From NCBI GenBank assembly GCA_038850515.1, contig JAWCLV010000001.1, forward strand, positions 7,155-71,154: a DNA stretch of 64,000 bases, written 5' to 3'. The position numbers and the translations under genes were made by a program. Position 1 is the stretch's first letter; the number at the start of each line of letters is the position of its first letter. Positions 1 through 64,000 of this stretch are shown here, piece after piece. This DNA comes from Candidatus Bathyarchaeia archaeon (GTDB taxonomy: Archaea > Thermoproteota > CALKCG01 > B24 > JAGTQN01). The notes under the pieces are model-generated. The model saw only the letters and a program-made list of their open reading frames with translations, made no database searches and was not told where the DNA came from.

Positions 1-1256
1 TTGGCTAGGTTCGGCACGTCGTAGCTAAGGGATGCCCTTTCATAGGTGCCATCTTTCAGAAAGATCTTTGTGGAAGGGAATTCATGCACGATCTTACCTC
101 TGAAATCTATGATCTTCACCCTCGCTTCAAGCTCCTCGGGCAGGACCTCCTCATCCGAAACTGCTTGTAGACTCAACTGCAGCGAGGAACCCGGCGCCAC
201 AACAGCTTTCCTTGAAACAATATCGAGACTAAGCCTCGTCCTATTCGTCGCTTCGATAGTCCAGTCCCTATGGTTTAAAGTCTTCCCATCATCTTCCAGA
301 ACCTCGAGCTTCGCTTCCAAAAAGCCAGAAAGGTTTGGCAGAGCTTCTGTGGCATAGGAAAAGTGTTGCTTAGCAGTACCTTCGATCGCGATGCTTCGTT
401 CTTCCTTTGCCAAGAGTTTGCCTTCCTTCTCAACGGAGAACCTAACCCGAAGTTTCGAAGGCTTTTCGCTGGAAAGTACAGCATCGGCGACAATTCTATC
501 CCCTAGGAAGATCCTACTTGGGGAGCATGTGAATTCCTTAATTAGGAGATTATCTTCTCGCCGCGATAGCCACATGAGAAGCTGCCTCAATAGGTCATCG
601 TAGAAGTCCGTTGCGAAGAAAAGCTCCTTTTCCATGAGCATCCTTCCCTTGCGGGGGAAGAGGGGGTAAGTCGACAGAACGGCTACCCTTCCTTTGCCGT
701 GATCCCAGACTGTGAGGAGGGGATAACCAGATGCCTTAAGGACAACTACGGCATCAGGCTTAGGTATCACTGGCTGAACGACCATCACCCTTCCAATTCT
801 GTCTTGGGGAATACCATAAGCGATGGGATGCTCCTTGGAAATCTCAACAAAGGCATCAACCTTAACCTCATCTTCCTTCTTTTCCAAAAAAACTGGAAAG
901 ATGGTTTTCAGGGCCTCGTAAGAGCCTATTGCGTTACCTAAGGCGTGGCGACCGCCTGTAACTAGAAGGCCGCCGCCGTTCTCGACATAGGCGACCAAGT
1001 TTAAAGATTCCTTAGGACTGAAGACGCCCGGATCTACATCCAGCAGAGAAACGATATTGTATTCTCCTAAACCTACATATCCCTGAACAGTTCTATCGAT
1101 TCTGGAAGGGATGGGATAGGTTAGGGGAAAATTAATGCCTTTGAAAAGGCTCACCCTCACCCGTGCATCTTTTCCTCCGATTGAGCGAACGGCCTCCTCG
1201 ACTCTGAAAAATCCATCATCAGAGGCTTTCACAACAAAAGCACGCATATTATTCAT
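1..1256 (-). CDS. ThuA/GATase1-like domain protein; C-terminus runs off the window start
   Basis: My own reverse-strand translation begins MNNMRAFVVKASDDGFF... and contains LVAYVENGGGLLVTGG, a glycine-rich nucleophile-elbow-like motif typical of ThuA/DUF1355 class I GATase-like folds. It is missing from the ORF track because no stop codon falls inside the window. The start may be the second ATG about 9 nt downstream. Confidence 0.5.
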   Translation of the reverse strand, partial: MNNMRAFVVKASDDGFFRVEEAVRSIGGKDARVRVSLFKGINFPLTYPIPSRIDRTVQGYVGLGEYNIVSLLDVDPGVFSPKESLNLVAYVENGGGLLVTGGRHALGNAIGSYEALKTIFPVFLEKKEDEVKVDAFVEISKEHPIAYGIPQDRIGRVMVVQPVIPKPDAVVVLKASGYPLLTVWDHGKGRVAVLSTYPLFPRKGRMLMEKELFFATDFYDDLLRQLLMWLSRREDNLLIKEFTCSPSRIFLGDRIVADAVLSSEKPSKLRVRFSVEKEGKLLAKEERSIAIEGTAKQHFSYATEALPNLSGFLEAKLEVLEDDGKTLNHRDWTIEATNRTRLSLDIVSRKAVVAPGSSLQLSLQAVSDEEVLPEELEARVKIIDFRGKIVHEFPSTKIFLKDGTYERASLSYDVPNLA

Positions 1257-1525
1257 ATCGGTTTGCCTCTATGTGCCCACTTATGTATGTTGTTGAGAGT
1301 TTTAAGCCTTAAGAAGGCTAACTATAACTCTAAAGAAGTCCCCAAACAGGTATGGTGAGGCGATGATGATCCAGTATGTATCTAAAAGTTCTTACTCTCT
1401 GATTATGCGATATTAATATCCATGAAGTGAATGAATTCTTCTACATAATCGATAATCGTGATCAAAAGTCATAGAAAGGCTTAAAATCCTGCCAAGAAAA
1501 ATACCCTGAAGAAAGGTGAAAAATT

Positions 1526-2764
1526 ATGCAAGAAAACGAATACGTGAGACTTGAGTTCACACTTACTAAGAAGATCAAGATCATAAGACTTTCTGAGTCA
1601 GGGTATGAGAATGGCCTCACCTATGGAAAATCTAGCCGTGAGTCTATTGTAAGCTTCCTTGATCTCTATGGAAAGATCGAAAACTGGAGGAGGTTTGCCA
1701 GGGAGATGTGGAAACTACCGCTAGAGGCAATTCGGACGCTAGATAAATGGACCCAAGAGGATCTTTATAGGCATGCTCAGCATGCCTACGAGAAGAGGAT
1801 CAATGCTGTCCCCGACCTAAACAAATACCCTGAGCTAAAGGGTATGAAAGAGTATATCCAAGATGAGATGAGGGGTATGGCCGAGGGCGCAGATCTATCC
1901 TTTCAAGACATAGTTTTTTATCGTTTCTGGTATGACGTCTATCAGCTCCTGAAAGGTCATGCAAAGTGGCTGGGTTGCGTGGCTCCAGGCTGTACGACCG
2001 TCATCTTTAGGAAGACGGACATTGGCCCTATCATAGGGCGGAATACAGACGATTCGATTGACTGGATACCAAAGATGAGCTACGAAGATTGTTTCCCGAC
2101 GATCGTCCTGAGACCTCCATCCCTAGGTTACAGTACTGGTCCCATCGGGAATGAGAAGGGACTCATCATGTGGGGAAGCAGTATCGATTATCCGGAGGAG
2201 GGAGAACCCGACGAACTTTTTCCCGTAGATGTAGGGGATCTTGTGATGCGGTACTGTGCGACCGTGGAAGAGGCGTTGGAGATATTTAAGCGATATAGTA
2301 TGTTCACGCGTCGTTGTTCTAACATAGCCCTTGTTGACGCCAAAGGAAACGCGGCCGTAGTCGAGAAGTCTTGGAGGCATATAGGCATTCTCAGACCAAA
2401 GGGCGATACGATCTTCACAACCGACGGGGTAGCTGTCCATCCCGAAACGAGAAGCCTCCTAGACAATTCGTCAGAGCAATACAAATTTCATTACCAAAGG
2501 TGGCTTAACCTCAGAAGGCTGACCGAGGACGAGAAACCCGAACTTACAGTCGATTCCATGTGGAAGATCCTTAGGGACCATACGTTTCCATCGCCTGTCT
2601 GCAAGCACTTGGACAGAATGCCTTCTTTCTACCGCTTAGTAACTCTCTTTAGCGGTGTATATGTCCCTGGAGAGAAAAGGTATATGATCGCCCTGGCGGA
2701 GCCAGGCCCAACCTATCCCTGCAAGATAGAGCCGGCCGAGTTCCGCTACGAGACTCCTTGGTAG
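1526..2764 (+). CDS. C45 family autoproteolytic Ntn-hydrolase/acyltransferase (acyl-CoA:6-APA acyltransferase-like)
   Basis: 412 aa with WLGCVAPGCTTVIF, a Gly-Cys-Thr nucleophile context like C45/isopenicillin-N acyltransferase family self-cleavage sites. An AT-rich promoter region lies upstream at 1257-1525. Confidence 0.55.
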   Translation: MQENEYVRLEFTLTKKIKIIRLSESGYENGLTYGKSSRESIVSFLDLYGKIENWRRFAREMWKLPLEAIRTLDKWTQEDLYRHAQHAYEKRINAVPDLNKYPELKGMKEYIQDEMRGMAEGADLSFQDIVFYRFWYDVYQLLKGHAKWLGCVAPGCTTVIFRKTDIGPIIGRNTDDSIDWIPKMSYEDCFPTIVLRPPSLGYSTGPIGNEKGLIMWGSSIDYPEEGEPDELFPVDVGDLVMRYCATVEEALEIFKRYSMFTRRCSNIALVDAKGNAAVVEKSWRHIGILRPKGDTIFTTDGVAVHPETRSLLDNSSEQYKFHYQRWLNLRRLTEDEKPELTVDSMWKILRDHTFPSPVCKHLDRMPSFYRLVTLFSGVYVPGEKRYMIALAEPGPTYPCKIEPAEFRYETPW

Positions 2765-2804
2765 TAACCCTGTCCAATCTCTAGAATCTGGAAATTATGA
2801 TTCG

Positions 2805-4814
2805 ATGGAGTTGATGCGATTGAAAAGGATTATGGTCTCAAGAACCTGGAAAGGATGCGCGGACTTTGATGAAGCCCTCAGGGACTATAAAATTGATCTA
2901 ACGAATTCTGGAACCTTGAAATTGAGGAGACGAATCCTTCTTGCCGATGAAATCGGTAGAATCGGTAGAAAAACCAAGGAGCAAGTCCAAGGAGAGGTTT
3001 GGATTAAGAAAGAGTTCTTAATAGAAAACCCGAATGTCTTCTCTGCAGAGGTTATTCCCTTCGTAAGCGCTAGGGAAGAGGAGCCACTCATTTTAGAGGT
3101 TAACGGACGAGAAGCCGCGACCTACAGGTTTAGGAGAGAATGGTTCAATTATGATACGCAGTGGACGGAGATTCCTTTTCCAATCGAATATTTAAGGAGG
3201 GGTCTGAACGAGTTCGTCTTCCACTCCGAGGGAAGTCTTGGCTACACGTTCTGGATCGAAAATTCAAGACAGCCGAATAGAAGCGCGAAGAGCGTCGATG
3301 GCGGCAAAACTTGGAACTACGATAACATTGGAATAAACAACTCCTGCGATGGAGAATACTTGATAAGGCTTAAGCTCGAAGGGTATCCATCCAAGGGATA
3401 CGTTACCTCTCCCTTCATCGATGTAGCCTCCCTAGCAACGTCAGGTCCCATAGTGCCCAAGGTTTGCCTAGAAAGTCTGTGGATAAACTACGAGGGTATT
3501 GAACCTGAAGGGACAGCAATCGAGGTTGAGGCGAGGATCGGTTCTACGCCCTCCTACTCGCCAAAAACATGGACGCATTGGATGCCTCCCGAAGCTTTGA
3601 CGAAAAGCCCCCATTTCAGAGACCCCTCCTACCATTATCTACAGTGGAGGGTTGCCCTGACCACAGGCGATCCGAGGGCTACACCCGAGCTCTACAGCCT
3701 CACTCTTTCGGCTGAGCTTTCCGTGGAAGAAAGCCTCGATGAGGAAAGAATAAAGATAAGAGAGTTCAGAAACGAGAAGATCGTTCGAAGCTCCTATTCC
3801 TTCGCCTACCAGCCTTATGATGAGCCAAGGCTGAAAATTCTTAGAGAACGATACCAGCTAGACTGGGTGGTGAAAGGGGCTAAGACAGAGTTTGAGAAGT
3901 TCCTGAGACTTGCAGATTGGGTAAGGAGTCAATGGGAAGATGGTTGGAAGTCAGCCATCAACTGGGGTGGAAGATTCGGTTATATAGACTATAATCCCCC
4001 TCCTGATGGGCTTCTTATACTGGAATTGGACAGGAGGAAGCTAGCCCTAGGCATGTGCACCCATTATAGTGCGGCCTTCGTCCAGTGTTGCTTAGCCGTA
4101 GGGTTGCAAGCCCGTAGAATGCTCGCCGTCCATGCGACAGCTGAGGTCTGGTCCAACGAGTACAAGAAATGGATCCTCATAGACATGTCTGGGGATCCTG
4201 ATGACAGACGAAAATGCACCTACCATTTCGAAAGGAACGGTATTCCTATGAGCGGCCTTGAAGCCTATAAAGCTGCCTTGGACAAGAACTATGAAGGAAT
4301 CAAGCTTGTTTCCGATCGCCCAGCCTGGACCGCGCAGGAAAGGCTTGATATGATGTGGAATGGATATGGTATCATGGATATGAGGAACGATCATTTAAGC
4401 TCCCTTGAACCCTGCGAGGCGGATGGCGAGGGGCTTTTGCCTTGGAACTATGATGGATGGCTTATGTACGAGAGTGAAAAGGTCTCAAGGTGGGAAAGGG
4501 CGGAAGGAGTCCCGAGTAAACCCTTCCCTTGGTTCACAAAATATTCTTCAAGGGATGCGGACTTCGAATGGACTTTAAACCAAGCAGAATTGCACCTTCA
4601 GTATGCAGAGCCAGGAAAGCTTAAGATACAAATCGATACAGTCACCCCGAACTTTGACAAGTTCTTAGTGAAGGTCGATGAAGAAGAATGGGTGGAAATG
4701 CCTTCTTGTTTCCTTTGGAACCTCCGCAAGGGTATTAATACGCTCCAAGCTAAGCCTGTGAACAAGTTCGGGCTAGAAGGCATCGTAAGCAAGATCTCTT
4801 TAGAGTATTCGTAG
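2805..4814 (+). CDS. Transglutaminase-like (papain-fold Cys-His-Asp) domain protein with large N-terminal domain
   Basis: 669 aa. Core GMCTHYSAAFVQCCLAVGLQARRMLAVHATAEVWSNEYKKWILIDMSGD matches the transglutaminase-like catalytic triad order (Cys in G-x-C, His in VHA, Asp in IDMS). It starts 40 nt after the C45 gene, so the two are probably co-transcribed. Confidence 0.65.
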   Translation: MELMRLKRIMVSRTWKGCADFDEALRDYKIDLTNSGTLKLRRRILLADEIGRIGRKTKEQVQGEVWIKKEFLIENPNVFSAEVIPFVSAREEEPLILEVNGREAATYRFRREWFNYDTQWTEIPFPIEYLRRGLNEFVFHSEGSLGYTFWIENSRQPNRSAKSVDGGKTWNYDNIGINNSCDGEYLIRLKLEGYPSKGYVTSPFIDVASLATSGPIVPKVCLESLWINYEGIEPEGTAIEVEARIGSTPSYSPKTWTHWMPPEALTKSPHFRDPSYHYLQWRVALTTGDPRATPELYSLTLSAELSVEESLDEERIKIREFRNEKIVRSSYSFAYQPYDEPRLKILRERYQLDWVVKGAKTEFEKFLRLADWVRSQWEDGWKSAINWGGRFGYIDYNPPPDGLLILELDRRKLALGMCTHYSAAFVQCCLAVGLQARRMLAVHATAEVWSNEYKKWILIDMSGDPDDRRKCTYHFERNGIPMSGLEAYKAALDKNYEGIKLVSDRPAWTAQERLDMMWNGYGIMDMRNDHLSSLEPCEADGEGLLPWNYDGWLMYESEKVSRWERAEGVPSKPFPWFTKYSSRDADFEWTLNQAELHLQYAEPGKLKIQIDTVTPNFDKFLVKVDEEEWVEMPSCFLWNLRKGINTLQAKPVNKFGLEGIVSKISLEYS

Positions 4815-4967
4815 TTTTCAAATTCTTCGCTGAGGACGTTTCATATAAGAGCAGTCCTTCAGTCTAGATAGGGAAGATCATAGGTTGTATGATTTTTATA
4901 TTAATCCACAAGGCAGGGAAACATTTTAAAGTCTTCGTCGAACGCTGGTGGCTAGGTTGCATGCATT

Positions 4968-7646
4968 TTGAATTTAAGCATCAACTGGAGAGATCCTATG
5001 TTAGAGCATGGGGGGATGCCTATCATGGGCAGGAGAATTGCTATAGAATGGAAGGATAGCAAACCGATAGGCCGAATAGAAGTAGTTAATGGTAGACTGG
5101 AGGAGGCGCTCATTAAGAAGGGTAAAGGTGAAGTCGTAGGCGAAGAATTCGCTTTCACATCCCATGGATCTTGCAGGCTGGAGCTTACTGTTGGTGAGTC
5201 TGGTTGCAGTTTGGGATCAGAGGCAACCTTAGTTACTGTTCGCACAGCCATCAATCCATTCTGCTTCTTTCTCAGAGATGTCAGTAAGGAGTATCCCATC
5301 ATCCTTCCAGAATACGGGATAGTTGTGACTGAAGCAGATGATGAACGTTCCTATGAGCAGATCGCTGAAGAGATTTGTAGTCTCGGACTACAAACGAAAC
5401 TTCAGCGTATAGAAAGCGAGCCGGAAGAAAGTTACGCATCGGCTGCGGCAAACACTCGAGAACTCCATTGCCCAACTTGGCTGGGACTTAGTAGGGACAT
5501 TCGGATCTTCGAGTTTAGTTTTCGGAGTGGCCAGGAAGTTTGGGATTGGATTCAGCCACGATTCCATGGCTACCCAGTTCCACTTCCAGAGGCTGATAAC
5601 AATCCTGTCCGATACAACTTTTTTATCGGCCGTGGAATAGGCTGTGCCGAAAGGATGTTTCGGCGTCTGGAAGAAGGTGTGCTACCGATTCTACACGGAG
5701 TGCTTGTCGACGATGATGTAATCTATAACTCCACTGTATTTGTCACGCTTGAATCAACCAAGCTTACAACTAAGTCGCTACGAGGCACACACTTCTTGGT
5801 TGCTGACGGCTACGGATACGGCCATATTTTCACGAAGGAGCAAGAACGAGAATTCCAATCGCTTCTGCCTGAAGAGATGAACCGCGAAGAAGAGACCGTG
5901 CTCTGCTTTAGAACCGAAGCGGTGAATGCTGCTCATGTACCTCGCTATGCATGGTTTAAAAATGTTTTTCCAAGTTCAAAAAAGGCTTTGAGATGGTCGT
6001 ATGATGGAAAGAACGGATTCGGGGTTTTTGAAAGTGGACAGGTCTTTTGCATCTCAAAATTAAACGGGAAACCAATGCCTCAGGAGGAGATAGCTATTCT
6101 GCTTAAACCAGGCGAAACAGCCTCATTCGAGTTCTTTCTTCCCCATCGTCCCATATCCAGAGAACGGGCTAAGCAACTGAGTGGGCGAGACTTTACGGTA
6201 CTTCACGCGGAATGCCGCGAATTTTGGAAAGAGAAGCTAGAGTCCGCTGCAAAGGTGAAACTACCTGAAAAACGGATTGAAGAGATGATTCAGGCGGGTT
6301 TGCTTCATTTAGATCTCGTTGCATACGGTCTTGAACCATTCGGCACCGTTGCGACTACGATTGGGATATACTGTCCGATCGGCTCAGAGAGCTCACCAAT
6401 CATTCAGTTCATGGACTCCATGGGTTGGCATAGTCTGGCTAGGCGTTCTTTGACGTATTTTCTTGATAAGCAGCATGAAGACGGATTTATACAAAACTTC
6501 GATGGATACATGCTGGAAACGGGGGCAGCATTATGGAGTATGGGTGAGCATTATCGATACACACATGACGACGACTGGGTTCAACAGATCAAACCGAAAC
6601 TGCTGAAGGCTTGTGAGTATCTTTTAGAATGGCGCAACCGTAACAAAAGGGAGGAGTTACGCGGCAAAGGCTATGGCATGATCGAAGGAAAAGTTGCCGA
6701 TCCACAAGACCCCTACCACCAGTTTATGCTGAACGGATACGCGTATCTTGGTTTAAGCCGTGCTGCGGAGATGCTCTCTAAAGTGGATCCTGCTCAATCA
6801 GAGAGGCTTGCCAGAGAGGCTGAATATTGGAAAAAGGATATTCGTGAGGCTTTGTTTAAGGCTGTGGCAAATTCACCAGTTGTTCCGCTTAGTGACGGAA
6901 CATGGTGCCCAACCGCTCCACCTTGGGCGGAAGCGCATGGTCCCGTCTCGCTCTACGCGGAAAAAGGCAGATGGTTTACCCACCTTACTTTCTTAGCTAG
7001 AGACTCTTTGCTTGGGCCACTTCACCTTATTTTTCACGAAGTCGTAGATCCCAATGAACAAATCGCTGATTTCCTTGTGAGCTACTATACGGATTTGATG
7101 CATATACGTAATGTGGCTTTCAGTCAACCTTATTATAGCTGTCACCCTCAGGTTCATCTTCGGCGGGGGGAGATTAAGCCGTTTCTTAAGGCTTACTATA
7201 ACGGTTTCGCAAGCCTAGCTGACCGAGAGACCTACACTTTTTGGGAACATTATCCGGGTGTTGGAAGCCCCCACAAAACACATGAAGAAGGCTGGTTCCT
7301 CATGCAGACACGATGGATGCTCTGGATGGAGCAAGGTCAAACACTTAAGCTGCTCCTAGGGATTCCCAGATCTTGGATGGAAAACGGCACATCTATAGAA
7401 CTAAATAGAGTTGCCAGCTATTTTGGAGAGGTATCGTTGAAGGTAGAATCTAAACTGGAACAACGCAGGATTGAAGCGAAGGTGGAATGCCTCTCGGACA
7501 GGAAGCCGAAATGCTTAGAACTTCGTCTGCCTCATCCACAAGGCAGAAAGGCAATCAAAGTGAAAGGCGGTGTTTACGATGCTAATACCGAGACGGTTAG
7601 GATTGAGCCATTTCACGGTTATGCAGAGGTCTTACTTGAATTCTAA
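4968..7646 (+). CDS. Large hypothetical protein; C-terminal half possibly an (alpha/alpha)6-barrel glycoside-hydrolase-like fold
   Basis: 892 aa in a long clean ORF with no TM segments. Repetitive aromatic-rich helical segments (LLHLDLVAYGLEPFG..., WSMGEHYRYTHDDDW..., FMLNGYAYLGLSRAAEML) suggest a six-hairpin fold. The fold call is weak. The true start may be the internal Met at MPIMGRR. Confidence 0.45.
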   Translation: MNLSINWRDPMLEHGGMPIMGRRIAIEWKDSKPIGRIEVVNGRLEEALIKKGKGEVVGEEFAFTSHGSCRLELTVGESGCSLGSEATLVTVRTAINPFCFFLRDVSKEYPIILPEYGIVVTEADDERSYEQIAEEICSLGLQTKLQRIESEPEESYASAAANTRELHCPTWLGLSRDIRIFEFSFRSGQEVWDWIQPRFHGYPVPLPEADNNPVRYNFFIGRGIGCAERMFRRLEEGVLPILHGVLVDDDVIYNSTVFVTLESTKLTTKSLRGTHFLVADGYGYGHIFTKEQEREFQSLLPEEMNREEETVLCFRTEAVNAAHVPRYAWFKNVFPSSKKALRWSYDGKNGFGVFESGQVFCISKLNGKPMPQEEIAILLKPGETASFEFFLPHRPISRERAKQLSGRDFTVLHAECREFWKEKLESAAKVKLPEKRIEEMIQAGLLHLDLVAYGLEPFGTVATTIGIYCPIGSESSPIIQFMDSMGWHSLARRSLTYFLDKQHEDGFIQNFDGYMLETGAALWSMGEHYRYTHDDDWVQQIKPKLLKACEYLLEWRNRNKREELRGKGYGMIEGKVADPQDPYHQFMLNGYAYLGLSRAAEMLSKVDPAQSERLAREAEYWKKDIREALFKAVANSPVVPLSDGTWCPTAPPWAEAHGPVSLYAEKGRWFTHLTFLARDSLLGPLHLIFHEVVDPNEQIADFLVSYYTDLMHIRNVAFSQPYYSCHPQVHLRRGEIKPFLKAYYNGFASLADRETYTFWEHYPGVGSPHKTHEEGWFLMQTRWMLWMEQGQTLKLLLGIPRSWMENGTSIELNRVASYFGEVSLKVESKLEQRRIEAKVECLSDRKPKCLELRLPHPQGRKAIKVKGGVYDANTETVRIEPFHGYAEVLLEF

Positions 7647-7865
7647 AAAAGGATGCCCGCCTTTAGGAAATATCTATCCGTCATGTAAAAACTTGTGCTT
7701 TGTGGACTAATTCTTGTGGTTTTGCTATCTCTTTTTCTCAATAGCATACCGCTAATGTTAAAGAGGTTTATGAATAAACTTATTCTACAGTTTAAGGTTA
7801 CAGCATCGTTATGTAAACCGCAAAACTTTTAAGGTTATATATTATTTAACTTTATGTGATGAAAA

Positions 7866-9851
7866 ATGGGAGAAGCTATAACGAGAGGACTGACGCCTCG
7901 AGCCACAGCGATTGGAATGGCTTTGGCGGTCATTTTTACGGTTTACTGGACTCTTGAAACTATGAACACCACATACGGCGTTTGGGGACATAGCTTTGCT
8001 GGATCAGACTTCGGTTTCTGGGCACCTAAAGGTGGTTTCGGTCAATGGACCTATAATTTACAAGCGTTTCTACCGTTTTTTTTCGTCGCAGCAATTATAG
8101 CAGTTCTTCCGCGAAGGTATAGACTTAGCCCCCATGAAGCCCTTATTGTACTCACGATGTCCTTTGCACCAGCCTTTACGGCCACTTACTTAGCAATGGG
8201 GGGCCCACAGTTCTGGATCTGGGCTGCTATGACGCGGGGTGGTGGACCGCAGCTGAAGCCCTTCCTTAACCCGTTGCTTTACTCACCAGCAACTGTTGTC
8301 ATATCCTCTCTTGCAATGATCTTCGCGGTCTTCACCTTGAATCTCGCCGCCATGCTTTGGAAGAGCCAATGGATAGATGTTGAAAAGCTTTCCTTTCCAA
8401 TGGCTCACATACCCTTAGCGATGATCGACCGACCTGTATCGGAGAAAGAGAGGCCTAGGATCCTCAACAAGTTCTTCTGGATTGGGTTAATAATCGGAGT
8501 CGTCTATACCATTCCGCCCACGCTTTGGAACCTTCAAATCATCCCTACAATCCCCAACTGGGATGTTAATACCCAGATATACCCGCCATTACCGAATGCG
8601 GGCTTCTATCCAGGATATAATCTTATCGTGATATCCCTCCTATTCCTTGTGCCTCAAGATATCTTAATGACTATGTTTCTCTCTTACTTCATTATGAGAA
8701 TTCTCATTCCGCCTATAGGCGTATGGGTTCTTGGTTGGCCGGATGTCTCTAGTCAGGGTCGAGGTGCACTCCTTTGGTACGCTCCGCTTTCACATTACTA
8801 TGGACAGTTTTCTGCATATTGGGGACTCTTCTCGCTGGGTGTATGGATGCTAGTCTTTGGTTGGAGGAATGTCATTAACATAGTTAGGGCCGCTTTAAGC
8901 AAGCCTTCCGCTGAGAAAGCTGCAGAGGAGATCCGGCTACAGGGCTTCACGACGAGGACGTTGCTACTCATGTTTGTAGTTTCCCTTTTGCTACAATGGC
9001 TGATACCTGTAGCTTTCGGGGCTAGTCCCGAATTTATGCTCATAAACATCATCCTAAACCTCATTCTGTTCCTTGGGATCGTTCGCATGCTTCTTGAAAC
9101 AGGTTTCGCCTTCACAACGACCTTCCTGTGGTATTACCCAGCCAATGAGCTGTTCTGGGGTAGTAATGGCTTTATCGATGCCTACGCCAACTTAAGCCAG
9201 AAACCTGGAATGCTTAATGAGATGCTCTGGAGTGGCTTTTATACGGCCTCGTATGCGCAGGACAACAACTCCATAGCCACGCTTATTGCTTGTAGGGTTG
9301 CAACGGATACTGGCACGAATATGAGAGATGTCATCGTAGCCTCGCTCAGTGCTCTCGCTGTCTCAATCTTCGTCGGCTTCTCGATAGCGTACTGGAGCAC
9401 GATGACCCAAGGATACACAAACTGGCCTTGGACGGCTTTAGGTCCTCAGGAAGCTGCGGCGATGGTGAAGAGCGGAAGTGGGCTTGCGAACTGGATGCCT
9501 CATGGTCCTGGGTGGGGCTCAACCGACTGGTCTACAGCAGCACTTGCATTCCTACTACCTGGCATCATGTGGTTCCTTAGAACCCGTTTTGCTTGGTGGC
9601 CGTTCCATCCGATCGGCATCATTACTGGTTTTTCGGCTGAGTATAACTACACTGGAATTTGGTTCATGGCGATAATCGTCTGGCTTGCCAAGTTCGCTAT
9701 GCTCAAGACCGGAGGAACAAAACTCTACGAAAAGTACTTACCTCTTTTCATAGGCATAGCCATGGGTGGTGCGCTAATGTCATTCGTGTTTATGGCTGCT
9801 TATGTAGTACCAAGGTGGTTCAAGACTCCAGGCGTTACTGTAGAGTTCTAA
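7866..9851 (+). CDS. Polytopic integral membrane protein (putative transporter, OPT-like guess), paralog A
   Basis: 661 aa and hydrophobic throughout, with more than 12 predicted TM helices. It shares GLTxR near the N-terminus and a C-terminal ...PIGIITGFSAE.../...LKTGGTKLYEKYLPLFIGIAMGGALMS block with the 11569-13515 protein. Confidence 0.6.
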   Translation: MGEAITRGLTPRATAIGMALAVIFTVYWTLETMNTTYGVWGHSFAGSDFGFWAPKGGFGQWTYNLQAFLPFFFVAAIIAVLPRRYRLSPHEALIVLTMSFAPAFTATYLAMGGPQFWIWAAMTRGGGPQLKPFLNPLLYSPATVVISSLAMIFAVFTLNLAAMLWKSQWIDVEKLSFPMAHIPLAMIDRPVSEKERPRILNKFFWIGLIIGVVYTIPPTLWNLQIIPTIPNWDVNTQIYPPLPNAGFYPGYNLIVISLLFLVPQDILMTMFLSYFIMRILIPPIGVWVLGWPDVSSQGRGALLWYAPLSHYYGQFSAYWGLFSLGVWMLVFGWRNVINIVRAALSKPSAEKAAEEIRLQGFTTRTLLLMFVVSLLLQWLIPVAFGASPEFMLINIILNLILFLGIVRMLLETGFAFTTTFLWYYPANELFWGSNGFIDAYANLSQKPGMLNEMLWSGFYTASYAQDNNSIATLIACRVATDTGTNMRDVIVASLSALAVSIFVGFSIAYWSTMTQGYTNWPWTALGPQEAAAMVKSGSGLANWMPHGPGWGSTDWSTAALAFLLPGIMWFLRTRFAWWPFHPIGIITGFSAEYNYTGIWFMAIIVWLAKFAMLKTGGTKLYEKYLPLFIGIAMGGALMSFVFMAAYVVPRWFKTPGVTVEF

Positions 9852-10398
9852 AAGTTGATATATCTACCTCTCTTTTCTTTTTTAATGCTTTGTGGCTTAA
9901 TTATTTCTTGTTTGAGTCTTGCCTCTGGTTTCATAGTTTCTTTTTGCTTTGTTCTTATAGGTTTATTAGCATATGTATTTTGGCTACTAATACCTTCTCT
10001 ATGTTCTCTACTGTTTTACCCATCAGTATTTTTAATTTCGTTCGTTAAATAATATGAATTACGCTCTAAATAGAAACTAAATCCTAAGCGAGGCAGTCAA
10101 GCGAAGGCTTTAGGACTTCTTTCTTTAGGTCTATCCTATACTTTCCTTGTAAATGCCATAAGCCATTAAGGCATACAAAGACATAGATTGAAGTCTGGAT
10201 GGGCACTACAACCATGTAGGGATCGTACGGCTCTGAGGAAGGCTTTATGCGAACCTTCAGAATCCGAGCCCTTACTATGCTAAGCCTCGAGTGGAGGAGG
10301 TGATCTGGAAGGCTTAAGGTTACAACACTCCCCATAAAGCACAATACTTATAGACATAAATCCCATAACCTCTCAGCCAAGTAAGGGGAGTTAAATTC

Positions 10399-11400
10399 TT
10401 GGCCAAAGAGTTAAGGATTGGGCTTATTGGATGTGGCAGCCAAGGAAGGACTCTCTCTACAGTGCTAGGAAGGATCGATGGATGTAAGCTTATAGCAGTA
10501 GCAGATGTGAACGAGACTATAGCGAAGCAATTTGCTGAGGAGTTCAAAGTTGAAAACTACTATAGAGACCATTATGAGTTACTGGAAAAGGGGGATGTGG
10601 ATGCTGTACTCGTTGCTGTTCCTCACTTTGCGTTGAAAAACGTGTCCATAGATTGTCTTGAAGCGGGAAAGCCAACTTTTGTTGAAAAACCAATGGCAAA
10701 GAACAGTATTGAAGCAAAGGAGCTGGTTAAAGCCGTTGAGAGAAGTGGAGCAACACTCATGGTTGGATACTGCCAACGATTCTTAGCTTCTAGATCATTG
10801 ATGAAAAGTTTCCTTGATAAAGGTATCGTAGGAGAGGTTTCTTTAGTTCTCGCGATGAAGGGGACTGGCCTGCTCCGCGGATGGTTACTTGAGGAGCCTA
10901 AGGGTGGAGGCATACTAAGGTATCTGGGCGTACATCTCATAGATCAAGTTTTATGGATGATCGGAAGCAGACCTGAGGAAGTGCTTGCCGAGGTAAACGT
11001 TCATCCAACCTTTGGAGTTGACGAAACCGTCTCCTTCATTATTCGATTTAAAAATAGTGTTTTGGCGAGCCTTAGCCTGACAATGCGGGCATCTAAATCG
11101 ATCGACTCTGTAGAAGTCATTGGGTCAGACGGTCATATGAAAAGCGAATGGAGGGATAATTATCTCTTAGTTCATAGCTCAAAAATGATCGAGTATGCAA
11201 ATCCTACAACGATCAGGTTTATGGAAGATCCCACTTATCCTATGTTTGAACGTGAACTTAGGGAGTTCATAGCTTCAGTTATAGAAAACAGAATGCCCTC
11301 CATTAATGTACTTGATGGCTTAAGAGTTCTCGAAGTCGTTGATGCCGTTTTAGAGTCGGCCCAGTTGAAGAGGGCTGTAAAGATTCCGCACTACTCATAA
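10399..11400 (+). CDS. Gfo/Idh/MocA family NAD(P)-dependent oxidoreductase
   Basis: N-terminal Rossmann motif LRIGLIGCGSQG; EKPMA motif; typical ~330 aa length. Confidence 0.85.
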   Translation: MAKELRIGLIGCGSQGRTLSTVLGRIDGCKLIAVADVNETIAKQFAEEFKVENYYRDHYELLEKGDVDAVLVAVPHFALKNVSIDCLEAGKPTFVEKPMAKNSIEAKELVKAVERSGATLMVGYCQRFLASRSLMKSFLDKGIVGEVSLVLAMKGTGLLRGWLLEEPKGGGILRYLGVHLIDQVLWMIGSRPEEVLAEVNVHPTFGVDETVSFIIRFKNSVLASLSLTMRASKSIDSVEVIGSDGHMKSEWRDNYLLVHSSKMIEYANPTTIRFMEDPTYPMFERELREFIASVIENRMPSINVLDGLRVLEVVDAVLESAQLKRAVKIPHYS

Positions 11401-11568
11401 TTTCAGGGGTTGCTCTGATCGGGGAAGGATGTAGAAAGCCTTAGATAGGCTAATCAGAGACTAAGATGAAGATGAAAATGACCTAATTAGTCATCTAGAA
11501 GCCTTTACATGAATGAATTAAACGTTTAAAGCTTTGAATTACACCCTTATTGAGATCAGTGGATCAGA

Positions 11569-13515
11569 ATGACTACCGAAACAGAAAAGACAGAGACTAT
11601 TACAACGATCAGAGAGCCTGGATCTCCCGATATTAGCTATAGAAATGGATTGACCTTCAGATCTTTTCTAGCCCTCATCTACACAGGCGTAGTATTTCTC
11701 CCTGCGAGCATCTGGATGACATTGGCTTTAGGAAATGCGGACATTATGTGGTGGACTATATCTTATACGACTGTGCTACTTTTCAGCGAAATCACGAGGT
11801 TCTTTGGTACGCCACTTAGTAAACAGGAACTCTTCATTATATGGTCTTGCGCTGCAGTCTCTGGTGCAACCGTATCGGCTACGGGCTTCATCTTTAATCT
11901 TTACTACAGGAATGTAAGTTCGTATACCTTAACTTTTACAGCGCCTGGAACAAACACTCCTTTACGCGAAGTTATTCCTGACTGGTGGGCTCCTCCGCCA
12001 ACCTCTACCGCTATTATAGAAAGAACATTGTTCCATCCCGACTTTCGAGTTCCAATATTCATCTCATACTTCAGTGTCGCCTTTGGCCTCTTATGTGATA
12101 TAGGTCTAGGGCTTTTGACATACAATCTCTATGTAAAAATCGAGAAATTGCAATTCCCACTGCAGAGGGTTTCTGGGGAAATGGTTGTCACTGTAGCAAC
12201 GAGGGAGTCTAGGAAGATGAGCGTCATGGTCATCGCTGCCGTCATAGGCCTGGCTTACGGCACCTTGGCCTTCGGATTGCCATTTGCCACAAACTTTGCT
12301 ATGGCTCCAATTCCGATACCTTGGGCCGAGATCCCCATAGATGCGATCGTGCCTGGAGCAACCCTTGGCTTTGCAACAGACCTTTTTGTGTTTGCGACAG
12401 GCTTCATAATACCTTTCAATGTGGTTGTATCGATCTTCATAGGTTCATTAGGTCCTTATGTTATCGGAAATCCTATACTCGTATACCTTTTCCCACCAGC
12501 ACCTGGAAGGTTGGGAGGCCTTTTTGGTTACGCCTCGGGTATGCGGATTAGAGATATTTGGAACATGTCGATGCTCCGAATTTGGGCAAGCCCGAACATC
12601 GGAGTAAGCTTAGCAGCAGGATTGATACCATTAGCACTTAACTGGAAAAGAGTTTGGGGCATTCTTACAAGGTCTTTAAGGGCTTTGATGGGGGGTGGAA
12701 AGGGAGCTAGGTTATCGCTTCTCCCTATCGTTCTATGGCTTGTAGGAGTTATACCTCTCACGGCAATCCCCATCATTCTTGTGCCAGGCTTCCCGGCATG
12801 GATTTTAATCCTTCTCGGGCTTGGAATGCCTCTTTTAAGCTCCATCATAGCGGGAAGGGGGATTGGCGAAACTGGATACGCGATTAGCATCCCGTATGTG
12901 CGTGAAGGGGCTTACCTTGCAAGCGGATATCAAGGAATAGACATTTGGTATACAAGCCCACCTTTAGGAGGTGGTGGAGCAGGAATTTGCGCAAACTTGG
13001 CGGTATGCGATATGACTGAAACGAGTCACAGGAGTTGGATACTTGCATACATAATAGCGATGGCCTTAGCTTTGTTGTTAGGTTTTCTCTATGTCGAGGC
13101 CTTTTGGAGGATTTCGCCGATCCCCTCCTCATCTTATCCTGCCACAGTCATCTTCTGGCCCATACAAGTCCTGAATAGCGTCATCTGGGTTTCAAGATCG
13201 CAGATATCGTGGGTTCCTGAGAACATCATTTTCGCATTCGTGATATCGAGTGCTGCGACCATTACTTGTCACTTCCTTAAGTTCCCATTCTCAATCATAG
13301 GTTTCGCCGCTGGATTTAGTCAACCTATACCTCAACCCCTATCTCTCTTAGTTGGTGGCATCATCAATCTCTTCCTGACTAGAAAGATAGGAAAAGGTTG
13401 GACTGACTACAAGATTATCGCGATTGCTGGATTGGCGCTTGGCGAAGGCGTAGCAGCAGCCATCGGCTCTATTATTGCCCTAATAAGAAATGCTGCCTGG
13501 TCCCTTCCCTATTAA
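11569..13515 (+). CDS. Polytopic integral membrane protein (putative transporter), paralog B
   Basis: 648 aa with many TM helices. Shares NGLTFRSF.../...FSIIGFAAGFSQP.../...IAIAGLALGEGVAAAIGS blocks with the 7866-9851 protein. Confidence 0.6.
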   Translation: MTTETEKTETITTIREPGSPDISYRNGLTFRSFLALIYTGVVFLPASIWMTLALGNADIMWWTISYTTVLLFSEITRFFGTPLSKQELFIIWSCAAVSGATVSATGFIFNLYYRNVSSYTLTFTAPGTNTPLREVIPDWWAPPPTSTAIIERTLFHPDFRVPIFISYFSVAFGLLCDIGLGLLTYNLYVKIEKLQFPLQRVSGEMVVTVATRESRKMSVMVIAAVIGLAYGTLAFGLPFATNFAMAPIPIPWAEIPIDAIVPGATLGFATDLFVFATGFIIPFNVVVSIFIGSLGPYVIGNPILVYLFPPAPGRLGGLFGYASGMRIRDIWNMSMLRIWASPNIGVSLAAGLIPLALNWKRVWGILTRSLRALMGGGKGARLSLLPIVLWLVGVIPLTAIPIILVPGFPAWILILLGLGMPLLSSIIAGRGIGETGYAISIPYVREGAYLASGYQGIDIWYTSPPLGGGGAGICANLAVCDMTETSHRSWILAYIIAMALALLLGFLYVEAFWRISPIPSSSYPATVIFWPIQVLNSVIWVSRSQISWVPENIIFAFVISSAATITCHFLKFPFSIIGFAAGFSQPIPQPLSLLVGGIINLFLTRKIGKGWTDYKIIAIAGLALGEGVAAAIGSIIALIRNAAWSLPY

Positions 13516-13664
13516 TATGGCTTGTAATTCCAATAGCATTAAATTATGGAAAGTTTTCATTCCTACAGACAAAGATTTATTCCTCATGTGACAATAGGGT
13601 AATGTGTCTCATTTTTAACATAAAAGAAATAAATTGCATTTTGAAATAGGGGGATAAGATTAAG

Positions 13665-15674
13665 ATGAATGCTTCAATGGACTTTGCTTTTCCAGTCTCA
13701 GAAAAACAGAAGGAACTGGAGAAAAAATTTTGTCATGTTGTAGACTTTAAAAAAGCTTACGATTGGACCGTGGAGATGTGTAAAGTAGGGCCCAAGGGTG
13801 TAAACCAGCTCATGGGAATGCCCGAAAACATAAAGAAAGCCGAATACATCGCCAAACGGTTGAAGGAATGCGGGCTTCATACCGAAGTACAAAGCTTCGA
13901 ATGTGAACGTCACGATGTATTAGAATGCTCGCTTACCATCATATCACCAAAGAAAGTTGACATTCCATGCACACCGATGATTTATGGAAATGCCACAAAA
14001 CCAGAGGGGGTTTCTGGAAGTCTCCTGTATGTCGGAAGAGGTTGGGAAGAGGACTATAAGAAATTGGAGAGGAGAGGTATAGAGGTAAAGGGAAAGATCG
14101 TTCTTATGGACGGTTTTTGGGCGAGATCCAGGCTTATTCTGGCTAGGATCCATGGTGCTGTTGGAGCAATAGTGGCTACAAGGCTTAACTACAGCTATTT
14201 TGAAGGCCCAGCGGGTGGCTGGCATAGGCCTATACGCATGCTTCCAAAGGGTTCTACCTATGCATGGCTCGAGCATCAAGAAGATTATATGTTCTATAAG
14301 TTCCCTGAAGAGAGTTTACCCATGATACCAGCTGTGACGGTTCAAAGGAAGGATGGTGCCTATCTCCGAAGTCTATGCCGAAGAGAGGACGCGAAGGTCT
14401 TAATCAAGGTCATTAAGAATGTTGAAAGGAAACAAGCATTTAACGTTGTCGCCACAATCCCTGGTTCCGAGTTTCCAGATGAAGTAGTAATGGTGGGGGC
14501 GCATTATGATTCGTTCGGTAGAGGTGTTCTCGACAATTCGAGTGGGTGTGGGGTTATCCTTGGTGTTGCGCATGCCTTCGGAGAACTTATGAAAGAGGGT
14601 ATTAGACCTCGCAGAACTTTAAAATTCTGCTTCTGGACAGGAGAAGAAGAAGGATGCGTCGGCTCTTATGCCTATTTGGATGAACATGAATCTATCAAGA
14701 ATAAGATCGTAGCCTATATTGATGTCGATGGAGGAGTTTTCGGTAAAGACCTTATCACGGGTGGATGGGGTTCTCCAGAACTCGGATCGCTTAGCAAATA
14801 CGTAGCTGCTTCTGTCGTTCCAGGGCTTAAGGCTGGAGGTTATGGTCTTGTACGAGGTGCAGGATTTGATATGATCGTGTTCTTCATCGATGGCTGCATT
14901 CCAGTAACGAGCCCAGTTGTAACTCGCGGTGGGAAGGATTGGGTGGGTAAAAGGTTAACTCCTTACCTCGTTAAGTCTAACCCTTACCATGGACCCGCTG
15001 ATGAGCCTGAACCTGAGAGACTCCTTAGACCTGATCGGTTTAAGGAACCGATTGAAGGGCTTGGAGTAATGCTTCTCACTCTATCTGAGTCTGATGTTCT
15101 TCCTCTAGACTACAAATGCTATGCTAGAATGCTTATGGAAGGAAAGGAAGGCCTTCGTGACCTTGCAAAGAAAGCATCTAAGTTTGGCATAAACTTAGCC
15201 GGAGCTTTAAAAGAGCTCGAAAAGATGGAGATCGAAGCCGAGAAATTGAATAGGGTTTTAACCCTAAGCTTATGTGCCTATCTGAAGGCGACTGGTCAGG
15301 GACCTTGGGAAGGAAACCTAGACGATAGACTTCTTCGAGAAGTTTCAAGACTTCCTAAAGAACTTCCTAATGAGAAAACGGAGGCACTGAGGAGATATTT
15401 CAGATTGGCTAACCTTATTCGACGTCTTGTGATAACTCCTGAACTAAAGGCAACCTGCTTTTGTATAGACGGTGCATACCTCTATACATTGCCTTGGATT
15501 CAACCTGTACGATATTCTAGGGCATTGAGGTCCCATCCAGAGAAGTTGCATAGGATCGAGATCGAGGCTCAAGTTCTTGAACAGACTTTCCGGAGAATTA
15601 ACACAATCATGGAAGACCTCTCGATGATAGGTGAGAGACTTATCTATGAAATTCTCCCGAATAATGGTGACTAA
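13665..15674 (+). CDS. M28B family metallopeptidase with PA domain and C-terminal TfR/PSMA-like helical domain (glutamate carboxypeptidase II-like)
   Basis: VVMVGAHYDSFGRGVLDNSSGCGVIL and WTGEEEGCVGS give the canonical M28 Zn ligands (H-D, DNxSG, EE). A PA-like insert lies upstream and a helical dimerisation-like C-terminus follows. There is no obvious signal peptide, which is ambiguous. Confidence 0.8.
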   Translation: MNASMDFAFPVSEKQKELEKKFCHVVDFKKAYDWTVEMCKVGPKGVNQLMGMPENIKKAEYIAKRLKECGLHTEVQSFECERHDVLECSLTIISPKKVDIPCTPMIYGNATKPEGVSGSLLYVGRGWEEDYKKLERRGIEVKGKIVLMDGFWARSRLILARIHGAVGAIVATRLNYSYFEGPAGGWHRPIRMLPKGSTYAWLEHQEDYMFYKFPEESLPMIPAVTVQRKDGAYLRSLCRREDAKVLIKVIKNVERKQAFNVVATIPGSEFPDEVVMVGAHYDSFGRGVLDNSSGCGVILGVAHAFGELMKEGIRPRRTLKFCFWTGEEEGCVGSYAYLDEHESIKNKIVAYIDVDGGVFGKDLITGGWGSPELGSLSKYVAASVVPGLKAGGYGLVRGAGFDMIVFFIDGCIPVTSPVVTRGGKDWVGKRLTPYLVKSNPYHGPADEPEPERLLRPDRFKEPIEGLGVMLLTLSESDVLPLDYKCYARMLMEGKEGLRDLAKKASKFGINLAGALKELEKMEIEAEKLNRVLTLSLCAYLKATGQGPWEGNLDDRLLREVSRLPKELPNEKTEALRRYFRLANLIRRLVITPELKATCFCIDGAYLYTLPWIQPVRYSRALRSHPEKLHRIEIEAQVLEQTFRRINTIMEDLSMIGERLIYEILPNNGD

Positions 15675-15736
15675 TTTGGCCCAGTTTAAATTATTCTATA
15701 ATCTATTTTACTCGATTAATACCAAATAAGGAACCT

Positions 15737-18700
15737 TTACAATTTAGCCTCCATATACCGTTTCTTCTCATGATCCCTGAGACTTCGCCATATTAGAAGT
15801 TGCCTTCGGACTTCACTTATGAAGGATTTATTAAGGTGCTGCCAACTCGATTGTTCTCCTGTGAGCCTTTTAAGGAATAGGGTGTAACTCGCCCTACCCT
15901 CAGTTATAGATGCATTAAAGATAACACGTTGAGATATCCCCCGCGGATAAGGTTCTATCGCTACGGTCGCTATTAGAGACTTAACGGTAATGTTATTCGT
16001 AGCTCTCTCCTCTATGGAGAGATTCTGAGCGAAAAAGACTGGCGACTCATCTCTGATCATATGTCCCTCATAAAATTCCTTCATAAATGCTATTATCCCT
16101 TTTGCCTCATCCTCGCTGGAGACAAAGGGCAAGGGAATTTCCCAAGTATCTCCTTTAGGCTTAGTCGGGACCTTCCACTTTCTTTCAAGAGAAGGTGTTA
16201 CTAACCTTGCGCATTTATAAATTGGATAGATGGCTGAGGAGGTCGTTAACCCCATAGAGAGCAGTACTACGGCTACTACCATGATTGAAGAATAATTCAC
16301 GGCTACTCCATAGAATCTATACGCTCCGGAGGCGATGATGATGCCAAAGAGGTATCCTAAGGTCCCTCCTAAAATAGCATATATGCCTGCCTCCGTAAGG
16401 AATATACTTCCGACATGCAAGGGAGATAGACCAACAGAGGCAAAGGTGGATATTTCCCTCCTCCTCTCTATTACGTTGCCTAACATGATGTTGAAAAGGC
16501 TAAGGACTCCTATTATAGAGGGGAGTATTATGAAAGTTAGTCCACTTACTTCCCTTGAGACTCCGTGAGCAAACAAGTAAACTCTTTCTCCAGTAGAGGC
16601 ATAGACATCGAAGTCATAGTAGAGAGTTATAGATTCTGCTAACTCCTTAACTTTGACGGGATTCTCGATATCCAAAGCCACTTGGGTAATAAAGGGCCCC
16701 CAAGTAGCTAAGCGCCTCATCACAGCGTTAAAGGGCATGAGAAGAACCTCATAGCCTCGAAGGGGCTGTCGCTTTCTCCAATCAGAGGGATCGAAGGGCA
16801 TAATGGGTCTCCCATCAAGTTCCTTTATACTTTCTAGGAGTTTTGCATCAAAGATTCCACAAACTCTCATCTGAATACCATTAACTCTAATCAGGGTTGA
16901 AGATGGATCGGACATACTGATGTTCAGGTAATCGGCATAGTCTTTACTTATGAGAACAAATAATTCATCCTCTGATGGGAACCAGACCCCATCTAGAAGT
17001 ATCTGCTCTATCCTCTGTATATCTCCTTGGTAAGCTATATTCAATTCATTCTCAGAAATTCCAAGGATTGCAGCCGCCGTACGCCATGAGTCTCCAGAAG
17101 AGATATTCAGAAGTCCCCTCGCATATGGATCATTAAAATCGCCAGGCATATTCCCCGTATGGATGTTGTATAACCATGCCCTAGGGGCTATCGATACCCC
17201 CTCACTATAGACGCGCCTAATTCCCTCTAATAATTCTTCCGAAATAGGCTGAATACCCCTGAAAGGATCTATCCAAGCTGCTACGAGTAGGCCGACCCGA
17301 GTAGGCTCTCCTCCCGTGGGAAGTTGCAGTGTTATGCTGTGTACAGACATAGAAGTCATCGAAACCAAAGCGAGGGCGATCATTAAGATTGATGTGAAGG
17401 TTAGGGTCGTCCTAAGCCTCCGCTTTCTCATCTGCTGGACTCCGTAGGATAGCGAGAGTAAAATGGCCCCCGTTCTGCTTATCTCCGCGAAATGAAGCCC
17501 TACAACTGCTCTCCGCCATTCCAAGATTCTTGACTGAGCGTGACCGCCCAGAATTGGTACGAGGGGTAATGTAAGAGCCATCGTAACGAAGCCTATCAGG
17601 ACAATTAACATATTTGCACCTAGATGGAAGCCTGCATGAAAAAGAGCGAACGTGCCTATTGCCATAATAAAGATCATAATGATGCCTAGAAGCCTCCTAG
17701 GACCGTTCCACGAAAGGAAAAGCCTTTCAGCTAGGAAAACGAAAGGGACAAGGAGAGCGAAGAAGAACATCGTTGAGCTAATCGTCTCGTTATATAAACT
17801 CAGAATTCTGGCGTAGGCTCTGGTCTCAACTCCTAAAGCCCGCTGAGCATTCGTAAGGGCGAGTCCATACGACCTGTTCTCAAAAGCGTCCCGAGAAGCA
17901 TCCAAGATCAATTTAGCTACGTCATGAAGCTGGTTTGCGGCGGGTTCAAAAACATTAAATTGGAGGAATGTGTTGATTCTTTCGTTATTCAGTAACCACA
18001 TATCTTCAGCATTCTTAAGCAAAGCATTCGTCACGAGAAGTTGTCTTCCGTATTTGACCTCGTACCCATTACCTTGGGGTCGTATCCTTGATGAGTTCAA
18101 AATAATTGCGGATGGTATAGGCACATCAGCTTGAAAGGCGATCGCCTCAACCCTTGTCCCAGGTTCTAAGAAGGCAACCACGATGGGACTTGCTTCCCGA
18201 GGGAAGAAACTGTAATGGGCGGGCGTAGAGTGGGTATTGAAGTCCATAATTCGGAAGACGCTTGAGGCAAAACCGGTTCTGGGTGCTAATAAGTCGAAGA
18301 AAGCAACAGAACCGCACTTAAAAATAGTAAAATACTGCGGATATTCTTGAGTGCCGATAATGCCCCCCCTCCATATCGTTATCTGTACATCATTTCCGAA
18401 ACTGTATATTCCAAAATCCGGAGCGTATTCGATAGTACCGTTTTCGTCCAGATAGAAGGGATATATTCCATAGTTTGTGCCGAATGCTGTTATCCCCACG
18501 ACAGTGAATAGGCCATCCTCATCGGTTGTAAGGATATACCTATAAAGGCCTGGCCCCTGAATAGCTACTAGAGCTTTTGAAACTCCCTCGTATTGGTTGA
18601 TTGAGGGATTAAAAGTTACAACTCTTCCGAATAATTTTCCGTAGTTAGCCCCATAAAGACGCCCACCAATACGCGTGACCTCTGTAGAGAGTTCCTTGAG

Positions 18701-20197
18701 TTGGGGCTCCGCCTGTAGCATGTAAATTGCGGAAAATATGGTTTCAATTTGGGGTTGGAGATTATTCCATAGCAACCGATCATATGTATCGAATGGAGTC
18801 GAGTAGTACTTTCGTTCACTATAAGCTGTATAGAAGGAGAATCCATTCGCCCCTGCCGCTAAGTAAGGCTCACTATCCATAACTATGTGATTGGGCTCGG
18901 GGGCTCTAGAGCCTGGGTAGTATGGGTCAAGATCTATCCTGAAAGCTCTGTCATATACAGTCTTCCAAGCATCTATTATCTGAGGTGTGTAAACATCCTT
19001 AAACCTATCATAGATCCATCGAACTGCTTGGAAAGCAGGGCCTCGAGTACCATAGCCTAGTGCGCATACATCTCCTGCTCCCAGGTTAACTACCCAGTCA
19101 TTGTCTGTGGCTAGGTCAAGATTTATCAGGATTGGGAAGTAGGTCATATCCATTAAGCCCACTTTACTCTGCCATCTTCTCTCGAAGAGAAATAGTTCCG
19201 TAAACTCCCTTGCCCCTAACAAAGCTTGGTTATGCCCAGCGAAGGCTACAAACATTATGGTTCTATCAGGTCCCCGTTCCCTTTTACTATACTCCGAAAA
19301 GAAACGTGCTAATTCGAGGAGCGTTGAGATGCCTAGAGATTCTTGTGCACCTGGTGCAAAACTTGGAGTAATAGAGTAAGAATCATAGTAAGCTGTAAGT
19401 ATGAGGGACTGTTCAGGCATTTTCTTGCCATAGATGAATCCAATTACATTCTTTGCCGTTCTTTGCTCAAAGCGCATATTATAAAGAACCCTAACAGTTT
19501 CGTTTATAGCCTCTTTGAGCATAGAACCGTCAGGCTCGGGGACGAAGATTCTAGGGAAATCTAATGGAATCCAGAGGCTCTTCTTAATAGCATCATACCT
19601 ATCACCTTCTCCTATAAAGACTACGGCCTTCGCACCTAATTTAGCTGCGTTAATCCAATTGTCCTTACTTCCAGAGAAATCCATGAGTACGATACTATCT
19701 TCAATTTCTTTTTTGCTCATCTCTTCCAAGTAACCTTTGCCAACATAAACGAGCTTGCCAGTTAATCCCTCATGAGATCTTAGACTAAGTTGAACCATGT
19801 TTGGCTCGAGGGTGTAGGCTTTGAGGACCCACTTCTCTTTTCCATCATGACCGAGTAAAGAAATGCTCGCACCATAGTCGATGGGTACTGTCACGTTAAA
19901 TTCATGGAATTCTACATCCACTAAACCTAAATTCTGAAAATATTGTCGAATATACTCTGCTGCAGCATCACATCCAGAATAACCTGAATATCTCGATTCT
20001 AAACTAGAAAAATATTTGGTATGGAGCATAATTTTAGAAATATTAATATTTCTAATGACCTCTACGATTTCATTTTTTCCTACAATATTGCTATTTGATG
20101 CGTGTATAGGTCGATTTAGGAATACTAAGCTCCACAGGAATACAAATGTTAATAAAAAAATTAAAGAATGAATGATCAACTTCCTTGCTGGAAACAT
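15737..20197 (-). CDS. Giant membrane protein: N-terminal signal/TM, PA/M28B-like domain with degenerate active site, extra TM helices, complete MacB/FtsX-type permease module, and a cytoplasmic C-terminal tail
   Basis: 1486 aa. The M28-like block AYYDSYSITPSFAPGAQESLGISTLLELARFF...FVAFAGHNQALLGAREF has His/Asp replaced (YYDSY, QE instead of DD). FtsX TM1 is MRKRRLRTTLTFTSILMIALALV, followed by a ~260 aa extracytoplasmic loop. FtsX TM2-4 is ILPSIIGVLSLFNIMLGNVIERRREISTFASVGLSPLHVGSIFLTEAGIYAILGGTLGYLFGI...LLSMGLTTSSAIYPIYKCARLV. The tail after TM4 is ~149 aa. Confidence 0.8.
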   Translation of the reverse strand: MFPARKLIIHSLIFLLTFVFLWSLVFLNRPIHASNSNIVGKNEIVEVIRNINISKIMLHTKYFSSLESRYSGYSGCDAAAEYIRQYFQNLGLVDVEFHEFNVTVPIDYGASISLLGHDGKEKWVLKAYTLEPNMVQLSLRSHEGLTGKLVYVGKGYLEEMSKKEIEDSIVLMDFSGSKDNWINAAKLGAKAVVFIGEGDRYDAIKKSLWIPLDFPRIFVPEPDGSMLKEAINETVRVLYNMRFEQRTAKNVIGFIYGKKMPEQSLILTAYYDSYSITPSFAPGAQESLGISTLLELARFFSEYSKRERGPDRTIMFVAFAGHNQALLGAREFTELFLFERRWQSKVGLMDMTYFPILINLDLATDNDWVVNLGAGDVCALGYGTRGPAFQAVRWIYDRFKDVYTPQIIDAWKTVYDRAFRIDLDPYYPGSRAPEPNHIVMDSEPYLAAGANGFSFYTAYSERKYYSTPFDTYDRLLWNNLQPQIETIFSAIYMLQAEPQLKELSTEVTRIGGRLYGANYGKLFGRVVTFNPSINQYEGVSKALVAIQGPGLYRYILTTDEDGLFTVVGITAFGTNYGIYPFYLDENGTIEYAPDFGIYSFGNDVQITIWRGGIIGTQEYPQYFTIFKCGSVAFFDLLAPRTGFASSVFRIMDFNTHSTPAHYSFFPREASPIVVAFLEPGTRVEAIAFQADVPIPSAIILNSSRIRPQGNGYEVKYGRQLLVTNALLKNAEDMWLLNNERINTFLQFNVFEPAANQLHDVAKLILDASRDAFENRSYGLALTNAQRALGVETRAYARILSLYNETISSTMFFFALLVPFVFLAERLFLSWNGPRRLLGIIMIFIMAIGTFALFHAGFHLGANMLIVLIGFVTMALTLPLVPILGGHAQSRILEWRRAVVGLHFAEISRTGAILLSLSYGVQQMRKRRLRTTLTFTSILMIALALVSMTSMSVHSITLQLPTGGEPTRVGLLVAAWIDPFRGIQPISEELLEGIRRVYSEGVSIAPRAWLYNIHTGNMPGDFNDPYARGLLNISSGDSWRTAAAILGISENELNIAYQGDIQRIEQILLDGVWFPSEDELFVLISKDYADYLNISMSDPSSTLIRVNGIQMRVCGIFDAKLLESIKELDGRPIMPFDPSDWRKRQPLRGYEVLLMPFNAVMRRLATWGPFITQVALDIENPVKVKELAESITLYYDFDVYASTGERVYLFAHGVSREVSGLTFIILPSIIGVLSLFNIMLGNVIERRREISTFASVGLSPLHVGSIFLTEAGIYAILGGTLGYLFGIIIASGAYRFYGVAVNYSSIMVVAVVLLSMGLTTSSAIYPIYKCARLVTPSLERKWKVPTKPKGDTWEIPLPFVSSEDEAKGIIAFMKEFYEGHMIRDESPVFFAQNLSIEERATNNITVKSLIATVAIEPYPRGISQRVIFNASITEGRASYTLFLKRLTGEQSSWQHLNKSFISEVRRQLLIWRSLRDHEKKRYMEAKL

Positions 20198-20464
20198 CCC
20201 GAAACCCCACGCGAAAAAGTGACTATATGAATTATCAAGATTAATGTCCCATATTAATTTATTTAAATTTTTAATGTCTTCCTCCTCTTTATCCTACACC
20301 GCATCCACCATTCCCGTTCAAACTAAAGTTAAGGCATTAGGTTAAGGTTTCTCGATAACCGTATCGGCCTGTCCCCTTTCCTAAAGTGGGGACTTGAAAG
20401 CCTTTTTCAATTCCTCTCCTCTTCTTCTCATCCTTATTTAGCCCCTCCTCAGAAAAAAGGTTTC

Positions 20465-21349
20465 ATGGAAGAATCGAGACCAAGGGTTAGAATAAGGCCG
20501 ATGAGGCTTGAGGATATTATCTCCGTTGTTAGGATTGCCAACCAGTCCTTCCTGGAGACTGCTAGGCTTACGAAGCTTATGGGCCAGAGGTTTGCCCATT
20601 ATATGAGACAATGGCCCGATTGGCTTTTCGTGGCTGAGACTTTCGAAGGAAGGGTTGTGGGCTTCATCTTCGGAAGCCCTGAGGGCGAAGCCCATGCCTC
20701 AATCCATTGGATAGCGGTCCATCCTGAGTTTCAAGGGATGGGAATAGGAGGTATGCTTTTAAAAGCCATAGAGGAAAAGGCTATGGGCTTAGGTCTTAAG
20801 GCCATCCTTACTGGTACGCCCTTCGCCCTTCGCTTCTACGAAAAGTATGGTTTCAAATGCGTAGGCATTCGAAGGCGCCTCGTTCTAGAACTCGTTGGAA
20901 AAAGCCTGGAGCCTCCTGAAGGCTTGGAAAGCTGTCCTATAGCCTTGGAGGGACTTAGGGACTTTATCCCTCTTATGAATCGCGAAGAATACTTACGCTT
21001 CCTATCAGCCTACTTCAGCGTCTACGAATCGGATCCCGATAAGGCATTAGCCGCGCTTGCGGATAACCGGATCGTAGGTATCCTCATCGGTCGGAGGAAC
21101 GAGGTCTATCCCGATCTTGTTACGCTAGACTATATTTTTGTTAAGGATTCGGCGTATGCCTATAGTATGCTTAAGCTCTTCGCCTATAGAGCCTCTACGG
21201 GCGGTTATAGATGGGTCGGGGTGGAGCTTCCAATTCCCTACTTGGAAGAGGGGGAACTCCTTAAGGAGGGCTGGCAGGATGCCCGGCTACCGTCCTTTTG
21301 GACAGGCTATCAGCTACGAAAGGATCTTCATCTTCAGGATCAGGAATGA
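20465..21349 (+). CDS. GNAT family N-acetyltransferase (with C-terminal second, degenerate GNAT-like half)
   Basis: HWIAVHPEFQGMGIGGMLLKAIEEKAMGLGLKAI and ...FYEKYGFKCVG match the acetyl-CoA binding motif A/B region. Confidence 0.75.
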   Translation: MEESRPRVRIRPMRLEDIISVVRIANQSFLETARLTKLMGQRFAHYMRQWPDWLFVAETFEGRVVGFIFGSPEGEAHASIHWIAVHPEFQGMGIGGMLLKAIEEKAMGLGLKAILTGTPFALRFYEKYGFKCVGIRRRLVLELVGKSLEPPEGLESCPIALEGLRDFIPLMNREEYLRFLSAYFSVYESDPDKALAALADNRIVGILIGRRNEVYPDLVTLDYIFVKDSAYAYSMLKLFAYRASTGGYRWVGVELPIPYLEEGELLKEGWQDARLPSFWTGYQLRKDLHLQDQE

Positions 21350-23376
21350 AGGGATGGAAGGCGAAGGCTATGTTTAGGAGAATCTTCGATACGATAGGAC
21401 CCTATGTATCTGGAACGAACGCCCTAGACTTGATCGCCCACATCCATGACTACGATCGATGGTCTTCCTTTGATAGGCATCATGAGGCTGCCCTCTATTG
21501 CCTCCGTAAATTGGAGGAGTATGGCCTTGAAGGCGAGATCTTCGAGCTCCCTGCGGATGGTGAAAAGCTTTATGGAGACTGGGTCATGCCGAGGGCTTGG
21601 AAGGCCAAATCGGCGAAGCTGACGCTTCTATTGGAATCTAAGGGCGAAGGCGATGGTGAGGGTGAAGTAAAGCTTTGCGACTATAACGAGGATCCATGTT
21701 CCCTCGTTATATACAGTAAGCCCACACCTCCTGAGGGCGTTACGGCTGAGCTTGTTATGGTTGATGGAGGCTCCAAAGCCCAAGATTATGAGGGCTTGGA
21801 AGTCGAGGGAAAGGTCGTCTTCACAAGGGATTCGGCTAGGGCTTCCCGCCTTGAGGCTTTGAGGCATGGCGCCCTTGGCGTCGTATCGGATTATCTTCCC
21901 ATCATCGATTACTACCGTCCGCCCATGGAACTACCCGACTGCCGCTACTGGGATAGGTTCAGCTCAGACTTTGGAGGCTGGGGCATGAAGAAGGGAGACC
22001 CCGAGTTCTGGGGCTTCGTCCTAACGCCTAGGCAAGGACATTGGCTTAGGGAACTCATGCGCGAGGGAAGGAAGCTTCAAGTCCATGCGGAGATCGATGC
22101 CTCCTTCTATGACGGCTCGATCGATGTAGTAACAGGATGGATCAAAGGCGAAACCGATGAGGAGGTCCTGATAAATGGGCACTTGTACGAGGTCGGCGCC
22201 ATAGACGATGCGAGCGGTTGCGGTCTAGCAATAGAGGTTTTGAGGTGTCTGAACTCCCTCATCAGATCCGGAAGGCTCAAGAAGCCTAGGCGAGGAATAA
22301 GGATGCTCTTCACTTATGAGTGTATGGGGACTATGGGAGCCCTTTTGGAGAAGCCTGAGCTTCTTCAACGAACCATCGCGGCCATAACCCTGGACTGCGT
22401 AGGAGGGAAGGAAGCCCTATGCCGGGCCTTCTTAGGCCTCTCGAGGAATCCCCATGCCCAAAGCTCCTATACGGATACCCTCCTAAGGCTCATCCTTGAG
22501 CATTCAACCCGGGCGGATAAGATGCTGGTTAATTGGCGCGAGGTCCCCTTCCTGAAGGCCGATAATATGATCGCAGATCCATCCATAGGGATTCCATGTC
22601 CCCTTCTAATCGAGTATCCCTATACCTTCTACCATTCCTCCATGGATACACCCGACAAGATCGATCCTAGAAGGCTCGCCTGGATAGGTCGTGCTGTCGC
22701 AACATACGCATACTTTATCGCCAATGCTGGAGAGGTCGAAGCCCAATGGCTCGTTTCCGAAGTTCTCAACGAGGCCCAAAGGGCCATGCTCGATGAAATG
22801 GGGGGCTTCCTAACTCCTTTTTACGAAACGTATAGCAAGGAGAAGGAGCGAGGCGAAGCGAAGGCCTTGGAAAGGCTCTGGCGAAGGCTAAACTACCTGC
22901 AAACCCGCTATGGAATCGCCATCGAATCCGTAGCTCGCCTTTCTGGAGGCGAAGGCCTTCGAAAAAGGATTGAAGAGGCTAAGGAAGATCTAAGAGCCTA
23001 TGCTTCCATGAGCCTCAAAAGGGCAAGCAGGGAGCTTGGACTTCAGCCAAGGAAGCCTAGAAAAAGGCGATGGATGGATATGGATGGATACAAGCGCGAG
23101 GCATCCCGACTTGTGCCAAAACGTCTCGTACTAGAGTCTTGCCAAATGACCCGGATACCAGCCGAGGAGCGAAAAGAATGGCAGAGGAAATGCCATGAAT
23201 GGGGATTGAAGGGATCCGTTATCCAATCGGCTCAAATGTGGTGCGATGGAGTCCGCTCTGTGGCTGAGATAGAGGAACTTGTGGAGGGTGAAACGGGCGA
23301 ATCCAACATACGCCTTCTTGATTACTTTAAGGAGATGGAGCGCTACGGATACATAAAATGCGAGAAAAGGCGTTAA
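21346..23376 (+). CDS. M28-like aminopeptidase-domain protein (DUF4910/aminopeptidase-like architecture)
   Basis: GHLYEVGAIDDASGCGLAIEV (His, DDxSG) and FTYECMGTMG (partial EE) are M28-like. I prefer the start at the ATG overlapping the GNAT stop (ATGA) rather than the track's 21298. Confidence 0.65.
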   Translation: MKGWKAKAMFRRIFDTIGPYVSGTNALDLIAHIHDYDRWSSFDRHHEAALYCLRKLEEYGLEGEIFELPADGEKLYGDWVMPRAWKAKSAKLTLLLESKGEGDGEGEVKLCDYNEDPCSLVIYSKPTPPEGVTAELVMVDGGSKAQDYEGLEVEGKVVFTRDSARASRLEALRHGALGVVSDYLPIIDYYRPPMELPDCRYWDRFSSDFGGWGMKKGDPEFWGFVLTPRQGHWLRELMREGRKLQVHAEIDASFYDGSIDVVTGWIKGETDEEVLINGHLYEVGAIDDASGCGLAIEVLRCLNSLIRSGRLKKPRRGIRMLFTYECMGTMGALLEKPELLQRTIAAITLDCVGGKEALCRAFLGLSRNPHAQSSYTDTLLRLILEHSTRADKMLVNWREVPFLKADNMIADPSIGIPCPLLIEYPYTFYHSSMDTPDKIDPRRLAWIGRAVATYAYFIANAGEVEAQWLVSEVLNEAQRAMLDEMGGFLTPFYETYSKEKERGEAKALERLWRRLNYLQTRYGIAIESVARLSGGEGLRKRIEEAKEDLRAYASMSLKRASRELGLQPRKPRKRRWMDMDGYKREASRLVPKRLVLESCQMTRIPAEERKEWQRKCHEWGLKGSVIQSAQMWCDGVRSVAEIEELVEGETGESNIRLLDYFKEMERYGYIKCEKRR

Positions 23377-23461
23377 AGGGACCCTAAGCTTTCGGCTAAT
23401 TATTTCTGTTTTTGAGATGGGTTCGGAGAGGGTTCATTCTCAATCTTAATCTTAATCTTAA

Positions 23462-24199
23462 TCAAGCTCCTCTTGATGGGTCAAGAGAAGAAGTCTCACC
23501 CAAGCCTTTAGGGCTATTTCTTCCATATCCCTTCCCATGAAATCGCTTAATATCCTGCCTCAGGGTTATGGCTAAGATTGCCGAGTTCTCCTCAATCCTC
23601 TGGAGATTTTGGAAACCTAGATAATGGACATAATCCGTCTCAATAGATTCCAAGGTGGTGATGGAGAAGAAGCCCTTCACTAGGTTTGCAAAGTACTTCT
23701 TTAACTCCTCTGAGGAAAGTTTGGGCATAAGCATTTCAAACTCCGATATGAAAAGCCCACCTGGCTTCAGAACCCTATGGACCTCCCTCAAGTATCGCAT
23801 GGCGCCGGCTTTGCCATCGTATCGTAGGATTATGGGACCTAGAACCCATACATCAAGAAGGGCATCAACTTCCGAGTCTCCTATGGGAATCTTCTCCGCG
23901 AGATCGGCGATACGGCATTCGAGCATTCCAGGAGCTATCTTGGCTTCGATGGATTTTTGGGATAGAAGCTCCAAGTTTCGCTCGGAAGCATCTAGGGCTA
24001 TTACACGAAAGCCCTCCTTTAGGAGAAAAAGGGTGTCCCTTCCTTCGCCGCAACCCGCGTCAACGACCGTCAGTCTAGAACGATCTTCCTTCCGAAAGGC
24101 CTTTGCCAGAAATCTGGCTGCCCTTGATGGAGGAATGTCGCCAACGATAGGATAGTAGAATGGAAGGTTTTTCCTATAGATTTCTGCGGATTTTGACAT
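23462..24199 (-). CDS. Class I SAM-dependent methyltransferase
   Basis: Motif I LTVVDAGCGEGRDTLFL; Rossmann-type MTase spacing; VLKPGGLFI post-I motif. Confidence 0.8.
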   Translation of the reverse strand: MSKSAEIYRKNLPFYYPIVGDIPPSRAARFLAKAFRKEDRSRLTVVDAGCGEGRDTLFLLKEGFRVIALDASERNLELLSQKSIEAKIAPGMLECRIADLAEKIPIGDSEVDALLDVWVLGPIILRYDGKAGAMRYLREVHRVLKPGGLFISEFEMLMPKLSSEELKKYFANLVKGFFSITTLESIETDYVHYLGFQNLQRIEENSAILAITLRQDIKRFHGKGYGRNSPKGLGETSSLDPSRGA

Positions 24200-24242
24200 A
24201 CGCCTATCTATCTATGCCTTAGCCATTTCCGTATCTAAGGAG

Positions 24243-25163
24243 CTAAAGGGCTCCCAGAACAAGGGCGAGGAGGGCCATCCTCGTCAGAAGCCCATAGTAG
24301 ACCTGTTTGAAATACCTAGCCTGGGGCATGAGGTCCACCTCCGGTGCCACTTCATCCACCTTGGGAAGGGGATGCATGATGATGGCGTTTGGCTTCATTT
24401 TCCTCGCGGTTTCTGCCGTGATCTTGTAGTATCCCTTCAGCTTCGCATATTCGGCTGGATCCGCAAACCTTTCCTTCTGGATCCTCGTAACATAGAGGAC
24501 ATCGATATCTTTTATGATCGGTTCAAGGCTTTCGAATTCCTGAACCTCTATTCGTTGCCTAGCAAGCTCGACAAACTCCCTTCGCATGCGAAGGGCCTCT
24601 GGAGAAACCAAGTAGAGTTTTACGTCATAGAGGGATAGGGCACTGGCAAGGCTGTGAACGGTCCTTCCATATCTAAGGTCCCCTAGAAGGGCTACCTTCA
24701 AGCCATCGATGCTCCCCATCTCCCGCATCATCGTGTAAAGGTCTAGCATAGCTTGGGTTGGATGCTCCTCGGCTCCAGATCCTGCGTTTATGATAGGTAC
24801 ATCGGCCACCTCGGCAGCCAAACGGGCTGAGCCTTCTAAGGGATGCCTTAAAACTATCACATCGGCATAGTTTTGGACAACCCTTATCGTATCAGTGAGA
24901 TTTTCCCCCTTTTCTATGGAACTGGACCTTGGCTCAGACATGTCCAAGACGAAGCCTCCAAGCCTCTGGACGGCCGCCTGAAAGCTCAGCCTCGTCCTCG
25001 TGCTGGGCTCGAAGAAAAGTATGGCACAGGTTTTCCCCTTTATAAGGTCGGGCTTTCTTTTGGCTAGATCCTCGATTCCATCCGTCGTTTTAAGAATATA
25101 GTCAAGCTCCTGGCGACTGAAATCGGCGATGGATACGATGTCTCTGCCCCTGAACTCCGTCAA
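24243..25163 (-). CDS. pyrB: Aspartate carbamoyltransferase catalytic subunit
   Basis: STRTR carbamoyl-phosphate motif; HPTQ and LGDLRYGRTVHSL are ATCase-specific (OTCase has HPCQ and a different second motif). Confidence 0.85.
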   Translation of the reverse strand: MTEFRGRDIVSIADFSRQELDYILKTTDGIEDLAKRKPDLIKGKTCAILFFEPSTRTRLSFQAAVQRLGGFVLDMSEPRSSSIEKGENLTDTIRVVQNYADVIVLRHPLEGSARLAAEVADVPIINAGSGAEEHPTQAMLDLYTMMREMGSIDGLKVALLGDLRYGRTVHSLASALSLYDVKLYLVSPEALRMRREFVELARQRIEVQEFESLEPIIKDIDVLYVTRIQKERFADPAEYAKLKGYYKITAETARKMKPNAIIMHPLPKVDEVAPEVDLMPQARYFKQVYYGLLTRMALLALVLGAL

Positions 25164-25396
25164 AACTATGCCCTGATAGAGTTTTTAGGAAGGTCCATTA
25201 AAGTTTTTCACAGGCTTCTATTCCTATCCCACCATATCCCATCCATCATCATATCCTTGATTAGGAATTCATTTGTTAGGATGTGATGGATTCGATCCTC
25301 TGCCATCGCCCATTAAGAGCCCTAAGAAAGCGCCAAGGCTTCCTTACTAAGGACGCTATTATTTAAGTTCCCATTATTCTGTAATGGAGAAGGGCT

Positions 25397-26521
25397 TTGA
25401 AAATCGTACGCATTGAACCCGTCTTTGTGGATAGATGGCTCATTGTAAAAGTTGAGACGGATGAAGGGATAGTAGGCTATGGGGAATCAACCCTATGGGC
25501 ACACCTAGAAACCGTCGAGGTTGCCGTTCGAAAGCTCGGATCCTTCCTCATAGGCAAGGAACCTTTTCGTATAGAACATCATTCGCAGCTTCCCTTCAGA
25601 AGATTCCATTTTAGAGGAGGGGTCCTGAACTCAGCCATGGCTGCCATCGATATAGCCCTTTGGGATATTCTAGGCAAGTCCGCCAATTTACCCATCTATC
25701 AACTCCTCGGGGGAAAATACAGGGAGAAGTGTAGAACCTTCTTGACGATAGGTGGTAGCACCCCGGAGGAGGCGGCCGAAGAGGCATCGAAAGCCGTTAA
25801 GAAGGGATTCACGGTGCTTCGGATATGGCCCTTTGATCCTAAAGGACCAAGGATCATCAGTAGCCTTGAGATTTCCCAGGCAGTCGATAGGGTGCGGGCT
25901 GTCAGGGAAGCCGTAGGGGATGGAATTGATCTTGGAGTTGAGATCCATAGACGTTTTACGCCGATCCAAGCTGTCACCTTCGCTAGGGAAATAGAAAGGT
26001 ATCGAATCCTTTTCATAGAAGATCCTATAGCCCCTGAAAGTATGGAGGCTATGCTTTACGTTGCCAGAAAGACGAGCATTCCCATAGCCGCCGGGGAGAG
26101 ATGCTTCGATCTTTATGGGTTTAAGGAGCTCATCGATCGAGGCATAGTGGGCTTTATACGCCCGGACTTCACAGTTGCTGGAGGTATCACGGAAGGGCGA
26201 AAGATAGCCACCATTGCCGAAGCTTCGAATGTGGGGGTTATGCCCCATCTCATGTCAAGCCCTATAGGTACTGCCGCCTTCCTCCATCTCGATGCTTCAA
26301 TACCGAACTATGTCTTCCAAGAGCATATGTGGGAAGGAGAAGGGATAAGGCGAGAAATTACGAAGCCAGCCTTGAAGGATGAGCCAGGATATGCCTACGT
26401 ACCAGAGGGTCCGGGGTTAGGCATCGAGTTAGATGAGGATGCCATCGCGAAGCATCCTTACAGGAGCCAAGGAGCCCTTCAAGGGATATACTACGAGGAT
26501 GGTTCCCTAGCAGACTTCTAG
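25397..26521 (+). CDS. Enolase-superfamily enzyme (mandelate racemase / D-galactonate dehydratase-like)
   Basis: N-terminal KIVRIEPVFVDRWLIVKVETDEGIVGYGE capping domain; barrel domain with metal-ligand spacing (IEDP, AAGER). Confidence 0.8.
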   Translation: MKIVRIEPVFVDRWLIVKVETDEGIVGYGESTLWAHLETVEVAVRKLGSFLIGKEPFRIEHHSQLPFRRFHFRGGVLNSAMAAIDIALWDILGKSANLPIYQLLGGKYREKCRTFLTIGGSTPEEAAEEASKAVKKGFTVLRIWPFDPKGPRIISSLEISQAVDRVRAVREAVGDGIDLGVEIHRRFTPIQAVTFAREIERYRILFIEDPIAPESMEAMLYVARKTSIPIAAGERCFDLYGFKELIDRGIVGFIRPDFTVAGGITEGRKIATIAEASNVGVMPHLMSSPIGTAAFLHLDASIPNYVFQEHMWEGEGIRREITKPALKDEPGYAYVPEGPGLGIELDEDAIAKHPYRSQGALQGIYYEDGSLADF

Positions 26522-26613
26522 TCCTACAAAATGAAAAACCAGAGTGGAGTGAGGCAAAGGAAGTTTTACTTTTATGTTATGGATGGAACTTTACGGTTAC
26601 GGATGAAGGTTTC

Positions 26614-27588
26614 TTGGGAGGTTTTGGTTTGAAGGCTGCCATCATCTACGGACCTAGGGACCTGAGGGTTGAGGAAGTAGAAGTTCCAGCCATAGGCCCC
26701 GAGGATGTCCTTGTACGCGTGAAAGCCTGTGGTATCTGCGGCTCTGATGTCCATAGGTATCTTGGAACTCGCTACGGACAGCGTTTCACCTATCCCCTTA
26801 ACTCGGGGCATGAATACTGTGGAGATGTAGCCAAGGTTGGAGCGAATGTAAGGAATTTCAAGGTTGGTGATAGGGTCACTTTGGGGGTTGACTGGTTCGG
26901 AAGTGGGAGCCTAGGAGCCTTTTCCGAGTACATCCGAGTCCCTCAGGCTGATAGAAGGCTTCACAAGGTTCCGGAAGATATTAGCTATGAAGAGGGAGCC
27001 ATCATAGAACCCCTCCTAGTAGCCTTGAACGGTTTCTCCAGGGCTAAGCCCCGAGAAAATGAAGAAGTCCTCATCCTCGGGGCGGGACCGATAGGGCTTT
27101 GCCTTCTTCAAAGATGCCTTTGTGAGGGGATTAGTAAAGTCATCGTAAGTGAGGTCTCGCCTAGGAGGCTGGAGTTGGCCAGGCGTTTCGGAGCCATTAC
27201 CGTAGACGCCAAGATGGAGAACCTAGAGGAGCGCGTTTTATCCATGACAGGGATGAAAGGAGTCGATGTAACCTTCGAATGCGCTGGTACCCCAGCCACC
27301 ATTAAGCAGGCCCTTTCCCTCACAAAGCCGGCGGGTAGGTTATGCCTTATTGCCCACTATGCCCAAAGTGCGGAGATAGATCCAGAGGCGATTATAGGCA
27401 AAACCCTGACTATTCATGGGATTGGTGGTGGCGATGCCCTTTTCGAGGAGGCCGTAAGCCTCATCGTCCAAGGGAAGATTGAATTAAAGCCGTTGATATC
27501 CCATGAGTTCCCCTTACAAAGGGCAAAGGAAGCCTTTGAAGCGGCTTCTAAGGCCGATACTTCCGTGAAAGTTATTATAAAGCCCTAA
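26614..27588 (+). CDS. Zn-dependent medium-chain alcohol/threonine/sorbitol dehydrogenase
   Basis: CGICGSDVHRY and GHEYCGDV zinc motifs; GAGPIGL Rossmann. The start is probably the TTG giving MKAAIIYGP (~26629). Confidence 0.85.
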   Translation: MGGFGLKAAIIYGPRDLRVEEVEVPAIGPEDVLVRVKACGICGSDVHRYLGTRYGQRFTYPLNSGHEYCGDVAKVGANVRNFKVGDRVTLGVDWFGSGSLGAFSEYIRVPQADRRLHKVPEDISYEEGAIIEPLLVALNGFSRAKPRENEEVLILGAGPIGLCLLQRCLCEGISKVIVSEVSPRRLELARRFGAITVDAKMENLEERVLSMTGMKGVDVTFECAGTPATIKQALSLTKPAGRLCLIAHYAQSAEIDPEAIIGKTLTIHGIGGGDALFEEAVSLIVQGKIELKPLISHEFPLQRAKEAFEAASKADTSVKVIIKP

Positions 27589-27658
27589 AACTCGAATCGG
27601 AAACCTCAGGGGCTTCGCTATAGGCTTTTTCTCGATTTCAAGCCCGATCCTCCCATCG

Positions 27659-28828
27659 TTAGATGGATTTTAGCCTTTCCATAGAAGCTAAGCCTAGAAG
27701 ATGGAGGTTTCCTACATGGACGCGTTCCAAATGCTTCTCGGCAGCCTGAAGGCATTCCTTCACCTGTTCGATGGGTGTGATGGGAAGGTCCCTCATGGCA
27801 AAGTTTGGATGGAAGACAAGGAGGCTGTAGGGGATTTTTCGATCCAATGAGGCTATAAACCTAGCTATTCCATCGATCTCTAAGGCATCCACATAGCCCG
27901 GAACGAGGAGCGTTGTAGCCGTCAAAACCGGAAGGTCTTGACGCTTTTTGTAGAATCTTTCATAAACCATCCTGAAGTTTTCGAAGGCTCTGGAATTGGG
28001 CACTCCGCTTAGGGCGATGCTCAGGCTTGGTGTGAAGGCCTTTAGATCAAACTTTAGGTTTCCGCCGGTTTCTAGGGCTAGCTCAGCCGCTCGCTCTACA
28101 AGGCTTGGATTACCACAACCATTCCACTCGAAGCATATTCTGAGAATTCTTTGACCCTTCAGGGCTTCAAGGACTTTTTCCGAGGCCTTAAGGGCGAAGG
28201 GAAGTTGGGGCTCAGGCGAGCCACCAAAGAAGCACCAGCAGGAAATCCTTTCGTTAAGAACGGTTGTCCTCACAAGCTCTTCAGCCGTTACTAAGGAGGC
28301 TTCCCCCAAGGCTTTATGGGATGCATTCTGGCAGAAGAGACAATCAAAGTTGCAAGCGTAGAAGAAGATCGCTAGGTTATAGTAGCCGATCTCAGGACCG
28401 GGTCTATAGGCAAATTTTGGAAAGCCGGCCCCCGTTCCGGCTGGACAGAAGTAGGCGCTACAGCAGTTTGTTACCTGGGGATCCAAGTAATAATGGAGAA
28501 GGGCCGCGTCAGCCTTCGCCTTCGATACTAGTCGTCCACCGAGGTTATGCCTAAGGCCGCAATATCCGACTTCGCCAGCTCCAATAAGGCATTCGTTAGA
28601 ACATAGGTTGCAGGGAATGCCTCCATGAGTCTTAGGGGGCTTGGGAGGGAGCCCCCATGGATTACGGACCTTCTCATGGGCTTTGAGGACGATGGGAAGG
28701 GCTTCCTCAGGATGCCTTCTCAGGCAATCTAAGCAGACGCCCAAGGCTGAAGAAACCTGTTTGGGCTTAGCCTCTCCACATAGGAGGCAGGCCGTAGGCT
28801 TCTGACGGCTGGGAAAGAGGTAAATCAA
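27659..28828 (-). CDS. Radical SAM enzyme (PflA/AmmeMemoRadiSam-like activase) with N-terminal Cys-rich zinc-ribbon-like region
   Basis: FFYACNFDCLFCQN carries the CX3CX2C radical SAM motif. The N-terminus has CLLCGE...CLDC and CNLCSNEC...YCG cysteine clusters. Confidence 0.65.
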   Translation of the reverse strand: MIYLFPSRQKPTACLLCGEAKPKQVSSALGVCLDCLRRHPEEALPIVLKAHEKVRNPWGLPPKPPKTHGGIPCNLCSNECLIGAGEVGYCGLRHNLGGRLVSKAKADAALLHYYLDPQVTNCCSAYFCPAGTGAGFPKFAYRPGPEIGYYNLAIFFYACNFDCLFCQNASHKALGEASLVTAEELVRTTVLNERISCWCFFGGSPEPQLPFALKASEKVLEALKGQRILRICFEWNGCGNPSLVERAAELALETGGNLKFDLKAFTPSLSIALSGVPNSRAFENFRMVYERFYKKRQDLPVLTATTLLVPGYVDALEIDGIARFIASLDRKIPYSLLVFHPNFAMRDLPITPIEQVKECLQAAEKHLERVHVGNLHLLGLASMERLKSI

Positions 28829-28966
28829 GGACCAACCTATTTTCTTCTAGGGGCTCCTTTTAAACCTCAAATGTAGTAAAGATAATTTGATTTAGAAAAT
28901 CCATTCCCAAGATGAGGTAAGGTAAGAAAAGAAAATAAAAAATAATAAGAGAATCGTGGTCCATCC

Positions 28967-30517
28967 TTGCCAACCAATACGGCCACCGAGTCCCATCAGG
29001 ATAGGCTTAAAAGGGCCGTCATATCTGCCCTTAAGCTTGGCTATCAGATCGACCAAGAGGGCTTTGAGTTCCTATCTAGACTTCCACCAGATGTAGACTT
29101 GGATGAGGTTGTCAAGGAAGCCACCAAGGTGGTAGCGACATCGCCAGAGGAGCGTTCCCTTTGGCTTTCAAAAAATCTGCTGGAGGAAGCCTTTAGCATT
29201 TTACGGCCAAAGCAACAAGCCGGCATCGTGGGCTTAGAAGGCGTTGCCAAAGCCCCAAGGATTCCAGCCGCCGAGGTGGAAACGAAGCTCGAGGTTCTTT
29301 TTGATCCTACAGAACTTATGGAGGCCAAGGCATCCTTTGAGGATTTCATCGAATACTTCAGGGATCGATTCAGGCGTCTAGAGAAGATTCTTAGGCAGAG
29401 AATCGATGCCCGAGATGCTGTATCGATACATCAAGCCCTTAAGATGCCTATGGCTAAGGGCGTGAAGGTAATAGGCCTTGTAACCGATAAGCGGACAAGG
29501 GGTGGGATTACCCGCCTAGAGATCGAGGACCTAGAGGCCAGCCTAACGGTCATCGTTCCCCATAATGCAGAGCGCTCCTTGGTTGAGAGAGCCCAGAGGA
29601 TCTTTCTTGATCAAGTAATATGCGTTGTGGGTTCCATGGTAGGGGAGGGAAGAATGGTAGCATCTGAAATACTTTGGCCGGAGGTCCCGGATCACCCCCA
29701 GCGAAAGGCCGAGGACGAGGTTTCGGTGGTCATGACATCAGACCTCCATGTAGGAAGCACCAAATTCATAGGAAGGAGCCTAAATCGTTTCATCCGATGG
29801 CTGAAGGGGGAGCTGGGTACACCATGGGAAAGGGATCTGGCTAGAACCGTGAAATACCTAATCATAGCTGGGGATCTCGTCGATGGCATTGGTATCTATC
29901 CTGAGCAAGAAAAGGAGCTAAACATATCGGATGTCTACGAACAGTATAGGCTTGTGGCTTCCTACCTTCAGCAGATCCCTGAACATGTAGAGATCGTCGC
30001 CATACCAGGAAATCATGATGCCTCTAGACGGTCCCTTCCCCAACCAGCGATTCTTAAGAAGTATGCTGAACCCCTCCTCGGATTAAGGAATCTTCACCTC
30101 CTAGGAAACCCAGCCCGAATAAGGGTTCACGGCCTTGAGTTCCTCCTTTACCATGGAAATAGCCTTCCTGATGTTGTGGCCTCGGCTCCCAATATGTCCT
30201 TCAGCGAACCCCATGAAGCCATGGAGCTTCTTCTGAGGGCTAGGCACCTGTCCCCAATTTATGGAGAGAGGACGCCCATAACCCCCCAAAAAAGGGATTA
30301 TTTGGTCATAGAAGAGCCTCCCGATGTCTTTCAAGCAGGACATGTTCATGTTTACAAGTATAAGACCTATAGGGGAACCTTAATAGTGAATTCTGGCACG
30401 TGGCAAGGGCAGACCGAATATCTTAAGAAGAACGGGATTGATCCGACCCCTGCTCAAGTCCCAATCCTCAACCTATCAACCATGGAAGTTGTATCCTTGG
30501 ACTTCGGAAGTCCTTGA
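28967..30517 (+). CDS. DNA polymerase II (PolD) small subunit DP1, calcineurin-like phosphoesterase domain
   Basis: VVMTSDLHVGS, IIAGDLVDG and IPGNHD are metallophosphatase motifs within a ~500 aa archaeal DP1 architecture (N-terminal helical region plus OB-like fold). TTG start. Confidence 0.8.
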   Translation: MPTNTATESHQDRLKRAVISALKLGYQIDQEGFEFLSRLPPDVDLDEVVKEATKVVATSPEERSLWLSKNLLEEAFSILRPKQQAGIVGLEGVAKAPRIPAAEVETKLEVLFDPTELMEAKASFEDFIEYFRDRFRRLEKILRQRIDARDAVSIHQALKMPMAKGVKVIGLVTDKRTRGGITRLEIEDLEASLTVIVPHNAERSLVERAQRIFLDQVICVVGSMVGEGRMVASEILWPEVPDHPQRKAEDEVSVVMTSDLHVGSTKFIGRSLNRFIRWLKGELGTPWERDLARTVKYLIIAGDLVDGIGIYPEQEKELNISDVYEQYRLVASYLQQIPEHVEIVAIPGNHDASRRSLPQPAILKKYAEPLLGLRNLHLLGNPARIRVHGLEFLLYHGNSLPDVVASAPNMSFSEPHEAMELLLRARHLSPIYGERTPITPQKRDYLVIEEPPDVFQAGHVHVYKYKTYRGTLIVNSGTWQGQTEYLKKNGIDPTPAQVPILNLSTMEVVSLDFGSP

Positions 30518-30602
30518 AGCGTATTTTATTTCTTATGATATTTTTATCAAGGGTAGCGTTTATGCTATTAAGAATTCTTTATACAGAAAGGGAGGGATTT
30601 GA

Positions 30603-31499
30603 GTGAAAGTGAAGCGGGTTGGTTTCATAGGCTTAGGAGTCATGGGAATGCCCATGGCTACGAATATTTTGAAGGCAGGATATCCCCTAACCGTTTGGAA
30701 TAGGACTAGGGAGAAGATGCGAGGTCTCGTCAGCATGGGAGCATTGCCTGGGGAATCTCCAAAGGATGTTGCCGAAAAGTCAGATGTTGTGATAACCATG
30801 GTGGCGGATTCCCCGGATGTGGAGCAAGTTATCCTAGGACCTCAAGGGGTGATAGAAGGAGCCCATCCAGGGCTCATCGTCGTTGACATGAGCACAATAT
30901 CCCCTAGCGTAACCAGAAGGATAGCCAAGGAGCTTGAGAAGAAGGGCATAAGGATGCTGGATGCTCCTGTAAGTGGAGGAGATGTGGGGGCGAAACAAGG
31001 GACCCTTTCCATCATGGTTGGGGGACCTGAGGATGCCTTCAAAGAATGCCTCCCAATTTTCGAGGTCTTGGGGAAGAGAATTACCTATATGGGACCAAGC
31101 GGTTCGGGCCAGATAACAAAGCTATGCAACCAAGTTATATGCGCCCTAAACATCCAAGCAGTATGCGAGGGACTTATGCTCGCGGCCAAGGCTGGACTTG
31201 ATCTCGAAAAAATGCTGAATGTGGTAACGGGAGGGGCTGCCTCATCTTGGATGCTTTCTAATTTGGCTCCAAAAATGATCAAGAGAGATTTCGAGCCTGG
31301 CTTTAAAATAAGCCATCAATTGAAGGATCTACGCCATGCCCTTTCCTTAGCTGAAGATTTGAAGATACCCCTTCCAGGAACGGCTTTAGTCAGCCAATTG
31401 TTCAGAATAGTCGAGGCCTTAGGCATGGGAGATAGGGGAACTTCAGCCGCCATTGTAGGAATGGAAAGGATTTCGGGTTTTGAGATAGAAGCCTCATAG
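30603..31499 (+). CDS. NAD(P)-dependent 3-hydroxyisobutyrate/tartronate-semialdehyde reductase family oxidoreductase
   Basis: RVGFIGLGVMGMPMATN Rossmann; HIBADH/6PGDH-like C-terminal helical domain; GTG start. Confidence 0.85.
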   Translation: MKVKRVGFIGLGVMGMPMATNILKAGYPLTVWNRTREKMRGLVSMGALPGESPKDVAEKSDVVITMVADSPDVEQVILGPQGVIEGAHPGLIVVDMSTISPSVTRRIAKELEKKGIRMLDAPVSGGDVGAKQGTLSIMVGGPEDAFKECLPIFEVLGKRITYMGPSGSGQITKLCNQVICALNIQAVCEGLMLAAKAGLDLEKMLNVVTGGAASSWMLSNLAPKMIKRDFEPGFKISHQLKDLRHALSLAEDLKIPLPGTALVSQLFRIVEALGMGDRGTSAAIVGMERISGFEIEAS

Positions 31500-32117
31500 G
31501 GTGCCTAAGGCTTCTGCCAAGATCCTTGCTATCCTAAGGGGTTCAGGGGTCTTTCCAAGGACCGTAAAGGCTCTAATGAGGGCTTCCGCTTCTTGGGCTT
31601 CCATTCCAAGAGTTTCGTAGAAGATAGGAATCCCTGGATATGCCTCGAAGAATCTTGGATCTCCAGCCTTGCTTATAATATTAAGACGCCTATCCCAGTC
31701 TCTGAAATGCTTTATTAAAGCCGCTTTAACAGCTTCAGGATTGGGTTTAGATCTCAAGACGAGGATTATAGGGCGCTTTGTTACTTCCCTTAGACGCTGG
31801 ACATCTACGACATTAAAACCGGCATAGGCAACTCCATGCAGGAATATTATGTCTTCATCGCTTGAAAGATGCTTCTCCAAGTCTATCATAAGATCCGTGG
31901 CTTCAATACCATCGACCTTAAGATAATCGAAGGCTATCTTCCAAACGATATAGCCCTTAGTAAGAACGGCTAGAAGGGGCGCCCTCCTTTTCTTGGTTCC
32001 AATTCTTTTTGTAAAGGGACCATCTTCGAAGGCTAAGGCCTTGGTTTCCTCGATGTGTTTTCTAGGAATGATCCCCAATACTCGTTTTGAAGGAGAAGGC
32101 AGCAAACACGACCCCAT
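31494..32117 (-). CDS. DUF99/UPF0215 family protein
   Basis: 207 aa with an FEDGPF motif near the N-terminus, as in archaeal UPF0215 proteins. Confidence 0.55.
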   Translation of the reverse strand: MGSCLLPSPSKRVLGIIPRKHIEETKALAFEDGPFTKRIGTKKRRAPLLAVLTKGYIVWKIAFDYLKVDGIEATDLMIDLEKHLSSDEDIIFLHGVAYAGFNVVDVQRLREVTKRPIILVLRSKPNPEAVKAALIKHFRDWDRRLNIISKAGDPRFFEAYPGIPIFYETLGMEAQEAEALIRAFTVLGKTPEPLRIARILAEALGTL

Positions 32118-32140
32118 AGAAGAAATTGGACAGTTAGTGA

Positions 32141-33334
32141 TTATGATAGACGTACCTCTTCCTTTAAAAGGGCTTGAACCTGTTCCATGGGTATGCTTAA
32201 ACGAACCCTTTTTGAGCGACCATGTCTTCCAAGATTTACGAGTTTAGAGTTCACGATTCCCATGGCATCAAGCTCATTTAAGAGACCGCTTACCCTTCTC
32301 TGGGTAAGGGGTTCCATTCCAGCCTTTTTACAAATTCTCTCATAGGTCTCGTAGATATCCCCAGTTAAGGTTTGTTTTGGATTCTCTTGTTGGGTAAAAT
32401 AAACGCTATAGAGGACAAGCCTTTGATGGAGAGGAAGAGTTCTTAGAACTTCCGTGACTCTATCGTGCTCTATTTTCCACTGTGCCTTTCTAACATGATC
32501 CTCTGTGATGGCTCTTCCACCCTCCCGTTCAGCGAGCTCGCCGGCCACTCTAAGTAGGTCCAGTGCCCTTCTAGCATCCCCATGCTCTGCCGCAGCCAAA
32601 GCAGCACATAGCCTTAAGGCCCCTTCTGTAACGCCATCTTGAACTAAAGCTATTTTTGCCCGGTCGAGAAGGATATCGTATAAATCATCTGCCGTATATG
32701 GGTGGAAAACGATTTCTTCCTCACTAAGGCTACTGAGAACCCTTGGATCTAAAAGATCCTTAAAGTTTAGATCATTCGATATTCCTATAAGAACGATCTT
32801 ACCGGTATGAGAGGTTTCATTAACTCTTGTAAGTTCATAAAGAAGCTTATCGCCACTCGATTTTACAAGCATATCTACCTCGTCTAGAACGCTGATAAGA
32901 ATGCCTCCCATAGCTTTGAGACCTTGTTTGAAGCGGTCGAAAACTTCAGCAGTAGCTATTCCTGTAAAAGGGACCGGTACCTTTACTGATTGACTCAGCA
33001 TTGAGAGAACTCGATATTCGCTCCCAGCTACGCGGCAGTTGATATAAGCAACGCTAAGTGGGGTATCTATCTCAGAACTCTTGGCGGACAGATGTTGTAA
33101 GACGAAACGGGTAACCGCCGTCTTACCAGTCCCAGGTTTTCCATATATGAACATGTTTGAGCATCTGGAGCCCTTTAATACGGGAGCTAAAATCCATCCC
33201 AGCTTTCGGATCTGCTCATCTCGATGAGGTAGATTATCGGGAACATAGTCGGGTCGAAGAGCTTCACGGTTCTTCATGATTATGGACTGTTTCAAGAAAT
33301 GGTTAAATATCTCCGATAGAGCAGGGCTCTCCAT
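32141..33334 (-). CDS. cdc6: Orc1/Cdc6 replication initiator (AAA+ plus winged helix)
   Basis: Walker A GKPGTGKTAV, Walker B VLDEVD, and a C-terminal winged-helix region. Confidence 0.9.
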   Translation of the reverse strand: MESPALSEIFNHFLKQSIIMKNREALRPDYVPDNLPHRDEQIRKLGWILAPVLKGSRCSNMFIYGKPGTGKTAVTRFVLQHLSAKSSEIDTPLSVAYINCRVAGSEYRVLSMLSQSVKVPVPFTGIATAEVFDRFKQGLKAMGGILISVLDEVDMLVKSSGDKLLYELTRVNETSHTGKIVLIGISNDLNFKDLLDPRVLSSLSEEEIVFHPYTADDLYDILLDRAKIALVQDGVTEGALRLCAALAAAEHGDARRALDLLRVAGELAEREGGRAITEDHVRKAQWKIEHDRVTEVLRTLPLHQRLVLYSVYFTQQENPKQTLTGDIYETYERICKKAGMEPLTQRRVSGLLNELDAMGIVNSKLVNLGRHGRSKRVRLSIPMEQVQALLKEEVRLS

Positions 33335-34033
33335 GTTCTGTTAAATCATCAGAATTTAATAAAAAAGCTAGTAATACACTAAACTAGACTATTTCATTTA
33401 AACTTCTCAATTAGATTGAGGTTGATGGTGGGAAAAGGGATTCATAACAACATGGAAGATGAATCGCCTACGCCACCATTTCAACTGGAACCTTCCTAAA
33501 GCATTACAGCCTATTGGAGTGGGTTTAAAAAATTTGTATAAAATTTCAATTTCCATTTATAGGAATTTTTAATTTCTAAAAGGCGATTAACAAGTAGACT
33601 CTTTTCTCTCTGAAAAGAGAGAAGGAAAATACTTAGTAAGGAGATGACTCTCGAGTGGAAAACCTGGGGTGGGAATACGTCCCGAAGGCTTTTTTTAAAA
33701 ACCCTAGGGACCATCGAAGAACCTTTTATTGTGAACTATGTGAAACCTTACCCCTCCCTAAAACCCTAGAGACACGATTTCTGCCCCTTCCCGATATGGT
33801 AAACCTTTCACAATGCCATTTGATTGAACCCCTTGATTTCCACTCGAGAATCATAAAGAAAGCTTCAAAATCTCCTTTTTCCATTCCTAGCCCTTGTGAA
33901 ATTGTGAATAGAAAATCCCTTGCAAAAAAGGCTTTTTTCTCTAATCACTGCGAGATTTTATGGTTCTTTCCCTTTACAAGTTCACAAATTGAAATTTCAT
34001 TTAATAAAGAAAACTTTGGGGTCGACTAGGGTT
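33335..34033. promoter_or_regulatory. Candidate replication origin (oriC): ~700 bp AT-rich intergenic region abutting orc1/cdc6, with an ORB-like element
   Basis: ccaccatttcaactggaacc near ~33470-33495 reverse-complements to GTTCCAGTTGAAATGG, close to the archaeal ORB core GTTCCAGTGGAAAC. AT-rich tracts lie at ~33340-33420 and ~33525-33590. A weaker TTCCACTCGAGAA sits near 33835. Confidence 0.45.
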
Positions 34034-34447
34034 ATGGCGCCTTCTAAGCTTCGCTTTCAACTGTACGATTCGGATGGAAATAGGCTTACGATTTCACTTG
34101 AAGGAAATGTATCTAGGGATAAGGTCCTCCAAATTCTAGACCTTTTCGAAATTATGGGAGGGCTCTCACCAAACCCTCCTTTAAAAGGTTTCGAAGCGCA
34201 ACAACCGGATGCTACTAAGCTCGAAAGACTTAAAGGAATAATAAAAGGGCATTTTCCTATTGGATGGTTCTCTTCAAAAGAGATACAATTGGCTTATGAA
34301 GAAACCTATAAAGAGCCCATAGCCCTCAGCACAGTTTCGACTTATCTCCAAAGGCTTTCTGAGGGAGGCTTCCTTATGAAAGCCGGATCCAGAGCAGAAA
34401 GGCGTTATAAAATGGCTAAAGCCTCCCAGATAACGAAGAAGATTTAG
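34034..34447 (+). CDS. Small winged-helix (wHTH) DNA-binding protein
   Basis: The C-terminal FSSKEIQLAYEETYKEPIALSTVSTYLQRLSEGGFLMKAGSRAERRYKMA is a MarR/wHTH-like recognition helix plus wing. I place the start at MAPSKLRF rather than the track's longer ORF. Confidence 0.5.
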   Translation: MAPSKLRFQLYDSDGNRLTISLEGNVSRDKVLQILDLFEIMGGLSPNPPLKGFEAQQPDATKLERLKGIIKGHFPIGWFSSKEIQLAYEETYKEPIALSTVSTYLQRLSEGGFLMKAGSRAERRYKMAKASQITKKI

Positions 34448-35172
34448 ATCTCTTGGGGGAATTTAGCGCTTTCTAGAGCCTTTCTAACCCTTTCATTAAT
34501 TCTATATACGTAAGGAAGTCTTTCCGAATTTCTTTCCACATAGCCCTCCACATACAACTTTTTCATAAGCCGAGCAGTATGCTCCCTAGTTTTTCCAAGA
34601 ACCTGTTCAATTTGCCTGCTTGTCTTTGCACCCTCGCTAGACAAAACCATCAGAACTTTTATTTCCGTTGGTGTTAGTTTAGAAAGAACACCTTTCTCCT
34701 CTAGGATTATATTCTCCTTGCTCTCGCCCCCGAGTCCTTCCTGGCGGAGAATCTCATAATTTTCAAGCTTACTAGCCAAATCCTTCAAATCCTTCCTAAT
34801 TTCTTGGATCTGAGGGATAAGGCGCTCATCCTCGATTTCTTTGAGCTTCACCTCCAAATTTCTCAGCCTACTCTCATATGCTAGGGTGTGATGCAACACT
34901 TTCCTTGTGGCTTCCAAAGAAAGAATCATGCTTTTTTCCAAGTCCTCAATCCTAGCCCCCCTTAATTCATCCCTACGGACAAGTTTGTTTATAGCAATCG
35001 TGTTCTCCGAAGTATCTTGCCTTAGGATCTCTAGTTGACTTTCTTGCTTTGCAAGACGCTCATTGAAGGCCTTTACAACATATTTTGATAGCTCCCTAGT
35101 ACCTCTTCCCCTCAACCAAATGAGGCTATACATGATGGAGATGGATATACCAAAGGCTCCTATGGTTACCAA
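34444..35172 (-). CDS. Membrane-anchored coiled-coil protein with C-terminal wHTH domain (putative transcriptional regulator)
   Basis: N-terminal TM (VTIGAFGISISIMYSLIWL), a long heptad-like charged region, and C-terminal LTPTEIKVLMVLSSEGAKTSRQIEQVLGKTREHTARLMKKLYVEGYVER (MarR-like). Confidence 0.55.
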   Translation of the reverse strand: MVTIGAFGISISIMYSLIWLRGRGTRELSKYVVKAFNERLAKQESQLEILRQDTSENTIAINKLVRRDELRGARIEDLEKSMILSLEATRKVLHHTLAYESRLRNLEVKLKEIEDERLIPQIQEIRKDLKDLASKLENYEILRQEGLGGESKENIILEEKGVLSKLTPTEIKVLMVLSSEGAKTSRQIEQVLGKTREHTARLMKKLYVEGYVERNSERLPYVYRINERVRKALESAKFPQEI

Positions 35173-35186
35173 AATGGCTAGGGGGT

Positions 35187-35798
35187 CTATGAGGAATCAC
35201 CTCCTTTAATTAGCTGAAAGCCCTCACCCCTCTTCAGAAGGGCGAGGATCAAATCAATCTTCGTTATGATTCCAACAAGTCTCTTCCCTTCCATGACCAA
35301 CAAGGCTGGTGTACCCTTCGATAGAAGGATGATGAGATCTTCAACGGGGGTATCAGGACTTATGGAAGGAAAAGGCTCCTCCATGAACTTATCGACAGAC
35401 TCCTGAAAAAGACCAGATACGTCCTTTACTTGGGCTATTTTTTGGATAATTGTAGATTCTTGAATACTTCCAACAACGGACCCTGCCCGCATAACCGGCA
35501 ATTGAGAGATATCATACTTCTTCATAAGCTCCACAGCCACCCTCAGGGGTTGTGATCCGCTCACAGAGATCACAGGGCTTCTCATGATATCACGGGCATA
35601 TGTTGAATGGATTACCAAAGAATTGAGGACATCTATAATTTTTCGTAGGGTAGATGTGCGAGGATCCACGGATCCCCTTTCTATTCTAGATATGAGGGAT
35701 TGACTTAATCCGGTTCTCTCGGCTAAGGCTTTCTGAGTTAGGCGAGCTGCAACCCTCATTTCCCGGAGAGTGTGACCTGTTGGTATCACATGTGACAT
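35187..35798 (-). CDS. XRE-family HTH plus CBS-pair transcriptional regulator
   Basis: LTQKALAERTGLSQSLISRIERG (HTH_XRE) followed by two CBS motifs. Confidence 0.75.
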   Translation of the reverse strand: MSHVIPTGHTLREMRVAARLTQKALAERTGLSQSLISRIERGSVDPRTSTLRKIIDVLNSLVIHSTYARDIMRSPVISVSGSQPLRVAVELMKKYDISQLPVMRAGSVVGSIQESTIIQKIAQVKDVSGLFQESVDKFMEEPFPSISPDTPVEDLIILLSKGTPALLVMEGKRLVGIITKIDLILALLKRGEGFQLIKGGDSS

Positions 35799-36012
35799 TC
35801 TAAGATCTCATATAATGCTACATGTGAGGTCTAAATAAGCCTTACTTCCGAGCGCATCCAAATGCTTAGGGATAGTTTAAAGATCTCGAGAACAAATGCA
35901 TCCGTAGATCGAGGATCCGCCTCTGTTCGTATAAAGAGAAAGACAGAGAATCCATTTGACAAGGAATAGAAATGATTATATATTGATAATATTAGGTTCT
36001 TTTGGAAAATGA

Positions 36013-36066
36013 TATTCAAAATTTTTCGAATAAGGGTTATATATTTGAATACAATTTAGTATTCAA
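36013..36066. promoter_or_regulatory. Pair of inverted repeats sharing a TATTCAAA half-site upstream of the 36076 gene
   Basis: TTGAATAC-aatttag-TATTCAA (~36045-36066) and the imperfect tattcaaaatttttcgaata (~36013-36032). Confidence 0.35.
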
Positions 36067-36075
36067 AGAAAGAAG

Positions 36076-36570
36076 ATGGATTCGCTCCAGAAGGATTTTA
36101 GTGAAAAATTGAAAACTATTACAACAGACCCGCTCCTTTCCATACTTCTTTCCCAGAGCCATCTTACCGAAAAACAATTACAAGCCATACTTATTGACCT
36201 TTTTTTCTCAAAAAACTCACAAAAAAGAATTTCTTCGAGTGAAAAAGCTCAAATAATGCCTAAAAAATTGAAAAGAGGAGCATATAATAGGATATTGAAT
36301 CAGGGAAGGAGGAACATCATAAGGGCTTTCTTCACGATCTATTTACTCGGTTACCTTGAAATCTTGGATCTGGAAGACCTGGAGGCTCATATCACCTTAG
36401 GGAAGGGGATAAAAGCCTATATAGAAACATATAGAGAAGCCCTAGCACGAGGTTTTTCCTCGGAAGAGGCTAAACGGCTTCAAATGATCTATAAGGAACT
36501 CATCGAGAAAGTAAAATATTTAGCTAAACCGATTTCCCTTAAGGGAAGCTCAGGATCACAAAATATGTGA
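36076..36570 (+). CDS. Hypothetical small protein, translationally coupled to the downstream giant FtsX-fusion gene
   Basis: 164 aa. Its stop overlaps the next start (ATGA at 36567). The basic region KKLKRGAYNRILNQGRRNIIRAF could bind nucleic acid. A palindromic operator-like site lies upstream. Confidence 0.5.
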   Translation: MDSLQKDFSEKLKTITTDPLLSILLSQSHLTEKQLQAILIDLFFSKNSQKRISSSEKAQIMPKKLKRGAYNRILNQGRRNIIRAFFTIYLLGYLEILDLEDLEAHITLGKGIKAYIETYREALARGFSSEEAKRLQMIYKELIEKVKYLAKPISLKGSSGSQNM

Positions 36571-39500
36571 CATCACAGATCACAAGAAATGAAAAGGAAA
36601 TTTTTATATCCCATGAATTTTTTCATTATAGAGCTCTTTGCCAGAGGGTCTTACGAGTGTACAAAGCTAAGCTAAAATTACCGCCCCTCATCATACTCTT
36701 GGCATTTATGTTTTCGGTATTCGCATCACCATCGTATGCCTTTCAAGGAACAACCCTAAACATCTACGGCTTCGTAAAGGACTATAGGGGAATACCTATA
36801 CCGAATGCAACCCTTGTTATCCTCGACTGGACAACACTACAATACCGTCTTTGCTCGACAGACGCCAAAGGATACTACTCCCTTGAGGTCCCTCATATCG
36901 ATTATTACGGAACCCATCAATACATTGTATATGCTTTGCATTTCGACAATAATGGAACGATAGATTATGTTCCAGCCGTATATCCTACAAACCTATACGA
37001 TCCCTATGCTAGGATAACGACCTCTAGGGAGGTTTCCTTTCAACTTTTCCCAGGCGCTTCGATAACAGTAAAGGGGAGCCTCTGGTATGTCCTAAGCTCC
37101 CAAGTCCCGCGATGGTATACCTTAGAAGTCATCGATGCTACCACAGGAGGGTCGTACATTTTCGAAAACTCCATCCCTGTCTTCGGGAATCCCCCATATC
37201 GCTATGGAATAGGCTGTGATGTCCGCTTTATCCCTCAATCCCTAATAAATAGGCAAACGGTTGTGATACCGGCCGATAAACCTACCTACATTCTCGTGAA
37301 GGCTGAGTTCTTCAACGACAGGACAAATCGCTTCCAAACAGTTTCCTTCCTCATAGGATCTGAGGAAGGAGCCTTCACCCTTAGAAAAGGAGAACGTGCC
37401 ACGATGGACATTAGCGTTTATTCTGCTACCTTCAACCTAGAGGTTCTTTTAGGTTTAGTGAAGGAAATTGAGGGGAAAATCACGGAGGCAGAGCGCGTAG
37501 GCTTCTTTGTGGGAGGGGAAAGGGACGATCTTCGAAAGATAGGAATGACCCTCTCAAGAGCCCAAGCGAACCTTCCCCCTGTCAATCCAAATCCAGATGA
37601 GGATACTCTGCGACAGACTCGCTTCCTTCTCCTCGAGAAGTCCTATAATGATCTGAAACTTCTGGAAAGGCGTGTGGATCCAAACACGGGTGATATGTAC
37701 GTCATCTCCCAATCTCACTCAGTTTTCTTTCCACCTTTCTTCGCCGTCTTTGCAGTCATCTTGGCTTCTTTCCTTTTCGAGAATAATCGAAGAAAGATAG
37801 CCACCTCGATGATAATCTATCCTCTTATGATAGTGGGACTTTACTTCGTATACCCTGGGGTGAAGGTAATCTTCAACACCGAAGTCGTTATTGGGATCAA
37901 GGGATTCTGGACCGTTTCCATTCAGGGTGGAATCTTTTTCTTCAGCATCGTCATCCTTGCCATTATTGCCAGTCTCTTAGCCTTCTTCCTCTTCCCTAAG
38001 GTTTACAGGGAGCCCATTGTAGAAGGAAGGGCACCCCTTACTAGCGTCCTTTCAACAATCTTTTCCATCGGTAAAAGAAACGTTAAGCGCCGAAAGCTTA
38101 GAAGCTCCCTTGCCATCATTGCCATCATGATCCTCATAACTGGCTTTACAGCCCTTACTTCCCTTTCTTGGATCTACGGTCTTGTGAAGGAGACGCCAAA
38201 ACCCGTCAACACCTCGGCTGCAGGGGTCCTTATTATGAAGATTCCGAGTAACGAGACCCGTCCACACCTACGTTCCCAATTATTCAATTCCTTGGAGAAT
38301 GCCTCCCTTTTCGATTATGGAGCCCTTTCCTTAGTACCTAAGGTGGAGAATATCCCATCCCCCGATCCCGTGCTTTTTGTGAAGGCATCCAAAAGTGCGG
38401 CTCAGCCTTTACCCATTTATGGAGTCCTGGGAATAGCCCCAAGTCTCGAGGAAGGTCTAACGGGGGTTGGTCGGTTCATCGTAGGAGGCGAGCTTAGGGA
38501 TGACGACGAAGAGGGCGTCGTTATGAGTAGGAAGCTGGCTGATGCCTTGGGTGTACGGATAGGGGGGACCATAGAGGTCTATAGATCCGATATGAGCGTT
38601 GTCAAAAACTTTACCTTAAGGGCTTTCTTGGAAGATGGCTTCTTCGAAAGCCTTGACCTTGATGGGAATAGCCTTCCCCCTTCAAAACTCAAAGGTTCAG
38701 ATATCGTGAAAACAAACCAAACGGAGACCTTGCTCTTCACACCAAAGGCTGCGCTAAAAATATATGAAGAGGAAAAGTCCGGAATAGGGATCTCAAGGAT
38801 CTTTGTCAAGCTATCTTCTACATCCGAGGAGACTCTTTCCGAATTTGCCCAAGCCATGGTTCATAAAGGCTATACGGCCTGGGTCTTTAGAAACGGAATG
38901 GCGACAAAGTATTACATAGGATCCGTCTTTAAAGTGGAAGGCTTAGAGCAGTTTCTCATACCCTTTGTCCTCGTTGTGCTTAATGTAAGCCTTGTTATGA
39001 TGAACCTTCTCCACGAAAGGGCTAAGGAAGTTAGCATCCTTTCCATGGTTGGACTGAACCCCGGCCATATAGCGACGGTTTTTATGGCAGAATCCATAGT
39101 CATGGGCCTTGTAGGCGGCGGCTTAGGCTACTTCCTTGGTTTAGGTATGTACCGTCTTATGTCCTTCCTCTCGCCAGAAAGCCAGATAGCAGTCAGGGAG
39201 AAGCTGGAGTGGTACTGGGGCGTCGTTTCGATTGCGATAGCCCTTCTCGTAGCCGTCGTATCAGCCATACGCCCAGCCATAAAGGCTGCCATGTTGGCGA
39301 CCCCATCTATGGTGAGGAAGATGAAGGTCACCCAAGAGGAACGCCTGAAGAGGGATAAGGAGATCTTCAAGGTCTATTTGGGCCGAGAATTCGGGCTTCC
39401 GATAAGGGTTCACGAAAGGGAGGAACCCTTCTTCTCTTCCTACTTAACGGATAGACTAAGGGAGCTTATGACAGGTCTCTACGATAGAGTGGAGGAATTC

Positions 39501-39770
39501 TCCCTAGATGAGCAGGTGTTGGCTGACGGGACGAGGGTTAAGCGATTCCTCTTTAACTACATCATCATCGAAGGTCGAAACCAATATACCACTGTTAATG
39601 AGATTATAGCCAGAAAGAAGCCCCAAACCGATTTCTACACCCTATCCCTCCTTTCCAAACCGAAATCCCCAGGTCTTCCTGAGCATATTACGGAAACGAC
39701 CCTTACCTTGGTTAAGGATCTAGTTCTCGATTGGGATAGGGAGAAAGGAAGGATTATCGGGAAAATCTAG
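36567..39770 (+). CDS. Giant membrane protein: signal peptide, CarboxypepD_reg-like domain, extracellular region, extra TM helices, complete MacB/FtsX-type permease module, and cytoplasmic C-terminal tail
   Basis: 1067 aa. Signal LIILLAFMFSVFASPSYA. LNIYGFVKDYRGIPIPNATLVILD matches a CarbopepD_reg fold. FtsX TM1 is KRRKLRSSLAIIAIMILITGF, followed by a ~300 aa loop. FtsX TM2-4 is FLIPFVLVVLNVSLVMMNLLHERAKEVSILSMVGLNPGHIATVFMAESIVMGLVGGGLGYFLG...AIRPAIKAAMLATP. The C-terminal tail is ~150 aa. Confidence 0.8.
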   Translation: MTSQITRNEKEIFISHEFFHYRALCQRVLRVYKAKLKLPPLIILLAFMFSVFASPSYAFQGTTLNIYGFVKDYRGIPIPNATLVILDWTTLQYRLCSTDAKGYYSLEVPHIDYYGTHQYIVYALHFDNNGTIDYVPAVYPTNLYDPYARITTSREVSFQLFPGASITVKGSLWYVLSSQVPRWYTLEVIDATTGGSYIFENSIPVFGNPPYRYGIGCDVRFIPQSLINRQTVVIPADKPTYILVKAEFFNDRTNRFQTVSFLIGSEEGAFTLRKGERATMDISVYSATFNLEVLLGLVKEIEGKITEAERVGFFVGGERDDLRKIGMTLSRAQANLPPVNPNPDEDTLRQTRFLLLEKSYNDLKLLERRVDPNTGDMYVISQSHSVFFPPFFAVFAVILASFLFENNRRKIATSMIIYPLMIVGLYFVYPGVKVIFNTEVVIGIKGFWTVSIQGGIFFFSIVILAIIASLLAFFLFPKVYREPIVEGRAPLTSVLSTIFSIGKRNVKRRKLRSSLAIIAIMILITGFTALTSLSWIYGLVKETPKPVNTSAAGVLIMKIPSNETRPHLRSQLFNSLENASLFDYGALSLVPKVENIPSPDPVLFVKASKSAAQPLPIYGVLGIAPSLEEGLTGVGRFIVGGELRDDDEEGVVMSRKLADALGVRIGGTIEVYRSDMSVVKNFTLRAFLEDGFFESLDLDGNSLPPSKLKGSDIVKTNQTETLLFTPKAALKIYEEEKSGIGISRIFVKLSSTSEETLSEFAQAMVHKGYTAWVFRNGMATKYYIGSVFKVEGLEQFLIPFVLVVLNVSLVMMNLLHERAKEVSILSMVGLNPGHIATVFMAESIVMGLVGGGLGYFLGLGMYRLMSFLSPESQIAVREKLEWYWGVVSIAIALLVAVVSAIRPAIKAAMLATPSMVRKMKVTQEERLKRDKEIFKVYLGREFGLPIRVHEREEPFFSSYLTDRLRELMTGLYDRVEEFSLDEQVLADGTRVKRFLFNYIIIEGRNQYTTVNEIIARKKPQTDFYTLSLLSKPKSPGLPEHITETTLTLVKDLVLDWDREKGRIIGKI

Positions 39771-39912
39771 ATCGATATTGAAGATCGATAGTTATTTAGC
39801 CAAGCTATTCTTGCTCAGATTTATACTACAGCCATTTTGTGGTATAAACATGGAAAAGCGAAATTAGAAGAAGGAAAGAAAAAAGAAGGTAAGGAATGCT
39901 GGATTTTCTTCC

Positions 39913-40878
39913 CTACCACCAAGGCTTGACTTCTGGGGGCTCAACTTGAAGTAAGGGTTTCAGGAACTGTATGGCTTGGGCGACCCCAGAAGCTCTGCTC
40001 ATAGTAGGGTCCTCATGCTCTACGGATGCCACATAGTTATAACCTACTTCTAAAAGGGCTGTGATTACGGGCTTCCAAGGAACCTGCCCCCACCCGACTG
40101 TACGGAAACGTACGGCTCTAGCCCCACGGCTCCATGAGCCCGTAACTAGGGCTCCGGTCCTAGAGGTCGAGTAGGGCAAACATTCTACATCCTTTGCATG
40201 CATATGGAATATGCGCTTACCAAGCTCATATATGAAGGCCGTCGGATCCATTTGCTGCCAAAGGAAGTGACTAGGATCGTAGTTAAAGCCCACTGATGGA
40301 TGGTTTTCACTTACCTCGATGAGACGCTTGGCTGTCTCTAGGTTGTAATTCATTTCCTGTGGGTGAGTTTCAAAGGCAATTTTGATATCATGATCCTTAG
40401 CATAATCGAGGATTGGAAGCCATCGCTCCCTATAGAGGCTCCAATAACCCTCCCAGATCCTCTCATTCGCCGGTGGGAAGATATACCACTTCCCCCAATT
40501 AGGACAGCCTGTGAAGGAATTGATCACAGGAACCTCGAGGGCCGTCGCCGCTTCTATGGCTTTCTTAACCCTTTCGGTTCCGTACCTAACCTTCTCATCG
40601 GGAGATCCCTTAAACCAATCATCCGTACTTTCATCCAAGGGTCCGAGGACGAGCTGCCCATCCAAATGTGTGCTTAAAGATGATATGATGAATCCTCGCC
40701 CTTCGATATTCCTCCTATATGCCGAGGCTCCACCCTTAAGGATGGCATCCAAGTCAATATGGGTACTTCCCTTCCAAGTGGCGATCTCAACAGCTTGGTA
40801 GCCTAGTTTTGATAGATGGTCTAAAACCTGGTCGAGGGGCTGATCGTTGTAAAGAACGGTGAAAAGTCCGATTTTCAT
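39913..40878 (-). CDS. Sugar phosphate isomerase/epimerase (xylose isomerase-like TIM barrel; IolE/L-xylulose-5-P epimerase-like)
   Basis: MKIGLFTVLYNDQPLDQVLDHLSKLGYQAVEI with spaced His/Glu/Asp metal ligands of the AP-endonuclease-2/TIM family. Confidence 0.8.
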   Translation of the reverse strand: MKIGLFTVLYNDQPLDQVLDHLSKLGYQAVEIATWKGSTHIDLDAILKGGASAYRRNIEGRGFIISSLSTHLDGQLVLGPLDESTDDWFKGSPDEKVRYGTERVKKAIEAATALEVPVINSFTGCPNWGKWYIFPPANERIWEGYWSLYRERWLPILDYAKDHDIKIAFETHPQEMNYNLETAKRLIEVSENHPSVGFNYDPSHFLWQQMDPTAFIYELGKRIFHMHAKDVECLPYSTSRTGALVTGSWSRGARAVRFRTVGWGQVPWKPVITALLEVGYNYVASVEHEDPTMSRASGVAQAIQFLKPLLQVEPPEVKPWW

Positions 40879-41040
40879 AATCTTTCCTCCAAATTTCTTT
40901 TCTTCAGAAATTACTTAAATCTATCGAAGAATCCTTCCGTCATCTTATGATCTAACTAGGCAAAGGCTCGGCTGAAATGAAAATCAAAATGAAATGTATT
41001 AAATCCAACTTCCCTAATTTTTAGAACTGGGTGAAACCCT

Positions 41041-41183
41041 ATGGGTGAGGAAAGGGTTGGCTTCGTAACCATGGGAGAAGTTAGGAAGGCTGTGGAGAAG
41101 ATCCCAGAAGTGGGAGTCGGCGTACAGATCCCTTAAAAATAAAATAAAAAGAAAAATAGGGACGCGCAATCGGCTACGCCTTC
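41041..41183 (+). pseudogene. Disrupted 5-prime end of the following Gfo/Idh/MocA gene: short ORF MGEERVGFV... in another frame, then an A-rich tract with in-frame stops
   Basis: MGEERVGFVTMGEVRKAVEKIPEV* resembles a Rossmann beta1 start (compare MEKGIGVAVVGYGFMG in the 59226-60233 paralog). A ttaaaaataaaataaaaagaaaaatag tract places TAA/TAG stops in the main ORF frame, and the GRAIGYAFMGKAHS coding resumes with no start codon. Coordinates are approximate. Confidence 0.4.
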
Positions 41184-42287
41184 ATGGGTAAAGCCCACAG
41201 CCATGCCTGGCGAGACATACAAATCTTCTACTGGCCTCCTCCAGCAATACCAAGGCTAATAGCCATATGCGGTCGCACAAAGGAAGCCTTGCTAGAGGCG
41301 GCTAGGCGCTTCGGATACGAAGGTTACTATACGGATTGGAGGGCGATGTTGAAGGATGAAAGAATTCAGATATTTGACAATGCAGCGCCGAACAATGTTC
41401 ATGCCGAACCTTGCATAGCGGCAGCCGAAGCAGGGAAGCATGTCATCAGCGAGAAACCCCTAGCACCAACAGCCGAAGAGTCCAAACGTATGCTCGAAGC
41501 GGTAAGGAGGGCTGGCGTAAAAAACATGTGTGCCTACAATTATCGTTTTGTCCCCGCCATTCGTTTGGCAAAGAAGCTTATAGAGGAAGGCTTTCTCGGG
41601 CGCATATATCACTTCAGGGCCCGCTATCTTCAGGAATGGATCATGGACCCATCCTTCCCCCTCGTCTGGCGTCTGAGGAAGGATATCGCGGGCTCTGGTC
41701 CCCTTGGAGATCTTGGATCCCACATTATAGACTTGGCTAGGTTCCTAGTGGGCGAAGTAAAGGCCGTTCAGGGCATAACGACGACCTTCGTTAAGGAAAG
41801 GCCCCTTCCGGAGGATCCCTCAAGGAAGGGAGCCGTAACGGTTGAGGATGCCTTCGAGGCTACTGTTGAGTTCGCCAACGGAGCAACAGGAACCTTAGAA
41901 GCTACTAGGTTCGCAGGGGGTCGGAAGAACTATAACAACTTCGAGATTAATGGGGAGAAGGGCTCCATAGAGTTCAACCTTGAACGCCTGAATGAACTCC
42001 GCTTTTACAGAAACGACGAGCCCGTTAAGCAAATCATGGGATGGCATGAAATCCTCGTTACAGAAAGCTTTCATCCCCTCATCGACAACATTTACTGGCC
42101 CCATGGACACATCATTGGCTGGGAGCACACCTTCATCAACGAACTTCATCACTTCCTCGACTGCGTTGTTAACGATAAGCCTGTGGCTCCCTACGCAGCC
42201 ACCTTTGAAGACGGCTGGAAGGTGGATGTAATCTGTGAAGCCATCCTCAAGTCTGCCGCTTCGGGAAAGAAGATTATAATTGAATAA
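41184..42287 (+). CDS. Gfo/Idh/MocA family oxidoreductase; annotated start falls inside the Rossmann GxGxxG-equivalent, so likely N-terminally disrupted
   Basis: (IGYAF)MGKAHSHAW...EKPLA...NYRF motifs, as in inositol 2-dehydrogenase-like enzymes; divergent from the sugar-phosphate isomerase gene. Confidence 0.7.
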   Translation: MGKAHSHAWRDIQIFYWPPPAIPRLIAICGRTKEALLEAARRFGYEGYYTDWRAMLKDERIQIFDNAAPNNVHAEPCIAAAEAGKHVISEKPLAPTAEESKRMLEAVRRAGVKNMCAYNYRFVPAIRLAKKLIEEGFLGRIYHFRARYLQEWIMDPSFPLVWRLRKDIAGSGPLGDLGSHIIDLARFLVGEVKAVQGITTTFVKERPLPEDPSRKGAVTVEDAFEATVEFANGATGTLEATRFAGGRKNYNNFEINGEKGSIEFNLERLNELRFYRNDEPVKQIMGWHEILVTESFHPLIDNIYWPHGHIIGWEHTFINELHHFLDCVVNDKPVAPYAATFEDGWKVDVICEAILKSAASGKKIIIE

Positions 42288-42428
42288 ATAGGCTATCGAA
42301 ACCTTAGCCTAGGCTAAAGGATAAACGAACGAAAACAAAATCGCATCCAATAGATCCTAGGCTTTGACTGCCAAAAAAACCAAGACTAAGGAGAGTAAAA
42401 CAACTATCCCGAAGGACAGTATGGAAAC

Positions 42429-43343
42429 ATGAAGGCGACCTTCAAAAATCCTTTCGAAGTGGAAGGCCGATGGTTTAAGGGGAACCTCCATGCCCACACG
42501 AACGAATCTGATGGCATACTTTCGCCTGAGCAAATAATCTATCTCTACCAAAAGAATGGATACTCCTTTTTATCCATCACAGACCATGGAAAGCTGACGA
42601 GAAGGAAGGGCGATCAACAGCCAATCGAAGGCTTCCTCCTCATCCCTGGAGAGGAGATAGCCGTAGGAAAAACAGATCTTGGCACAAACTATCACTTCGT
42701 GATCCTTGGAATTTCTGATGCATTATCTATGAGCGGCGAGAATCCACAAAGGGTTATAAACATCGCTCGAAGCCAAGGGGCTGAGGTAATCTTATGCCAT
42801 CCTTACTGGTCTTCCCTTTGTTCGAGTGATCTCCTTTCTTTGGAAGGTTACATCGGAATAGAGATATACAATACAACTTGCTTTCTGAGCATCGGGAGGG
42901 GGCACTCTCTCATCCACTGGGACGATCTCCTAGCCCGAGGAAGACGGGTCTTTGGCTTTGCTGTAGACGATGCCCATTGGCATTTCAGTAAGAATAGGCC
43001 CGTCGATACATGCGGCGGCTGGATAATGGTAAGGGCATCAGAGTTGACGGAGGAAGCCATTTTAAAAGCCATAAGGGAGGGGCTTTTCTACTCAAGCAAT
43101 GGACCTGAGATTAAGGACCTAAGGCTCGATGGCGACAAGATTTCCATAAGAACATCTCCTGTCGAAGCCATATGCTTCATCACAGATTCGGCAGATTCAG
43201 GGCAGAGGTTCGCAGAAGTCGAGGGAGGAACCCTAACGGAAGCAGAGTATAGGCTTAGGGGATCGGAAAAGTACGTACGCATCGAATGCACAGACCCAAG
43301 GAGCAGAAGCGCTTGGTCTAACCCGATCTTTTTTGAGCTTTAG
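42429..43343 (+). CDS. PHP-domain metal-dependent phosphoesterase (CehA/McbA-like)
   Basis: GNLHAHTNESDG and ITDHG are PHP histidine motifs; a C-terminal beta-rich domain follows. Confidence 0.7.
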   Translation: MKATFKNPFEVEGRWFKGNLHAHTNESDGILSPEQIIYLYQKNGYSFLSITDHGKLTRRKGDQQPIEGFLLIPGEEIAVGKTDLGTNYHFVILGISDALSMSGENPQRVINIARSQGAEVILCHPYWSSLCSSDLLSLEGYIGIEIYNTTCFLSIGRGHSLIHWDDLLARGRRVFGFAVDDAHWHFSKNRPVDTCGGWIMVRASELTEEAILKAIREGLFYSSNGPEIKDLRLDGDKISIRTSPVEAICFITDSADSGQRFAEVEGGTLTEAEYRLRGSEKYVRIECTDPRSRSAWSNPIFFEL

Positions 43344-43416
43344 CCCAAAGCCGTATAATTCCTTTAAGTGGATTAAAATCTTTAAGATTAATTAGAGATA
43401 TCTTGATTCCTAAAAG

Positions 43417-44388
43417 GTGCCATCCTTGGAAGTCAGGAAGGTCCAAGAGAGTGCAGGAACCTTCTTCGTATCCCTTCCCAAGCCTTGGACCCTAAGGAAC
43501 AATGTGACGAAGGGTTCGACCCTTCTAATACTGGAGCGGGCTGATGGCAGCTTAAGCATAACACCGGGCTATAGGATCGAGAAAAACCTAGAAACGGCCT
43601 CCTTGGAATTTTCCCCCCTCCTCGAAAGGGAGATTATAAGCAACTATATGCTGGGCTTCGACCTTATCACCGTCGCATCGAAGGATCGCCTAAGGGCGGA
43701 AGACCTTGAGCGCATGAAGGCCGTTACGAGGAGGCTTATCGGCCTGGAGATCGTAGAAGAGAATTCGAGGACTGTAAAGCTCCAATGTCTCCTCGAGCCC
43801 ACGGCCTTCCCTCCGGAAAGGATCCTTAGAAGGGAGTACCTGCTCGTAGCAAGTATGCATAGGGACCTTATCCTATGCCTTTCGGAGAAGGATGTCCACT
43901 TGGCCGATGCCATCGTAAAGCGGGACGATGAAGTCGATCGCCTTTATTTTCTTCTCGTCCGAATCCTACGTACCATCATACGCCATCCAGCTCTAAGCGA
44001 GGAATTGCGCTTCCCTCCCATCGACTGCCTCGATTATAGGCTCGTGGCTAGCTTCATCGAAGCCATCGCTGACCAGATCGTTAGCATAGCTGAGCAAGTG
44101 TCTCCGAGGCTCACTTCAACCCCAGAGCCGTTTTTAACATCCTTGGAAGAGCTACTTTCGGACACTTTTAGACTTCACGAAGAGGCCATCCACGCCTTCC
44201 TTTCGAAGGAATTTAAACAGGCCAATAAGGTTAGGGAGCGAAGACAAATCTTATCTGAAAGATTACAGTCCTTAGAAAAGGAGATCGCAGAACTTCCCCC
44301 TCAGGAATTCCTTTATGCCTTCACCGTTCTATCTTCCTTGGCTAGGATCCTAGATTATACAATCGATATCGCAGATATGGTTTCATGA
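43417..44388 (+). CDS. AbrB/MazE-type swapped-hairpin DNA-binding domain fused to PhoU-like domains (archaeal PhoU-like regulator)
   Basis: The N-terminal VQESAGTFFVSLPKPWTLRNNVTKGSTLLI looks AbrB-like. Two PhoU-like helical repeats follow (DEVDRLYFLLVR..., ...IADQIVSIAEQV). Confidence 0.65.
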   Translation: MPSLEVRKVQESAGTFFVSLPKPWTLRNNVTKGSTLLILERADGSLSITPGYRIEKNLETASLEFSPLLEREIISNYMLGFDLITVASKDRLRAEDLERMKAVTRRLIGLEIVEENSRTVKLQCLLEPTAFPPERILRREYLLVASMHRDLILCLSEKDVHLADAIVKRDDEVDRLYFLLVRILRTIIRHPALSEELRFPPIDCLDYRLVASFIEAIADQIVSIAEQVSPRLTSTPEPFLTSLEELLSDTFRLHEEAIHAFLSKEFKQANKVRERRQILSERLQSLEKEIAELPPQEFLYAFTVLSSLARILDYTIDIADMVS

Positions 44389-44540
44389 TAAGCAGACAAA
44401 TGCGATTTCTTGAAGCTTTGTCAAATAAGTTCATATCGTATCTCTTCTTCTTACTGGGAAGTTTCTTGGATACTCTACGATGTAACTAATCAGATCAGTA
44501 CCCAATCCTCCATTCTTATACTTCCTTTCGGAAAAAGGCG

Positions 44541-46109
44541 CTACTCCCATTCGATCGTTGCTGGGGGCTTATGAGTGATATCGTATACGACCCTTGTTAC
44601 CTCGGGGATTTCATTCGTTATCCTCGTCGAGATCCTTTCGAGGATTTCATATGGAATCTTCGCATAACTTGCCGTCATGGCTTCTCTGCTTTCAACAGCC
44701 CTTACGGCTATACAATATCCGTACGCCCTAGAATCTCCCTTTATGCCCGTAGACTTCGTATCCGTCAGGATAGCAAAGTACTGCCAAAGGCTTTTGCTCA
44801 TCCCAGAATTCTCGAATTCCTCCTCCACTATCCTTTCAGCCTTCCTCACGATCTCTACCTTTTCAGGGGTCAACTCGCCCATAACCCTCACTGCCAAGCC
44901 TGGACCTGGGAAGGGTTGTCTCCATACGATCCTTTCAGGCAGCCCTAAGGCTTCAGCGACTCTTCTCACCTCGTCCTTGTAGAGGTCCCTCAGGGGTTCT
45001 AAGATGCCCCTGAACTCCATCTTCGTTGGTAGGCCAGCGACGTTATGGTGGGTCTTGATCTTTTCCGAGTGCCTCCTGAAGCCTGACTCGATCCTGTCCG
45101 GGTATATGGTTCCCTGAACCAAGTATTCGGCTCCTTCACGGCGAGCAACATCCTCAAAGACCCTTATGAACTCCTCCCCTATGATCTTCCTCTTCTCTTC
45201 AGGATCCTTTACGCCCCTAAGCCTCTCCATGAACCTTCTTCTTTCATCCAGAACGATTAGCCTCAGACCCAAGGCTTCGAAGGTTTTCTTGACGAACTCG
45301 GACTCTCCATCCCTCATGAAGCCATGATCCACGAAGACAGCCGTAAGGTTACTTCCGATGGCTCTGGCCGCCAAGACTGCGGCTGTGCTAGAGTCGACAC
45401 CTCCGCTGAGGGCGATAATGCATCTACGCCCTCCTACATTTTCCCTGATCTCTTTGACCGCCCTATCTATGAAGTCCTCCATCGTCCAGTTTGCTTCGCA
45501 ACGGCAGACTTCGAAGAGAAAGTTCCTTAGCATATCCAATCCCTTTTCTGTATGGATAACCTCCGGATGCCACTGGAGCCCATAGATGGGCTTTTCAGTA
45601 TGCCTGAAGGCCGCTATAGGACAGTTCTCTGTTCGGGCTAGGGTCTCGAAGCCTTCAGGAAGCCCGTAGACGGTATCTCCATGGCTCATCCATACCTTCT
45701 CCAAGGGTCCTAAACCCTTAAGAACACCTACGGGCCTTTCGATTATCGCGTAGGTTACGCCATACTCCTTCTTAATCCCAGGTTCCACATCCCCTCCATA
45801 GAGCTGAGCGATGAGCTGATGGCCATAGCATATACCCAAAACAGGAATTCCCAGGCTTAATATTCTAGGATCGCATCTTGGTGCTTTTTCATCATAGACA
45901 CTAGAGGGTCCTCCGGATAGAACGATGCCTTTAACTTCAAACCTTCTTTGCAAAGAGTTTATCTCATCAGCTTTCACTTCGCAGGGAAGGATCTCGGAAT
46001 AGACACCCAGCTCCCTTACCCTTCTTCCTATTAGGTGGCAGTACTGTCCACCAAAGTCTAGAATGAGGATGGCATTCGTTCTAGGCTTTATGCGCTCCGA
46101 AGTTCCCAA
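44541..46109 (-). CDS. guaA: GMP synthase (glutamine-hydrolysing), fused GATase plus ATP-PPase plus dimerisation domain
   Basis: ILILDFGGQY with GICYGHQL (GATase Cys), SGGVDSS PP-loop, and the C-terminal KPPATIEWE. Confidence 0.9.
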   Translation of the reverse strand: MGTSERIKPRTNAILILDFGGQYCHLIGRRVRELGVYSEILPCEVKADEINSLQRRFEVKGIVLSGGPSSVYDEKAPRCDPRILSLGIPVLGICYGHQLIAQLYGGDVEPGIKKEYGVTYAIIERPVGVLKGLGPLEKVWMSHGDTVYGLPEGFETLARTENCPIAAFRHTEKPIYGLQWHPEVIHTEKGLDMLRNFLFEVCRCEANWTMEDFIDRAVKEIRENVGGRRCIIALSGGVDSSTAAVLAARAIGSNLTAVFVDHGFMRDGESEFVKKTFEALGLRLIVLDERRRFMERLRGVKDPEEKRKIIGEEFIRVFEDVARREGAEYLVQGTIYPDRIESGFRRHSEKIKTHHNVAGLPTKMEFRGILEPLRDLYKDEVRRVAEALGLPERIVWRQPFPGPGLAVRVMGELTPEKVEIVRKAERIVEEEFENSGMSKSLWQYFAILTDTKSTGIKGDSRAYGYCIAVRAVESREAMTASYAKIPYEILERISTRITNEIPEVTRVVYDITHKPPATIEWE

Positions 46110-46137
46110 GGGCTTTCACCCGATTCATAAGGATTAG

Positions 46138-46602
46138 CTAAACGTAGACCCTCGGATCCTCCTTCACAGTCGTTAAGACGACGTGGGTTACAGTCCTGTC
46201 TACGTACTCCATCCCTAAGATCGACTTTACGAACCTGCTAAGATCCTCCCTATTCTTAAACCTAACAAAGGCGAAGGCATCACTCGTTCCCGTGACATCG
46301 TAGACAGCATAGACGTTCGGGTTCTTAGCGAGCTCCTTCTCGACATCTATGAGCTTCCCCTTGGAAACGACTATCTCAATGATGGCTGTCACATCATAGC
46401 CAAGCTTCGACGCGTTTAAGATCGCCGTATAGCCCTCTATCACTCCCTCTTTCTCTAGGCGCTCTATCCTTGCCTTTACAGTAGCTACAGAGAGTCTCAA
46501 CTTTCTTGCAATCTCCCTGTAGGAAAGCCTCGCATCCCCCGTAAGCACCCTCAAGATCCTAAGGTCCTTGTCATCTAAACGAATGTTTTCCATTTTCATC
46601 AA
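46138..46602 (-). CDS. lrp: Lrp/AsnC family transcriptional regulator
   Basis: LDDKDLRILRVLTGDARLSYREIARKLRLSVATVKARIERLEKEGVI HTH plus a RAM domain; divergent from glnA. Confidence 0.85.
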   Translation of the reverse strand: MMKMENIRLDDKDLRILRVLTGDARLSYREIARKLRLSVATVKARIERLEKEGVIEGYTAILNASKLGYDVTAIIEIVVSKGKLIDVEKELAKNPNVYAVYDVTGTSDAFAFVRFKNREDLSRFVKSILGMEYVDRTVTHVVLTTVKEDPRVYV

Positions 46603-46658
46603 ATTACTTCAAAATGTAAAGGAAAAATATAAATATTTGTACGTTTCTTCAGAATTTT

Positions 46659-48014
46659 GTGAGAAAAATGAACAAAAAGCCTTTAGGAAATTTCTTCGAA
46701 GATAAAGGCGTAAAGTACGTAACCCTCTTCTTCTCCGATATATTAGGTTACCTCAGGGGACGAACTATCCCTGCTAGGGCCTTTCAGGAAGCCTTGGAAG
46801 AAGGCCTAGGCTTCGACGGTTCTTCAATACCTGGCTTCGTAGGAATAGAAGAAAGCGATATGGTGATGAAGCCAGATCCAGAAACGATTCTCGTCCTTCC
46901 ATTCCGAAGGAGCGAAGAATATGTTGCCATGTCGATCTGCAACATCTACAGACCAGGGGACAAAAGGTTTGAGGGCGATCCCCGTTACCTTTGCCAGCTC
47001 GCCAAACTAAGGGCTGAAAGGGAGGGCTTCATCTATAACACTTCGGCTGAACTTGAGTTCTACACAGGTAGGCTCGCCGGTAACGGAGAGTTTGAGCCAG
47101 AAGAATCCCACCTAAAAGAAGCCCATCGTTACTTCGACATCTCTCCAGGAAGGGATTCCACGGAGGAGTTCAGAAGAACCTTCGCATCGGCCCTGAGCGA
47201 AACTGGAAGGTTCATAGTCGAAGCCTACCACCACGAGGTTGGCTCAGGTCAGCATGAGATCAACTTCAGGTTCGGAGACCCAGTCACGACATCCGATAAC
47301 ATTCTGATATATAAGCTCATCGCTAAGGAGGTTGCCAAGAGGAATGGCCTCATCGCAACCTTCATGCCAAAGCCTTGCTTCGGGAGAGCTGGAAGTGGTA
47401 TGCATGTCCACCTAAGTCTCTTTAACCCTAACGGAAGTAATGCCTTCTTCGACGAAAAAGGATACGGGGGTCTCTCTCAGGTGGGCAGATACTTCGTCGG
47501 AGGGCTATTAAGCCACGCAAGGGCCCTTTCCGCCATCGTTGCTCCGACTGTCAACAGCTATAAAAGGCTCGTGCCTGGTTATGAGGCACCAGTCTATATT
47601 GCGTGGAGCCGAAGAAATCGATCAGCCCTTGTCAGAGTCCCCGAATACTTTCCTGGAAAGGAGAGTTCCGTAAGGGTTGAGTTCCGATGTCCAGACCCTC
47701 TATGCAATCCTTACCTCGCCTTCTCGGCAATCCTCGAAGCGGGCCTTGATGGAATTAGAAGAAAGCTAGAGCCGGGAGATCCTTTAGAAAAAGATGTCTA
47801 TCACCTTACTCCTGCCGAGCGAAGAAGCCTTGGCATAGGAACGCTCCCTTCATGCCTAAGCGAAGCCTTGGACGCCTTAGAAGAGGATTATGTGGTGAAG
47901 GCAGCTCTAGGAAATTATGTATTTGAGAGGTTCTTGTCCCTCAAGAGGAAAGAGTGGGATGATTATGTGATGAGGGTGACCCCTTGGGAACTTGAAAAAT
48001 ACTTATATGCTTAG
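46659..48014 (+). CDS. glnA: Glutamine synthetase
   Basis: GS beta-grasp N-terminus (VKYVTLFFSDILG), catalytic-domain motifs (MPKPCFGRAGSGMHVHLSL, NSYKRLVPGYEAP), 451 aa. Confidence 0.9.
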   Translation: MRKMNKKPLGNFFEDKGVKYVTLFFSDILGYLRGRTIPARAFQEALEEGLGFDGSSIPGFVGIEESDMVMKPDPETILVLPFRRSEEYVAMSICNIYRPGDKRFEGDPRYLCQLAKLRAEREGFIYNTSAELEFYTGRLAGNGEFEPEESHLKEAHRYFDISPGRDSTEEFRRTFASALSETGRFIVEAYHHEVGSGQHEINFRFGDPVTTSDNILIYKLIAKEVAKRNGLIATFMPKPCFGRAGSGMHVHLSLFNPNGSNAFFDEKGYGGLSQVGRYFVGGLLSHARALSAIVAPTVNSYKRLVPGYEAPVYIAWSRRNRSALVRVPEYFPGKESSVRVEFRCPDPLCNPYLAFSAILEAGLDGIRRKLEPGDPLEKDVYHLTPAERRSLGIGTLPSCLSEALDALEEDYVVKAALGNYVFERFLSLKRKEWDDYVMRVTPWELEKYLYA

Positions 48015-48426
48015 CTTAGAAGTGAAGTAAGGCGATTCATCGCCTCCTAGGAGAGTCTTATTACCTTCATGCGACAAGCCTTAGGCGATATAAGCCATTT
48101 AGGCTTATCCCTCCAACATGGGTTCTAAGTAGCCAAAGAACCTCGGATGCTTCTTGACCGCCCTTTTCCTTCGAGTCGATCTGAATCCATGCCATTCGTT
48201 CGGAATGGTTCTGGAATAATCCTTGCTTGGTTCAGTCGCCTTCCTTTTGCGTTGCTAAGGGCTCGTCGAATACGATGCAACATAGGCGATAGGCACCCTC
48301 GGCATGCCTTAAAGTCCCATCGATGTAAGAAAGCTTGGAAGGGATTCCCATAATCTTTTTGGACGAAAGAGTTCAAAGCTTAAAAGGAATCGATGGGAAG
48401 AAACAGAATAATCAGAGTGACTATCC

Positions 48427-48639
48427 ATGGAAAAGAACCAAATCCTTGGACTAGCCGTCTTCTTCGAAGGCATCCTTGCCATTCTTTTTTATACAAGGCT
48501 TTTCCCAATAGGGCTCTGGTGGTGGCTTCCCCTCATGTCGATGTTTGTAGCCATCGTGGAATTCTTTGATATTTTAGCCTTGATAGGTTGGACTAGGGTT
48601 AGAATATTTCGCGGTATGGAGCGTGAACATCTTGAATAA
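48427..48639 (+). CDS. Possible small two-TM membrane protein
   Basis: 70 aa with two hydrophobic helices (LGLAVFFEGILAILFYT, WWWLPLMSMFVAIVEFF). It overlaps the start of the next gene. Weak call. Confidence 0.3.
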   Translation: MEKNQILGLAVFFEGILAILFYTRLFPIGLWWWLPLMSMFVAIVEFFDILALIGWTRVRIFRGMEREHLE

Positions 48640-49402
48640 GGCAGTGATCCTATGCGGAGGAAGGGGTACGAGGCTCGCCCCCCTAACTGACGATAGGCAA
48701 AAATGCATGATTCCCCTAGCAGGAAAACCCGTCCTTCTGCATGTGATAGAGCACTTCAAGAAGTACGGAGTAAGGGAATTCATTCTCATAACGGGCTATC
48801 GTAAGGAGGATGTTATGGAATTCTTCAAGGACGGATCCCAGTTCGGAATTCAAGTAGCCTATACGATCTGTGAAGGCGGAACAGCCCTTTCTCTCATGGC
48901 AGCTAAGCCTTGGATAAAGGAACCCTTCTTCTTCGCCTATGGTGACCTCATCTCAGACTTCGATTTGAAGACCCTCTTTGAAGCCCATACGAAGAAGGCG
49001 GAGAAACAAGGAGCCATAGTTACCTTGGCTTTGCTGGAATTTCCTGGGGATGTGAGTAGATTTGGAGTTGCCGAGATAGAGGGAAATGCCAAGGAGGGAA
49101 GGATAGAGAAGTTCATAGAGAAGCCAACCCCCTCAGAAACATCTAGCAGGCTCATCAATGCGGGACTTATGGTTTGTAGCCCCGAGGTCTTTGACCATTT
49201 AGGGAATCCCGATGACTTCAGCTTTGAAAAGCAGGTCCTTCCGATACTGGCGAAGGATGGGAAGGTTTATGGTGTGACCATGGATGCCAAGAGCCTATGG
49301 ATCGATATCGGCAAGTACGAGGACTATCAAAAAGCGAGGCGCATCCTAGAGAAAGCCATGGGTCAAGGACAAGGGCAAGGGCAAGGGCGAGGAAAGCCTT
49401 AG
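48623..49402 (+). CDS. Sugar-1-phosphate nucleotidyltransferase (NTP_transferase family) with Gly-Gln repeat C-terminal tail
   Basis: KAVILCGGRGTRLAPLT signature. The start is more likely the TTG giving MNKAVIL (~48632). The C-terminus reads MGQGQGQGQGRGKP. Confidence 0.8.
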   Translation: MNILNKAVILCGGRGTRLAPLTDDRQKCMIPLAGKPVLLHVIEHFKKYGVREFILITGYRKEDVMEFFKDGSQFGIQVAYTICEGGTALSLMAAKPWIKEPFFFAYGDLISDFDLKTLFEAHTKKAEKQGAIVTLALLEFPGDVSRFGVAEIEGNAKEGRIEKFIEKPTPSETSSRLINAGLMVCSPEVFDHLGNPDDFSFEKQVLPILAKDGKVYGVTMDAKSLWIDIGKYEDYQKARRILEKAMGQGQGQGQGRGKP

Positions 49403-49494
49403 CTTGCCTTCTCCTTCTAATGGCAAGTTTTTATTAGCTATTAATTAATAACTATAGACCTCTTAGTAGGATTTCCGAAGGGTAGGCGCAGTCT

Positions 49495-50241
49495 ATGTTC
49501 AGGTTCAGGCTTTCGAGTGCCAGAGCTTGGAGGAATGTAATAACAGCCATCTCAGCCCTCGTGGACGAGGCCGTTTTCAACGTCGATCCTGAGGTTTTAA
49601 GGGTCAGAGCCATGGATCCAAGTCATGTGGCCATGGTAGATTTGGAATGGCGAAAGGAAGCCTTCGACGAGTATGCCTGCGATAAGCCCCTAAGCCTAGG
49701 TATAAACATAAACGACATGCTTAAGCTCCTCCGCCGGGTTGGAGAGGATGAAGTTTTGGATCTTTATCTTGACGAGGCGGCCGCGAAGCTCTTTCTCAAG
49801 TTTTCAGGTAAGTATATCCGAACCTTCAGCATGGCTACGCTGGATATAGCTGGCGAGGAGATCCCGGCCCTCAAAGTAACCTTCAACACAAAGGCCAGGC
49901 TTACGACAAAATGCCTATTGCAGACCGTAGAAGATGCAGCTACGATTAGCGATAACATCAGATTCGAAGCCACTCAAGAGAAGCTTACCATGGGAGCCCA
50001 AGGAGACATGGGGACCTTTTCTGTGGACTTGGATAGGAGTTCGGAAGCCCTCCTCGACCTTCAGGTAAAGGAGCCATCCAAGGCAACCTTCAGCCTCAAC
50101 TTCCTTTCCCAGATTGTGAAGGCTGCAGCCCCAAGCTCCGACATAGTCACCATTGAGTTCTCAACGAACATTCCCATCAAGCTGAGCTTTGAGATACCCC
50201 AGGGAAGGCTAGAATACGTAGTCGCGCCTTATATAGAGTAA
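49495..50241 (+). CDS. pcn: PCNA sliding clamp
   Basis: 248 aa with two-domain PCNA topology; N-terminal MFRFRLSSARAWRNVITAISALVDEAVFNV is typical of archaeal PCNA. Confidence 0.85.
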   Translation: MFRFRLSSARAWRNVITAISALVDEAVFNVDPEVLRVRAMDPSHVAMVDLEWRKEAFDEYACDKPLSLGININDMLKLLRRVGEDEVLDLYLDEAAAKLFLKFSGKYIRTFSMATLDIAGEEIPALKVTFNTKARLTTKCLLQTVEDAATISDNIRFEATQEKLTMGAQGDMGTFSVDLDRSSEALLDLQVKEPSKATFSLNFLSQIVKAAAPSSDIVTIEFSTNIPIKLSFEIPQGRLEYVVAPYIE

Positions 50242-50389
50242 AATCAATCGATGGCCTTCAGACCCCGATTAGAAGAGATTTCTTTTTGTAACAACTTATC
50301 GATATCAGCAAAGTCAAAGGCACTAAGTTTCTTGCATAAAAACGGTTGATATTTTAATCTCTTTACCTCAGCAAATATGCCAACTTACA

Positions 50390-51286
50390 TCATCTTTGTG
50401 CCACTGACCTTTGGCCTCTTACCTTCTCTTGTAACCATGTTCTAAGATGTCTCGCATCATCTCTAATGATAATTTCTAAAGGTGTGTCTAGCCCTAACAA
50501 TTTTCTCTTATCAATACCCAGCTTCTTCTTCACGGCATCCAAAAGCTCTATGTCGATTTCATACCCAACAGCTCTTCTCCCTAATTCCAGAGCTACTTTT
50601 AAAGTAGTTCCAGAACCCATAAATGGGTCTAAAACGGTTTCGCCAACATAGGAAAATAATTTTATCAGCCTATAAGGAATTTCCTCGGGAAATGCTGCAA
50701 TTCCTCCTTCAATTCTTCCCTTTAAAGGCAGAACGTTTGTGATATCCCAAACAGATAGATACCATTTTTCTCGATTAAACTCTTGCATGTTAATTTGAGA
50801 TTTTTCTAATTCTGGGTTTTTCTCGGGATATTCATATTTACCCTTCTGCAGAATTAAAATCTCTTCATAGATATTGTCAGGATAGAAATACATAGGGTAT
50901 GGACGTTGAATTTGCACCCCACTTCTTCGACTTATTCTAATATAGCCTTCTGGTTTTCTCCAAATTATTCTATCACGGTAATTGAAGCCTTCCTCCATCA
51001 TTATCCTAACGATGTCCGCAGGCACAGGATACAATTTCCCTTTAACTCTAACATCTTGAGTAACAAAACAGGCTATCCTACCTTGAGCTAAAACTCTATA
51101 AAGCTCCCTAGCCACATCCCTCATTAATCCAAGGAATTCGCTATAATCCTTGAATAAATCAGGATAATCGAAAGGCGCATTAAAATAAGGGGGCGAAGTC
51201 ACCATTAAGTGAACTGAACCATCTGGAAGCTCTTTCATACTTCTACAATCGCCAAAAACTATTTTATTTCCCAACTCTTGAGGCAT
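50390..51286 (-). CDS. DNA N6-adenine/N4-cytosine methyltransferase (beta-class, N-4/N-6 methylase domain), orphan
   Basis: HLMVTSPPYFN (SPPY catalytic motif IV) precedes DPFMGSGTT (motif I), the beta-class order. The gene body is visibly AT-rich compared with its neighbours. Confidence 0.85.
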   Translation of the reverse strand: MPQELGNKIVFGDCRSMKELPDGSVHLMVTSPPYFNAPFDYPDLFKDYSEFLGLMRDVARELYRVLAQGRIACFVTQDVRVKGKLYPVPADIVRIMMEEGFNYRDRIIWRKPEGYIRISRRSGVQIQRPYPMYFYPDNIYEEILILQKGKYEYPEKNPELEKSQINMQEFNREKWYLSVWDITNVLPLKGRIEGGIAAFPEEIPYRLIKLFSYVGETVLDPFMGSGTTLKVALELGRRAVGYEIDIELLDAVKKKLGIDKRKLLGLDTPLEIIIRDDARHLRTWLQEKVRGQRSVAQR

Positions 51287-51362
51287 TTTTATCGTATAAA
51301 CTACTCATCCTACTCTTTTTTATATCACTTTCCGCTCTTAAATAGGAAGGAAATGGGCGCCC

Positions 51363-52277
51363 TCATTCGCTAGCCAATCCAAGCCTTCGAAGTTCATCCA
51401 TGAAATCCTTTAGGCTCGATCCCTCATACCAGCGATTCGTCCAATCGGTTTCATTTGCCCTGGCCATGGCAGCCTTATCCTTTTCGTTTCTTATCCTGAA
51501 TAGGGGCGGTCTCTCGCTTCTCTGCCTCCTCAGCCATTCTAAATCGATTGTCTTCATCACGAAGCCCTCATCGCAGCCTATGGTAGCTATATCCATCTCC
51601 ATACCACCGAGCCTTGGACCAGCTATGAAGGTTCCAGGCATCGTTCTACCAGCCTCGCCAACAACGGCCACATAGAAGCAGTTCTCCATGGCTCTGACCC
51701 TGGCGAAGATCTGGGTCGAGAGGAAATGGGGAAGGGGCATCCTCGAGGGTACGTAGACAAGCTCAGCCCCTCTGAGGCTCAATTCCTTCATGAAGTCCGA
51801 TACCCAGAGATCTATGCATTGGGCGAGGCCCACTTTTAATCCTCCGGTATCATGAACCTTCATTCCCTCGCCCATCTTGAACTTAAAGCCCAAACTGGCT
51901 ATGGAGACAGGCTCCCAGGCAGCGTAAGGACGTACCTTTCGATACTCGGCTGCTATTTCGCCCTTTGGATTTATGAGGATCACAGAATTGTAAACTGCAT
52001 TAGTCCCCTCCTCGGCCAGCGTAAGGGTATTTATCCCGAGCCATACTCTCCCATCTTCAGCAAAGGATTGGAGAACCCTCATCTCCTCCGAGCCCTTCCT
52101 AAGGTCAAGAACATAACTCATTCCTAGGAAGAACTCCGGAAACAAAATATAATCAGCTCCAGCCTTAAGGGCTTGTTGAGAAAGCCCCAGCTGTTTCTTA
52201 AGCCTATCGGAGGCACCCATCTCATGGGGCAAGAGGGGTTGAAGGGCTGCCACCTTCACTATAGCCATCGGAATCAC
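51363..52277 (-). CDS. Carbon-nitrogen hydrolase (nitrilase/amidase superfamily)
   Basis: The E-K-C triad context is LFPEFF (Glu), K in RKVRPYA, and C in AQCIDLW; VAALQ N-terminal motif. Confidence 0.8.
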   Translation of the reverse strand: MIPMAIVKVAALQPLLPHEMGASDRLKKQLGLSQQALKAGADYILFPEFFLGMSYVLDLRKGSEEMRVLQSFAEDGRVWLGINTLTLAEEGTNAVYNSVILINPKGEIAAEYRKVRPYAAWEPVSIASLGFKFKMGEGMKVHDTGGLKVGLAQCIDLWVSDFMKELSLRGAELVYVPSRMPLPHFLSTQIFARVRAMENCFYVAVVGEAGRTMPGTFIAGPRLGGMEMDIATIGCDEGFVMKTIDLEWLRRQRSERPPLFRIRNEKDKAAMARANETDWTNRWYEGSSLKDFMDELRRLGLASE

Positions 52278-52397
52278 CCATCTATCTTACTCTATTTCTA
52301 ACAATCCAATATATGTCATCATATGGAACGGAAAGGGAATAGGCATGTCTCTTTTATAAGGAATGCCGTTTAAAAAAGAAAATTTGCTAATGGTGGT

Positions 52398-54041
52398 TTG
52401 GTGATGGGGTTGCCCCATTGGAGACGAGGAGGCCCTCTCATGAGCCTTAAGGGAATGATCGCAACGGCTAACCCTCTGGCTTCAGCCACGGGACTTCGTA
52501 TCCTTATGCAGGGAGGCAATGCCGTCGATGCAGCCATAGCTACGGCTGCGGTTCTTGGGGTCGTCATGCCCGAGGCCTGCGGCCTTGGAGGGGATGCCTT
52601 CATGATAATCTTCGATTCCCGTAGTGGAAGACTTAAAGCGATTAATGGAAGTGGCGCTGCACCTAGGGCTGCCACCAGAGAATACTTCCTTAACCTCGGG
52701 CTGAGCTTTATGCCCCCAGAGGGGCTCCTCTCCGCAACGGTTCCTGGTGCTGTGGATGCCTACACGACAGCCCTAGATAAGTTCGGTACTATGGAACTTC
52801 AAGAACTCCTAGAACCTGCCATCCGCTATGCGGAAGAGGGCTTTCCGGTTTCAAGAAGGCTGAGCAGAGCCCTAGAGACATCCCTCGAAAAGCTCGCCCG
52901 CTATCCGTCCTCGGCATCCATATTCCTCCCTGGAGGAAGGGCCTTGGAGCCTGGAGAAAGGCTTGTCCAAAAAGCCCTGGGAAAGTCCCTTCGCCTTATT
53001 GCCGAGGAAGGAAGGGATGCCTTCTATCGAGGCGAGATAGCCGAAGCCATGGTAGCCTTCTCCGAAGCCAATGGAGGGTTATTCTCCAAGGAAGACTTCG
53101 CAAGGCATAGCTCCATGGTTTATGAACCCCTAAGAACCACTTATCGAGACTATGAAATCTTCGAAACAGCTCCTCCTTCCCAAGGAGTCATCCTCCTAGA
53201 GGAACTCAATATCATTGAAGGATTCGAGCTTTCTAAGATGGGCTTCTACACCGCCCAAGCGATCCATCTGATGGTCGAGGCTAAGAAGATCGCCTTTGCG
53301 GATCGTCTAGGATATTTGGGCGATCCTGCCTTTGTCGAAGTTCCGATCAACCAGATCCTGTCGAAGGAAAGGGCTATGGATCTTAGAAGGAAGATAGATC
53401 CCAATAAAGCGGCTTTGAAGCCTATCGAAGCCCCTCCTTTGACCTCCCAAGCCTCGGCAGAGGATACGACTTCCTTTGTCGTGGTCGATAGGGAGGGAAA
53501 CGCCGTTTCCTTCATCCAGAGCATCTTCGCCGCCTGGGGCTCTGGAGTCGTTGCGGGAGAAACGGGCATTCTCTTGAATAACCGGGGAAGCGCTTTTAGC
53601 CTCGAAGCCTATTCGCCCAACCGCCTTGAGCCTTCTAAGCGTCCCATGCACACCCTTAACGCCTACGCGATTCTTAAGGATGGGGAACTCTACGCCGTAG
53701 GAGGAACGCCTGGAGGGGATAACCAAGTTCAGTGGAACCTTCAGGTCATAACGGATCTCATAGACTTCGGTATGAATCCTCAGGAAGCAGTCTCGGCGCC
53801 TAGATGGTCAAGCTTCCCTGGAACCCAGCCCTCCGATGCCAAAATGCCTTATAGGCTTACAATCGAGCGCCCGATCCGAGATGAAGTTATCGAGGAACTC
53901 AGGCGAAAGGGGCATAGGATCAGGATCGTGGGTGAGTGGGCGGGAGGAGGTGCTGCTCAGCTGATCCTTGTGGACGCAAAGACAGGCCTTCGCCTCGCGG
54001 GAACGGATCCTAGGGCCCAAGGTCTTGCCGTAGGTTATTAG
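52398..54041 (+). CDS. ggt: Gamma-glutamyltransferase
   Basis: The Thr nucleophile sits in DTTSFVVVD; GGxxG oxyanion TPGGD; 547 aa. The true start may be the downstream Met at MSLKGMIATANP (~52440). Confidence 0.85.
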   Translation: MVMGLPHWRRGGPLMSLKGMIATANPLASATGLRILMQGGNAVDAAIATAAVLGVVMPEACGLGGDAFMIIFDSRSGRLKAINGSGAAPRAATREYFLNLGLSFMPPEGLLSATVPGAVDAYTTALDKFGTMELQELLEPAIRYAEEGFPVSRRLSRALETSLEKLARYPSSASIFLPGGRALEPGERLVQKALGKSLRLIAEEGRDAFYRGEIAEAMVAFSEANGGLFSKEDFARHSSMVYEPLRTTYRDYEIFETAPPSQGVILLEELNIIEGFELSKMGFYTAQAIHLMVEAKKIAFADRLGYLGDPAFVEVPINQILSKERAMDLRRKIDPNKAALKPIEAPPLTSQASAEDTTSFVVVDREGNAVSFIQSIFAAWGSGVVAGETGILLNNRGSAFSLEAYSPNRLEPSKRPMHTLNAYAILKDGELYAVGGTPGGDNQVQWNLQVITDLIDFGMNPQEAVSAPRWSSFPGTQPSDAKMPYRLTIERPIRDEVIEELRRKGHRIRIVGEWAGGGAAQLILVDAKTGLRLAGTDPRAQGLAVGY

Positions 54042-54111
54042 GTGGCTACTAAGATTTCCAGACTTAATTTCTAATAGAAGATGGAAAGTAAAACATCTTC
54101 TTTTTATTTCT

Positions 54112-54411
54112 CTACTTTTCCGCTCCGGACCTTAGCTTTAAACCACCATCAACATCTATGATCAAATCAGAAGATCCAAAATAATCCTTCAACCTCTTAT
54201 CCAAGTAAATCGATATACCTTCAAATTTTCCGACTTCTTCGAAATAAGCCTTTAAAAAGGCTGGATTTACATCGGCCTTAGGGCGATGGATTACCTCTGG
54301 ATGTATTCCTGTACAAAAGCACTCTGACTGGAATATGAATATAGCTACGTCTCTACCGGCTCTTTCCTGCATCACATAGTTCTTCGCCCATTCGGTCAAT
54401 GTTACTTTCAC
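54112..54411 (-). CDS. Small CxCTG-motif protein (paralog 1; ArsD-like/thioredoxin-fold guess)
   Basis: 99 aa. IFIFQSECFCTGIHPEV...FEEVGKFEGISIYLDKRLKDYFGSSDLIIDVDGG is paralogous to the 54487 and 56678 proteins. Confidence 0.5.
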   Translation of the reverse strand: MKVTLTEWAKNYVMQERAGRDVAIFIFQSECFCTGIHPEVIHRPKADVNPAFLKAYFEEVGKFEGISIYLDKRLKDYFGSSDLIIDVDGGLKLRSGAEK

Positions 54412-54486
54412 GATGAGTTACCTCCACGATTTTGCTTTAACATCTATTAATAAAACGATTCTTTCTCGCCAATGGGGCTTCTGTCT

Positions 54487-54798
54487 CTATCTGAAGGTTA
54501 AAGATAATCTAGAGCCTTTCGTGAAATCGCTTCGATCAACATCTATGATGAAGACCTGGGCATGGATGTGCTCTAGATAACCCCTCAGTCGGGCGCTCAT
54601 GAAAATCGGTATGCCCTCTACCTCCCCTATCCTCTCGAAGCCCCACCCTTCCAGAAACCGTTCCACCGAGGACTTGGAAGCATACTCCACAACGAAATCC
54701 CTTCCTGTGCAGGTACAGCCACCCCTATGTATCAATAGGACCGGATCGGGTATCATCGTCTTAACGGAGCTTGCCATAAGCTCCCTAGCCCCATCCAT
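54487..54798 (-). CDS. Small CxCTG-motif protein (paralog 2)
   Basis: LLIHRGGCTCTGRDFVV...FLEGWGFERIGEVEGIPIFMSARLRGYLEH...IIDVD. I trimmed the start to the internal Met (MDGAREL) to avoid a 150 nt overlap with the permease gene. The track ORF extends to 55011. Confidence 0.45.
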   Translation of the reverse strand: MDGARELMASSVKTMIPDPVLLIHRGGCTCTGRDFVVEYASKSSVERFLEGWGFERIGEVEGIPIFMSARLRGYLEHIHAQVFIIDVDRSDFTKGSRLSLTFR

Positions 54799-54860
54799 CA
54801 GGACGAACTTCAATTCAACAATCCCTCCTTGGAATAACCCAGAATTCCTCGGAACCCATG

Positions 54861-55898
54861 CTAGAGTCCTCCGCCTATCAGCCCATAAGCTAGTCCGAAA
54901 AGAACGCTGAAGGTCCAGGCTACGAGGGCGTAGGTAATGACGGGCTTCCAACCAACGATCCTCGAGGTCGCTATCATGTTCGGGACATCGTAAGGCTGGC
55001 CCATAAGCCATGAGAGCATAACGGGCTTCGTCATGCCAAGGTCCATAAGCCCCCTTCCTAGGACGATCTCGACAAGGGTTGGCGTGTATAGGGGTCCGCC
55101 TATAACCGAAGCCAGGAGTACTCCTCCGACGCCCGTAAGGTGGGTAGCCACAAGCTCCTCGGGCAGGTAGGCCTCAAGGTAGCTGACGGCCACGAGCCCG
55201 AGGAAAAACCATGGTAGTATCTGCTTCCCTAGGTAGCCCCCGAAGCTGAGGGCTGTCCAAAGCCTCGTGTCCAAGGGAGGCTTGACGACTTCCACGGGGG
55301 AAACCTGGTCCTGGGCGCTAGTCGGGCTCTGTTTCGTCCTAAGCCTTTTCTCAACTTCCCTCCCCCAAGGGGTCTTCGACACGATGAAGCCGGCAGTGAT
55401 AGCCGTGGCGAGGGCTGCGACGATCCTAACACCCGCGAGTTCCCAAGAAAGCATCTCTCCCGTCATTACGATTGTAAGGATGTTCGCTGCTGGTGCCATA
55501 AGGAGAAATGCCAAAGCAGGTCCTATACCGCTTCCTGAGTAGAGGATGCCCGCAAATATCGGAACCATCGTACAGGAGCAGACAGTGAAGAAGGGCGCCA
55601 CGAGGACTCCAAGGACGTAACCAGCCTTTCCTCCTGCCATGCGTCTCGTCACGAAGTCCTTGGGCATGAACTCGTAGATCAAACCAGCGGCGACGAAGGC
55701 GAAGAGGAGGCATATGACGCCATGGCTCAGGTAGTCGATGATGTAAGCGACGGGTATCTCCCATGGAGCCAAGCCATGAAAGTCGGCGGGCTTCATAGTA
55801 GGCGCCAAGGAGTATGCGACAATCCTAGAATAGACTACGGCGCCTATAACTGCCGATATGAAGGCGATCATCAGGATCGTGCGTAGCGTTCGATGCAT
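54861..55898 (-). CDS. ArsP-like CSC-motif permease (COG0701/DUF318 family)
   Basis: FFTVCSCTMVP carries the CSC motif characteristic of ArsP-type organoarsenical/metalloid permeases, with ~8 TM helices. I trimmed the start to MHRTLRTIL. The track ORF continues to 56117 with a TTG start and overlaps the trx gene. Confidence 0.7.
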   Translation of the reverse strand: MHRTLRTILMIAFISAVIGAVVYSRIVAYSLAPTMKPADFHGLAPWEIPVAYIIDYLSHGVICLLFAFVAAGLIYEFMPKDFVTRRMAGGKAGYVLGVLVAPFFTVCSCTMVPIFAGILYSGSGIGPALAFLLMAPAANILTIVMTGEMLSWELAGVRIVAALATAITAGFIVSKTPWGREVEKRLRTKQSPTSAQDQVSPVEVVKPPLDTRLWTALSFGGYLGKQILPWFFLGLVAVSYLEAYLPEELVATHLTGVGGVLLASVIGGPLYTPTLVEIVLGRGLMDLGMTKPVMLSWLMGQPYDVPNMIATSRIVGWKPVITYALVAWTFSVLFGLAYGLIGGGL

Positions 55899-55906
55899 TC
55901 TGGGTT

Positions 55907-56143
55907 TCACTTCTTCTCGAACCAGGACCTTATTTCCTTGAAGTTTGGAACGCGGCCTTGGCAAACGACCCTTTCGTCTATGACTACGGCTGGGGTTGCC
56001 ATAACCCCATACTTCCATATCTCGACGAAGGAGGTTACATGCTCGACCTGGGCATCCAATTTTAGCTCCTCCAAGACCTGTCTCACCCTTTCCTCCGTGA
56101 TTATGCATCTGTAACAACCAGGACCAAGGATCTTTACCTTCAT
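55907..56143 (-). CDS. Small thioredoxin-fold redox-active disulfide protein (redox-active disulfide protein 2-like)
   Basis: 78 aa; MKVKILGPGCYRC carries a CxxC active site. These are frequently paired with COG0701 permeases. Confidence 0.75.
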   Translation of the reverse strand: MKVKILGPGCYRCIITEERVRQVLEELKLDAQVEHVTSFVEIWKYGVMATPAVVIDERVVCQGRVPNFKEIRSWFEKK

Positions 56144-56172
56144 AGATAATCCCCTTCCTCCAAACTTGAGAT

Positions 56173-56337
56173 TTACCTGCAGGAACAGCCTCCAGAGGCC
56201 CCGGAGCTAGAAAAGAGGCGATTCTCGGCGAAGGTCCTTCGCCAGCATTCCTGGCAGATTCCTACATAGCCAAGGTCCTTATGGACCGCGTATAGAAGGC
56301 TTACACCATCCTTGCCACAGATCGCGCACTTCCCCAT
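56173..56337 (-). CDS. Unannotated Cys-rich mini-ORF (~54 aa), zinc-ribbon-like plus C-terminal GGCSC
   Basis: My reverse translation gives MGKCAICGKDGVSLLYAVHKDLGYVGICQECWRRTFAENRLFSSSGASGGCSCR (CxxC...CxxC plus GGCxC). It lies between the trx and ferredoxin genes on the same strand. Coordinates are approximate (+-3) and it falls below the track's length cutoff. Confidence 0.3.
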   Translation of the reverse strand: MGKCAICGKDGVSLLYAVHKDLGYVGICQECWRRTFAENRLFSSSGASGGCSCR

Positions 56338-56400
56338 AAAAACTCACCAAATTTCCGATGACCCCATCTTTTCCTTATTATCTTCTTTTCTTTTTATTAC

Positions 56401-56694
56401 CTAACCATAGCCATATTTCGCTCTGAGGCTCCTAAGCATCTGCTTCAACTCAGCCCTCGATGGGAACTTTATAGCCCCCTTAGGACACTTGGGACCGCAG
56501 GATTGGCAACCGACCACACAGTTGTACGGCTGAGCGACGATGACTTTCTCCCCATCCTTCCCATAGACCTTATGTTCGCAGAACTTAAGGCATAGCCCAC
56601 AGTTTGCACAGAGCTCGTAGTCTATCCTTGGATACCAGGCTATCTCCCTTCGAGGGATTCCGAGATATTTTTCCTGCTCAGTCACTGGCACCAC
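56401..56694 (-). CDS. 2x[4Fe-4S] ferredoxin-domain protein
   Basis: CANCGLCLKFC and CVVGCQSCGPKCP, i.e. two CxxCxxCxxxC(P) motifs. Confidence 0.7.
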   Translation of the reverse strand: MVPVTEQEKYLGIPRREIAWYPRIDYELCANCGLCLKFCEHKVYGKDGEKVIVAQPYNCVVGCQSCGPKCPKGAIKFPSRAELKQMLRSLRAKYGYG

Positions 56695-57067
56695 TTCCCA
56701 GCTTCTCGACGACTTCCGACACTTTCTTCATCGCTTCGGATGTTTCCATATTCCTTAGATCCAAGGAGATCACCTGCTTGTCGAAGTCCAAGCCTTTGTC
56801 CGCGAAGGCATCTTTGAACATCTTCCTCTGCATCCTAGGATCGCATCCGCCTACGATGTAAACCGCATCCTTTTCTCCTTCCTTTAGTAAGTCCCTCCAG
56901 AAGCGGTCCCCATCGTCCACGCAGAGCTGGGGATGGACGATGGCGTACTCTACGTCAAGCTCGTTCCTGACGAAGTTTATCAGCTTCCAAAGGTCCAACT
57001 TAGCAAAGCCTGGGCATTCGCCTGTGCAAAAGCACATGATAAAACGAGGTAGCTTCTTTTCACCCAA
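56678..57067 (-). CDS. CxCTG-motif protein (paralog 3; ArsD/MvhD-like Cys pattern)
   Basis: RFIMCFCTGECPGF near the N-terminus (compare ArsD AMCCSTGVCG) and later VYIVGGCDPR; 129 aa. Overlaps the ferredoxin gene by 17 nt. Confidence 0.5.
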   Translation of the reverse strand: MGEKKLPRFIMCFCTGECPGFAKLDLWKLINFVRNELDVEYAIVHPQLCVDDGDRFWRDLLKEGEKDAVYIVGGCDPRMQRKMFKDAFADKGLDFDKQVISLDLRNMETSEAMKKVSEVVEKLGSGASD

Positions 57068-57153
57068 TACGGGACTCCTCCTTAATCATCCGGTAAGGAT
57101 ATCGAAATGCATAGCAATATTTAAATATTTCTATAAACCATTTTGATGTAGGA

Positions 57154-57468
57154 ATGAAGGAAGATCGAAACCGTTTCAGGGCAAGGTTCTTCAAGGCCCT
57201 CGCGGACCCCACGAGACTTGAGATCCTAGAGCTTCTCCGTGAAGGCGAGAAATGCGTCTGCGAACTCGTCCCTCAGCTGAAGATACCACAACCCCTTGTC
57301 TCTCGGCATCTGAAGATCCTGAAAGAATGCGGTCTGGTCAAAGTAAAGGGCTTTAGGAACAGGAGGTTCTATTCTATTACGGACCCAAGGGTCTTCGCCG
57401 TGATAGACGGCGTAACGCAGGACTTGAGGGCTTCGATTTCAAAAATCCTCATCGAACAGATGGTCTAG
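57154..57468 (+). CDS. ArsR/SmtB family metalloregulator
   Basis: LADPTRLEILELLREGEKCVCEL carries the metal-binding CVC in helix alpha3, followed by a wHTH (LVSRHLKILKECGLV). Divergent from the minus-strand cluster. Confidence 0.85.
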   Translation: MKEDRNRFRARFFKALADPTRLEILELLREGEKCVCELVPQLKIPQPLVSRHLKILKECGLVKVKGFRNRRFYSITDPRVFAVIDGVTQDLRASISKILIEQMV

Positions 57469-57613
57469 CCAAAGAAGAGGAGGCCGCATGAACCGAAGAG
57501 CGGCTAGCGGTCAATTCGCCTCTACCTATCATCTTTTATCCCATCTCAAAGAGGCCTCGAACGGGGCCCTTGATCCATAAAAAACCATAATCCTGAGTTC
57601 CTAGAAGGTTTTA

Positions 57614-57811
57614 ATGGATAAAATCATCGTCGACCTCGATATGTGCACGGGTTGTGGCACCTGCGTAGAGATCTGCCCAGAGCAAGCTTTCAAGCCTGTG
57701 GAGAAAGACGGAATGAAGGTTTCCGAAGCGATCGCCAAAGCCGATTGCTTCGCCTGTAGGGCTTACATTAAGCGCAAGAGGCGTAAAGGCGAACATAGTC
57801 GTTCAACCTAG
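57614..57811 (+). CDS. Small 4Fe-4S ferredoxin-like protein
   Basis: CTGCGTCVEICP plus CFAC; 65 aa. Confidence 0.45.
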   Translation: MDKIIVDLDMCTGCGTCVEICPEQAFKPVEKDGMKVSEAIAKADCFACRAYIKRKRRKGEHSRST

Positions 57812-58047
57812 GAATAGGCTTAAGCCTAAGCGTGGAAGGCCGTAAAGGCTCGATATAAGGAACTACAGGCACATAAGGAGTGCCATCGAAAGGTTCTTCG
57901 CCTCGCATGGATGAAGGCCTTCAAGAGAATAGCCATAATGTATAAAAGGCTACATCGAACTTCCTAGATTTCATGCCCGGTCGTCTTACTAAGGTTTTTC
58001 AGATGAATTCTTCAATTAAAAGTGAAGAGGAGGTTCCTTAGATTCAA

Positions 58048-59211
58048 TTGGAAGACTCGCTACGATTCCTATATGAAGGCGATTTTCCCATGGACCTTGA
58101 GGAACGAATTCTCTCAGTCTTCGAGGGAACGAAACCAGATCTTATGCCATGGTTTGCGGACCTAACCTATTGGTATAGAGCTATGGAGTATAGGCGTTGT
58201 CTTCCCACCAAATATAGCGGGGTTAACGGAAGGATTAGGCTTTATAGAGAGCTGGGATGCGGGGCCCATGAAGAGCTTTGTACCCTTCCTGGAAGGATCA
58301 AGCATTATGGTATAAAAAGGCTGTATTCGAGTGAGGAATTCAGGGATGGGACGATTCTCTATGAGGAAGGCTACGAAACGCCCCTAGGGAGCCTTATAGC
58401 CGTCAGAAAGTTTCTCCCATGCTCCGTAAGCACGGCTTACATCAAGTACCCTGTTTCCACAGGAAAGGACCTTAAGGCCCTTAGATATGTCTATCGGAAC
58501 CAGGACTTTGAGCCTGATTATGGGGTTCAGTACGATCAGATGAGGGATTGGAAGGGCTTAGGCTTCGTAAGTTCCCTTCCACCGAGGACCCCCTTCCAAA
58601 GTCTCGTTGTAGTTTGGGCGGGAGTCATGAATACGATAAGGCTTATGATGCGGGAGCCAGAAGAGCTTGAGGAGACAATTCAAGTTATGTCGGAAGCAGA
58701 CGATCCGATCTACGAAGCGATCCGTGATTCTCCGGCGCCAGGCGTATACCTCGGAGAGAATATCACGAGCGAGGTCATCACACCCTCGATCTTTAGAAAG
58801 TATCATATGCCCTACTACAGGCGAAGGGTCGCCCAGCTTCATTCGGCCAAGAAAAAGATTTTCGTCCATGTGGATGGAGCACTTAGGGGGGTCCTTCCCC
58901 TATTCGAAGCTACAGGAGTCGACTGCGTCCAATCCGTCACGCCAGCACCGGTAGGCGATGTAGCCTTAGAAAGGCTGAGGGAACTTGCTGGTTCGAACAT
59001 AATCCTATGGGGAGGCCTTCCAGGCGTTTACTTCAGCCGCCAGTACTCAGAAAGGCTTCTATACGATATGGTGAAGCGGATAATCGATAATCATATGGAA
59101 GGGCATAAGTTCATTCTTGGTGTGGCGGATCAGGTTCCTCCAGATGGGGAGATATATCGAGTAAGAAAAGTAACGGAGCTTCTGGAAGAATTGGGAAGGT
59201 ACAGAAATTAG
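58048..59211 (+). CDS. Uroporphyrinogen decarboxylase (URO-D) family protein (MtaA/CmuA-like fold)
   Basis: 387 aa TIM-barrel-like protein; C-terminal ...ILWGGLPGVYF...FILGVADQVPPDGEI resembles URO-D family C-termini. Family assignment is tentative. Confidence 0.5.
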   Translation: MEDSLRFLYEGDFPMDLEERILSVFEGTKPDLMPWFADLTYWYRAMEYRRCLPTKYSGVNGRIRLYRELGCGAHEELCTLPGRIKHYGIKRLYSSEEFRDGTILYEEGYETPLGSLIAVRKFLPCSVSTAYIKYPVSTGKDLKALRYVYRNQDFEPDYGVQYDQMRDWKGLGFVSSLPPRTPFQSLVVVWAGVMNTIRLMMREPEELEETIQVMSEADDPIYEAIRDSPAPGVYLGENITSEVITPSIFRKYHMPYYRRRVAQLHSAKKKIFVHVDGALRGVLPLFEATGVDCVQSVTPAPVGDVALERLRELAGSNIILWGGLPGVYFSRQYSERLLYDMVKRIIDNHMEGHKFILGVADQVPPDGEIYRVRKVTELLEELGRYRN

Positions 59212-59225
59212 AGTAAAAAGCTATT

Positions 59226-60233
59226 CTATGTGAGGGGTAGCCTTATAGGCCTTCCAGTTTTAGCAGATTCGTAGGATGCCAGAGTGATCTCCGTTCCCTG
59301 CCTCCCATCGAAGCCTGTAGCCCTCGGCTCACGATCCTCCCTTATGCAGCTTAGGAAGTCCTTTACCATCTCCTTGTCTACATCGCAACCCCACTGGTGC
59401 CATTGATAGGGGTTCTTAGGCTCCCCCGCAAGGCAGAGGTAGGCTACTTGCCTAAAGGCATCGAGGAGAATCGTTCCATCGGTTCCGAGAACCTCGAGGG
59501 TTACATCCCCCCATGTGTAGAAGCTCTCTGGCCTAGACCAGCTTCCATCTATGGAAGCCATGACGCCATTCCTGAAATCAAGAAGCGTTAGGAAACAATC
59601 CTCGACCCTAAGGCTTCTATCGATGTTCGTTCCTATCTCCGTGTAGACCGTTTCGACCTCACTTCCCGTGTACCAACGCATAAGATCTGCAAGATGAACC
59701 GTGTGATCCATAATGGCTCCTCCACCAGAAAGCTCGGGCTTCACGAACCAGCCGCCTTGAAAATGTCTCAGCCTATTCGTCCCTACGATGGCTCTAATCC
59801 TACCGATCGTTCCCCGATCCAAGAGTTCCTTCACTATCATGGCTGGTCGCGAATAGCGCATGACATAGCAAACCTGGAGCTTCAAGCCAGCCTTCCTGGC
59901 TGCCCTTATCATCTCATCCGCATCCTTGAGGCTTATAGCCATGGGCTTCTCGACCAAGACATGCTTACCCGCTTCGAGGGCCTCGACAGCCAGCTCCCTA
60001 TGAGTATGGGTTGGTGTGCAGATATCGACGATCTCTATGGCTTCATTCTTAAGGGCATCCTTAAGGCTTCCATAGGCCCTTGCTCCGTATCGTTCCGCAG
60101 ATCGTCTTGCCATCTCCACATTTCTTCCAACGACGGCTAGGATTCTGCTACCCTCAACCATTTTCCAAGCAACCATATGGGTCGAGCCCATGAAGCCATA
60201 GCCTACAACCGCAACGCCTATCCCCTTTTCCAA
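59226..60233 (-). CDS. Gfo/Idh/MocA family oxidoreductase
   Basis: GIGVAVVGYGFMGSTHMVAW Rossmann; EKPMA. Confidence 0.85.
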   Translation of the reverse strand: MEKGIGVAVVGYGFMGSTHMVAWKMVEGSRILAVVGRNVEMARRSAERYGARAYGSLKDALKNEAIEIVDICTPTHTHRELAVEALEAGKHVLVEKPMAISLKDADEMIRAARKAGLKLQVCYVMRYSRPAMIVKELLDRGTIGRIRAIVGTNRLRHFQGGWFVKPELSGGGAIMDHTVHLADLMRWYTGSEVETVYTEIGTNIDRSLRVEDCFLTLLDFRNGVMASIDGSWSRPESFYTWGDVTLEVLGTDGTILLDAFRQVAYLCLAGEPKNPYQWHQWGCDVDKEMVKDFLSCIREDREPRATGFDGRQGTEITLASYESAKTGRPIRLPLT

Positions 60234-60621
60234 GGATAGCCCTCACCAAGACATAATCTAAAATAAAGTAAAGGGAGAATCCTTAAAGCATTTTCCCTCC
60301 GAAACCATACGATACATATCCTTGGCATGGAAAGAACTTTGTCATAGACGAAAAACTGGGATTGAAGGCTCGGCAATAACATTATTTGGTATTCCAAGGT
60401 CTTTCCAAGCCATACTTCTAAAAACGCGTTTCATTGGGATGAAAGCCGCATATGAAGAAAGCAACTCGAATTGATCATAGAGGAATTTGGGAACAAACCT
60501 TGCTCGAATCCGTCGATGCCAAATGGCATCGACGGAAGATTTCAAGCTTAAAAAGGGAAGAAGGGGAAAGATTAGATTAGATTAGATTAGAACGAGAACA
60601 TACATTCGAAGGTGCGTTACC

Positions 60622-61419
60622 ATGCCCTTAGATGAGAAGACGATCGATAGGATAGTAGAGGAAATCCTTAGGGCAGAGGCCACGAGGACAAGGGCCCCCT
60701 CCATATCTGCCAGGTTTCCCGATTTTACGATAAACGATGCCTACAGGATTCAAATGCGTCTCATGGAACGGAAGGTAAAGGCTGGGGAGAGGGTTGTGGG
60801 GAGGAAGGCAGGTTTGACCTCGAAGGTTATGCAAGCAAGGTTCGGCACAAATGAGCCCGATTTTGGCTTCATAACCGACAAGATGGTCGTTCCAGAGGGG
60901 GAAGCCATAGATCTATCCTCCCTAGGCAACCCAAGCTTTGATGGTGCGGAAATAGCCTTTCTGATGGAAGAGGACCTTCAGGGACCTGGTATAAATGCTG
61001 CCATGGCGCTAAGGGCAACAGCAGGAGTACTTCCTGCGATAGAGATAACGAGTGCGTGGATAGAGCGCAAGGGCGCCTTCGACCTAAGGGATAGCATAGC
61101 CGACAATGGCGCCGCTGGGCGCTTCGTCTTAGGGGGAAAGCTCACGCCTGTAGAGGGTATAGACCTAAGGCTTGTTGGTATGGTCCTAGAAGTCAACGGA
61201 AGCCTCGTAGCGACGGCGGCTGGGGCGGCCGCCTTGGGAAATCCAGCCAACGTAGTGGCTTGGCTGGCGAACAAGCTGGCGGAATTCGGTGAGAAGCTGA
61301 GGGCGGGAGATATAGTGATGACGGGAACCCTGGTAGGAGGTATCGAGCCCCACCCTGGGGATGTGTTTAAGGTGACCTTTGACCGCCTTGGCTCTGTGAC
61401 GGCCTTGATGGCTAAATAA
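60622..61419 (+). CDS. 2-keto-4-pentenoate hydratase / 2-oxohept-3-enedioate hydratase family (MhpD/HpcG-like, FAH fold)
   Basis: The sequence ...INDAYRIQMRLMERKVKAGERVVGRKAGLTSKVMQ...EAEIAF... fits the MhpD-family N-terminal pattern; ~265 aa. Confidence 0.75.
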   Translation: MPLDEKTIDRIVEEILRAEATRTRAPSISARFPDFTINDAYRIQMRLMERKVKAGERVVGRKAGLTSKVMQARFGTNEPDFGFITDKMVVPEGEAIDLSSLGNPSFDGAEIAFLMEEDLQGPGINAAMALRATAGVLPAIEITSAWIERKGAFDLRDSIADNGAAGRFVLGGKLTPVEGIDLRLVGMVLEVNGSLVATAAGAAALGNPANVVAWLANKLAEFGEKLRAGDIVMTGTLVGGIEPHPGDVFKVTFDRLGSVTALMAK

Positions 61420-61524
61420 GGCTAATAAGAAAAGCGGAGAAAAGGGAAATAATAATAAAGAGAAAGAGAAAAGAAGAAAGGCTTGATATTTTCTATTTCT
61501 TTTTTAGCTTAAACCTTTTCTAAT

Positions 61525-61542
61525 CTAGATCCTAGGATCTAG
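61525..61542. terminator. Perfect 18 bp palindrome CTAGATCCTAGGATCTAG between convergent genes
   Basis: Overlaps the stop codon of the SelA-like gene and lies 106 nt after the hydratase stop. Possible bidirectional terminator or operator. Confidence 0.3.
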
Positions 61543-62686
61543 CTCGATTTCGCATAATAGCGCTCTCGAAGATTTCCTTAAGCCTTTTGGCTATGATCTT
61601 TTCCTCGCCATCTACGAGGCAGTGGGGGTTGATGACTATGGAGTTCCCTCGGGCCTCTGTCCATATGGCCGGATTGCCTGATCTAAGAATATTCGTAATC
61701 TCGGAAACCTTCATTCCAAGGCTTTCCTCATCGATGATGATCTGAGCCCTAGGCCAGCATTGAGCCGAGTATTCCCCCTTCGAAGGATCTGGGAAAAGAC
61801 GTCTTACCTTCACATGCGGGACGTTGGAAAACTCTTCCAAGAAGAATCTTACGACAGCCTCCCATCTATCCCTGTCCGCCTTATGGTCCTTCGATACATA
61901 TCTTTGTAAGGCTACTACAAGCCCGACAATCTGTTCCTTTCCTATCTTCATGGGCCTTCCAATCGCATGATGGGGGCATCCTTGGAGGGCACAGGCCTCT
62001 ATTAACTCCTTCCGCCCACATATGAAGCCCGAATCGTTCGGTCCTTGGATAGCCTTACCACCGCTAAAGGCTACGATGTCGGCTCCTGCGGCTATTATGT
62101 CTCGAAGGTTCTCCAAGGGAGGGAGCTCCGCTGCTGCGTCCACTATGACGGGTATTCCGTGCTTTTTGGCGACCTTTACAACTTCTTTGAGGGTTTCCAT
62201 ATCGCAGAACTTTCTAGAAGTAAAGAAGATGAAGGCAATGGCAGCTGTCCTTTCCGTTATAGCGGCCTCCAAATCTGAAGGCGAAAAGCCCTCTGAGGTT
62301 CCAATTTCGATGAGCCTGGCTCCAGCCTGGGAAAATGCCTGGTCGTAGGGGTTTCTATGAATCTTCGGTATGATGACCTCATTCTTCATTCCTTCGGTGA
62401 AGGGAAGTCTCCGGATCTTCTCAGGATCCTTTCCTGCGATGCAGGCAGCCGTAGCCAGGACGAGACCTGCCGCGGCTCCCGCCGTAACATAGCCGGCCTC
62501 TGCTCCAGTAATCTCCGCAATAACCTTACCGGCTTTCTCGTGGAGTTCATCCATGAGGACGAAGGCCTTGGCAGCCTCGTTCATGGCTTCAAGAACTTCT
62601 GGTGGCATAAGGGATCCACCGAGCATCGTCAAGGTTCCGGCTGCGTTGATGACCTTCCTGACTCCAAGCTTTTCATAGACACTCAA
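61532..62686 (-). CDS. SelA-like PLP-dependent enzyme (COG1921, L-seryl-tRNA(Sec) selenium transferase-related)
   Basis: N-terminal VINAAGTLTMLGGSL; the PLP-Lys context is AFSGGKAIQGP; 384 aa. Confidence 0.65.
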   Translation of the reverse strand: MSVYEKLGVRKVINAAGTLTMLGGSLMPPEVLEAMNEAAKAFVLMDELHEKAGKVIAEITGAEAGYVTAGAAAGLVLATAACIAGKDPEKIRRLPFTEGMKNEVIIPKIHRNPYDQAFSQAGARLIEIGTSEGFSPSDLEAAITERTAAIAFIFFTSRKFCDMETLKEVVKVAKKHGIPVIVDAAAELPPLENLRDIIAAGADIVAFSGGKAIQGPNDSGFICGRKELIEACALQGCPHHAIGRPMKIGKEQIVGLVVALQRYVSKDHKADRDRWEAVVRFFLEEFSNVPHVKVRRLFPDPSKGEYSAQCWPRAQIIIDEESLGMKVSEITNILRSGNPAIWTEARGNSIVINPHCLVDGEEKIIAKRLKEIFESAIMRNRARS

Positions 62687-62823
62687 TTTTAATCACTTCG
62701 CTTCATGATTCCATGAAGGCTTTTAAAGATTTCTTAAAGCCAGAATGTACCTTAGTGACTTATATAGCCATTTTACCCATTTAGATTGGATAGCAAATTA
62801 ATAAGAATAAAATTAAGAGAAAC

Positions 62824-62845
62824 ATTCTTCTAATTAACGAAGAAT
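62824..62845. promoter_or_regulatory. Inverted repeat ATTCTTC-taattaac-GAAGAAT in the AT-rich divergent promoter region upstream of the thermosome gene
   Basis: Perfect 7 bp arms with an 8 nt AT-rich spacer, ~65 nt upstream of the thermosome start. Coordinates approximate. Confidence 0.35.
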
Positions 62846-62910
62846 TTTAAAAATAAAAAATAAAATGTGAAAAGAAAATATTTGAAAAATTATGAATAGG
62901 ATTTATTTTA

Positions 62911-64000
62911 TTAGTACTCTGGTGGTGGCTTCTCGCCTGGCTTTGGTGGCGGAGGCTTGGCTGCTACGACTACATCGTCCACTCTAAGGATCATTATCGC
63001 AGCCTCGACGGCCGAAGATACGGCAGCCTTCTTGACTATGGCTGGCTCAAGGACCTTAAGTTCCTTCATGTCCTCGATTTTTCCCGTGAAGACGTTTACG
63101 CCCATGCTTACGCCATCAGGCTTTTCGTGGGCCGCCCTTAGGGCTACGATGATATCCAAAGGATCCAAGCCTGCGTTCTCAGCCAAGGCTGATGGAATGG
63201 CTTCCAGAGCCTCAGCGAAGGCTTCGACGGCTATCTGCTCCCTTCCCCCTAGCTGGGCCGCGTACTTCTTAAGCTCCTTGGCAAGCTCAGCCTCGACGGC
63301 GCCGCCTCCATAAACGATTCTTCCATCCTTCACCACATCCGCTACGACGCAGAGGGCATCGTGGAGGGATCGCTCTGCCTCGTCAACAGCCCTTTCAAGA
63401 CCCCCTCGGATGAGAATCGCTACGGCCTTTGGCTCCTTACAGCCTTCGACGAAGACCATCTTATCTTCACCTATCCTTCTTTCCTCTACCAAGCCAGCCT
63501 CACCAAGGTCCGAGGGCTTCAGATCATCGATGTTCGTAACGACCTTTCCACCCGTAGCCTTGGCAAGCTTCTCCATATCGGACTTCTTGACCCTTCTTAC
63601 GGCCAGGATGCCCTCCTTCGCCATGAAGAACTGGGCCATGTCGTCGATGCCCTTCTGGCAGAAGACCACATTGGCTCCTGCAGCCTTCACCTTCTCGACC
63701 ATTTGCTTGAGGATTCTAGTCTCCTCGTCCATGAAGGCCCTCATCTGGGTTGGATCCCTAATGCGGATCTCTGCGCTGAATTCAGTCTTTTCGACTTCCA
63801 TGGCGGCATCGAGGAGGGCGATCTTGGCATTCTCGACCCTCTTGGGCATGCCCGGATGGACAACTTCCTTATCGATTATCAAGCCCTTTATTAACTCCGT
63901 TTCGCCTACACTCTTTCCAGGCTTCTTCATTATCTGTACATCGTCCACATCTGCAACCCTCTTTCCATCCCTTATCTCAGTAACTCTCTTGATGGCTTCA
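62911..64000 (-). CDS. ths: Thermosome (group II chaperonin) subunit, C-terminal ~2/3; N-terminus beyond window end
   Basis: [10 protein letters not shown], and an equatorial-domain C-terminus ending in a Pro/Lys-rich tail ([17 protein letters not shown]). The ORF continues past 64000 on the minus strand. Confidence 0.9.

Follow-up and report, generated by a model that had tools for sequence, protein, structure and literature searches.

A 1486-aa protein encoded in a 64-kb stretch of archaeal DNA (hereafter the window) fuses a PA-bearing, pseudo-peptidase M28-fold ectodomain to a MacB/FtsX-type permease module, and its gene is linked to those of one or two OPT-family permeases in two domains of life. 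We tentatively propose that it is the large transmembrane (TM) subunit of a type VII ABC-like (MacB/LolCE/FtsX-type) mechanotransmission machine that works with OPT-superfamily permeases. As its relatives have OPT-permease neighbors and, in bacteria and Asgard archaea, an ABC ATPase of their own, the fusion is probably a subunit of a new nutrient-handling machine rather than an ATPase-free receptor.

The reading frame of the fusion was uninterrupted. Database protein P0001 was 100% identical to it, P0002 was 66% identical and of equal length, and more than 150 further homologs of 1375–1564 aa were recovered, with query coverage of 93–100% in nearly all cases. Because these homologs align at near-full length, the single frame of the preliminary description stands, and the gene is neither the product of an undetected frameshift nor two genes joined. 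A Pfam census of 28 family members matched Peptidase_M28 and FtsX in all 28, MacB_PCD in 18 and PA in 17 (best PA E-value 1.7e-7). The fusion is not a one-off but belongs to a large family, as its tail was found in at least 1,350 clusters (50% identity), mainly from Bathyarchaeia, Thermoproteota, Brockarchaeota, Asgard archaea and Armatimonadota. The 80 loci listed include two to three copies from each of at least 14 archaeal genomes, and one from each bacterial genome represented. Our literature search found no paper describing the family. The features of the window are given in Table 1.

Table 1. Position of the fusion gene, its domains and the associated genes, numbered from the first base of the window; residue numbers refer to the fusion protein.
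Feature	Coordinates	Strand	Description and basis
Second OPT-superfamily paralog, DUF6785 + DUF6784	7866..9851	+	661 aa; Pfam; hhalign
OPT-superfamily permease (OPTL)	11569..13515	+	648 aa; ortholog of the gene directly after the fusion in most other genomes
Whole fusion gene (FUS)	15737..20197	-	1486 aa; pseudo-M28/PA, 3 TM, MacB/FtsX, tail; single ORF, full-length homologs
Cytoplasmic tail, residues 1332-1486	15740..16204	-	minor-coupling-helix-like VTPSLERKW, then beta-alpha-beta4-alpha domain
FtsX TM2-TM4, residues 1221-1331	16205..16537	-	major coupling-helix motif ERRREISTFASVGLSP; Pfam FtsX E 1.5e-11; MacB profile; motif conservation
FtsX TM1 (931-952) and 268-aa extracytoplasmic MacB-type core domain (953-1220)	16538..17407	-	MacB_PCD in 18/28 relatives; Foldseek
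Cytoplasmic linker, residues 884-930	17408..17548	-	conserved GxHFxEISR and FtsX elbow helix (MRKRRLRT)
Three extra TM helices, residues 807-883	17549..17779	-	bring chain back to cytoplasm; conserved E824, H854-P855
Further ectodomain, residues 486-805	17783..18742	-	~320 aa; beta-rich part, then helical stalk; no Pfam family
M28-fold domain, residues 250-485	18743..19450	-	Pfam Peptidase_M28 E 3.9e-12; residue-level alignments; family census
PA insertion, residues 146-221	19535..19762	-	Pfam PA E 0.015 (weak); aligns to PA of 2ek8 and YwaD
N-terminal hydrophobic segment, residues 7-25	20123..20179	-	signal anchor or signal peptide; hydropathy; family-mean profile peak 8-24
L2, possible associated paralog	36567..39770	+	1067 aa; ectodomain of beta-sandwich type, additional TMs, MacB_PCD/FtsX, tail; Pfam

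Pfam, PDB profile and Foldseek searches upheld the architecture of the preliminary description, an M28-type ectodomain joined to a MacB/FtsX module, and its dead M28 domain, complete module, tail and lack of a window ATPase were also sound. Its five to six extra TM helices, ATPase-substituting tail, PSMA/TfR-like assignment and self-containment in cis were not. Topology gave three extra helices (residues 807–823, 836–852 and 867–883), for a total of eight TM helices. The C-terminal block matched FtsX-family profiles and folds: its profile retrieved MacB (E 3e-22), Spr0695, YtrF, LolF, LolC/E and FtsX from the PDB, and its AF2 model (pLDDT 82.9) matched the same proteins in Foldseek with a probability of 1.0. 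The MacB periplasmic domain aligned to the fusion core with a TM-score of 0.5–0.63 on target. The module has its full complement of elbow helix, TM1, Porter/Sabre-type loop, TM2–4 and two coupling-helix motifs.

The tail beyond TM4 is conserved and has a length of ~155–163 aa, not the ~149 aa first reported. Its model (pLDDT 93) adopts a helix-grip/TBP-like/KA1-like alpha+beta fold, and neither a P-loop nor a nucleotide-binding fold was seen in this predicted structure. Ten tail residues were invariant across 37 sequences. Relatives with a LolD/MacB-type ATPase in the operon conserve this tail too, and it is therefore no replacement for one; this coexistence, with the predicted fold, argues against a tail that substitutes for the ATPase. 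It may instead be a regulatory or docking domain rather than an energy source.

A six-frame motif scan for Walker A plus LSGGQ found no ABC ATPase in the 64-kb window. ATPase-linked clusters in other genomes encode a LolD/MacB-type ATPase (best-scoring families LolD/MacB-NBD/DevA/FtsE/YbbA), a minimal loop-less FtsX of 200 aa (sFtsX) and a PqqD-like protein; the window contains no sFtsX or PqqD gene. The arrangement PqqD-sFtsX-ABC was present in 14/15 bacterial loci with enough flank, and all three Asgard loci were linked to the ATPase module, with two ATPases in the Asgard cluster. All ATPase-linked fusions fall into one clade, comprising Armatimonadota, other bacteria and Asgard archaea. Two top sFtsX-profile matches, picked blind to context, both sit in operons of this kind, one of them on the L069 contig. 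Of 40 archaeal loci whose downstream flank spans 6.5 kb or more, 39 had no dedicated ATPase; the one with ATPase, sFtsX and PqqD genes was an Asgard. The fusion-bearing Bathyarchaeota genome B26-2 (L019) encodes a highly conserved orphan sFtsX elsewhere. This orphan also has no ATPase neighbor, and ATP coupling in Bathyarchaeota is therefore inferred from retained motifs: VYER.REI...S.GL.P.H...F.AE and the post-TM4 P..A..LVTPSLER show the same degree of conservation in the ATPase-linked and unlinked branches.

For the Bathyarchaeial fusions, a surface receptor or regulator without an ATPase is still a serious alternative, but one that has lost its place as the best-supported reading and that we consider the less likely. 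Confined to the TACK-archaeal branch, it would have the Bathyarchaeial fusion lose ATP coupling, with FtsX serving as a dimeric scaffold or passing ectodomain movements to the tail, which would signal to or gate the OPT permeases. The lack of a dedicated ATPase in archaeal loci, the two FtsX-type proteins (the fusion and L2) in a window with no ABC ATPase, the orphan sFtsX and the extreme conservation of the tail all favor it, as does the OPTL operon linkage, whose preservation in ATPase-less genomes indicates that gene order is not generally scrambled. However, the coupling-helix motifs are as strongly conserved as in ATPase-linked relatives, the tail is equally conserved alongside an ATPase, and it is difficult to see why Bathyarchaeota would keep a loop-less sFtsX in the absence of a nucleotide-binding domain (NBD). 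As far as the accounts consulted extend, every characterised FtsX-fold protein has an NBD partner (PMC5985334, PMC12646458). In the ATP-driven machine that we prefer, the Bathyarchaeial ATPase would most likely act in trans, encoded away from the fusion and perhaps common to the several FtsX-type paralogs of such genomes.

The preliminary description placed the partner of the permease in cis and overlooked a conserved gene module with OPT-superfamily permeases. OPTL shares 32% identity with the genes downstream of the fusion in L001 and L002 (E 3e-89 and 8e-83), and 9/21 members of its family match PF03169 (OPT). The gene that immediately follows the fusion is OPTL in 51/59 archaeal and 18/19 bacterial loci, with gaps of −17 to +16 nt in L001, L002, L004 and L006. 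The DUF6785/6784 paralog, which the window holds in addition to OPTL, is encoded no more than 5 kb from the fusion in 34/64 archaeal loci. Alignment of this paralog to the OPTL family by hhalign (probability 99.9, E 7.5e-37, ~590 columns), together with the PF03169 matches, indicates that the two are homologous and OPT-like.

In the proposed machine, ATP-driven motions of the FtsX module would move the fused pseudo-peptidase ectodomain, which may bind an extracellular oligomer (a peptide, a glycopeptide or an oligosaccharide) and pass it on to the OPT permease(s) for import and cytoplasmic catabolism. OPT proteins are proton-coupled and we know of no need for an ABC partner, which counts against this proposal. 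Catabolic genes in related loci encode GH130, GFO/IDH/MocA, xylose-isomerase-like TIM, URO-D-like, MR_MLE, amidohydrolase and MFS proteins, and the regulators there are TrmB and AsnC. In the window, the gene immediately after OPTL encodes an M28 aminopeptidase whose HxD, DNSSG and EEEG motifs are intact. The neighborhood enzymes are heterogeneous, being of sugar type in many loci and of peptidase type in the window.

Transport in the opposite direction, as export or envelope assembly, seems unlikely. Here the OPT-like proteins would move a peptide or lipid-linked product out, the PqqD-like protein would chaperone peptide cargo, the pseudo-M28 domain would keep the exported product on the surface and the MacB-like fusion would extract or expel it. 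Outward action is the rule in known type VII systems (toxins and antibiotics for MacAB, lipoproteins for LolCDE), DevA and DarD are among the best-scoring NBD families of the linked ATPases, members of the PqqD family chaperone peptides in RiPP pathways, going by NCBIfam names, and L004 has a LolA-like gene 1.7 kb downstream of its ABC ATPase gene. Against this, the clusters show no recurrent gene for a precursor peptide, a radical-SAM enzyme or another maturase, the OPT-family members characterised in the sources consulted are importers, and the recurrent neighbors are cytoplasmic catabolic enzymes and sugar/amino-acid regulators, not biosynthetic genes.

Alignment of the ectodomain showed that the M28 zinc and catalytic positions are replaced (H by Y270, D by Q285, EE by H322/N323 and the last H by S466). 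The canonical ligand set was found in 0/120 relatives, and the general-base Glu and second-metal ligands were missing from 119 of the 120; His is retained at position 270 in ~40% of members. The pocket is nevertheless strongly conserved (D272 100%, H322 85%, G328 100%, D361 83%, E/D286 96%), which fits a putative binding site rather than a decaying relic. An active non-canonical hydrolase that processes substrate before uptake, with H322, D272, D361 and E286 as a new catalytic or metal site, would account for this pocket and for the His kept at 270, but is very improbable given the loss of the general base and second-metal ligands, the Tyr and Gln at 270 and 285 in the window's fusion, and the lack of any known M28 enzyme with such a residue set (general knowledge, MEROPS family M28). 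A PDB profile search identified the PA-bearing bacterial aminopeptidases 2ek8 (E 2.5e-9) and YwaD/6hc6 as the nearest solved relatives, and no TfR-type dimerisation domain was found in the fusion, at odds with a PSMA/TfR-like M28B domain. Further conserved ectodomain residues are G562, G587, D594, G596, N701 and G711, and a CarboxypepD_reg-like stretch (~533–593) has local similarity to the CarboxypepD_reg region of L2.

Among known systems, the type VII ABC proteins MacB (of MacAB-TolC) and pneumococcal Spr0693-0695 gave the best sequence and fold matches to residues ~900–1331, sharing the four-TM FtsX fold, the Porter/Sabre-type domain between TM1 and TM2 and the major and minor coupling motifs. 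Unlike them, the fusion has its NBD neither fused nor adjacent, adds an N-terminal pseudo-peptidase ectodomain of ~800 aa with three TM helices and a C-terminal 155-aa helix-grip domain, and has OPT permeases as partner genes in place of an adaptor or TolC-like protein. LolCDE comprises heterodimeric FtsX-type permeases with two LolD ATPases; the linked ATPases of fusion relatives score best as LolD, and a putative pair of the fusion, as large subunit, with sFtsX or L2 would resemble the LolC/LolE heterodimer. However, sFtsX is essentially devoid of an extracytoplasmic domain, and no LolA/LolB-type acceptor recurs in the clusters. According to the accounts consulted, the type VII systems FtsEX-EnvC/PcsB/RipC and YbbAP-TesA regulate an enzyme or adaptor outside the cytoplasm. 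The concept of cytoplasmic ATP hydrolysis acting on an extracytoplasmic module is similar, but the fusion carries this module covalently, as an inactive enzyme, and its system is tied to a secondary transporter instead of the hydrolysis of cell wall or lipids.

In the transferrin receptor, nicastrin and nicalin, an M28 fold devoid of its zinc ligands serves as a membrane-anchored binding module, a role that it may also have in the fusion. Matches of the fusion to Nicastrin (Pfam, E 0.05) and nicalin (PDB, 1.6e-3 over 68 residues) were below threshold and, unlike in these proteins, its nearest solved relatives are active bacterial enzymes. The two flanking permeases belong to the OPT superfamily (TC 2.A.67), whose characterised members act alone as proton symporters, unlike the arrangement proposed for those beside the fusion; our literature search found no description of a dedicated FtsX-type partner of an OPT protein.

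The second FtsX-type protein of the window, L2, is 24% identical to the C-terminal module of the fusion and may tentatively be regarded as an associated paralog in the same system. Its homology to a 991-aa FtsX protein from the Promethearchaeota cluster extends over 820 aa (E 2e-43), and its orthologs adjoin the fusion block in L038 and L063.

The fusion gene of the window, which encodes an N-terminal anchor, a pseudo-M28 domain with an inserted PA domain, a further ectodomain, three linker helices, a MacB/FtsX-type module (C-module) and a cytoplasmic tail of about 155 aa, was read as one open frame of 1486 codons. BLASTP retrieved a database protein (P0001) 100% identical over the full length, with one C-terminal residue differing from the window translation, together with a 66%-identical homolog of the same length and over 150 others of 1375–1564 aa, nearly all with 93–100% query coverage. 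As full-length homologs of like size are present in public data, the gene is real and is no mis-joined gene pair; an origin by artefact or frameshift was thereby ruled out, and the worry of the preliminary description that two genes had been run together was not realised. The single-residue difference lies at window 15740–15760, where P0001 ends in RYMETKL and the window encodes RYMEAKL.

A profile of the tail matched 1,576 cluster representatives among 1.84 billion (1,354 at E ≤ 1e-10), always at the C-terminus, which puts the family at 1,350 or more clusters at 50% identity. The window is archaeal: it encodes an Orc1/Cdc6-type Walker A and, over the 267-aa tail match, shares 97% identity with a contig from Candidatus Bathyarchaeota archaeon QZM_A2_bin_28. 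Shorter tail-bearing proteins proved to be N-truncated fragments of the fusion family and were ruled out as separate architectures. Members were found in Bathyarchaeia, Brockarchaeota, Thermoproteota, Asgard archaea and Armatimonadota, so that an architecture first described as unrecognised turned out to be that of a large conserved family spanning two domains of life, and no isolated oddity.

Fold and sequence alike place the C-module firmly within the MacB/LolCE/FtsX superfamily. The module's FtsX match exceeded the Pfam gathering score (PF02687), and in a Pfam census of 28 diverse relatives M28 and FtsX were each matched in 28/28 and PA in 17/28. MacB_PCD (PF12704) was matched in 18/28 (best E 1.3e-10), with no such match in the window protein itself. 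A profile of residues 790–1486 compared with solved structures found MacB (E 3e-22) and also Spr0695, YtrF, LolF, LolC/E and FtsX, and the modelled C-module (pLDDT 82.9) gave Foldseek probability 1.0 to 5xu1, MacB, LolC/E, HrtB, YtrF, YbbP and BceB. Pfam, profile and Foldseek agreed on the permease module originally recognised by eye. Eight TM helices were placed in agreement by single-sequence hydropathy, a family-mean hydropathy profile and the AlphaFold model; the topology first drawn holds in its overall picture, but its five to six extra helices are reduced to three. With three linker helices the arrangement is consistent, with the ectodomain outside, linker and elbow helix inside, the 268-aa MacB-type loop outside and the tail inside.

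The four-TM FtsX fold is N-in/C-in, as in type VII ABC transmembrane domains (TMDs), and a large extracytoplasmic domain of the Porter/Sabre type, also characteristic of type VII, lies between TM1 and TM2. This TM1-TM2 loop matched isolated MacB periplasmic domains structurally (Foldseek target TM-score 0.5–0.63). Three sequence hallmarks of an FtsX permease coupled to a nucleotide-binding ATPase subunit (NBD) were kept: the N-terminal elbow motif MRKRRLRT, the motif ERRREISTFASVGLSP...F.TE of the major coupling helix between TM2 and TM3, and the post-TM4 motif P..A..LVTPSLER, which aligned with PA.+AAK..PAAALR at the C-terminus of ordinary FtsX proteins. The tail is a non-NBD domain.

Features of the window, of the fusion protein and of related loci (L numbers denote loci of relatives in other genomes)
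Feature	Location	Strand	Description
C45/AAT-like, transglutaminase-core and no-family genes	window 1526-7646	+	Ntn-hydrolase 412 aa; 669 aa; 892 aa; upstream of the OPT paralog
DUF6785/DUF6784 protein	window 7866-9851	+	Pfam DUF6785 4.8e-23, DUF6784 1.5e-17
OPTL, OPT-superfamily permease	window 11569-13515	+	32% identity to downstream genes of L001 (E 3e-89) and L002 (8e-83)
PA+M28 protein	window 13665-15674	+	669 aa
Fusion	window 15737-20197	-	1486 aa
Second M28/DUF4910 gene	window 21298-23376	+
Orc1/Cdc6-type ORF	window 32141-33334	-	Walker A FIYGKPGTGKT
Intergenic gap	window 33335-33919		~600 nt
164-aa ORF	window 36076-36570	+	overlaps L2 start; no detectable family
L2, orphan FtsX-type protein	window 36567-39770	+	1067 aa; plan shared with the fusion
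N-terminal anchor TM	fusion residues 8-24
PA match	fusion residues 146-221		weak
Peptidase_M28 match	fusion residues 250-485		E 3.9e-12
Linker TMs, after the ectodomain	fusion residues 807-823, 836-852, 867-883
FtsX-fold TMs	fusion residues 931-947, 1223-1239, 1271-1287, 1307-1323
FtsX match	fusion residues 1221-1331		E 1.5e-11
Tandem LolD-type ATPase genes (Asgard)	L002 3048-4461; L093 10618-12081; L094 10627-12120
Orphan sFtsX, small FtsX protein	L089, L090 ~10001-10618		205 aa, loop-less; on Bathyarchaeota contigs L089-L092
Cys/His-motif protein	L004 10613-11458		cluster of 14, ~280-340 aa
TrmB-family regulator	L018, L021, L024, L025, L029 ~4650-5520	as fusion	~650 nt upstream of the fusion

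Genomic context was surveyed at 86 loci, comprising those of 80 species-representative genomes from a scan run with a tail-only alignment (233 matches confirmed) and those from targeted look-ups; the counts depend on our own ORF calling, and taxonomy was taken from the titles of the MAG records. No ABC ATPase was found in the 64 kb window, bearing out the initial remark that a nucleotide-binding partner is missing there, and a cognate NBD was neither encoded with nor fused to the permease in the window or in 39 of 40 archaeal loci. Of 15 bacterial loci whose downstream flank reached at least 6.5 kb, 14 carried an extended cluster made up of the fusion, OPTL, a Cys/His-motif protein of ~280–340 aa, a PqqD-like protein, a ~200–240-aa FtsX protein with its extracytoplasmic loop nearly absent (sFtsX) and an ABC ATPase. 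The bacterial loci came from Armatimonadota/Chthonomonadales, Firestonebacteria, Hebobacteria, Actinomycetota and unclassified bacteria. Two sFtsX members with high scores, taken regardless of context, sit in just such operons, one of them on the L069 contig. The Cys/His-motif protein, unannotated and cytoplasmic, carries the motifs W.C..C.R and C(P/D)ESN..Y ... CH; its family is the constant companion of the PqqD-sFtsX-ABC module and has no Pfam or NCBIfam match.

All three Asgard loci (two Heimdallarchaeota, one Promethearchaeota) carry the set seen in bacteria beside DUF6785 and the fusion, with two tandem LolD-type ATPase genes against one in bacteria, which hints at a heterodimeric NBD pair for two different FtsX-type subunits. 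The ATPases of linked clusters scored best against LolD, MacB-NBD, DevA, FtsE and YbbA, the NBD subfamily of type VII systems. In a crude, midpoint-rooted neighbour-joining tree of the C-module the ATPase-linked fusions all fell in one clade, and this clade is coupled to LolD-type ATPases; in the same tree a WOR-3 fusion whose locus has no such ATPase module nested among archaeal sequences. We consider it likely that the bacterial and Asgard fusions are ATP-driven.

For the TACK-type archaea the ATPase module was found at none of the loci, Heimdall L002 being its only carrier among the 40 archaeal loci with enough flank, and the ABC ATPases near some TACK-type loci were ruled out as partners, being unrelated ABC-2/DrrA-type or 12TM_1 systems. 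The coupling-helix motifs (in the TM2-TM3 loop and the short helix after TM4) were, at the sequence level, conserved equally in ATPase-linked and unlinked relatives. A single-sequence search with the Heimdall sFtsX brought up archaeal copies; a profile search gave thousands of sFtsX matches, with none archaeal among the few that were named. Bathyarchaeota keep a highly conserved sFtsX, 46% identical to the Heimdall copy and with the same TERYKEIGTMKCLGA motif, and Bathyarchaeota B26-2 has both an orphan sFtsX and a fusion gene (L019). On contigs L089-L092 sFtsX stands by itself among glycoside-hydrolase-like genes (GHL6/GHL10/AP_endonuc_2), and neither an ABC ATPase nor PqqD nor any further part of the cluster was found beside it. 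At least 14 archaeal genomes have two or three fusion loci among the 80 listed, and each bacterial genome appears once; this pattern of several paralogous loci per archaeal genome would fit a shared, unlinked ATPase. That the TACK branch instead uses the fusion as an ATPase-free receptor or scaffold, as the lack of the module at its loci would allow, seems to us unlikely, since the conserved coupling motifs and the retained Bathyarchaeota sFtsX argue that the unlinked branch did not simply discard ATP coupling. Whether the Bathyarchaeial fusion itself is ATP-driven we judge to be evenly balanced.

Among loci with enough flank, the next gene downstream of the fusion, in the same orientation, encodes a 620–700-aa polytopic membrane protein in 51 of 59 from archaea and 18 of 19 from bacteria; the intergenic distances are -17 to +16 nt in L001, L002, L004 and L006. 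Pfam OPT (PF03169) was matched in 9 of 21 of these OPTL orthologs (best E 7e-18), and precomputed PF03169 matches are borne by those of L005 and L006; the window OPTL gave no direct match. OPTL is homologous over its whole length to DUF6785+DUF6784 proteins (hhalign probability 99.9, E 7.5e-37), so both window permeases belong to the OPT superfamily, taken as PF03169 or its remote relatives DUF6785/DUF6784. A DUF6785+DUF6784 protein was encoded within 5 kb of the fusion in 34 of 64 archaeal loci. In the lineage of the window the block is rearranged, with the permeases converging on the fusion, and L007 and L008 have the same order. No solved relative of OPTL was found by profile against the PDB. 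The fusion is thus genetically coupled to OPT permeases, and very probably functions together with these OPT-like proteins.

Genes recurring within three positions of the archaeal core block encode for the most part enzymes of cytoplasmic catabolism, transporters and regulators of nutrient use, namely URO-D-like proteins (11 loci), TrmB (6), GH130 mannoside phosphorylases (6), GFO/IDH/MocA oxidoreductases (5), AsnC (5) and xylose-isomerase-like TIM barrels (4), and also enolase-superfamily, amidohydrolase and MFS proteins. In the window, M28-family genes stand on both sides of the fusion. One is the PA+M28 gene, 149 nt after OPTL, with HxD, DNSSG and EEEG intact and, by inspection, no hydrophobic segment at its N-terminus; the second M28/DUF4910 gene, like the C45/AAT-like and transglutaminase-like genes, is a further peptidase-like gene of the window. 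This catabolic and peptidase-like neighborhood favors uptake and catabolism of an oligomer, the substrate class varying between loci, over export or biogenesis; we regard an export or assembly system as quite improbable.

Some smaller observations concern these neighbors. By simple pattern search the M28/DUF4910 gene has neither HxD nor EE motifs and may, as far as its sequence indicates, be non-canonical too. The gene adjoining the fusion in L001 is a 412-aa FAD-oxidoreductase-like gene, so its equal length with the window Ntn-hydrolase is coincidental. In the Bathyarchaeia clade with a TrmB-family sugar-type regulator upstream of the fusion, the interval between them holds a 177-aa gene on the opposite strand; in another clade (L061, L077, L084) the fusion is preceded by the DUF6785 paralog, which in turn has an AsnC-type regulator gene just upstream of it.

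The ectodomain has the M28 fold (PF04389, 46.8 bits against a cutoff of 21.3; 28/28 relatives match), with PA inserted after the N-terminal M28 segment and ahead of the core. Comparison with the active neighboring PA+M28 protein and the solved PA-aminopeptidases 2ek8 and YwaD/6hc6 showed that the active-site residues H, D, E, E and H are replaced by Y270, Q285, H322, N323 and S466, with D361 alone kept; the motifs change from HHDS to YYDS, (A/V)NDxSG to AQESLG, GxEExG to AGHNQA and YHTPxD to YSTPFD. The canonical ligand set was found in 0 of 120 relatives, the Glu-Glu pair and the last His each being missing in 119, so the replacement of the Zn ligands noted at the outset extends across the family. 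As zinc ligands and general-base Glu are lost, the fusion is not to be classed as a peptidase. Even so, the surrounding pocket ranks with the most strongly conserved regions of the protein (D272 100%, H322 85%, G328 100%, D361 83%); such conservation despite the lost ligands argues for a domain that is catalytically dead and not decaying, with a retained binding function, as read from the alignments. A non-canonical hydrolase, to which the preserved pocket and D361 might be credited, is very improbable given this census. Fusion-family proteins now bear the database name 'M28 family peptidase', a label that is wrong by the active-site census and overstates the number of 'extracellular peptidases' in metagenomic work on these archaea.

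The initial comparison with PSMA and the transferrin receptor (TfR) stands for the PA insertion and the non-catalytic M28 fold, but closest kinship with M28B does not. Pfam found no TFR_dimer in the fusion at E ≤ 1, and the best PDB matches of the M28 domain were bacterial 2ek8 and YwaD, with NAALADL and GCPIII 3–6 orders of magnitude weaker; the likeness to PSMA/TfR is thus generic only. Nor did the domain belong with nicastrin or nicalin: Nicastrin scored 13.6 bits, below its cutoff of 25, and the nicalin match covered just 68 residues (E 1.6e-3). More speculatively, the ancestry of eukaryotic receptors of the nicalin/nicastrin type might be linked to such archaeal ectodomains, membrane-anchored and built of pseudo-M28 plus beta-sandwich domains, which Asgard genomes also encode.

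We propose that a type VII ABC-like machine would have the fusion as its large TMD subunit, perhaps paired with sFtsX or L2 in the way that LolC pairs with LolE. Movements that the NBD drives in the FtsX stalk would pass to the fused pseudo-peptidase ectodomain, which would bind an extracellular oligomer and hand it to the OPT permease(s); in the genome of the window the NBD would be supplied in trans, and the tail would be a regulatory or docking element. We put forward this chain as a whole tentatively, with somewhat less than even confidence. A hybrid machine fitting no textbook class, in which a type VII mechanotransducer captures an extracellular oligomer with its own dead-peptidase 'hand' and feeds or gates a proton-coupled OPT permease and the TACK scaffold is uncoupled from a dedicated ATPase, appears doubtful; the TACK FtsX scaffold would then be an ATP-independent bidirectional transducer working via a helix-grip tail and, if so, the first FtsX-fold protein to work without an NBD.

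Our search of the literature on the fusion family, DUF6785, FtsX-OPT or PqqD-FtsX association and orphan type VII systems found no publication on the family, on DUF6785 or on an FtsX-OPT association, and we regard the family as a new form of type VII ABC-type permease, one that has a pseudo-enzyme fused in cis and a secondary transporter as partner. To our knowledge, type VII systems (MacB, LolCDE, FtsEX, BceAB, YbbAP) have been studied almost only in bacteria, and little is known to us of the prokaryotic roles of OPT permeases. In those five systems the extracytoplasmic partners are separate proteins, whereas in the fusion family the partner is joined in cis. The family is widespread in archaea of sediments and hot springs (Bathyarchaeia, Brockarchaeota and Thermoproteota) that are presumed degraders of detrital polymers. 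If the link between fusion and OPT permease is functional, it would join a primary-active mechanotransducer to a secondary transporter in a new manner, and would offer a handle on the acquisition of oligomeric nutrients by uncultured archaea; the ATPase-linked and unlinked branches form a natural experiment on whether an NBD is dispensable for the FtsX fold.

L2, the second FtsX-type protein of the window, has a CarboxypepD_reg-like ectodomain in place of M28, followed by extra TM helices, MacB_PCD/FtsX and about 150 aa after TM4. In L038 and L063 an ortholog directly adjoins the fusion block, and a further one lies inside the Promethearchaeota ATPase cluster (L094); L2 may be a partner of the fusion or a paralogous system. 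The tails of L2 and the fusion showed a weak likeness (hhalign probability 33%), with the Promethearchaeota ortholog aligning to the very C-terminus. A PqqD-like identity for the 164-aa ORF preceding L2 was unsupported (no Pfam match, BLASTP E 3.7). Elsewhere in the window, the gap beside the Orc1/Cdc6-type ORF falls in a stretch of lower G+C (0.42) and could hold a replication origin.

Follow-up and report, generated by a model that had tools for sequence, protein, structure and literature searches.

Gene content of the locus

The 64,000-nucleotide stretch of DNA analysed here (the window) contains a compact, divergently arranged gene cluster in which an arsR gene is divergent from seven genes on the opposite strand (Table 1). 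All nine ORFs listed in an earlier note on this DNA are present, with the coordinates, strands and cysteine motifs claimed there, and a public archaeal MAG contig carries an identical set of called genes. The G7 (g7) and FDX6 (g6) genes overlap by 14-17 nt and the remaining minus-strand gaps measure 11-75 nt, and this tight packing is consistent with transcription of all seven as a single unit, divergent from arsR.

The same note had stated that the cluster holds no ArsA, ArsB, Acr3 or ArsC, and our searches of the cluster and the window agree: the Pfam families for these four proteins and for ArsD had no match among the cluster genes, in any gene at 46.7-63.7 kb of the window, or in any ORF of at least 150 aa at 1-47 kb, and the ArsC signature motif was not found in any frame of the window. 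The families put forward for the small proteins (ArsD, CGGC, MvhD/FlpD and TusA) gave no match at E<=0.1 in HMM searches.

Table 1. Features of the ArsR-linked cluster (positions in the window).
Feature	Position	Strand	Assignment
g1, 99 aa, CFCTG	54112-54411	-	IscA/HesB-fold, CxC; distant member of 'CC/Se motif' family
g2, 108 aa, CTCTG	54487-54813	-	g1 paralog
Permease, FFTVCSCTMVP	54861-55895	-	ArsP-family (COG0701), CSC motif; PF03773
Thioredoxin-like, 78 aa, GCYRC	55907-56143	-	MTH895/ArsE family, CxxC = CYRC
Mini-ORF, 54 aa, 7 Cys	56173-56337	-	Gene call based on homologs and pN/pS
FDX6, 97 aa	56401-56694	-	2x[4Fe-4S] ferredoxin; Fer4 families
G7, 129 aa, CFCTGEC	56678-57067	-	Stand-alone HdrA N-terminal Fe-S domain homolog
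24-bp palindrome	57111-57134		Candidate ArsR operator and bidirectional promoter
arsR, CVC at residues 34-36	57154-57468	+	ArsR/SmtB-family repressor, HTH_5
Small ferredoxin, 65 aa, CxxCxxCxxxCP + CxxC	57614-57811	+	Fer4; accessory

G7 and FDX6 form a predicted iron-sulfur protein pair

G7 has no Pfam match. When its profile was compared with the PDB, residues 10-90 aligned with HdrA (9sfi_A, E=2e-3), including four cysteines, and all of the top six Foldseek matches of its AF2 model (pLDDT 87) were HdrA chain A. Given this homology to the HdrA N-terminal domain, we read the CxC of G7 as Fe-S ligands. In HdrA, the Fe-S cluster of the N-terminal domain belongs to the ferredoxin branch, and the partner subunit contributes one of its ligands, Cys197, in trans (PMC9012536). 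Five cysteines are invariant in G7 (C12, C14, C18, C49 and C75), and the extra one, C18, could stand in for this trans ligand. No other gene of the cluster is as well conserved as G7: we found 538 homologs, the gene is present in 155 species genomes of Archaea and Bacteria, and median identity is 80% in archaea and 70% in bacteria.

FDX6 is an obligate partner of G7: in 76 of 79 loci it is the next gene 3' of G7, at a median distance of 10 nt. The protein has eight conserved cysteines and a conserved N-terminal extension (G.PR..I.W.P.ID), and its best NCBIfam match is an HgcB-like model at 38 bits, under the cutoff. G7 and FDX6 make up a previously undescribed pair of predicted iron-sulfur proteins.

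g1, g2 and the small ferredoxin are add-ons

G7, g1 and g2 had been described as one triplicated CxCTG family. This grouping does not hold, as the three proteins represent two unrelated folds: profile-profile comparison found no relationship of G7 to g1/g2 (hhalign probability 2%; HdrA N-domain versus IscA fold). g1 matched Pfam Fe-S_biosyn (E=7e-3) and NCBIfam NF041239 (E=5e-3) below their cutoffs and PF28096 weakly, and the top 10 Foldseek matches of its AF2 model (pLDDT 77) were all IscA/SufA/HesB proteins (1r94_A, E=1.5e-4). g2 shares 31% identity with g1 across its entire length, along with the blocks C.CTG, EGI.I and IIDVD, and occupies the same position in the close relative L088. g1 and g2 are IscA-fold paralogs of a tiny family, which comprises only 9 representative clusters among 1.84 billion proteins and shows either CxC or CC at the motif.

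Both genes are restricted to close relatives of the window, g1 being missing from the 79 other G7 loci. The small ferredoxin is missing in L088, and a similar one lies 3' of the mini-ORF in three metagenome loci. It matched Fer4 (E=8e-9) and the single-cluster models Fer4_13 and Fer4_15 (E~2e-4), and comparison with Thermotoga/Pyrococcus-type ferredoxins suggests that it probably carries a single cluster. The confinement of g1/g2 and the absence of the small ferredoxin from a close relative indicate that these genes are lineage-specific add-ons and not part of the core.

Permease, thioredoxin and mini-protein

The permease matched PF03773 (ArsP_1) with E=8e-43 and 147 bits (cutoff 32.3), and its CSC motif is kept in 21 of 23 permease homologs adjoining G7. 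The nearest NCBIfam models, the Cu/Zn efflux protein SO_0444 (83.5 bits) and SaoE (72 bits), both scored far under cutoff; that these nearest named relatives include no proven arsenical pump speaks against the export and defence system proposed below. The thioredoxin matched TIGR00412 'MTH895/ArsE' (96.5 bits; cutoff 62) and PF13192 (E=2e-25), and in one locus an ArsE-type thioredoxin is fused to a DGC domain. The mini-protein combines a four-Cys zinc-ribbon-like head and a Gly/Ser linker with a C-terminal vicinal Cys pair, the tail reading GGCSCR here and GGCCG in relatives. Ten homologs have the same Cys pattern (C4, C7, C28 and C31 invariant, plus the Cys tail) and mean pN is 0.20 against a pS of 0.74 (21 pairs), which together argue that the mini-ORF is a genuine gene.

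A conserved palindrome separates arsR and G7

ArsR matched HTH_5 (E=1e-21) and NF033788 (93 bits; cutoff 55), with a weak MsvR-type match (E=9e-7). The CVC had been proposed as a metal site. A CxC is retained in 40 of 47 regulators neighbouring G7, and the alpha3 position of the CVC is where ArsR/SmtB proteins classically bind As(III), Cd or Pb. The ArsR operator palindrome that the earlier note had suggested looking for was found in the 86-bp spacer between arsR and G7, and is conserved. It spans 24 bp (half-sites ATAGCAATATTT and AAATATTTCTAT, complementary at 11 of 12 positions), covers a TATA-like TTTAAATA core and occurs only once in the window (0 expected). A further 14 divergent ArsR-G7 spacers contain related palindromes built around a ATTTAAAT core; these fall into two variants, which follow two subgroups of ArsR. 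We consider the element a candidate ArsR operator and bidirectional promoter. In R773 ArsR, two cysteines are enough for As(III) binding (bioRxiv 10.1101/2022.10.17.512643).

The gene neighbourhood recurs in archaea and bacteria

Neighbourhoods were compared in 79 genomes anchored on G7 and in 22 metagenome loci anchored on the mini-ORF, all from uncultured organisms and none found on a plasmid. Within 5 kb of G7, bacterial loci (n=26) contained ArsR in 21 cases, Trx in 17, permease in 13 and CcdA in 8, and archaeal loci (n=53) contained ArsR in 27, DGC in 19, mini-protein in 9, Trx in 8 and permease in 7. The gene order is ArsR>PERM>TRX>G7>FDX6 in bacteria and ArsR< mini> G7> FDX6> TRX> PERM> in archaea, and the mini-ORF anchor recovered ArsR, G7, FDX6, TRX and PERM as neighbours. 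This recurrence around both anchors bears out the proposal of a coherent, non-canonical ArsR-linked unit of permease, thioredoxin and Fe-S proteins. The thioredoxin is further linked to the Fe-S proteins by domain fusions (DGC+Thioredoxin_3, DGC+X and X+FDX6). In roughly half of the archaeal loci, among them every one of Brockarchaeota type, G7-FDX6 occurs with DGC and a Mrp/NUBPL ATPase in place of ArsR, permease and thioredoxin, so the Fe-S pair has a role that is independent of export. Canonical ars genes are absent from the window and do not recur beside G7 in any locus. Both observations count against the export and defence reading proposed below.

Chance does not account for this neighbourhood. 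Independent modules (ArsR with the Fe-S pair, permease with thioredoxin, and small orphans) are indeed separable, with G7-FDX6 alone in many archaea and ArsR, mini-protein, thioredoxin and permease without nearby G7 in two loci. Nevertheless, combination and order are repeated with short intergenic gaps in Bathyarchaeia, Chloroflexota, Omnitrophota and Ratteibacteria, two independent anchors retrieved the same set, fusions link the modules, and the window has a single shared candidate operator/promoter, so that juxtaposition without common function is highly improbable.

A proposed thiol-based defence

Building on the observed gene identities, folds, conserved cysteines, gene order shared by archaea and bacteria, palindrome and fusions, we tentatively favour, at somewhat below an even chance, an ArsR-repressed divergon that serves thiol-based export and defence. 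The stressor would be thiol-reactive (thiophilic), with a trivalent metalloid or a soft metal as the likeliest candidate. Without inducer, ArsR would sit on the palindrome over the shared TATA-like element and keep arsR and the seven-gene operon off; inducer binding at the alpha3 Cys-Val-Cys pair would release it. The compound would then leave through the ArsP-family permease, which has a Cys-Ser-Cys embedded in the membrane, and the ArsE-type thioredoxin, the mini-protein with its Cys tail and both IscA-fold CxC proteins may bind or hand over the compound, or keep vicinal thiols reduced. G7 (one [4Fe-4S], HdrA N-domain type) and FDX6 (two [4Fe-4S]) would form a three-cluster wire through which the ferredoxin pool supplies the thioredoxin-fold partner(s) with low-potential electrons. 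In this scheme we infer cluster binding, the inducer, the substrate that is exported and the direction in which electrons flow.

A less probable, if still serious, reading is a general thiol/disulfide or oxidative-stress system in which the CxC of ArsR acts as a redox switch and not as a metal site, G7-FDX6 serves as ferredoxin-dependent reductase in a thioredoxin relay for peroxiredoxin/OsmC-type enzymes and CcdA, and the COG0701 permease transports a thiol compound or passes on reducing power instead of pumping metalloids. CcdA/DsbD_TM (10 loci), redoxin/AhpC (6), OsmC (7 bacterial loci), a Trx-repeat-CcdA fusion and, in an Odin locus, rubrerythrin near G7-FDX6 point in this direction, and general thiol or oxidative stress matches the OsmC, redoxin, CcdA and rubrerythrin neighbours equally well as a metalloid substrate does. 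Most archaeal G7-FDX6 loci are without permease, and archaeal ArsR-like regulators can sense redox, in line with the MsvR-type match. On the other hand, the CVC occupies the classical metal position, and proven metal(loid) exporters in the permease family bear the same CSC motif. Furthermore, the comparable ArsR-ArsP-ArsE-DGC operon of Pseudodesulfovibrio mercurii ND132 is arsenic-induced (bioRxiv 10.1101/2022.10.17.512643).

The ND132 operon would also suit a dedicated arsenic/organoarsenical pathway of ArsP/ArsE type, in which a G7-FDX6 reductase turns pentavalent methyl-, aromatic- or thio-arsenicals into the trivalent form for ArsP export, as a functional analogue of ArsC plus pump. The combination of ArsR CVC, ArsP family and ArsE family is in keeping with this, as are the hot-spring sample names of many host MAGs, and ArsE is reportedly involved in a reductive step on aromatic arsenicals. 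We nonetheless regard such a pathway as unlikely: none of ~100 loci adjoins ArsC, Acr3, ArsB or a clear ArsM homolog, the sources of many host MAGs are soils, lakes and digesters, not arsenic-rich sites, and the Brockarchaeota-type context has neither ArsR nor permease. Very unlikely, in our view, is Fe-S cluster or sulfur trafficking and repair, with g1/g2, the Mrp/NUBPL ATPase, PF04060 and DGC proteins assembling or repairing clusters and G7/FDX6 as clients or scaffolds. It draws on the IscA/SufA fold of g1, on a Mrp/NUBPL P-loop ATPase adjoining DGC-G7 in 11-13 loci and on the Cys-rich nature of all neighbours; however, g1/g2 do not have the C-terminal CGC motif of A-type carriers, remain under the Pfam cutoff (17 against 26 bits) and are missing from all other loci, and both the permease and the CVC-type ArsR would be left unexplained. 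Returning to the thiol-based divergon, the presence of the same set in distant archaea and bacteria makes it probable that these genes are a genuine, uncharacterised defence against metals or metalloids that react with thiols.

The cluster and its place in the window

Nine ORFs occupy positions 54112-57811 and, when checked in the window, had the layout that the earlier note had claimed, with seven closely packed genes on the minus strand whose neighbours overlap or are at most 75 nt apart. The motifs named there, the CVC of ArsR, the CSC of the permease, the CxxC of the thioredoxin and the CxCTG of g1, g2 and the 129-aa protein G7, were all recovered as well. Judged by profile scores, the family assignments of the permease, the thioredoxin, ArsR and the ferredoxins are firm, and a public MAG contig (L001) is annotated with the identical gene set. 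The gene content of the window is archaeal (PCNA, Cdc6/Orc1, PolD small subunit), and its closest named relatives are Bathyarchaeia.

Positions of the features discussed (window coordinates unless another locus is named)
Feature	Position (nt)	Strand	Remarks
g1	54112-54411	minus	
g2	54487-54813	minus	paralog of g1
ArsP-family permease	54861-55895	minus	PF03773, 147 bits (gathering score 32.3)
Thioredoxin-like gene	55907-56143	minus	TIGR00412 'MTH895/ArsE family', 96.5 bits (cutoff 62)
Cys-rich mini-ORF	56173-56337	minus	54 aa
FDX6, 2x[4Fe-4S] ferredoxin	56401-56694	minus	
G7	56678-57067	minus	129 aa
Candidate operator	57111-57134		24-bp palindrome
arsR	57154-57468	plus	divergent from the seven minus-strand genes; NF033788, 93 bits (cutoff 55); PF01022 (HTH_5), E=1e-21
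Small ferredoxin	57614-57811	plus	65 aa
Flanking metabolic genes	58048-60233, 62589-63653		URO-D family, GFO_IDH_MocA, DegT-like
Methyltransferase	23462-24199		245 aa, Methyltransf_11/25/31
PolD small subunit	28967-30517		
cdc6/orc1	32141-33334		
Intergenic region by cdc6/orc1	33330-33945		
Inverted 27-nt boxes	33644-33670, 33828-33854		157 nt between
Very large ORFs	1526-7646, 11569-13515, 13665-23376, 36567-39770		400-1486 aa
Domain X proteins	L079 5150-5866; L077 6310-7047; L005 11039-11560		
~115-aa protein upstream of G7	L013 6877-7221		

Away from the cluster, two 27-nt boxes in inverted orientation, ATGACTCTCGAGTGGAAAACCTGGGGT, lie in the intergenic region adjoining cdc6/orc1 and resemble archaeal origin-recognition boxes, and the surrounding 32-38 kb have a GC content of 0.42, the minimum of the window; this region is probably a replication origin. 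The window also contains runs of very large ORFs, several of which have no Pfam match at E<=1e-8, while others contain Peptidase_M28 or FtsX-like permease domains.

G7 and FDX6 resemble the ferredoxin side of HdrA

G7 belongs to no Pfam family, and among NCBIfam models it gave weak matches only, confined to ~90 residues at the start of HdrA, subunit A of heterodisulfide reductase (HdrABC-MvhAGD; PDB 5odc, 7bkb, 9sfi). A profile built from 15 homologs matched solved HdrA chains in their N-terminal domain (9sfi_A, E=2e-3), aligning C12, C14, C49 and C75 of G7 with HdrA cysteines, and the six best Foldseek matches of the AlphaFold model (pLDDT 87) were all chain A of HdrA. In sequence and predicted fold, G7 thus has the character of the HdrA N-terminal Fe-S domain. 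The HdrA domain binds an Fe-S cluster of the ferredoxin branch and receives one of that cluster's ligands, Cys197, from a partner subunit (PMC9012536). G7, on the other hand, has a fifth invariant cysteine of its own, C18 (in GECPGF), which has no counterpart in HdrA and which may complete the G7 cluster in cis. G7 is nonetheless not an HdrA, because the FAD-binding thioredoxin-reductase domain is missing; it is a single-domain protein, also devoid of the inserted and C-terminal ferredoxin domains, and the full-length HdrA models NF040770 and NF041778 score 14 bits on it, compared with cutoffs of 1100-1400. Kinship with DGC (PF08859) domains was ruled out (hhalign probability 0.3%).

An FDX6-type ferredoxin directly follows G7 in 76 of the 79 genome loci anchored on G7, with a median gap of 10 nt, and is often duplicated. 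These ferredoxins share a conserved extension, G.PR..I.W.P.ID. The best named match of FDX6 is HgcB-like, but at 38 bits it remains far below the cutoff of 99; FDX6 has no CC tail, and neither HgcA nor MerA is present. FDX6 resembles the ferredoxin domains of HdrA, such that G7 and FDX6 together mimic its ferredoxin-side wire. The pair comes without the FAD domain, HdrB and HdrC, and bifurcation and heterodisulfide chemistry are therefore impossible for it.

A functional likeness may be drawn instead to ferredoxin:thioredoxin reductase (FTR) and the archaeal ferredoxin:disulfide reductases, which would share with G7-FDX6 the proposed job of flavin-free [4Fe-4S] electron transfer from ferredoxin to a thioredoxin-fold protein, and which also have CxC motifs beside the cluster. 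The FTR catalytic subunit has seven cysteines in a CPC...CPC...CHC pattern, whereas G7 has five, and no sequence or fold relation between the two was detected.

The G7-FDX6 pair recurs with thiol-relay partners in Archaea and Bacteria

We found 538 database homologs of G7. Among 185,579 species genomes it is present in 155, all of them MAGs, which belong to Bathyarchaeia, Brockarchaeota, Methanomethylicia, Odinarchaeia, Hadarchaeales, Chloroflexota/Anaerolineae, Omnitrophota and Ratteibacteria; all related loci derive from uncultured organisms, and a search of plasmids of cultured bacteria yielded no G7. Judged by median identities to the window proteins, G7 is better conserved than any other gene of the cluster.

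Conservation of cluster proteins and their occurrence within 5 kb of G7
Protein	Median identity to window protein, Archaea	Median identity, Bacteria	Near G7, Bacteria	Near G7, Archaea
G7	80%	70%		
FDX6	58%	49%		
ArsR	48%	39%	21/26	27/53
ArsE-type thioredoxin	36%	40%	17/26	8/53
ArsP-type permease			13/26	7/53
CcdA			8/26	2/53
OsmC			7/26	–
DGC-domain protein			6/26	19/53
PF04060 Fe-S-domain protein			7/26	10/53
Mrp/NUBPL ATPase			1/26	11/53
Mini-protein			–	9/53

The usual bacterial order is ArsR>PERM>TRX>G7>FDX6, where PERM and TRX denote the permease and the ArsE-type thioredoxin. Anchoring the search independently on the mini-protein led to the same picture: a metagenome scan returned 22 loci, in which ArsR (11), FDX6 (12), thioredoxin (10), G7 (9) and permease (6) reappeared, with ArsR< mini> G7> FDX6> TRX> PERM> as the recurrent order. 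The earlier note had named independent scattering of the genes in relatives as an outcome that would speak against its reading; instead, the same set recurs from both anchors (79 and 22 loci).

The modules are also linked by domain fusions, as read from the predicted proteins. DGC is joined to Thioredoxin_3 in locus L060, and a ~70-aa domain without a Pfam model, which we call domain X (consensus ...NY[IV]P...Y...LL.EY..FC), forms the C-terminal extension of DGC-domain proteins, as in L079, and the N-terminal part of an FDX6-type ferredoxin in L005; the X copies match each other in BLASTP with E=1e-11.

Other contexts were seen as well. In the Brockarchaeota/Thermoproteota loci L024-L040, G7-FDX6 is preceded by genes for a DGC-domain protein and for an Fe-S P-loop ATPase of the Mrp/NUBPL type, with no ArsR, permease or thioredoxin nearby; this is a distinct context, and it looks housekeeping-like. 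Ten Bathyarchaeia loci, L013 among them, encode directly upstream of G7 a conserved protein of ~115 aa that matches no Pfam or NCBIfam model and is absent from the window. The window cluster is flanked by a URO-D-family gene, GFO_IDH_MocA oxidoreductases and a DegT-like aminotransferase, and in six Brockarchaeota-type loci (L025, L029, L032, L033, L037, L040) GFO_IDH_MocA, URO-D and DegT genes lie 3-5 genes upstream of G7; since identities are only 24-30%, this synteny is possibly a coincidence.

A candidate ArsR operator overlaps a TATA-like box

The window ArsR carries CVC at residues 34-36, a helix alpha3 thiolate metal(loid) site of the ELCVCDL type. An alpha3 CxC is kept in 40 of 47 ArsRs encoded beside G7, 37 of which have CVC. 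The third cysteine of R773 ArsR has been reported to be dispensable (bioRxiv 10.1101/2022.10.17.512643), and it is absent from the window protein. The operator palindrome for which the earlier note had proposed a search has a candidate in the 86-bp arsR-G7 spacer, where ATAGCAATATTT followed by AAATATTTCTAT makes up a 24-bp palindrome that is found once in the window, where the chance expectation is zero. Its centre is the TATA-like TTTAAATA, and related palindromes around the same ATTTAAAT core are found in 14 other divergent ArsR<>G7 spacers, as two variants whose distribution follows that of two sequence subgroups of ArsR. The element may thus serve both as a bidirectional archaeal promoter and as the ArsR operator, in which case binding of ArsR would block both transcription units. 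The cluster thereby offers a clean, testable candidate for an archaeal repressor-operator pair.

The small accessory proteins

The CxCTG string common to g1, g2 and G7 had been taken as a sign of a triplicated family. This did not hold: hhalign gives a probability of 2% for G7 against g1/g2 and the folds differ, and because G7 is unrelated to the other two, the string is no evidence of triplication. g1 and g2 are paralogs (31% identical). For g1, the ten top Foldseek matches were all A-type carriers (IscA/SufA/HesB; E 1.5e-4 to 2e-2), obtained with a structure model of pLDDT 77 built on a 4-sequence alignment. Both proteins have a CxC (CC in one relative) near residue 31, where IscA has its first cysteine. 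They differ from IscA/SufA in lacking the C-terminal CGC motif, so that of the three cluster-ligand cysteines only the CxC is present, and in scoring below cutoffs, with 17.1 bits for g1 against PF01521 (cutoff 26.3). The fold and the CxC/CC position are shared with the 'CC/Se motif' (seleno)protein family (NF041239, PF28096), to which g1/g2 are weakly linked, again below family cutoffs.

The g1/g2 subfamily is tiny, with nine representative clusters among 1.84 billion proteins, and both proteins were seen only in close relatives of the window; an HMM built from the two matched nothing in the 79 loci, and a conserved role in the system was rejected for them. Word-index searches with g1 and the mini-ORF returned near-identical matches only. 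The 65-aa ferredoxin, with its CxxCxxCxxxCP...CxxC pattern and weak Fer4_13 and Fer4_15 backing, fits a single-cluster protein of the Thermotoga/Pyrococcus type and is missing from the close relative L088. Going by gene content across loci, neither g1/g2 nor this ferredoxin is a conserved part of the system. Three metagenome contigs (L097, L098, L099) have a mini-protein gene followed immediately by a similar small ferredoxin, and neither G7 nor a permease or ArsR was detected in the sequence available for them.

The mini-protein has ten homologs, in which C4, C7, C28 and C31 are invariant and a Gly/Ser linker leads to a C-terminal Cys pair. Its selection pattern (mean pN 0.20 versus pS 0.74) is that of a real gene. 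The Cys-Cys tails that hand over Hg(II), for instance the Cys pair at the C terminus of MerA, are a parallel to the end of the mini-protein, where a flexible arm of Gly and Ser residues carries two vicinal cysteines. Usually missed by gene callers, this Cys-tail mini-protein represents a new type.

Comparison with known arsenic and thiol systems

Like the canonical ars operons (arsRBC, arsRDABC, arsR-acr3-arsC), the cluster places an export function under an alpha3-CVC ArsR, but it contains Fe-S proteins instead of ArsB/Acr3, ArsC, ArsA and ArsD. The claimed absence of ArsA, ArsB, Acr3 and ArsC was borne out and extends to ArsD: no HMM match was obtained in the cluster, in the surrounding 17 kb or in the other window ORFs of >=150 aa. 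The pump models PF02040 (ArsB) and PF01758 (Acr3) matched nothing in the cluster or these longer ORFs; for ArsC, the HMM scan covered the cluster and 46.7-63.7 kb, with ORFs of >=150 aa elsewhere, and the signatures CX5R and HNPxCxxS occur in no reading frame of the window. As both pump and reductase are missing, the cluster is not a canonical ars operon. A generic class I SAM methyltransferase, for which we saw no ArsM evidence, lies 30 kb away. Of the families that the earlier note had proposed for the small proteins, MvhD/FlpD (PF02662), CGGC (PF08821), ArsD (PF06953) and TusA, none was matched in Pfam at E<=0.1 by any small protein of the cluster, and the sole trace of ArsD was NF033727 on the thioredoxin (E=0.063).

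Closer parallels are the ArsR-ArsP-ArsE(-DGC) operons of anaerobic bacteria, which likewise combine an ArsR-family regulator, a COG0701/ArsP permease and a PF13192/TIGR00412 thioredoxin-like protein. In Pseudodesulfovibrio mercurii ND132, operon C (DND132_2311-2314; ArsR-ArsP-ArsE-DGC) is arsenic-induced (bioRxiv 10.1101/2022.10.17.512643). DGC-domain proteins occur in the ND132 operon and in relatives of the window cluster, whereas the window has no DGC gene. Compared with ND132, the window cluster additionally encodes G7 and FDX6, the mini-protein with its Cys tail, the two IscA-fold proteins with CxC motifs and a small ferredoxin, its host is archaeal, and its candidate operator overlaps a TATA-like box. 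By analogy, the cluster may work as an ArsR-ArsP-ArsE operon does, supplemented by a module for electron supply.

The permease has a membrane-segment CxC (FFTVCSCTMVP; CSC in 21 of 23 homologs), the thioredoxin active site is CYRC, and the nearest NCBIfam equivalogs of the permease, SO_0444 (Cu/Zn efflux) and SaoE, are both far below cutoff. The SAO system of Clostridioides difficile, with the permease SaoE and the thioredoxin-like SaoT, has a proposed heavy-metal/organometal role (10.1101/2022.07.06.499078); it resembles the window cluster in pairing an ArsP-family CSC permease with a small thioredoxin-like protein and in the vicinal cysteines of many small proteins. Membership was rejected, with 72 bits against SaoE (cutoff 325) and no SaoT match, and the window cluster lacks a MerB-like lyase (SaoL), an ABC importer and selenocysteine.

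Discussion

The trio of ArsR, COG0701 permease and small thioredoxin is common in anaerobes, and its chemistry is poorly understood. While this association is already known, neither G7 nor the G7-FDX6 pair nor the mini-protein is described in any paper or family model that we found. In the model that we propose, a thiophilic inducer would bind the CVC pair and release ArsR, and the CSC permease would export the inducing compound, which the thioredoxin, the mini-protein with its Cys tail and the IscA-fold proteins with CxC may bind and pass on, unless they serve to keep vicinal thiols reduced. G7, with one cluster, and FDX6, with two, would conduct ferredoxin electrons to a thioredoxin-fold partner. 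For this electron step we rely on the recurrent neighbours, which are thioredoxin-fold or thiol-relay proteins (ArsE-type thioredoxins, DGC-thioredoxins, Trx-CcdA fusions, redoxins), on the fusions that join Fe-S proteins to thiol-relay partners, and on the fact that another catalytic subunit is never present. The metalloid reading is suggested by the classical alpha3 site, the ArsP family and the arsenic-induced ND132 operon.

The observations themselves comprise the identities of the genes, their conserved cysteines, a gene order that recurs in both Archaea and Bacteria, domain fusions and a candidate operator. The overall picture, an ArsR-released, permease-exported thiophilic compound with G7-FDX6 feeding a thioredoxin-fold partner, we hold tentatively, at somewhat short of an even chance. 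A general thiol or oxidative-stress relay, to which OsmC, redoxin, CcdA and rubrerythrin neighbours and the many archaeal loci without a permease would point, is unlikely but deserves serious attention. A dedicated organo- or thio-arsenical reductase working with a pump is attractive, but no canonical ars gene in ~100 loci backs it and we regard it as improbable. Fe-S trafficking would leave the permease and ArsR unexplained and is very improbable, and chance juxtaposition, contradicted by the two-anchor recurrence and the fusions, is hardly credible at all.

Beyond the proposed electron-fed export of a thiophilic compound, G7 and FDX6 might constitute an unrecognised flavin-free ferredoxin:thioredoxin(-like) reductase derived from the HdrA N-terminal domain, with its cluster completed in cis by Cys18 and here powering reductive metalloid handling and export; we put this forward as a speculative and rather doubtful reading. 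If true, G7-FDX6 would be the missing link from the ferredoxin pool to ArsE-type thioredoxins, DGC-thioredoxin fusions and CcdA relays, and would serve many anaerobic archaea and bacteria known only from uncultured material. Across this cluster and ~100 related loci, the trio is found time and again wired to an Fe-S pair of very strong conservation, of which one protein, G7, has no family model. If the pair feeds ferredoxin electrons to thioredoxin-fold proteins, it would be a new reductase type and would account for the ability of strict anaerobes to maintain functional vicinal-thiol transporters and chaperones when exposed to metal(loid) or oxidant stress.
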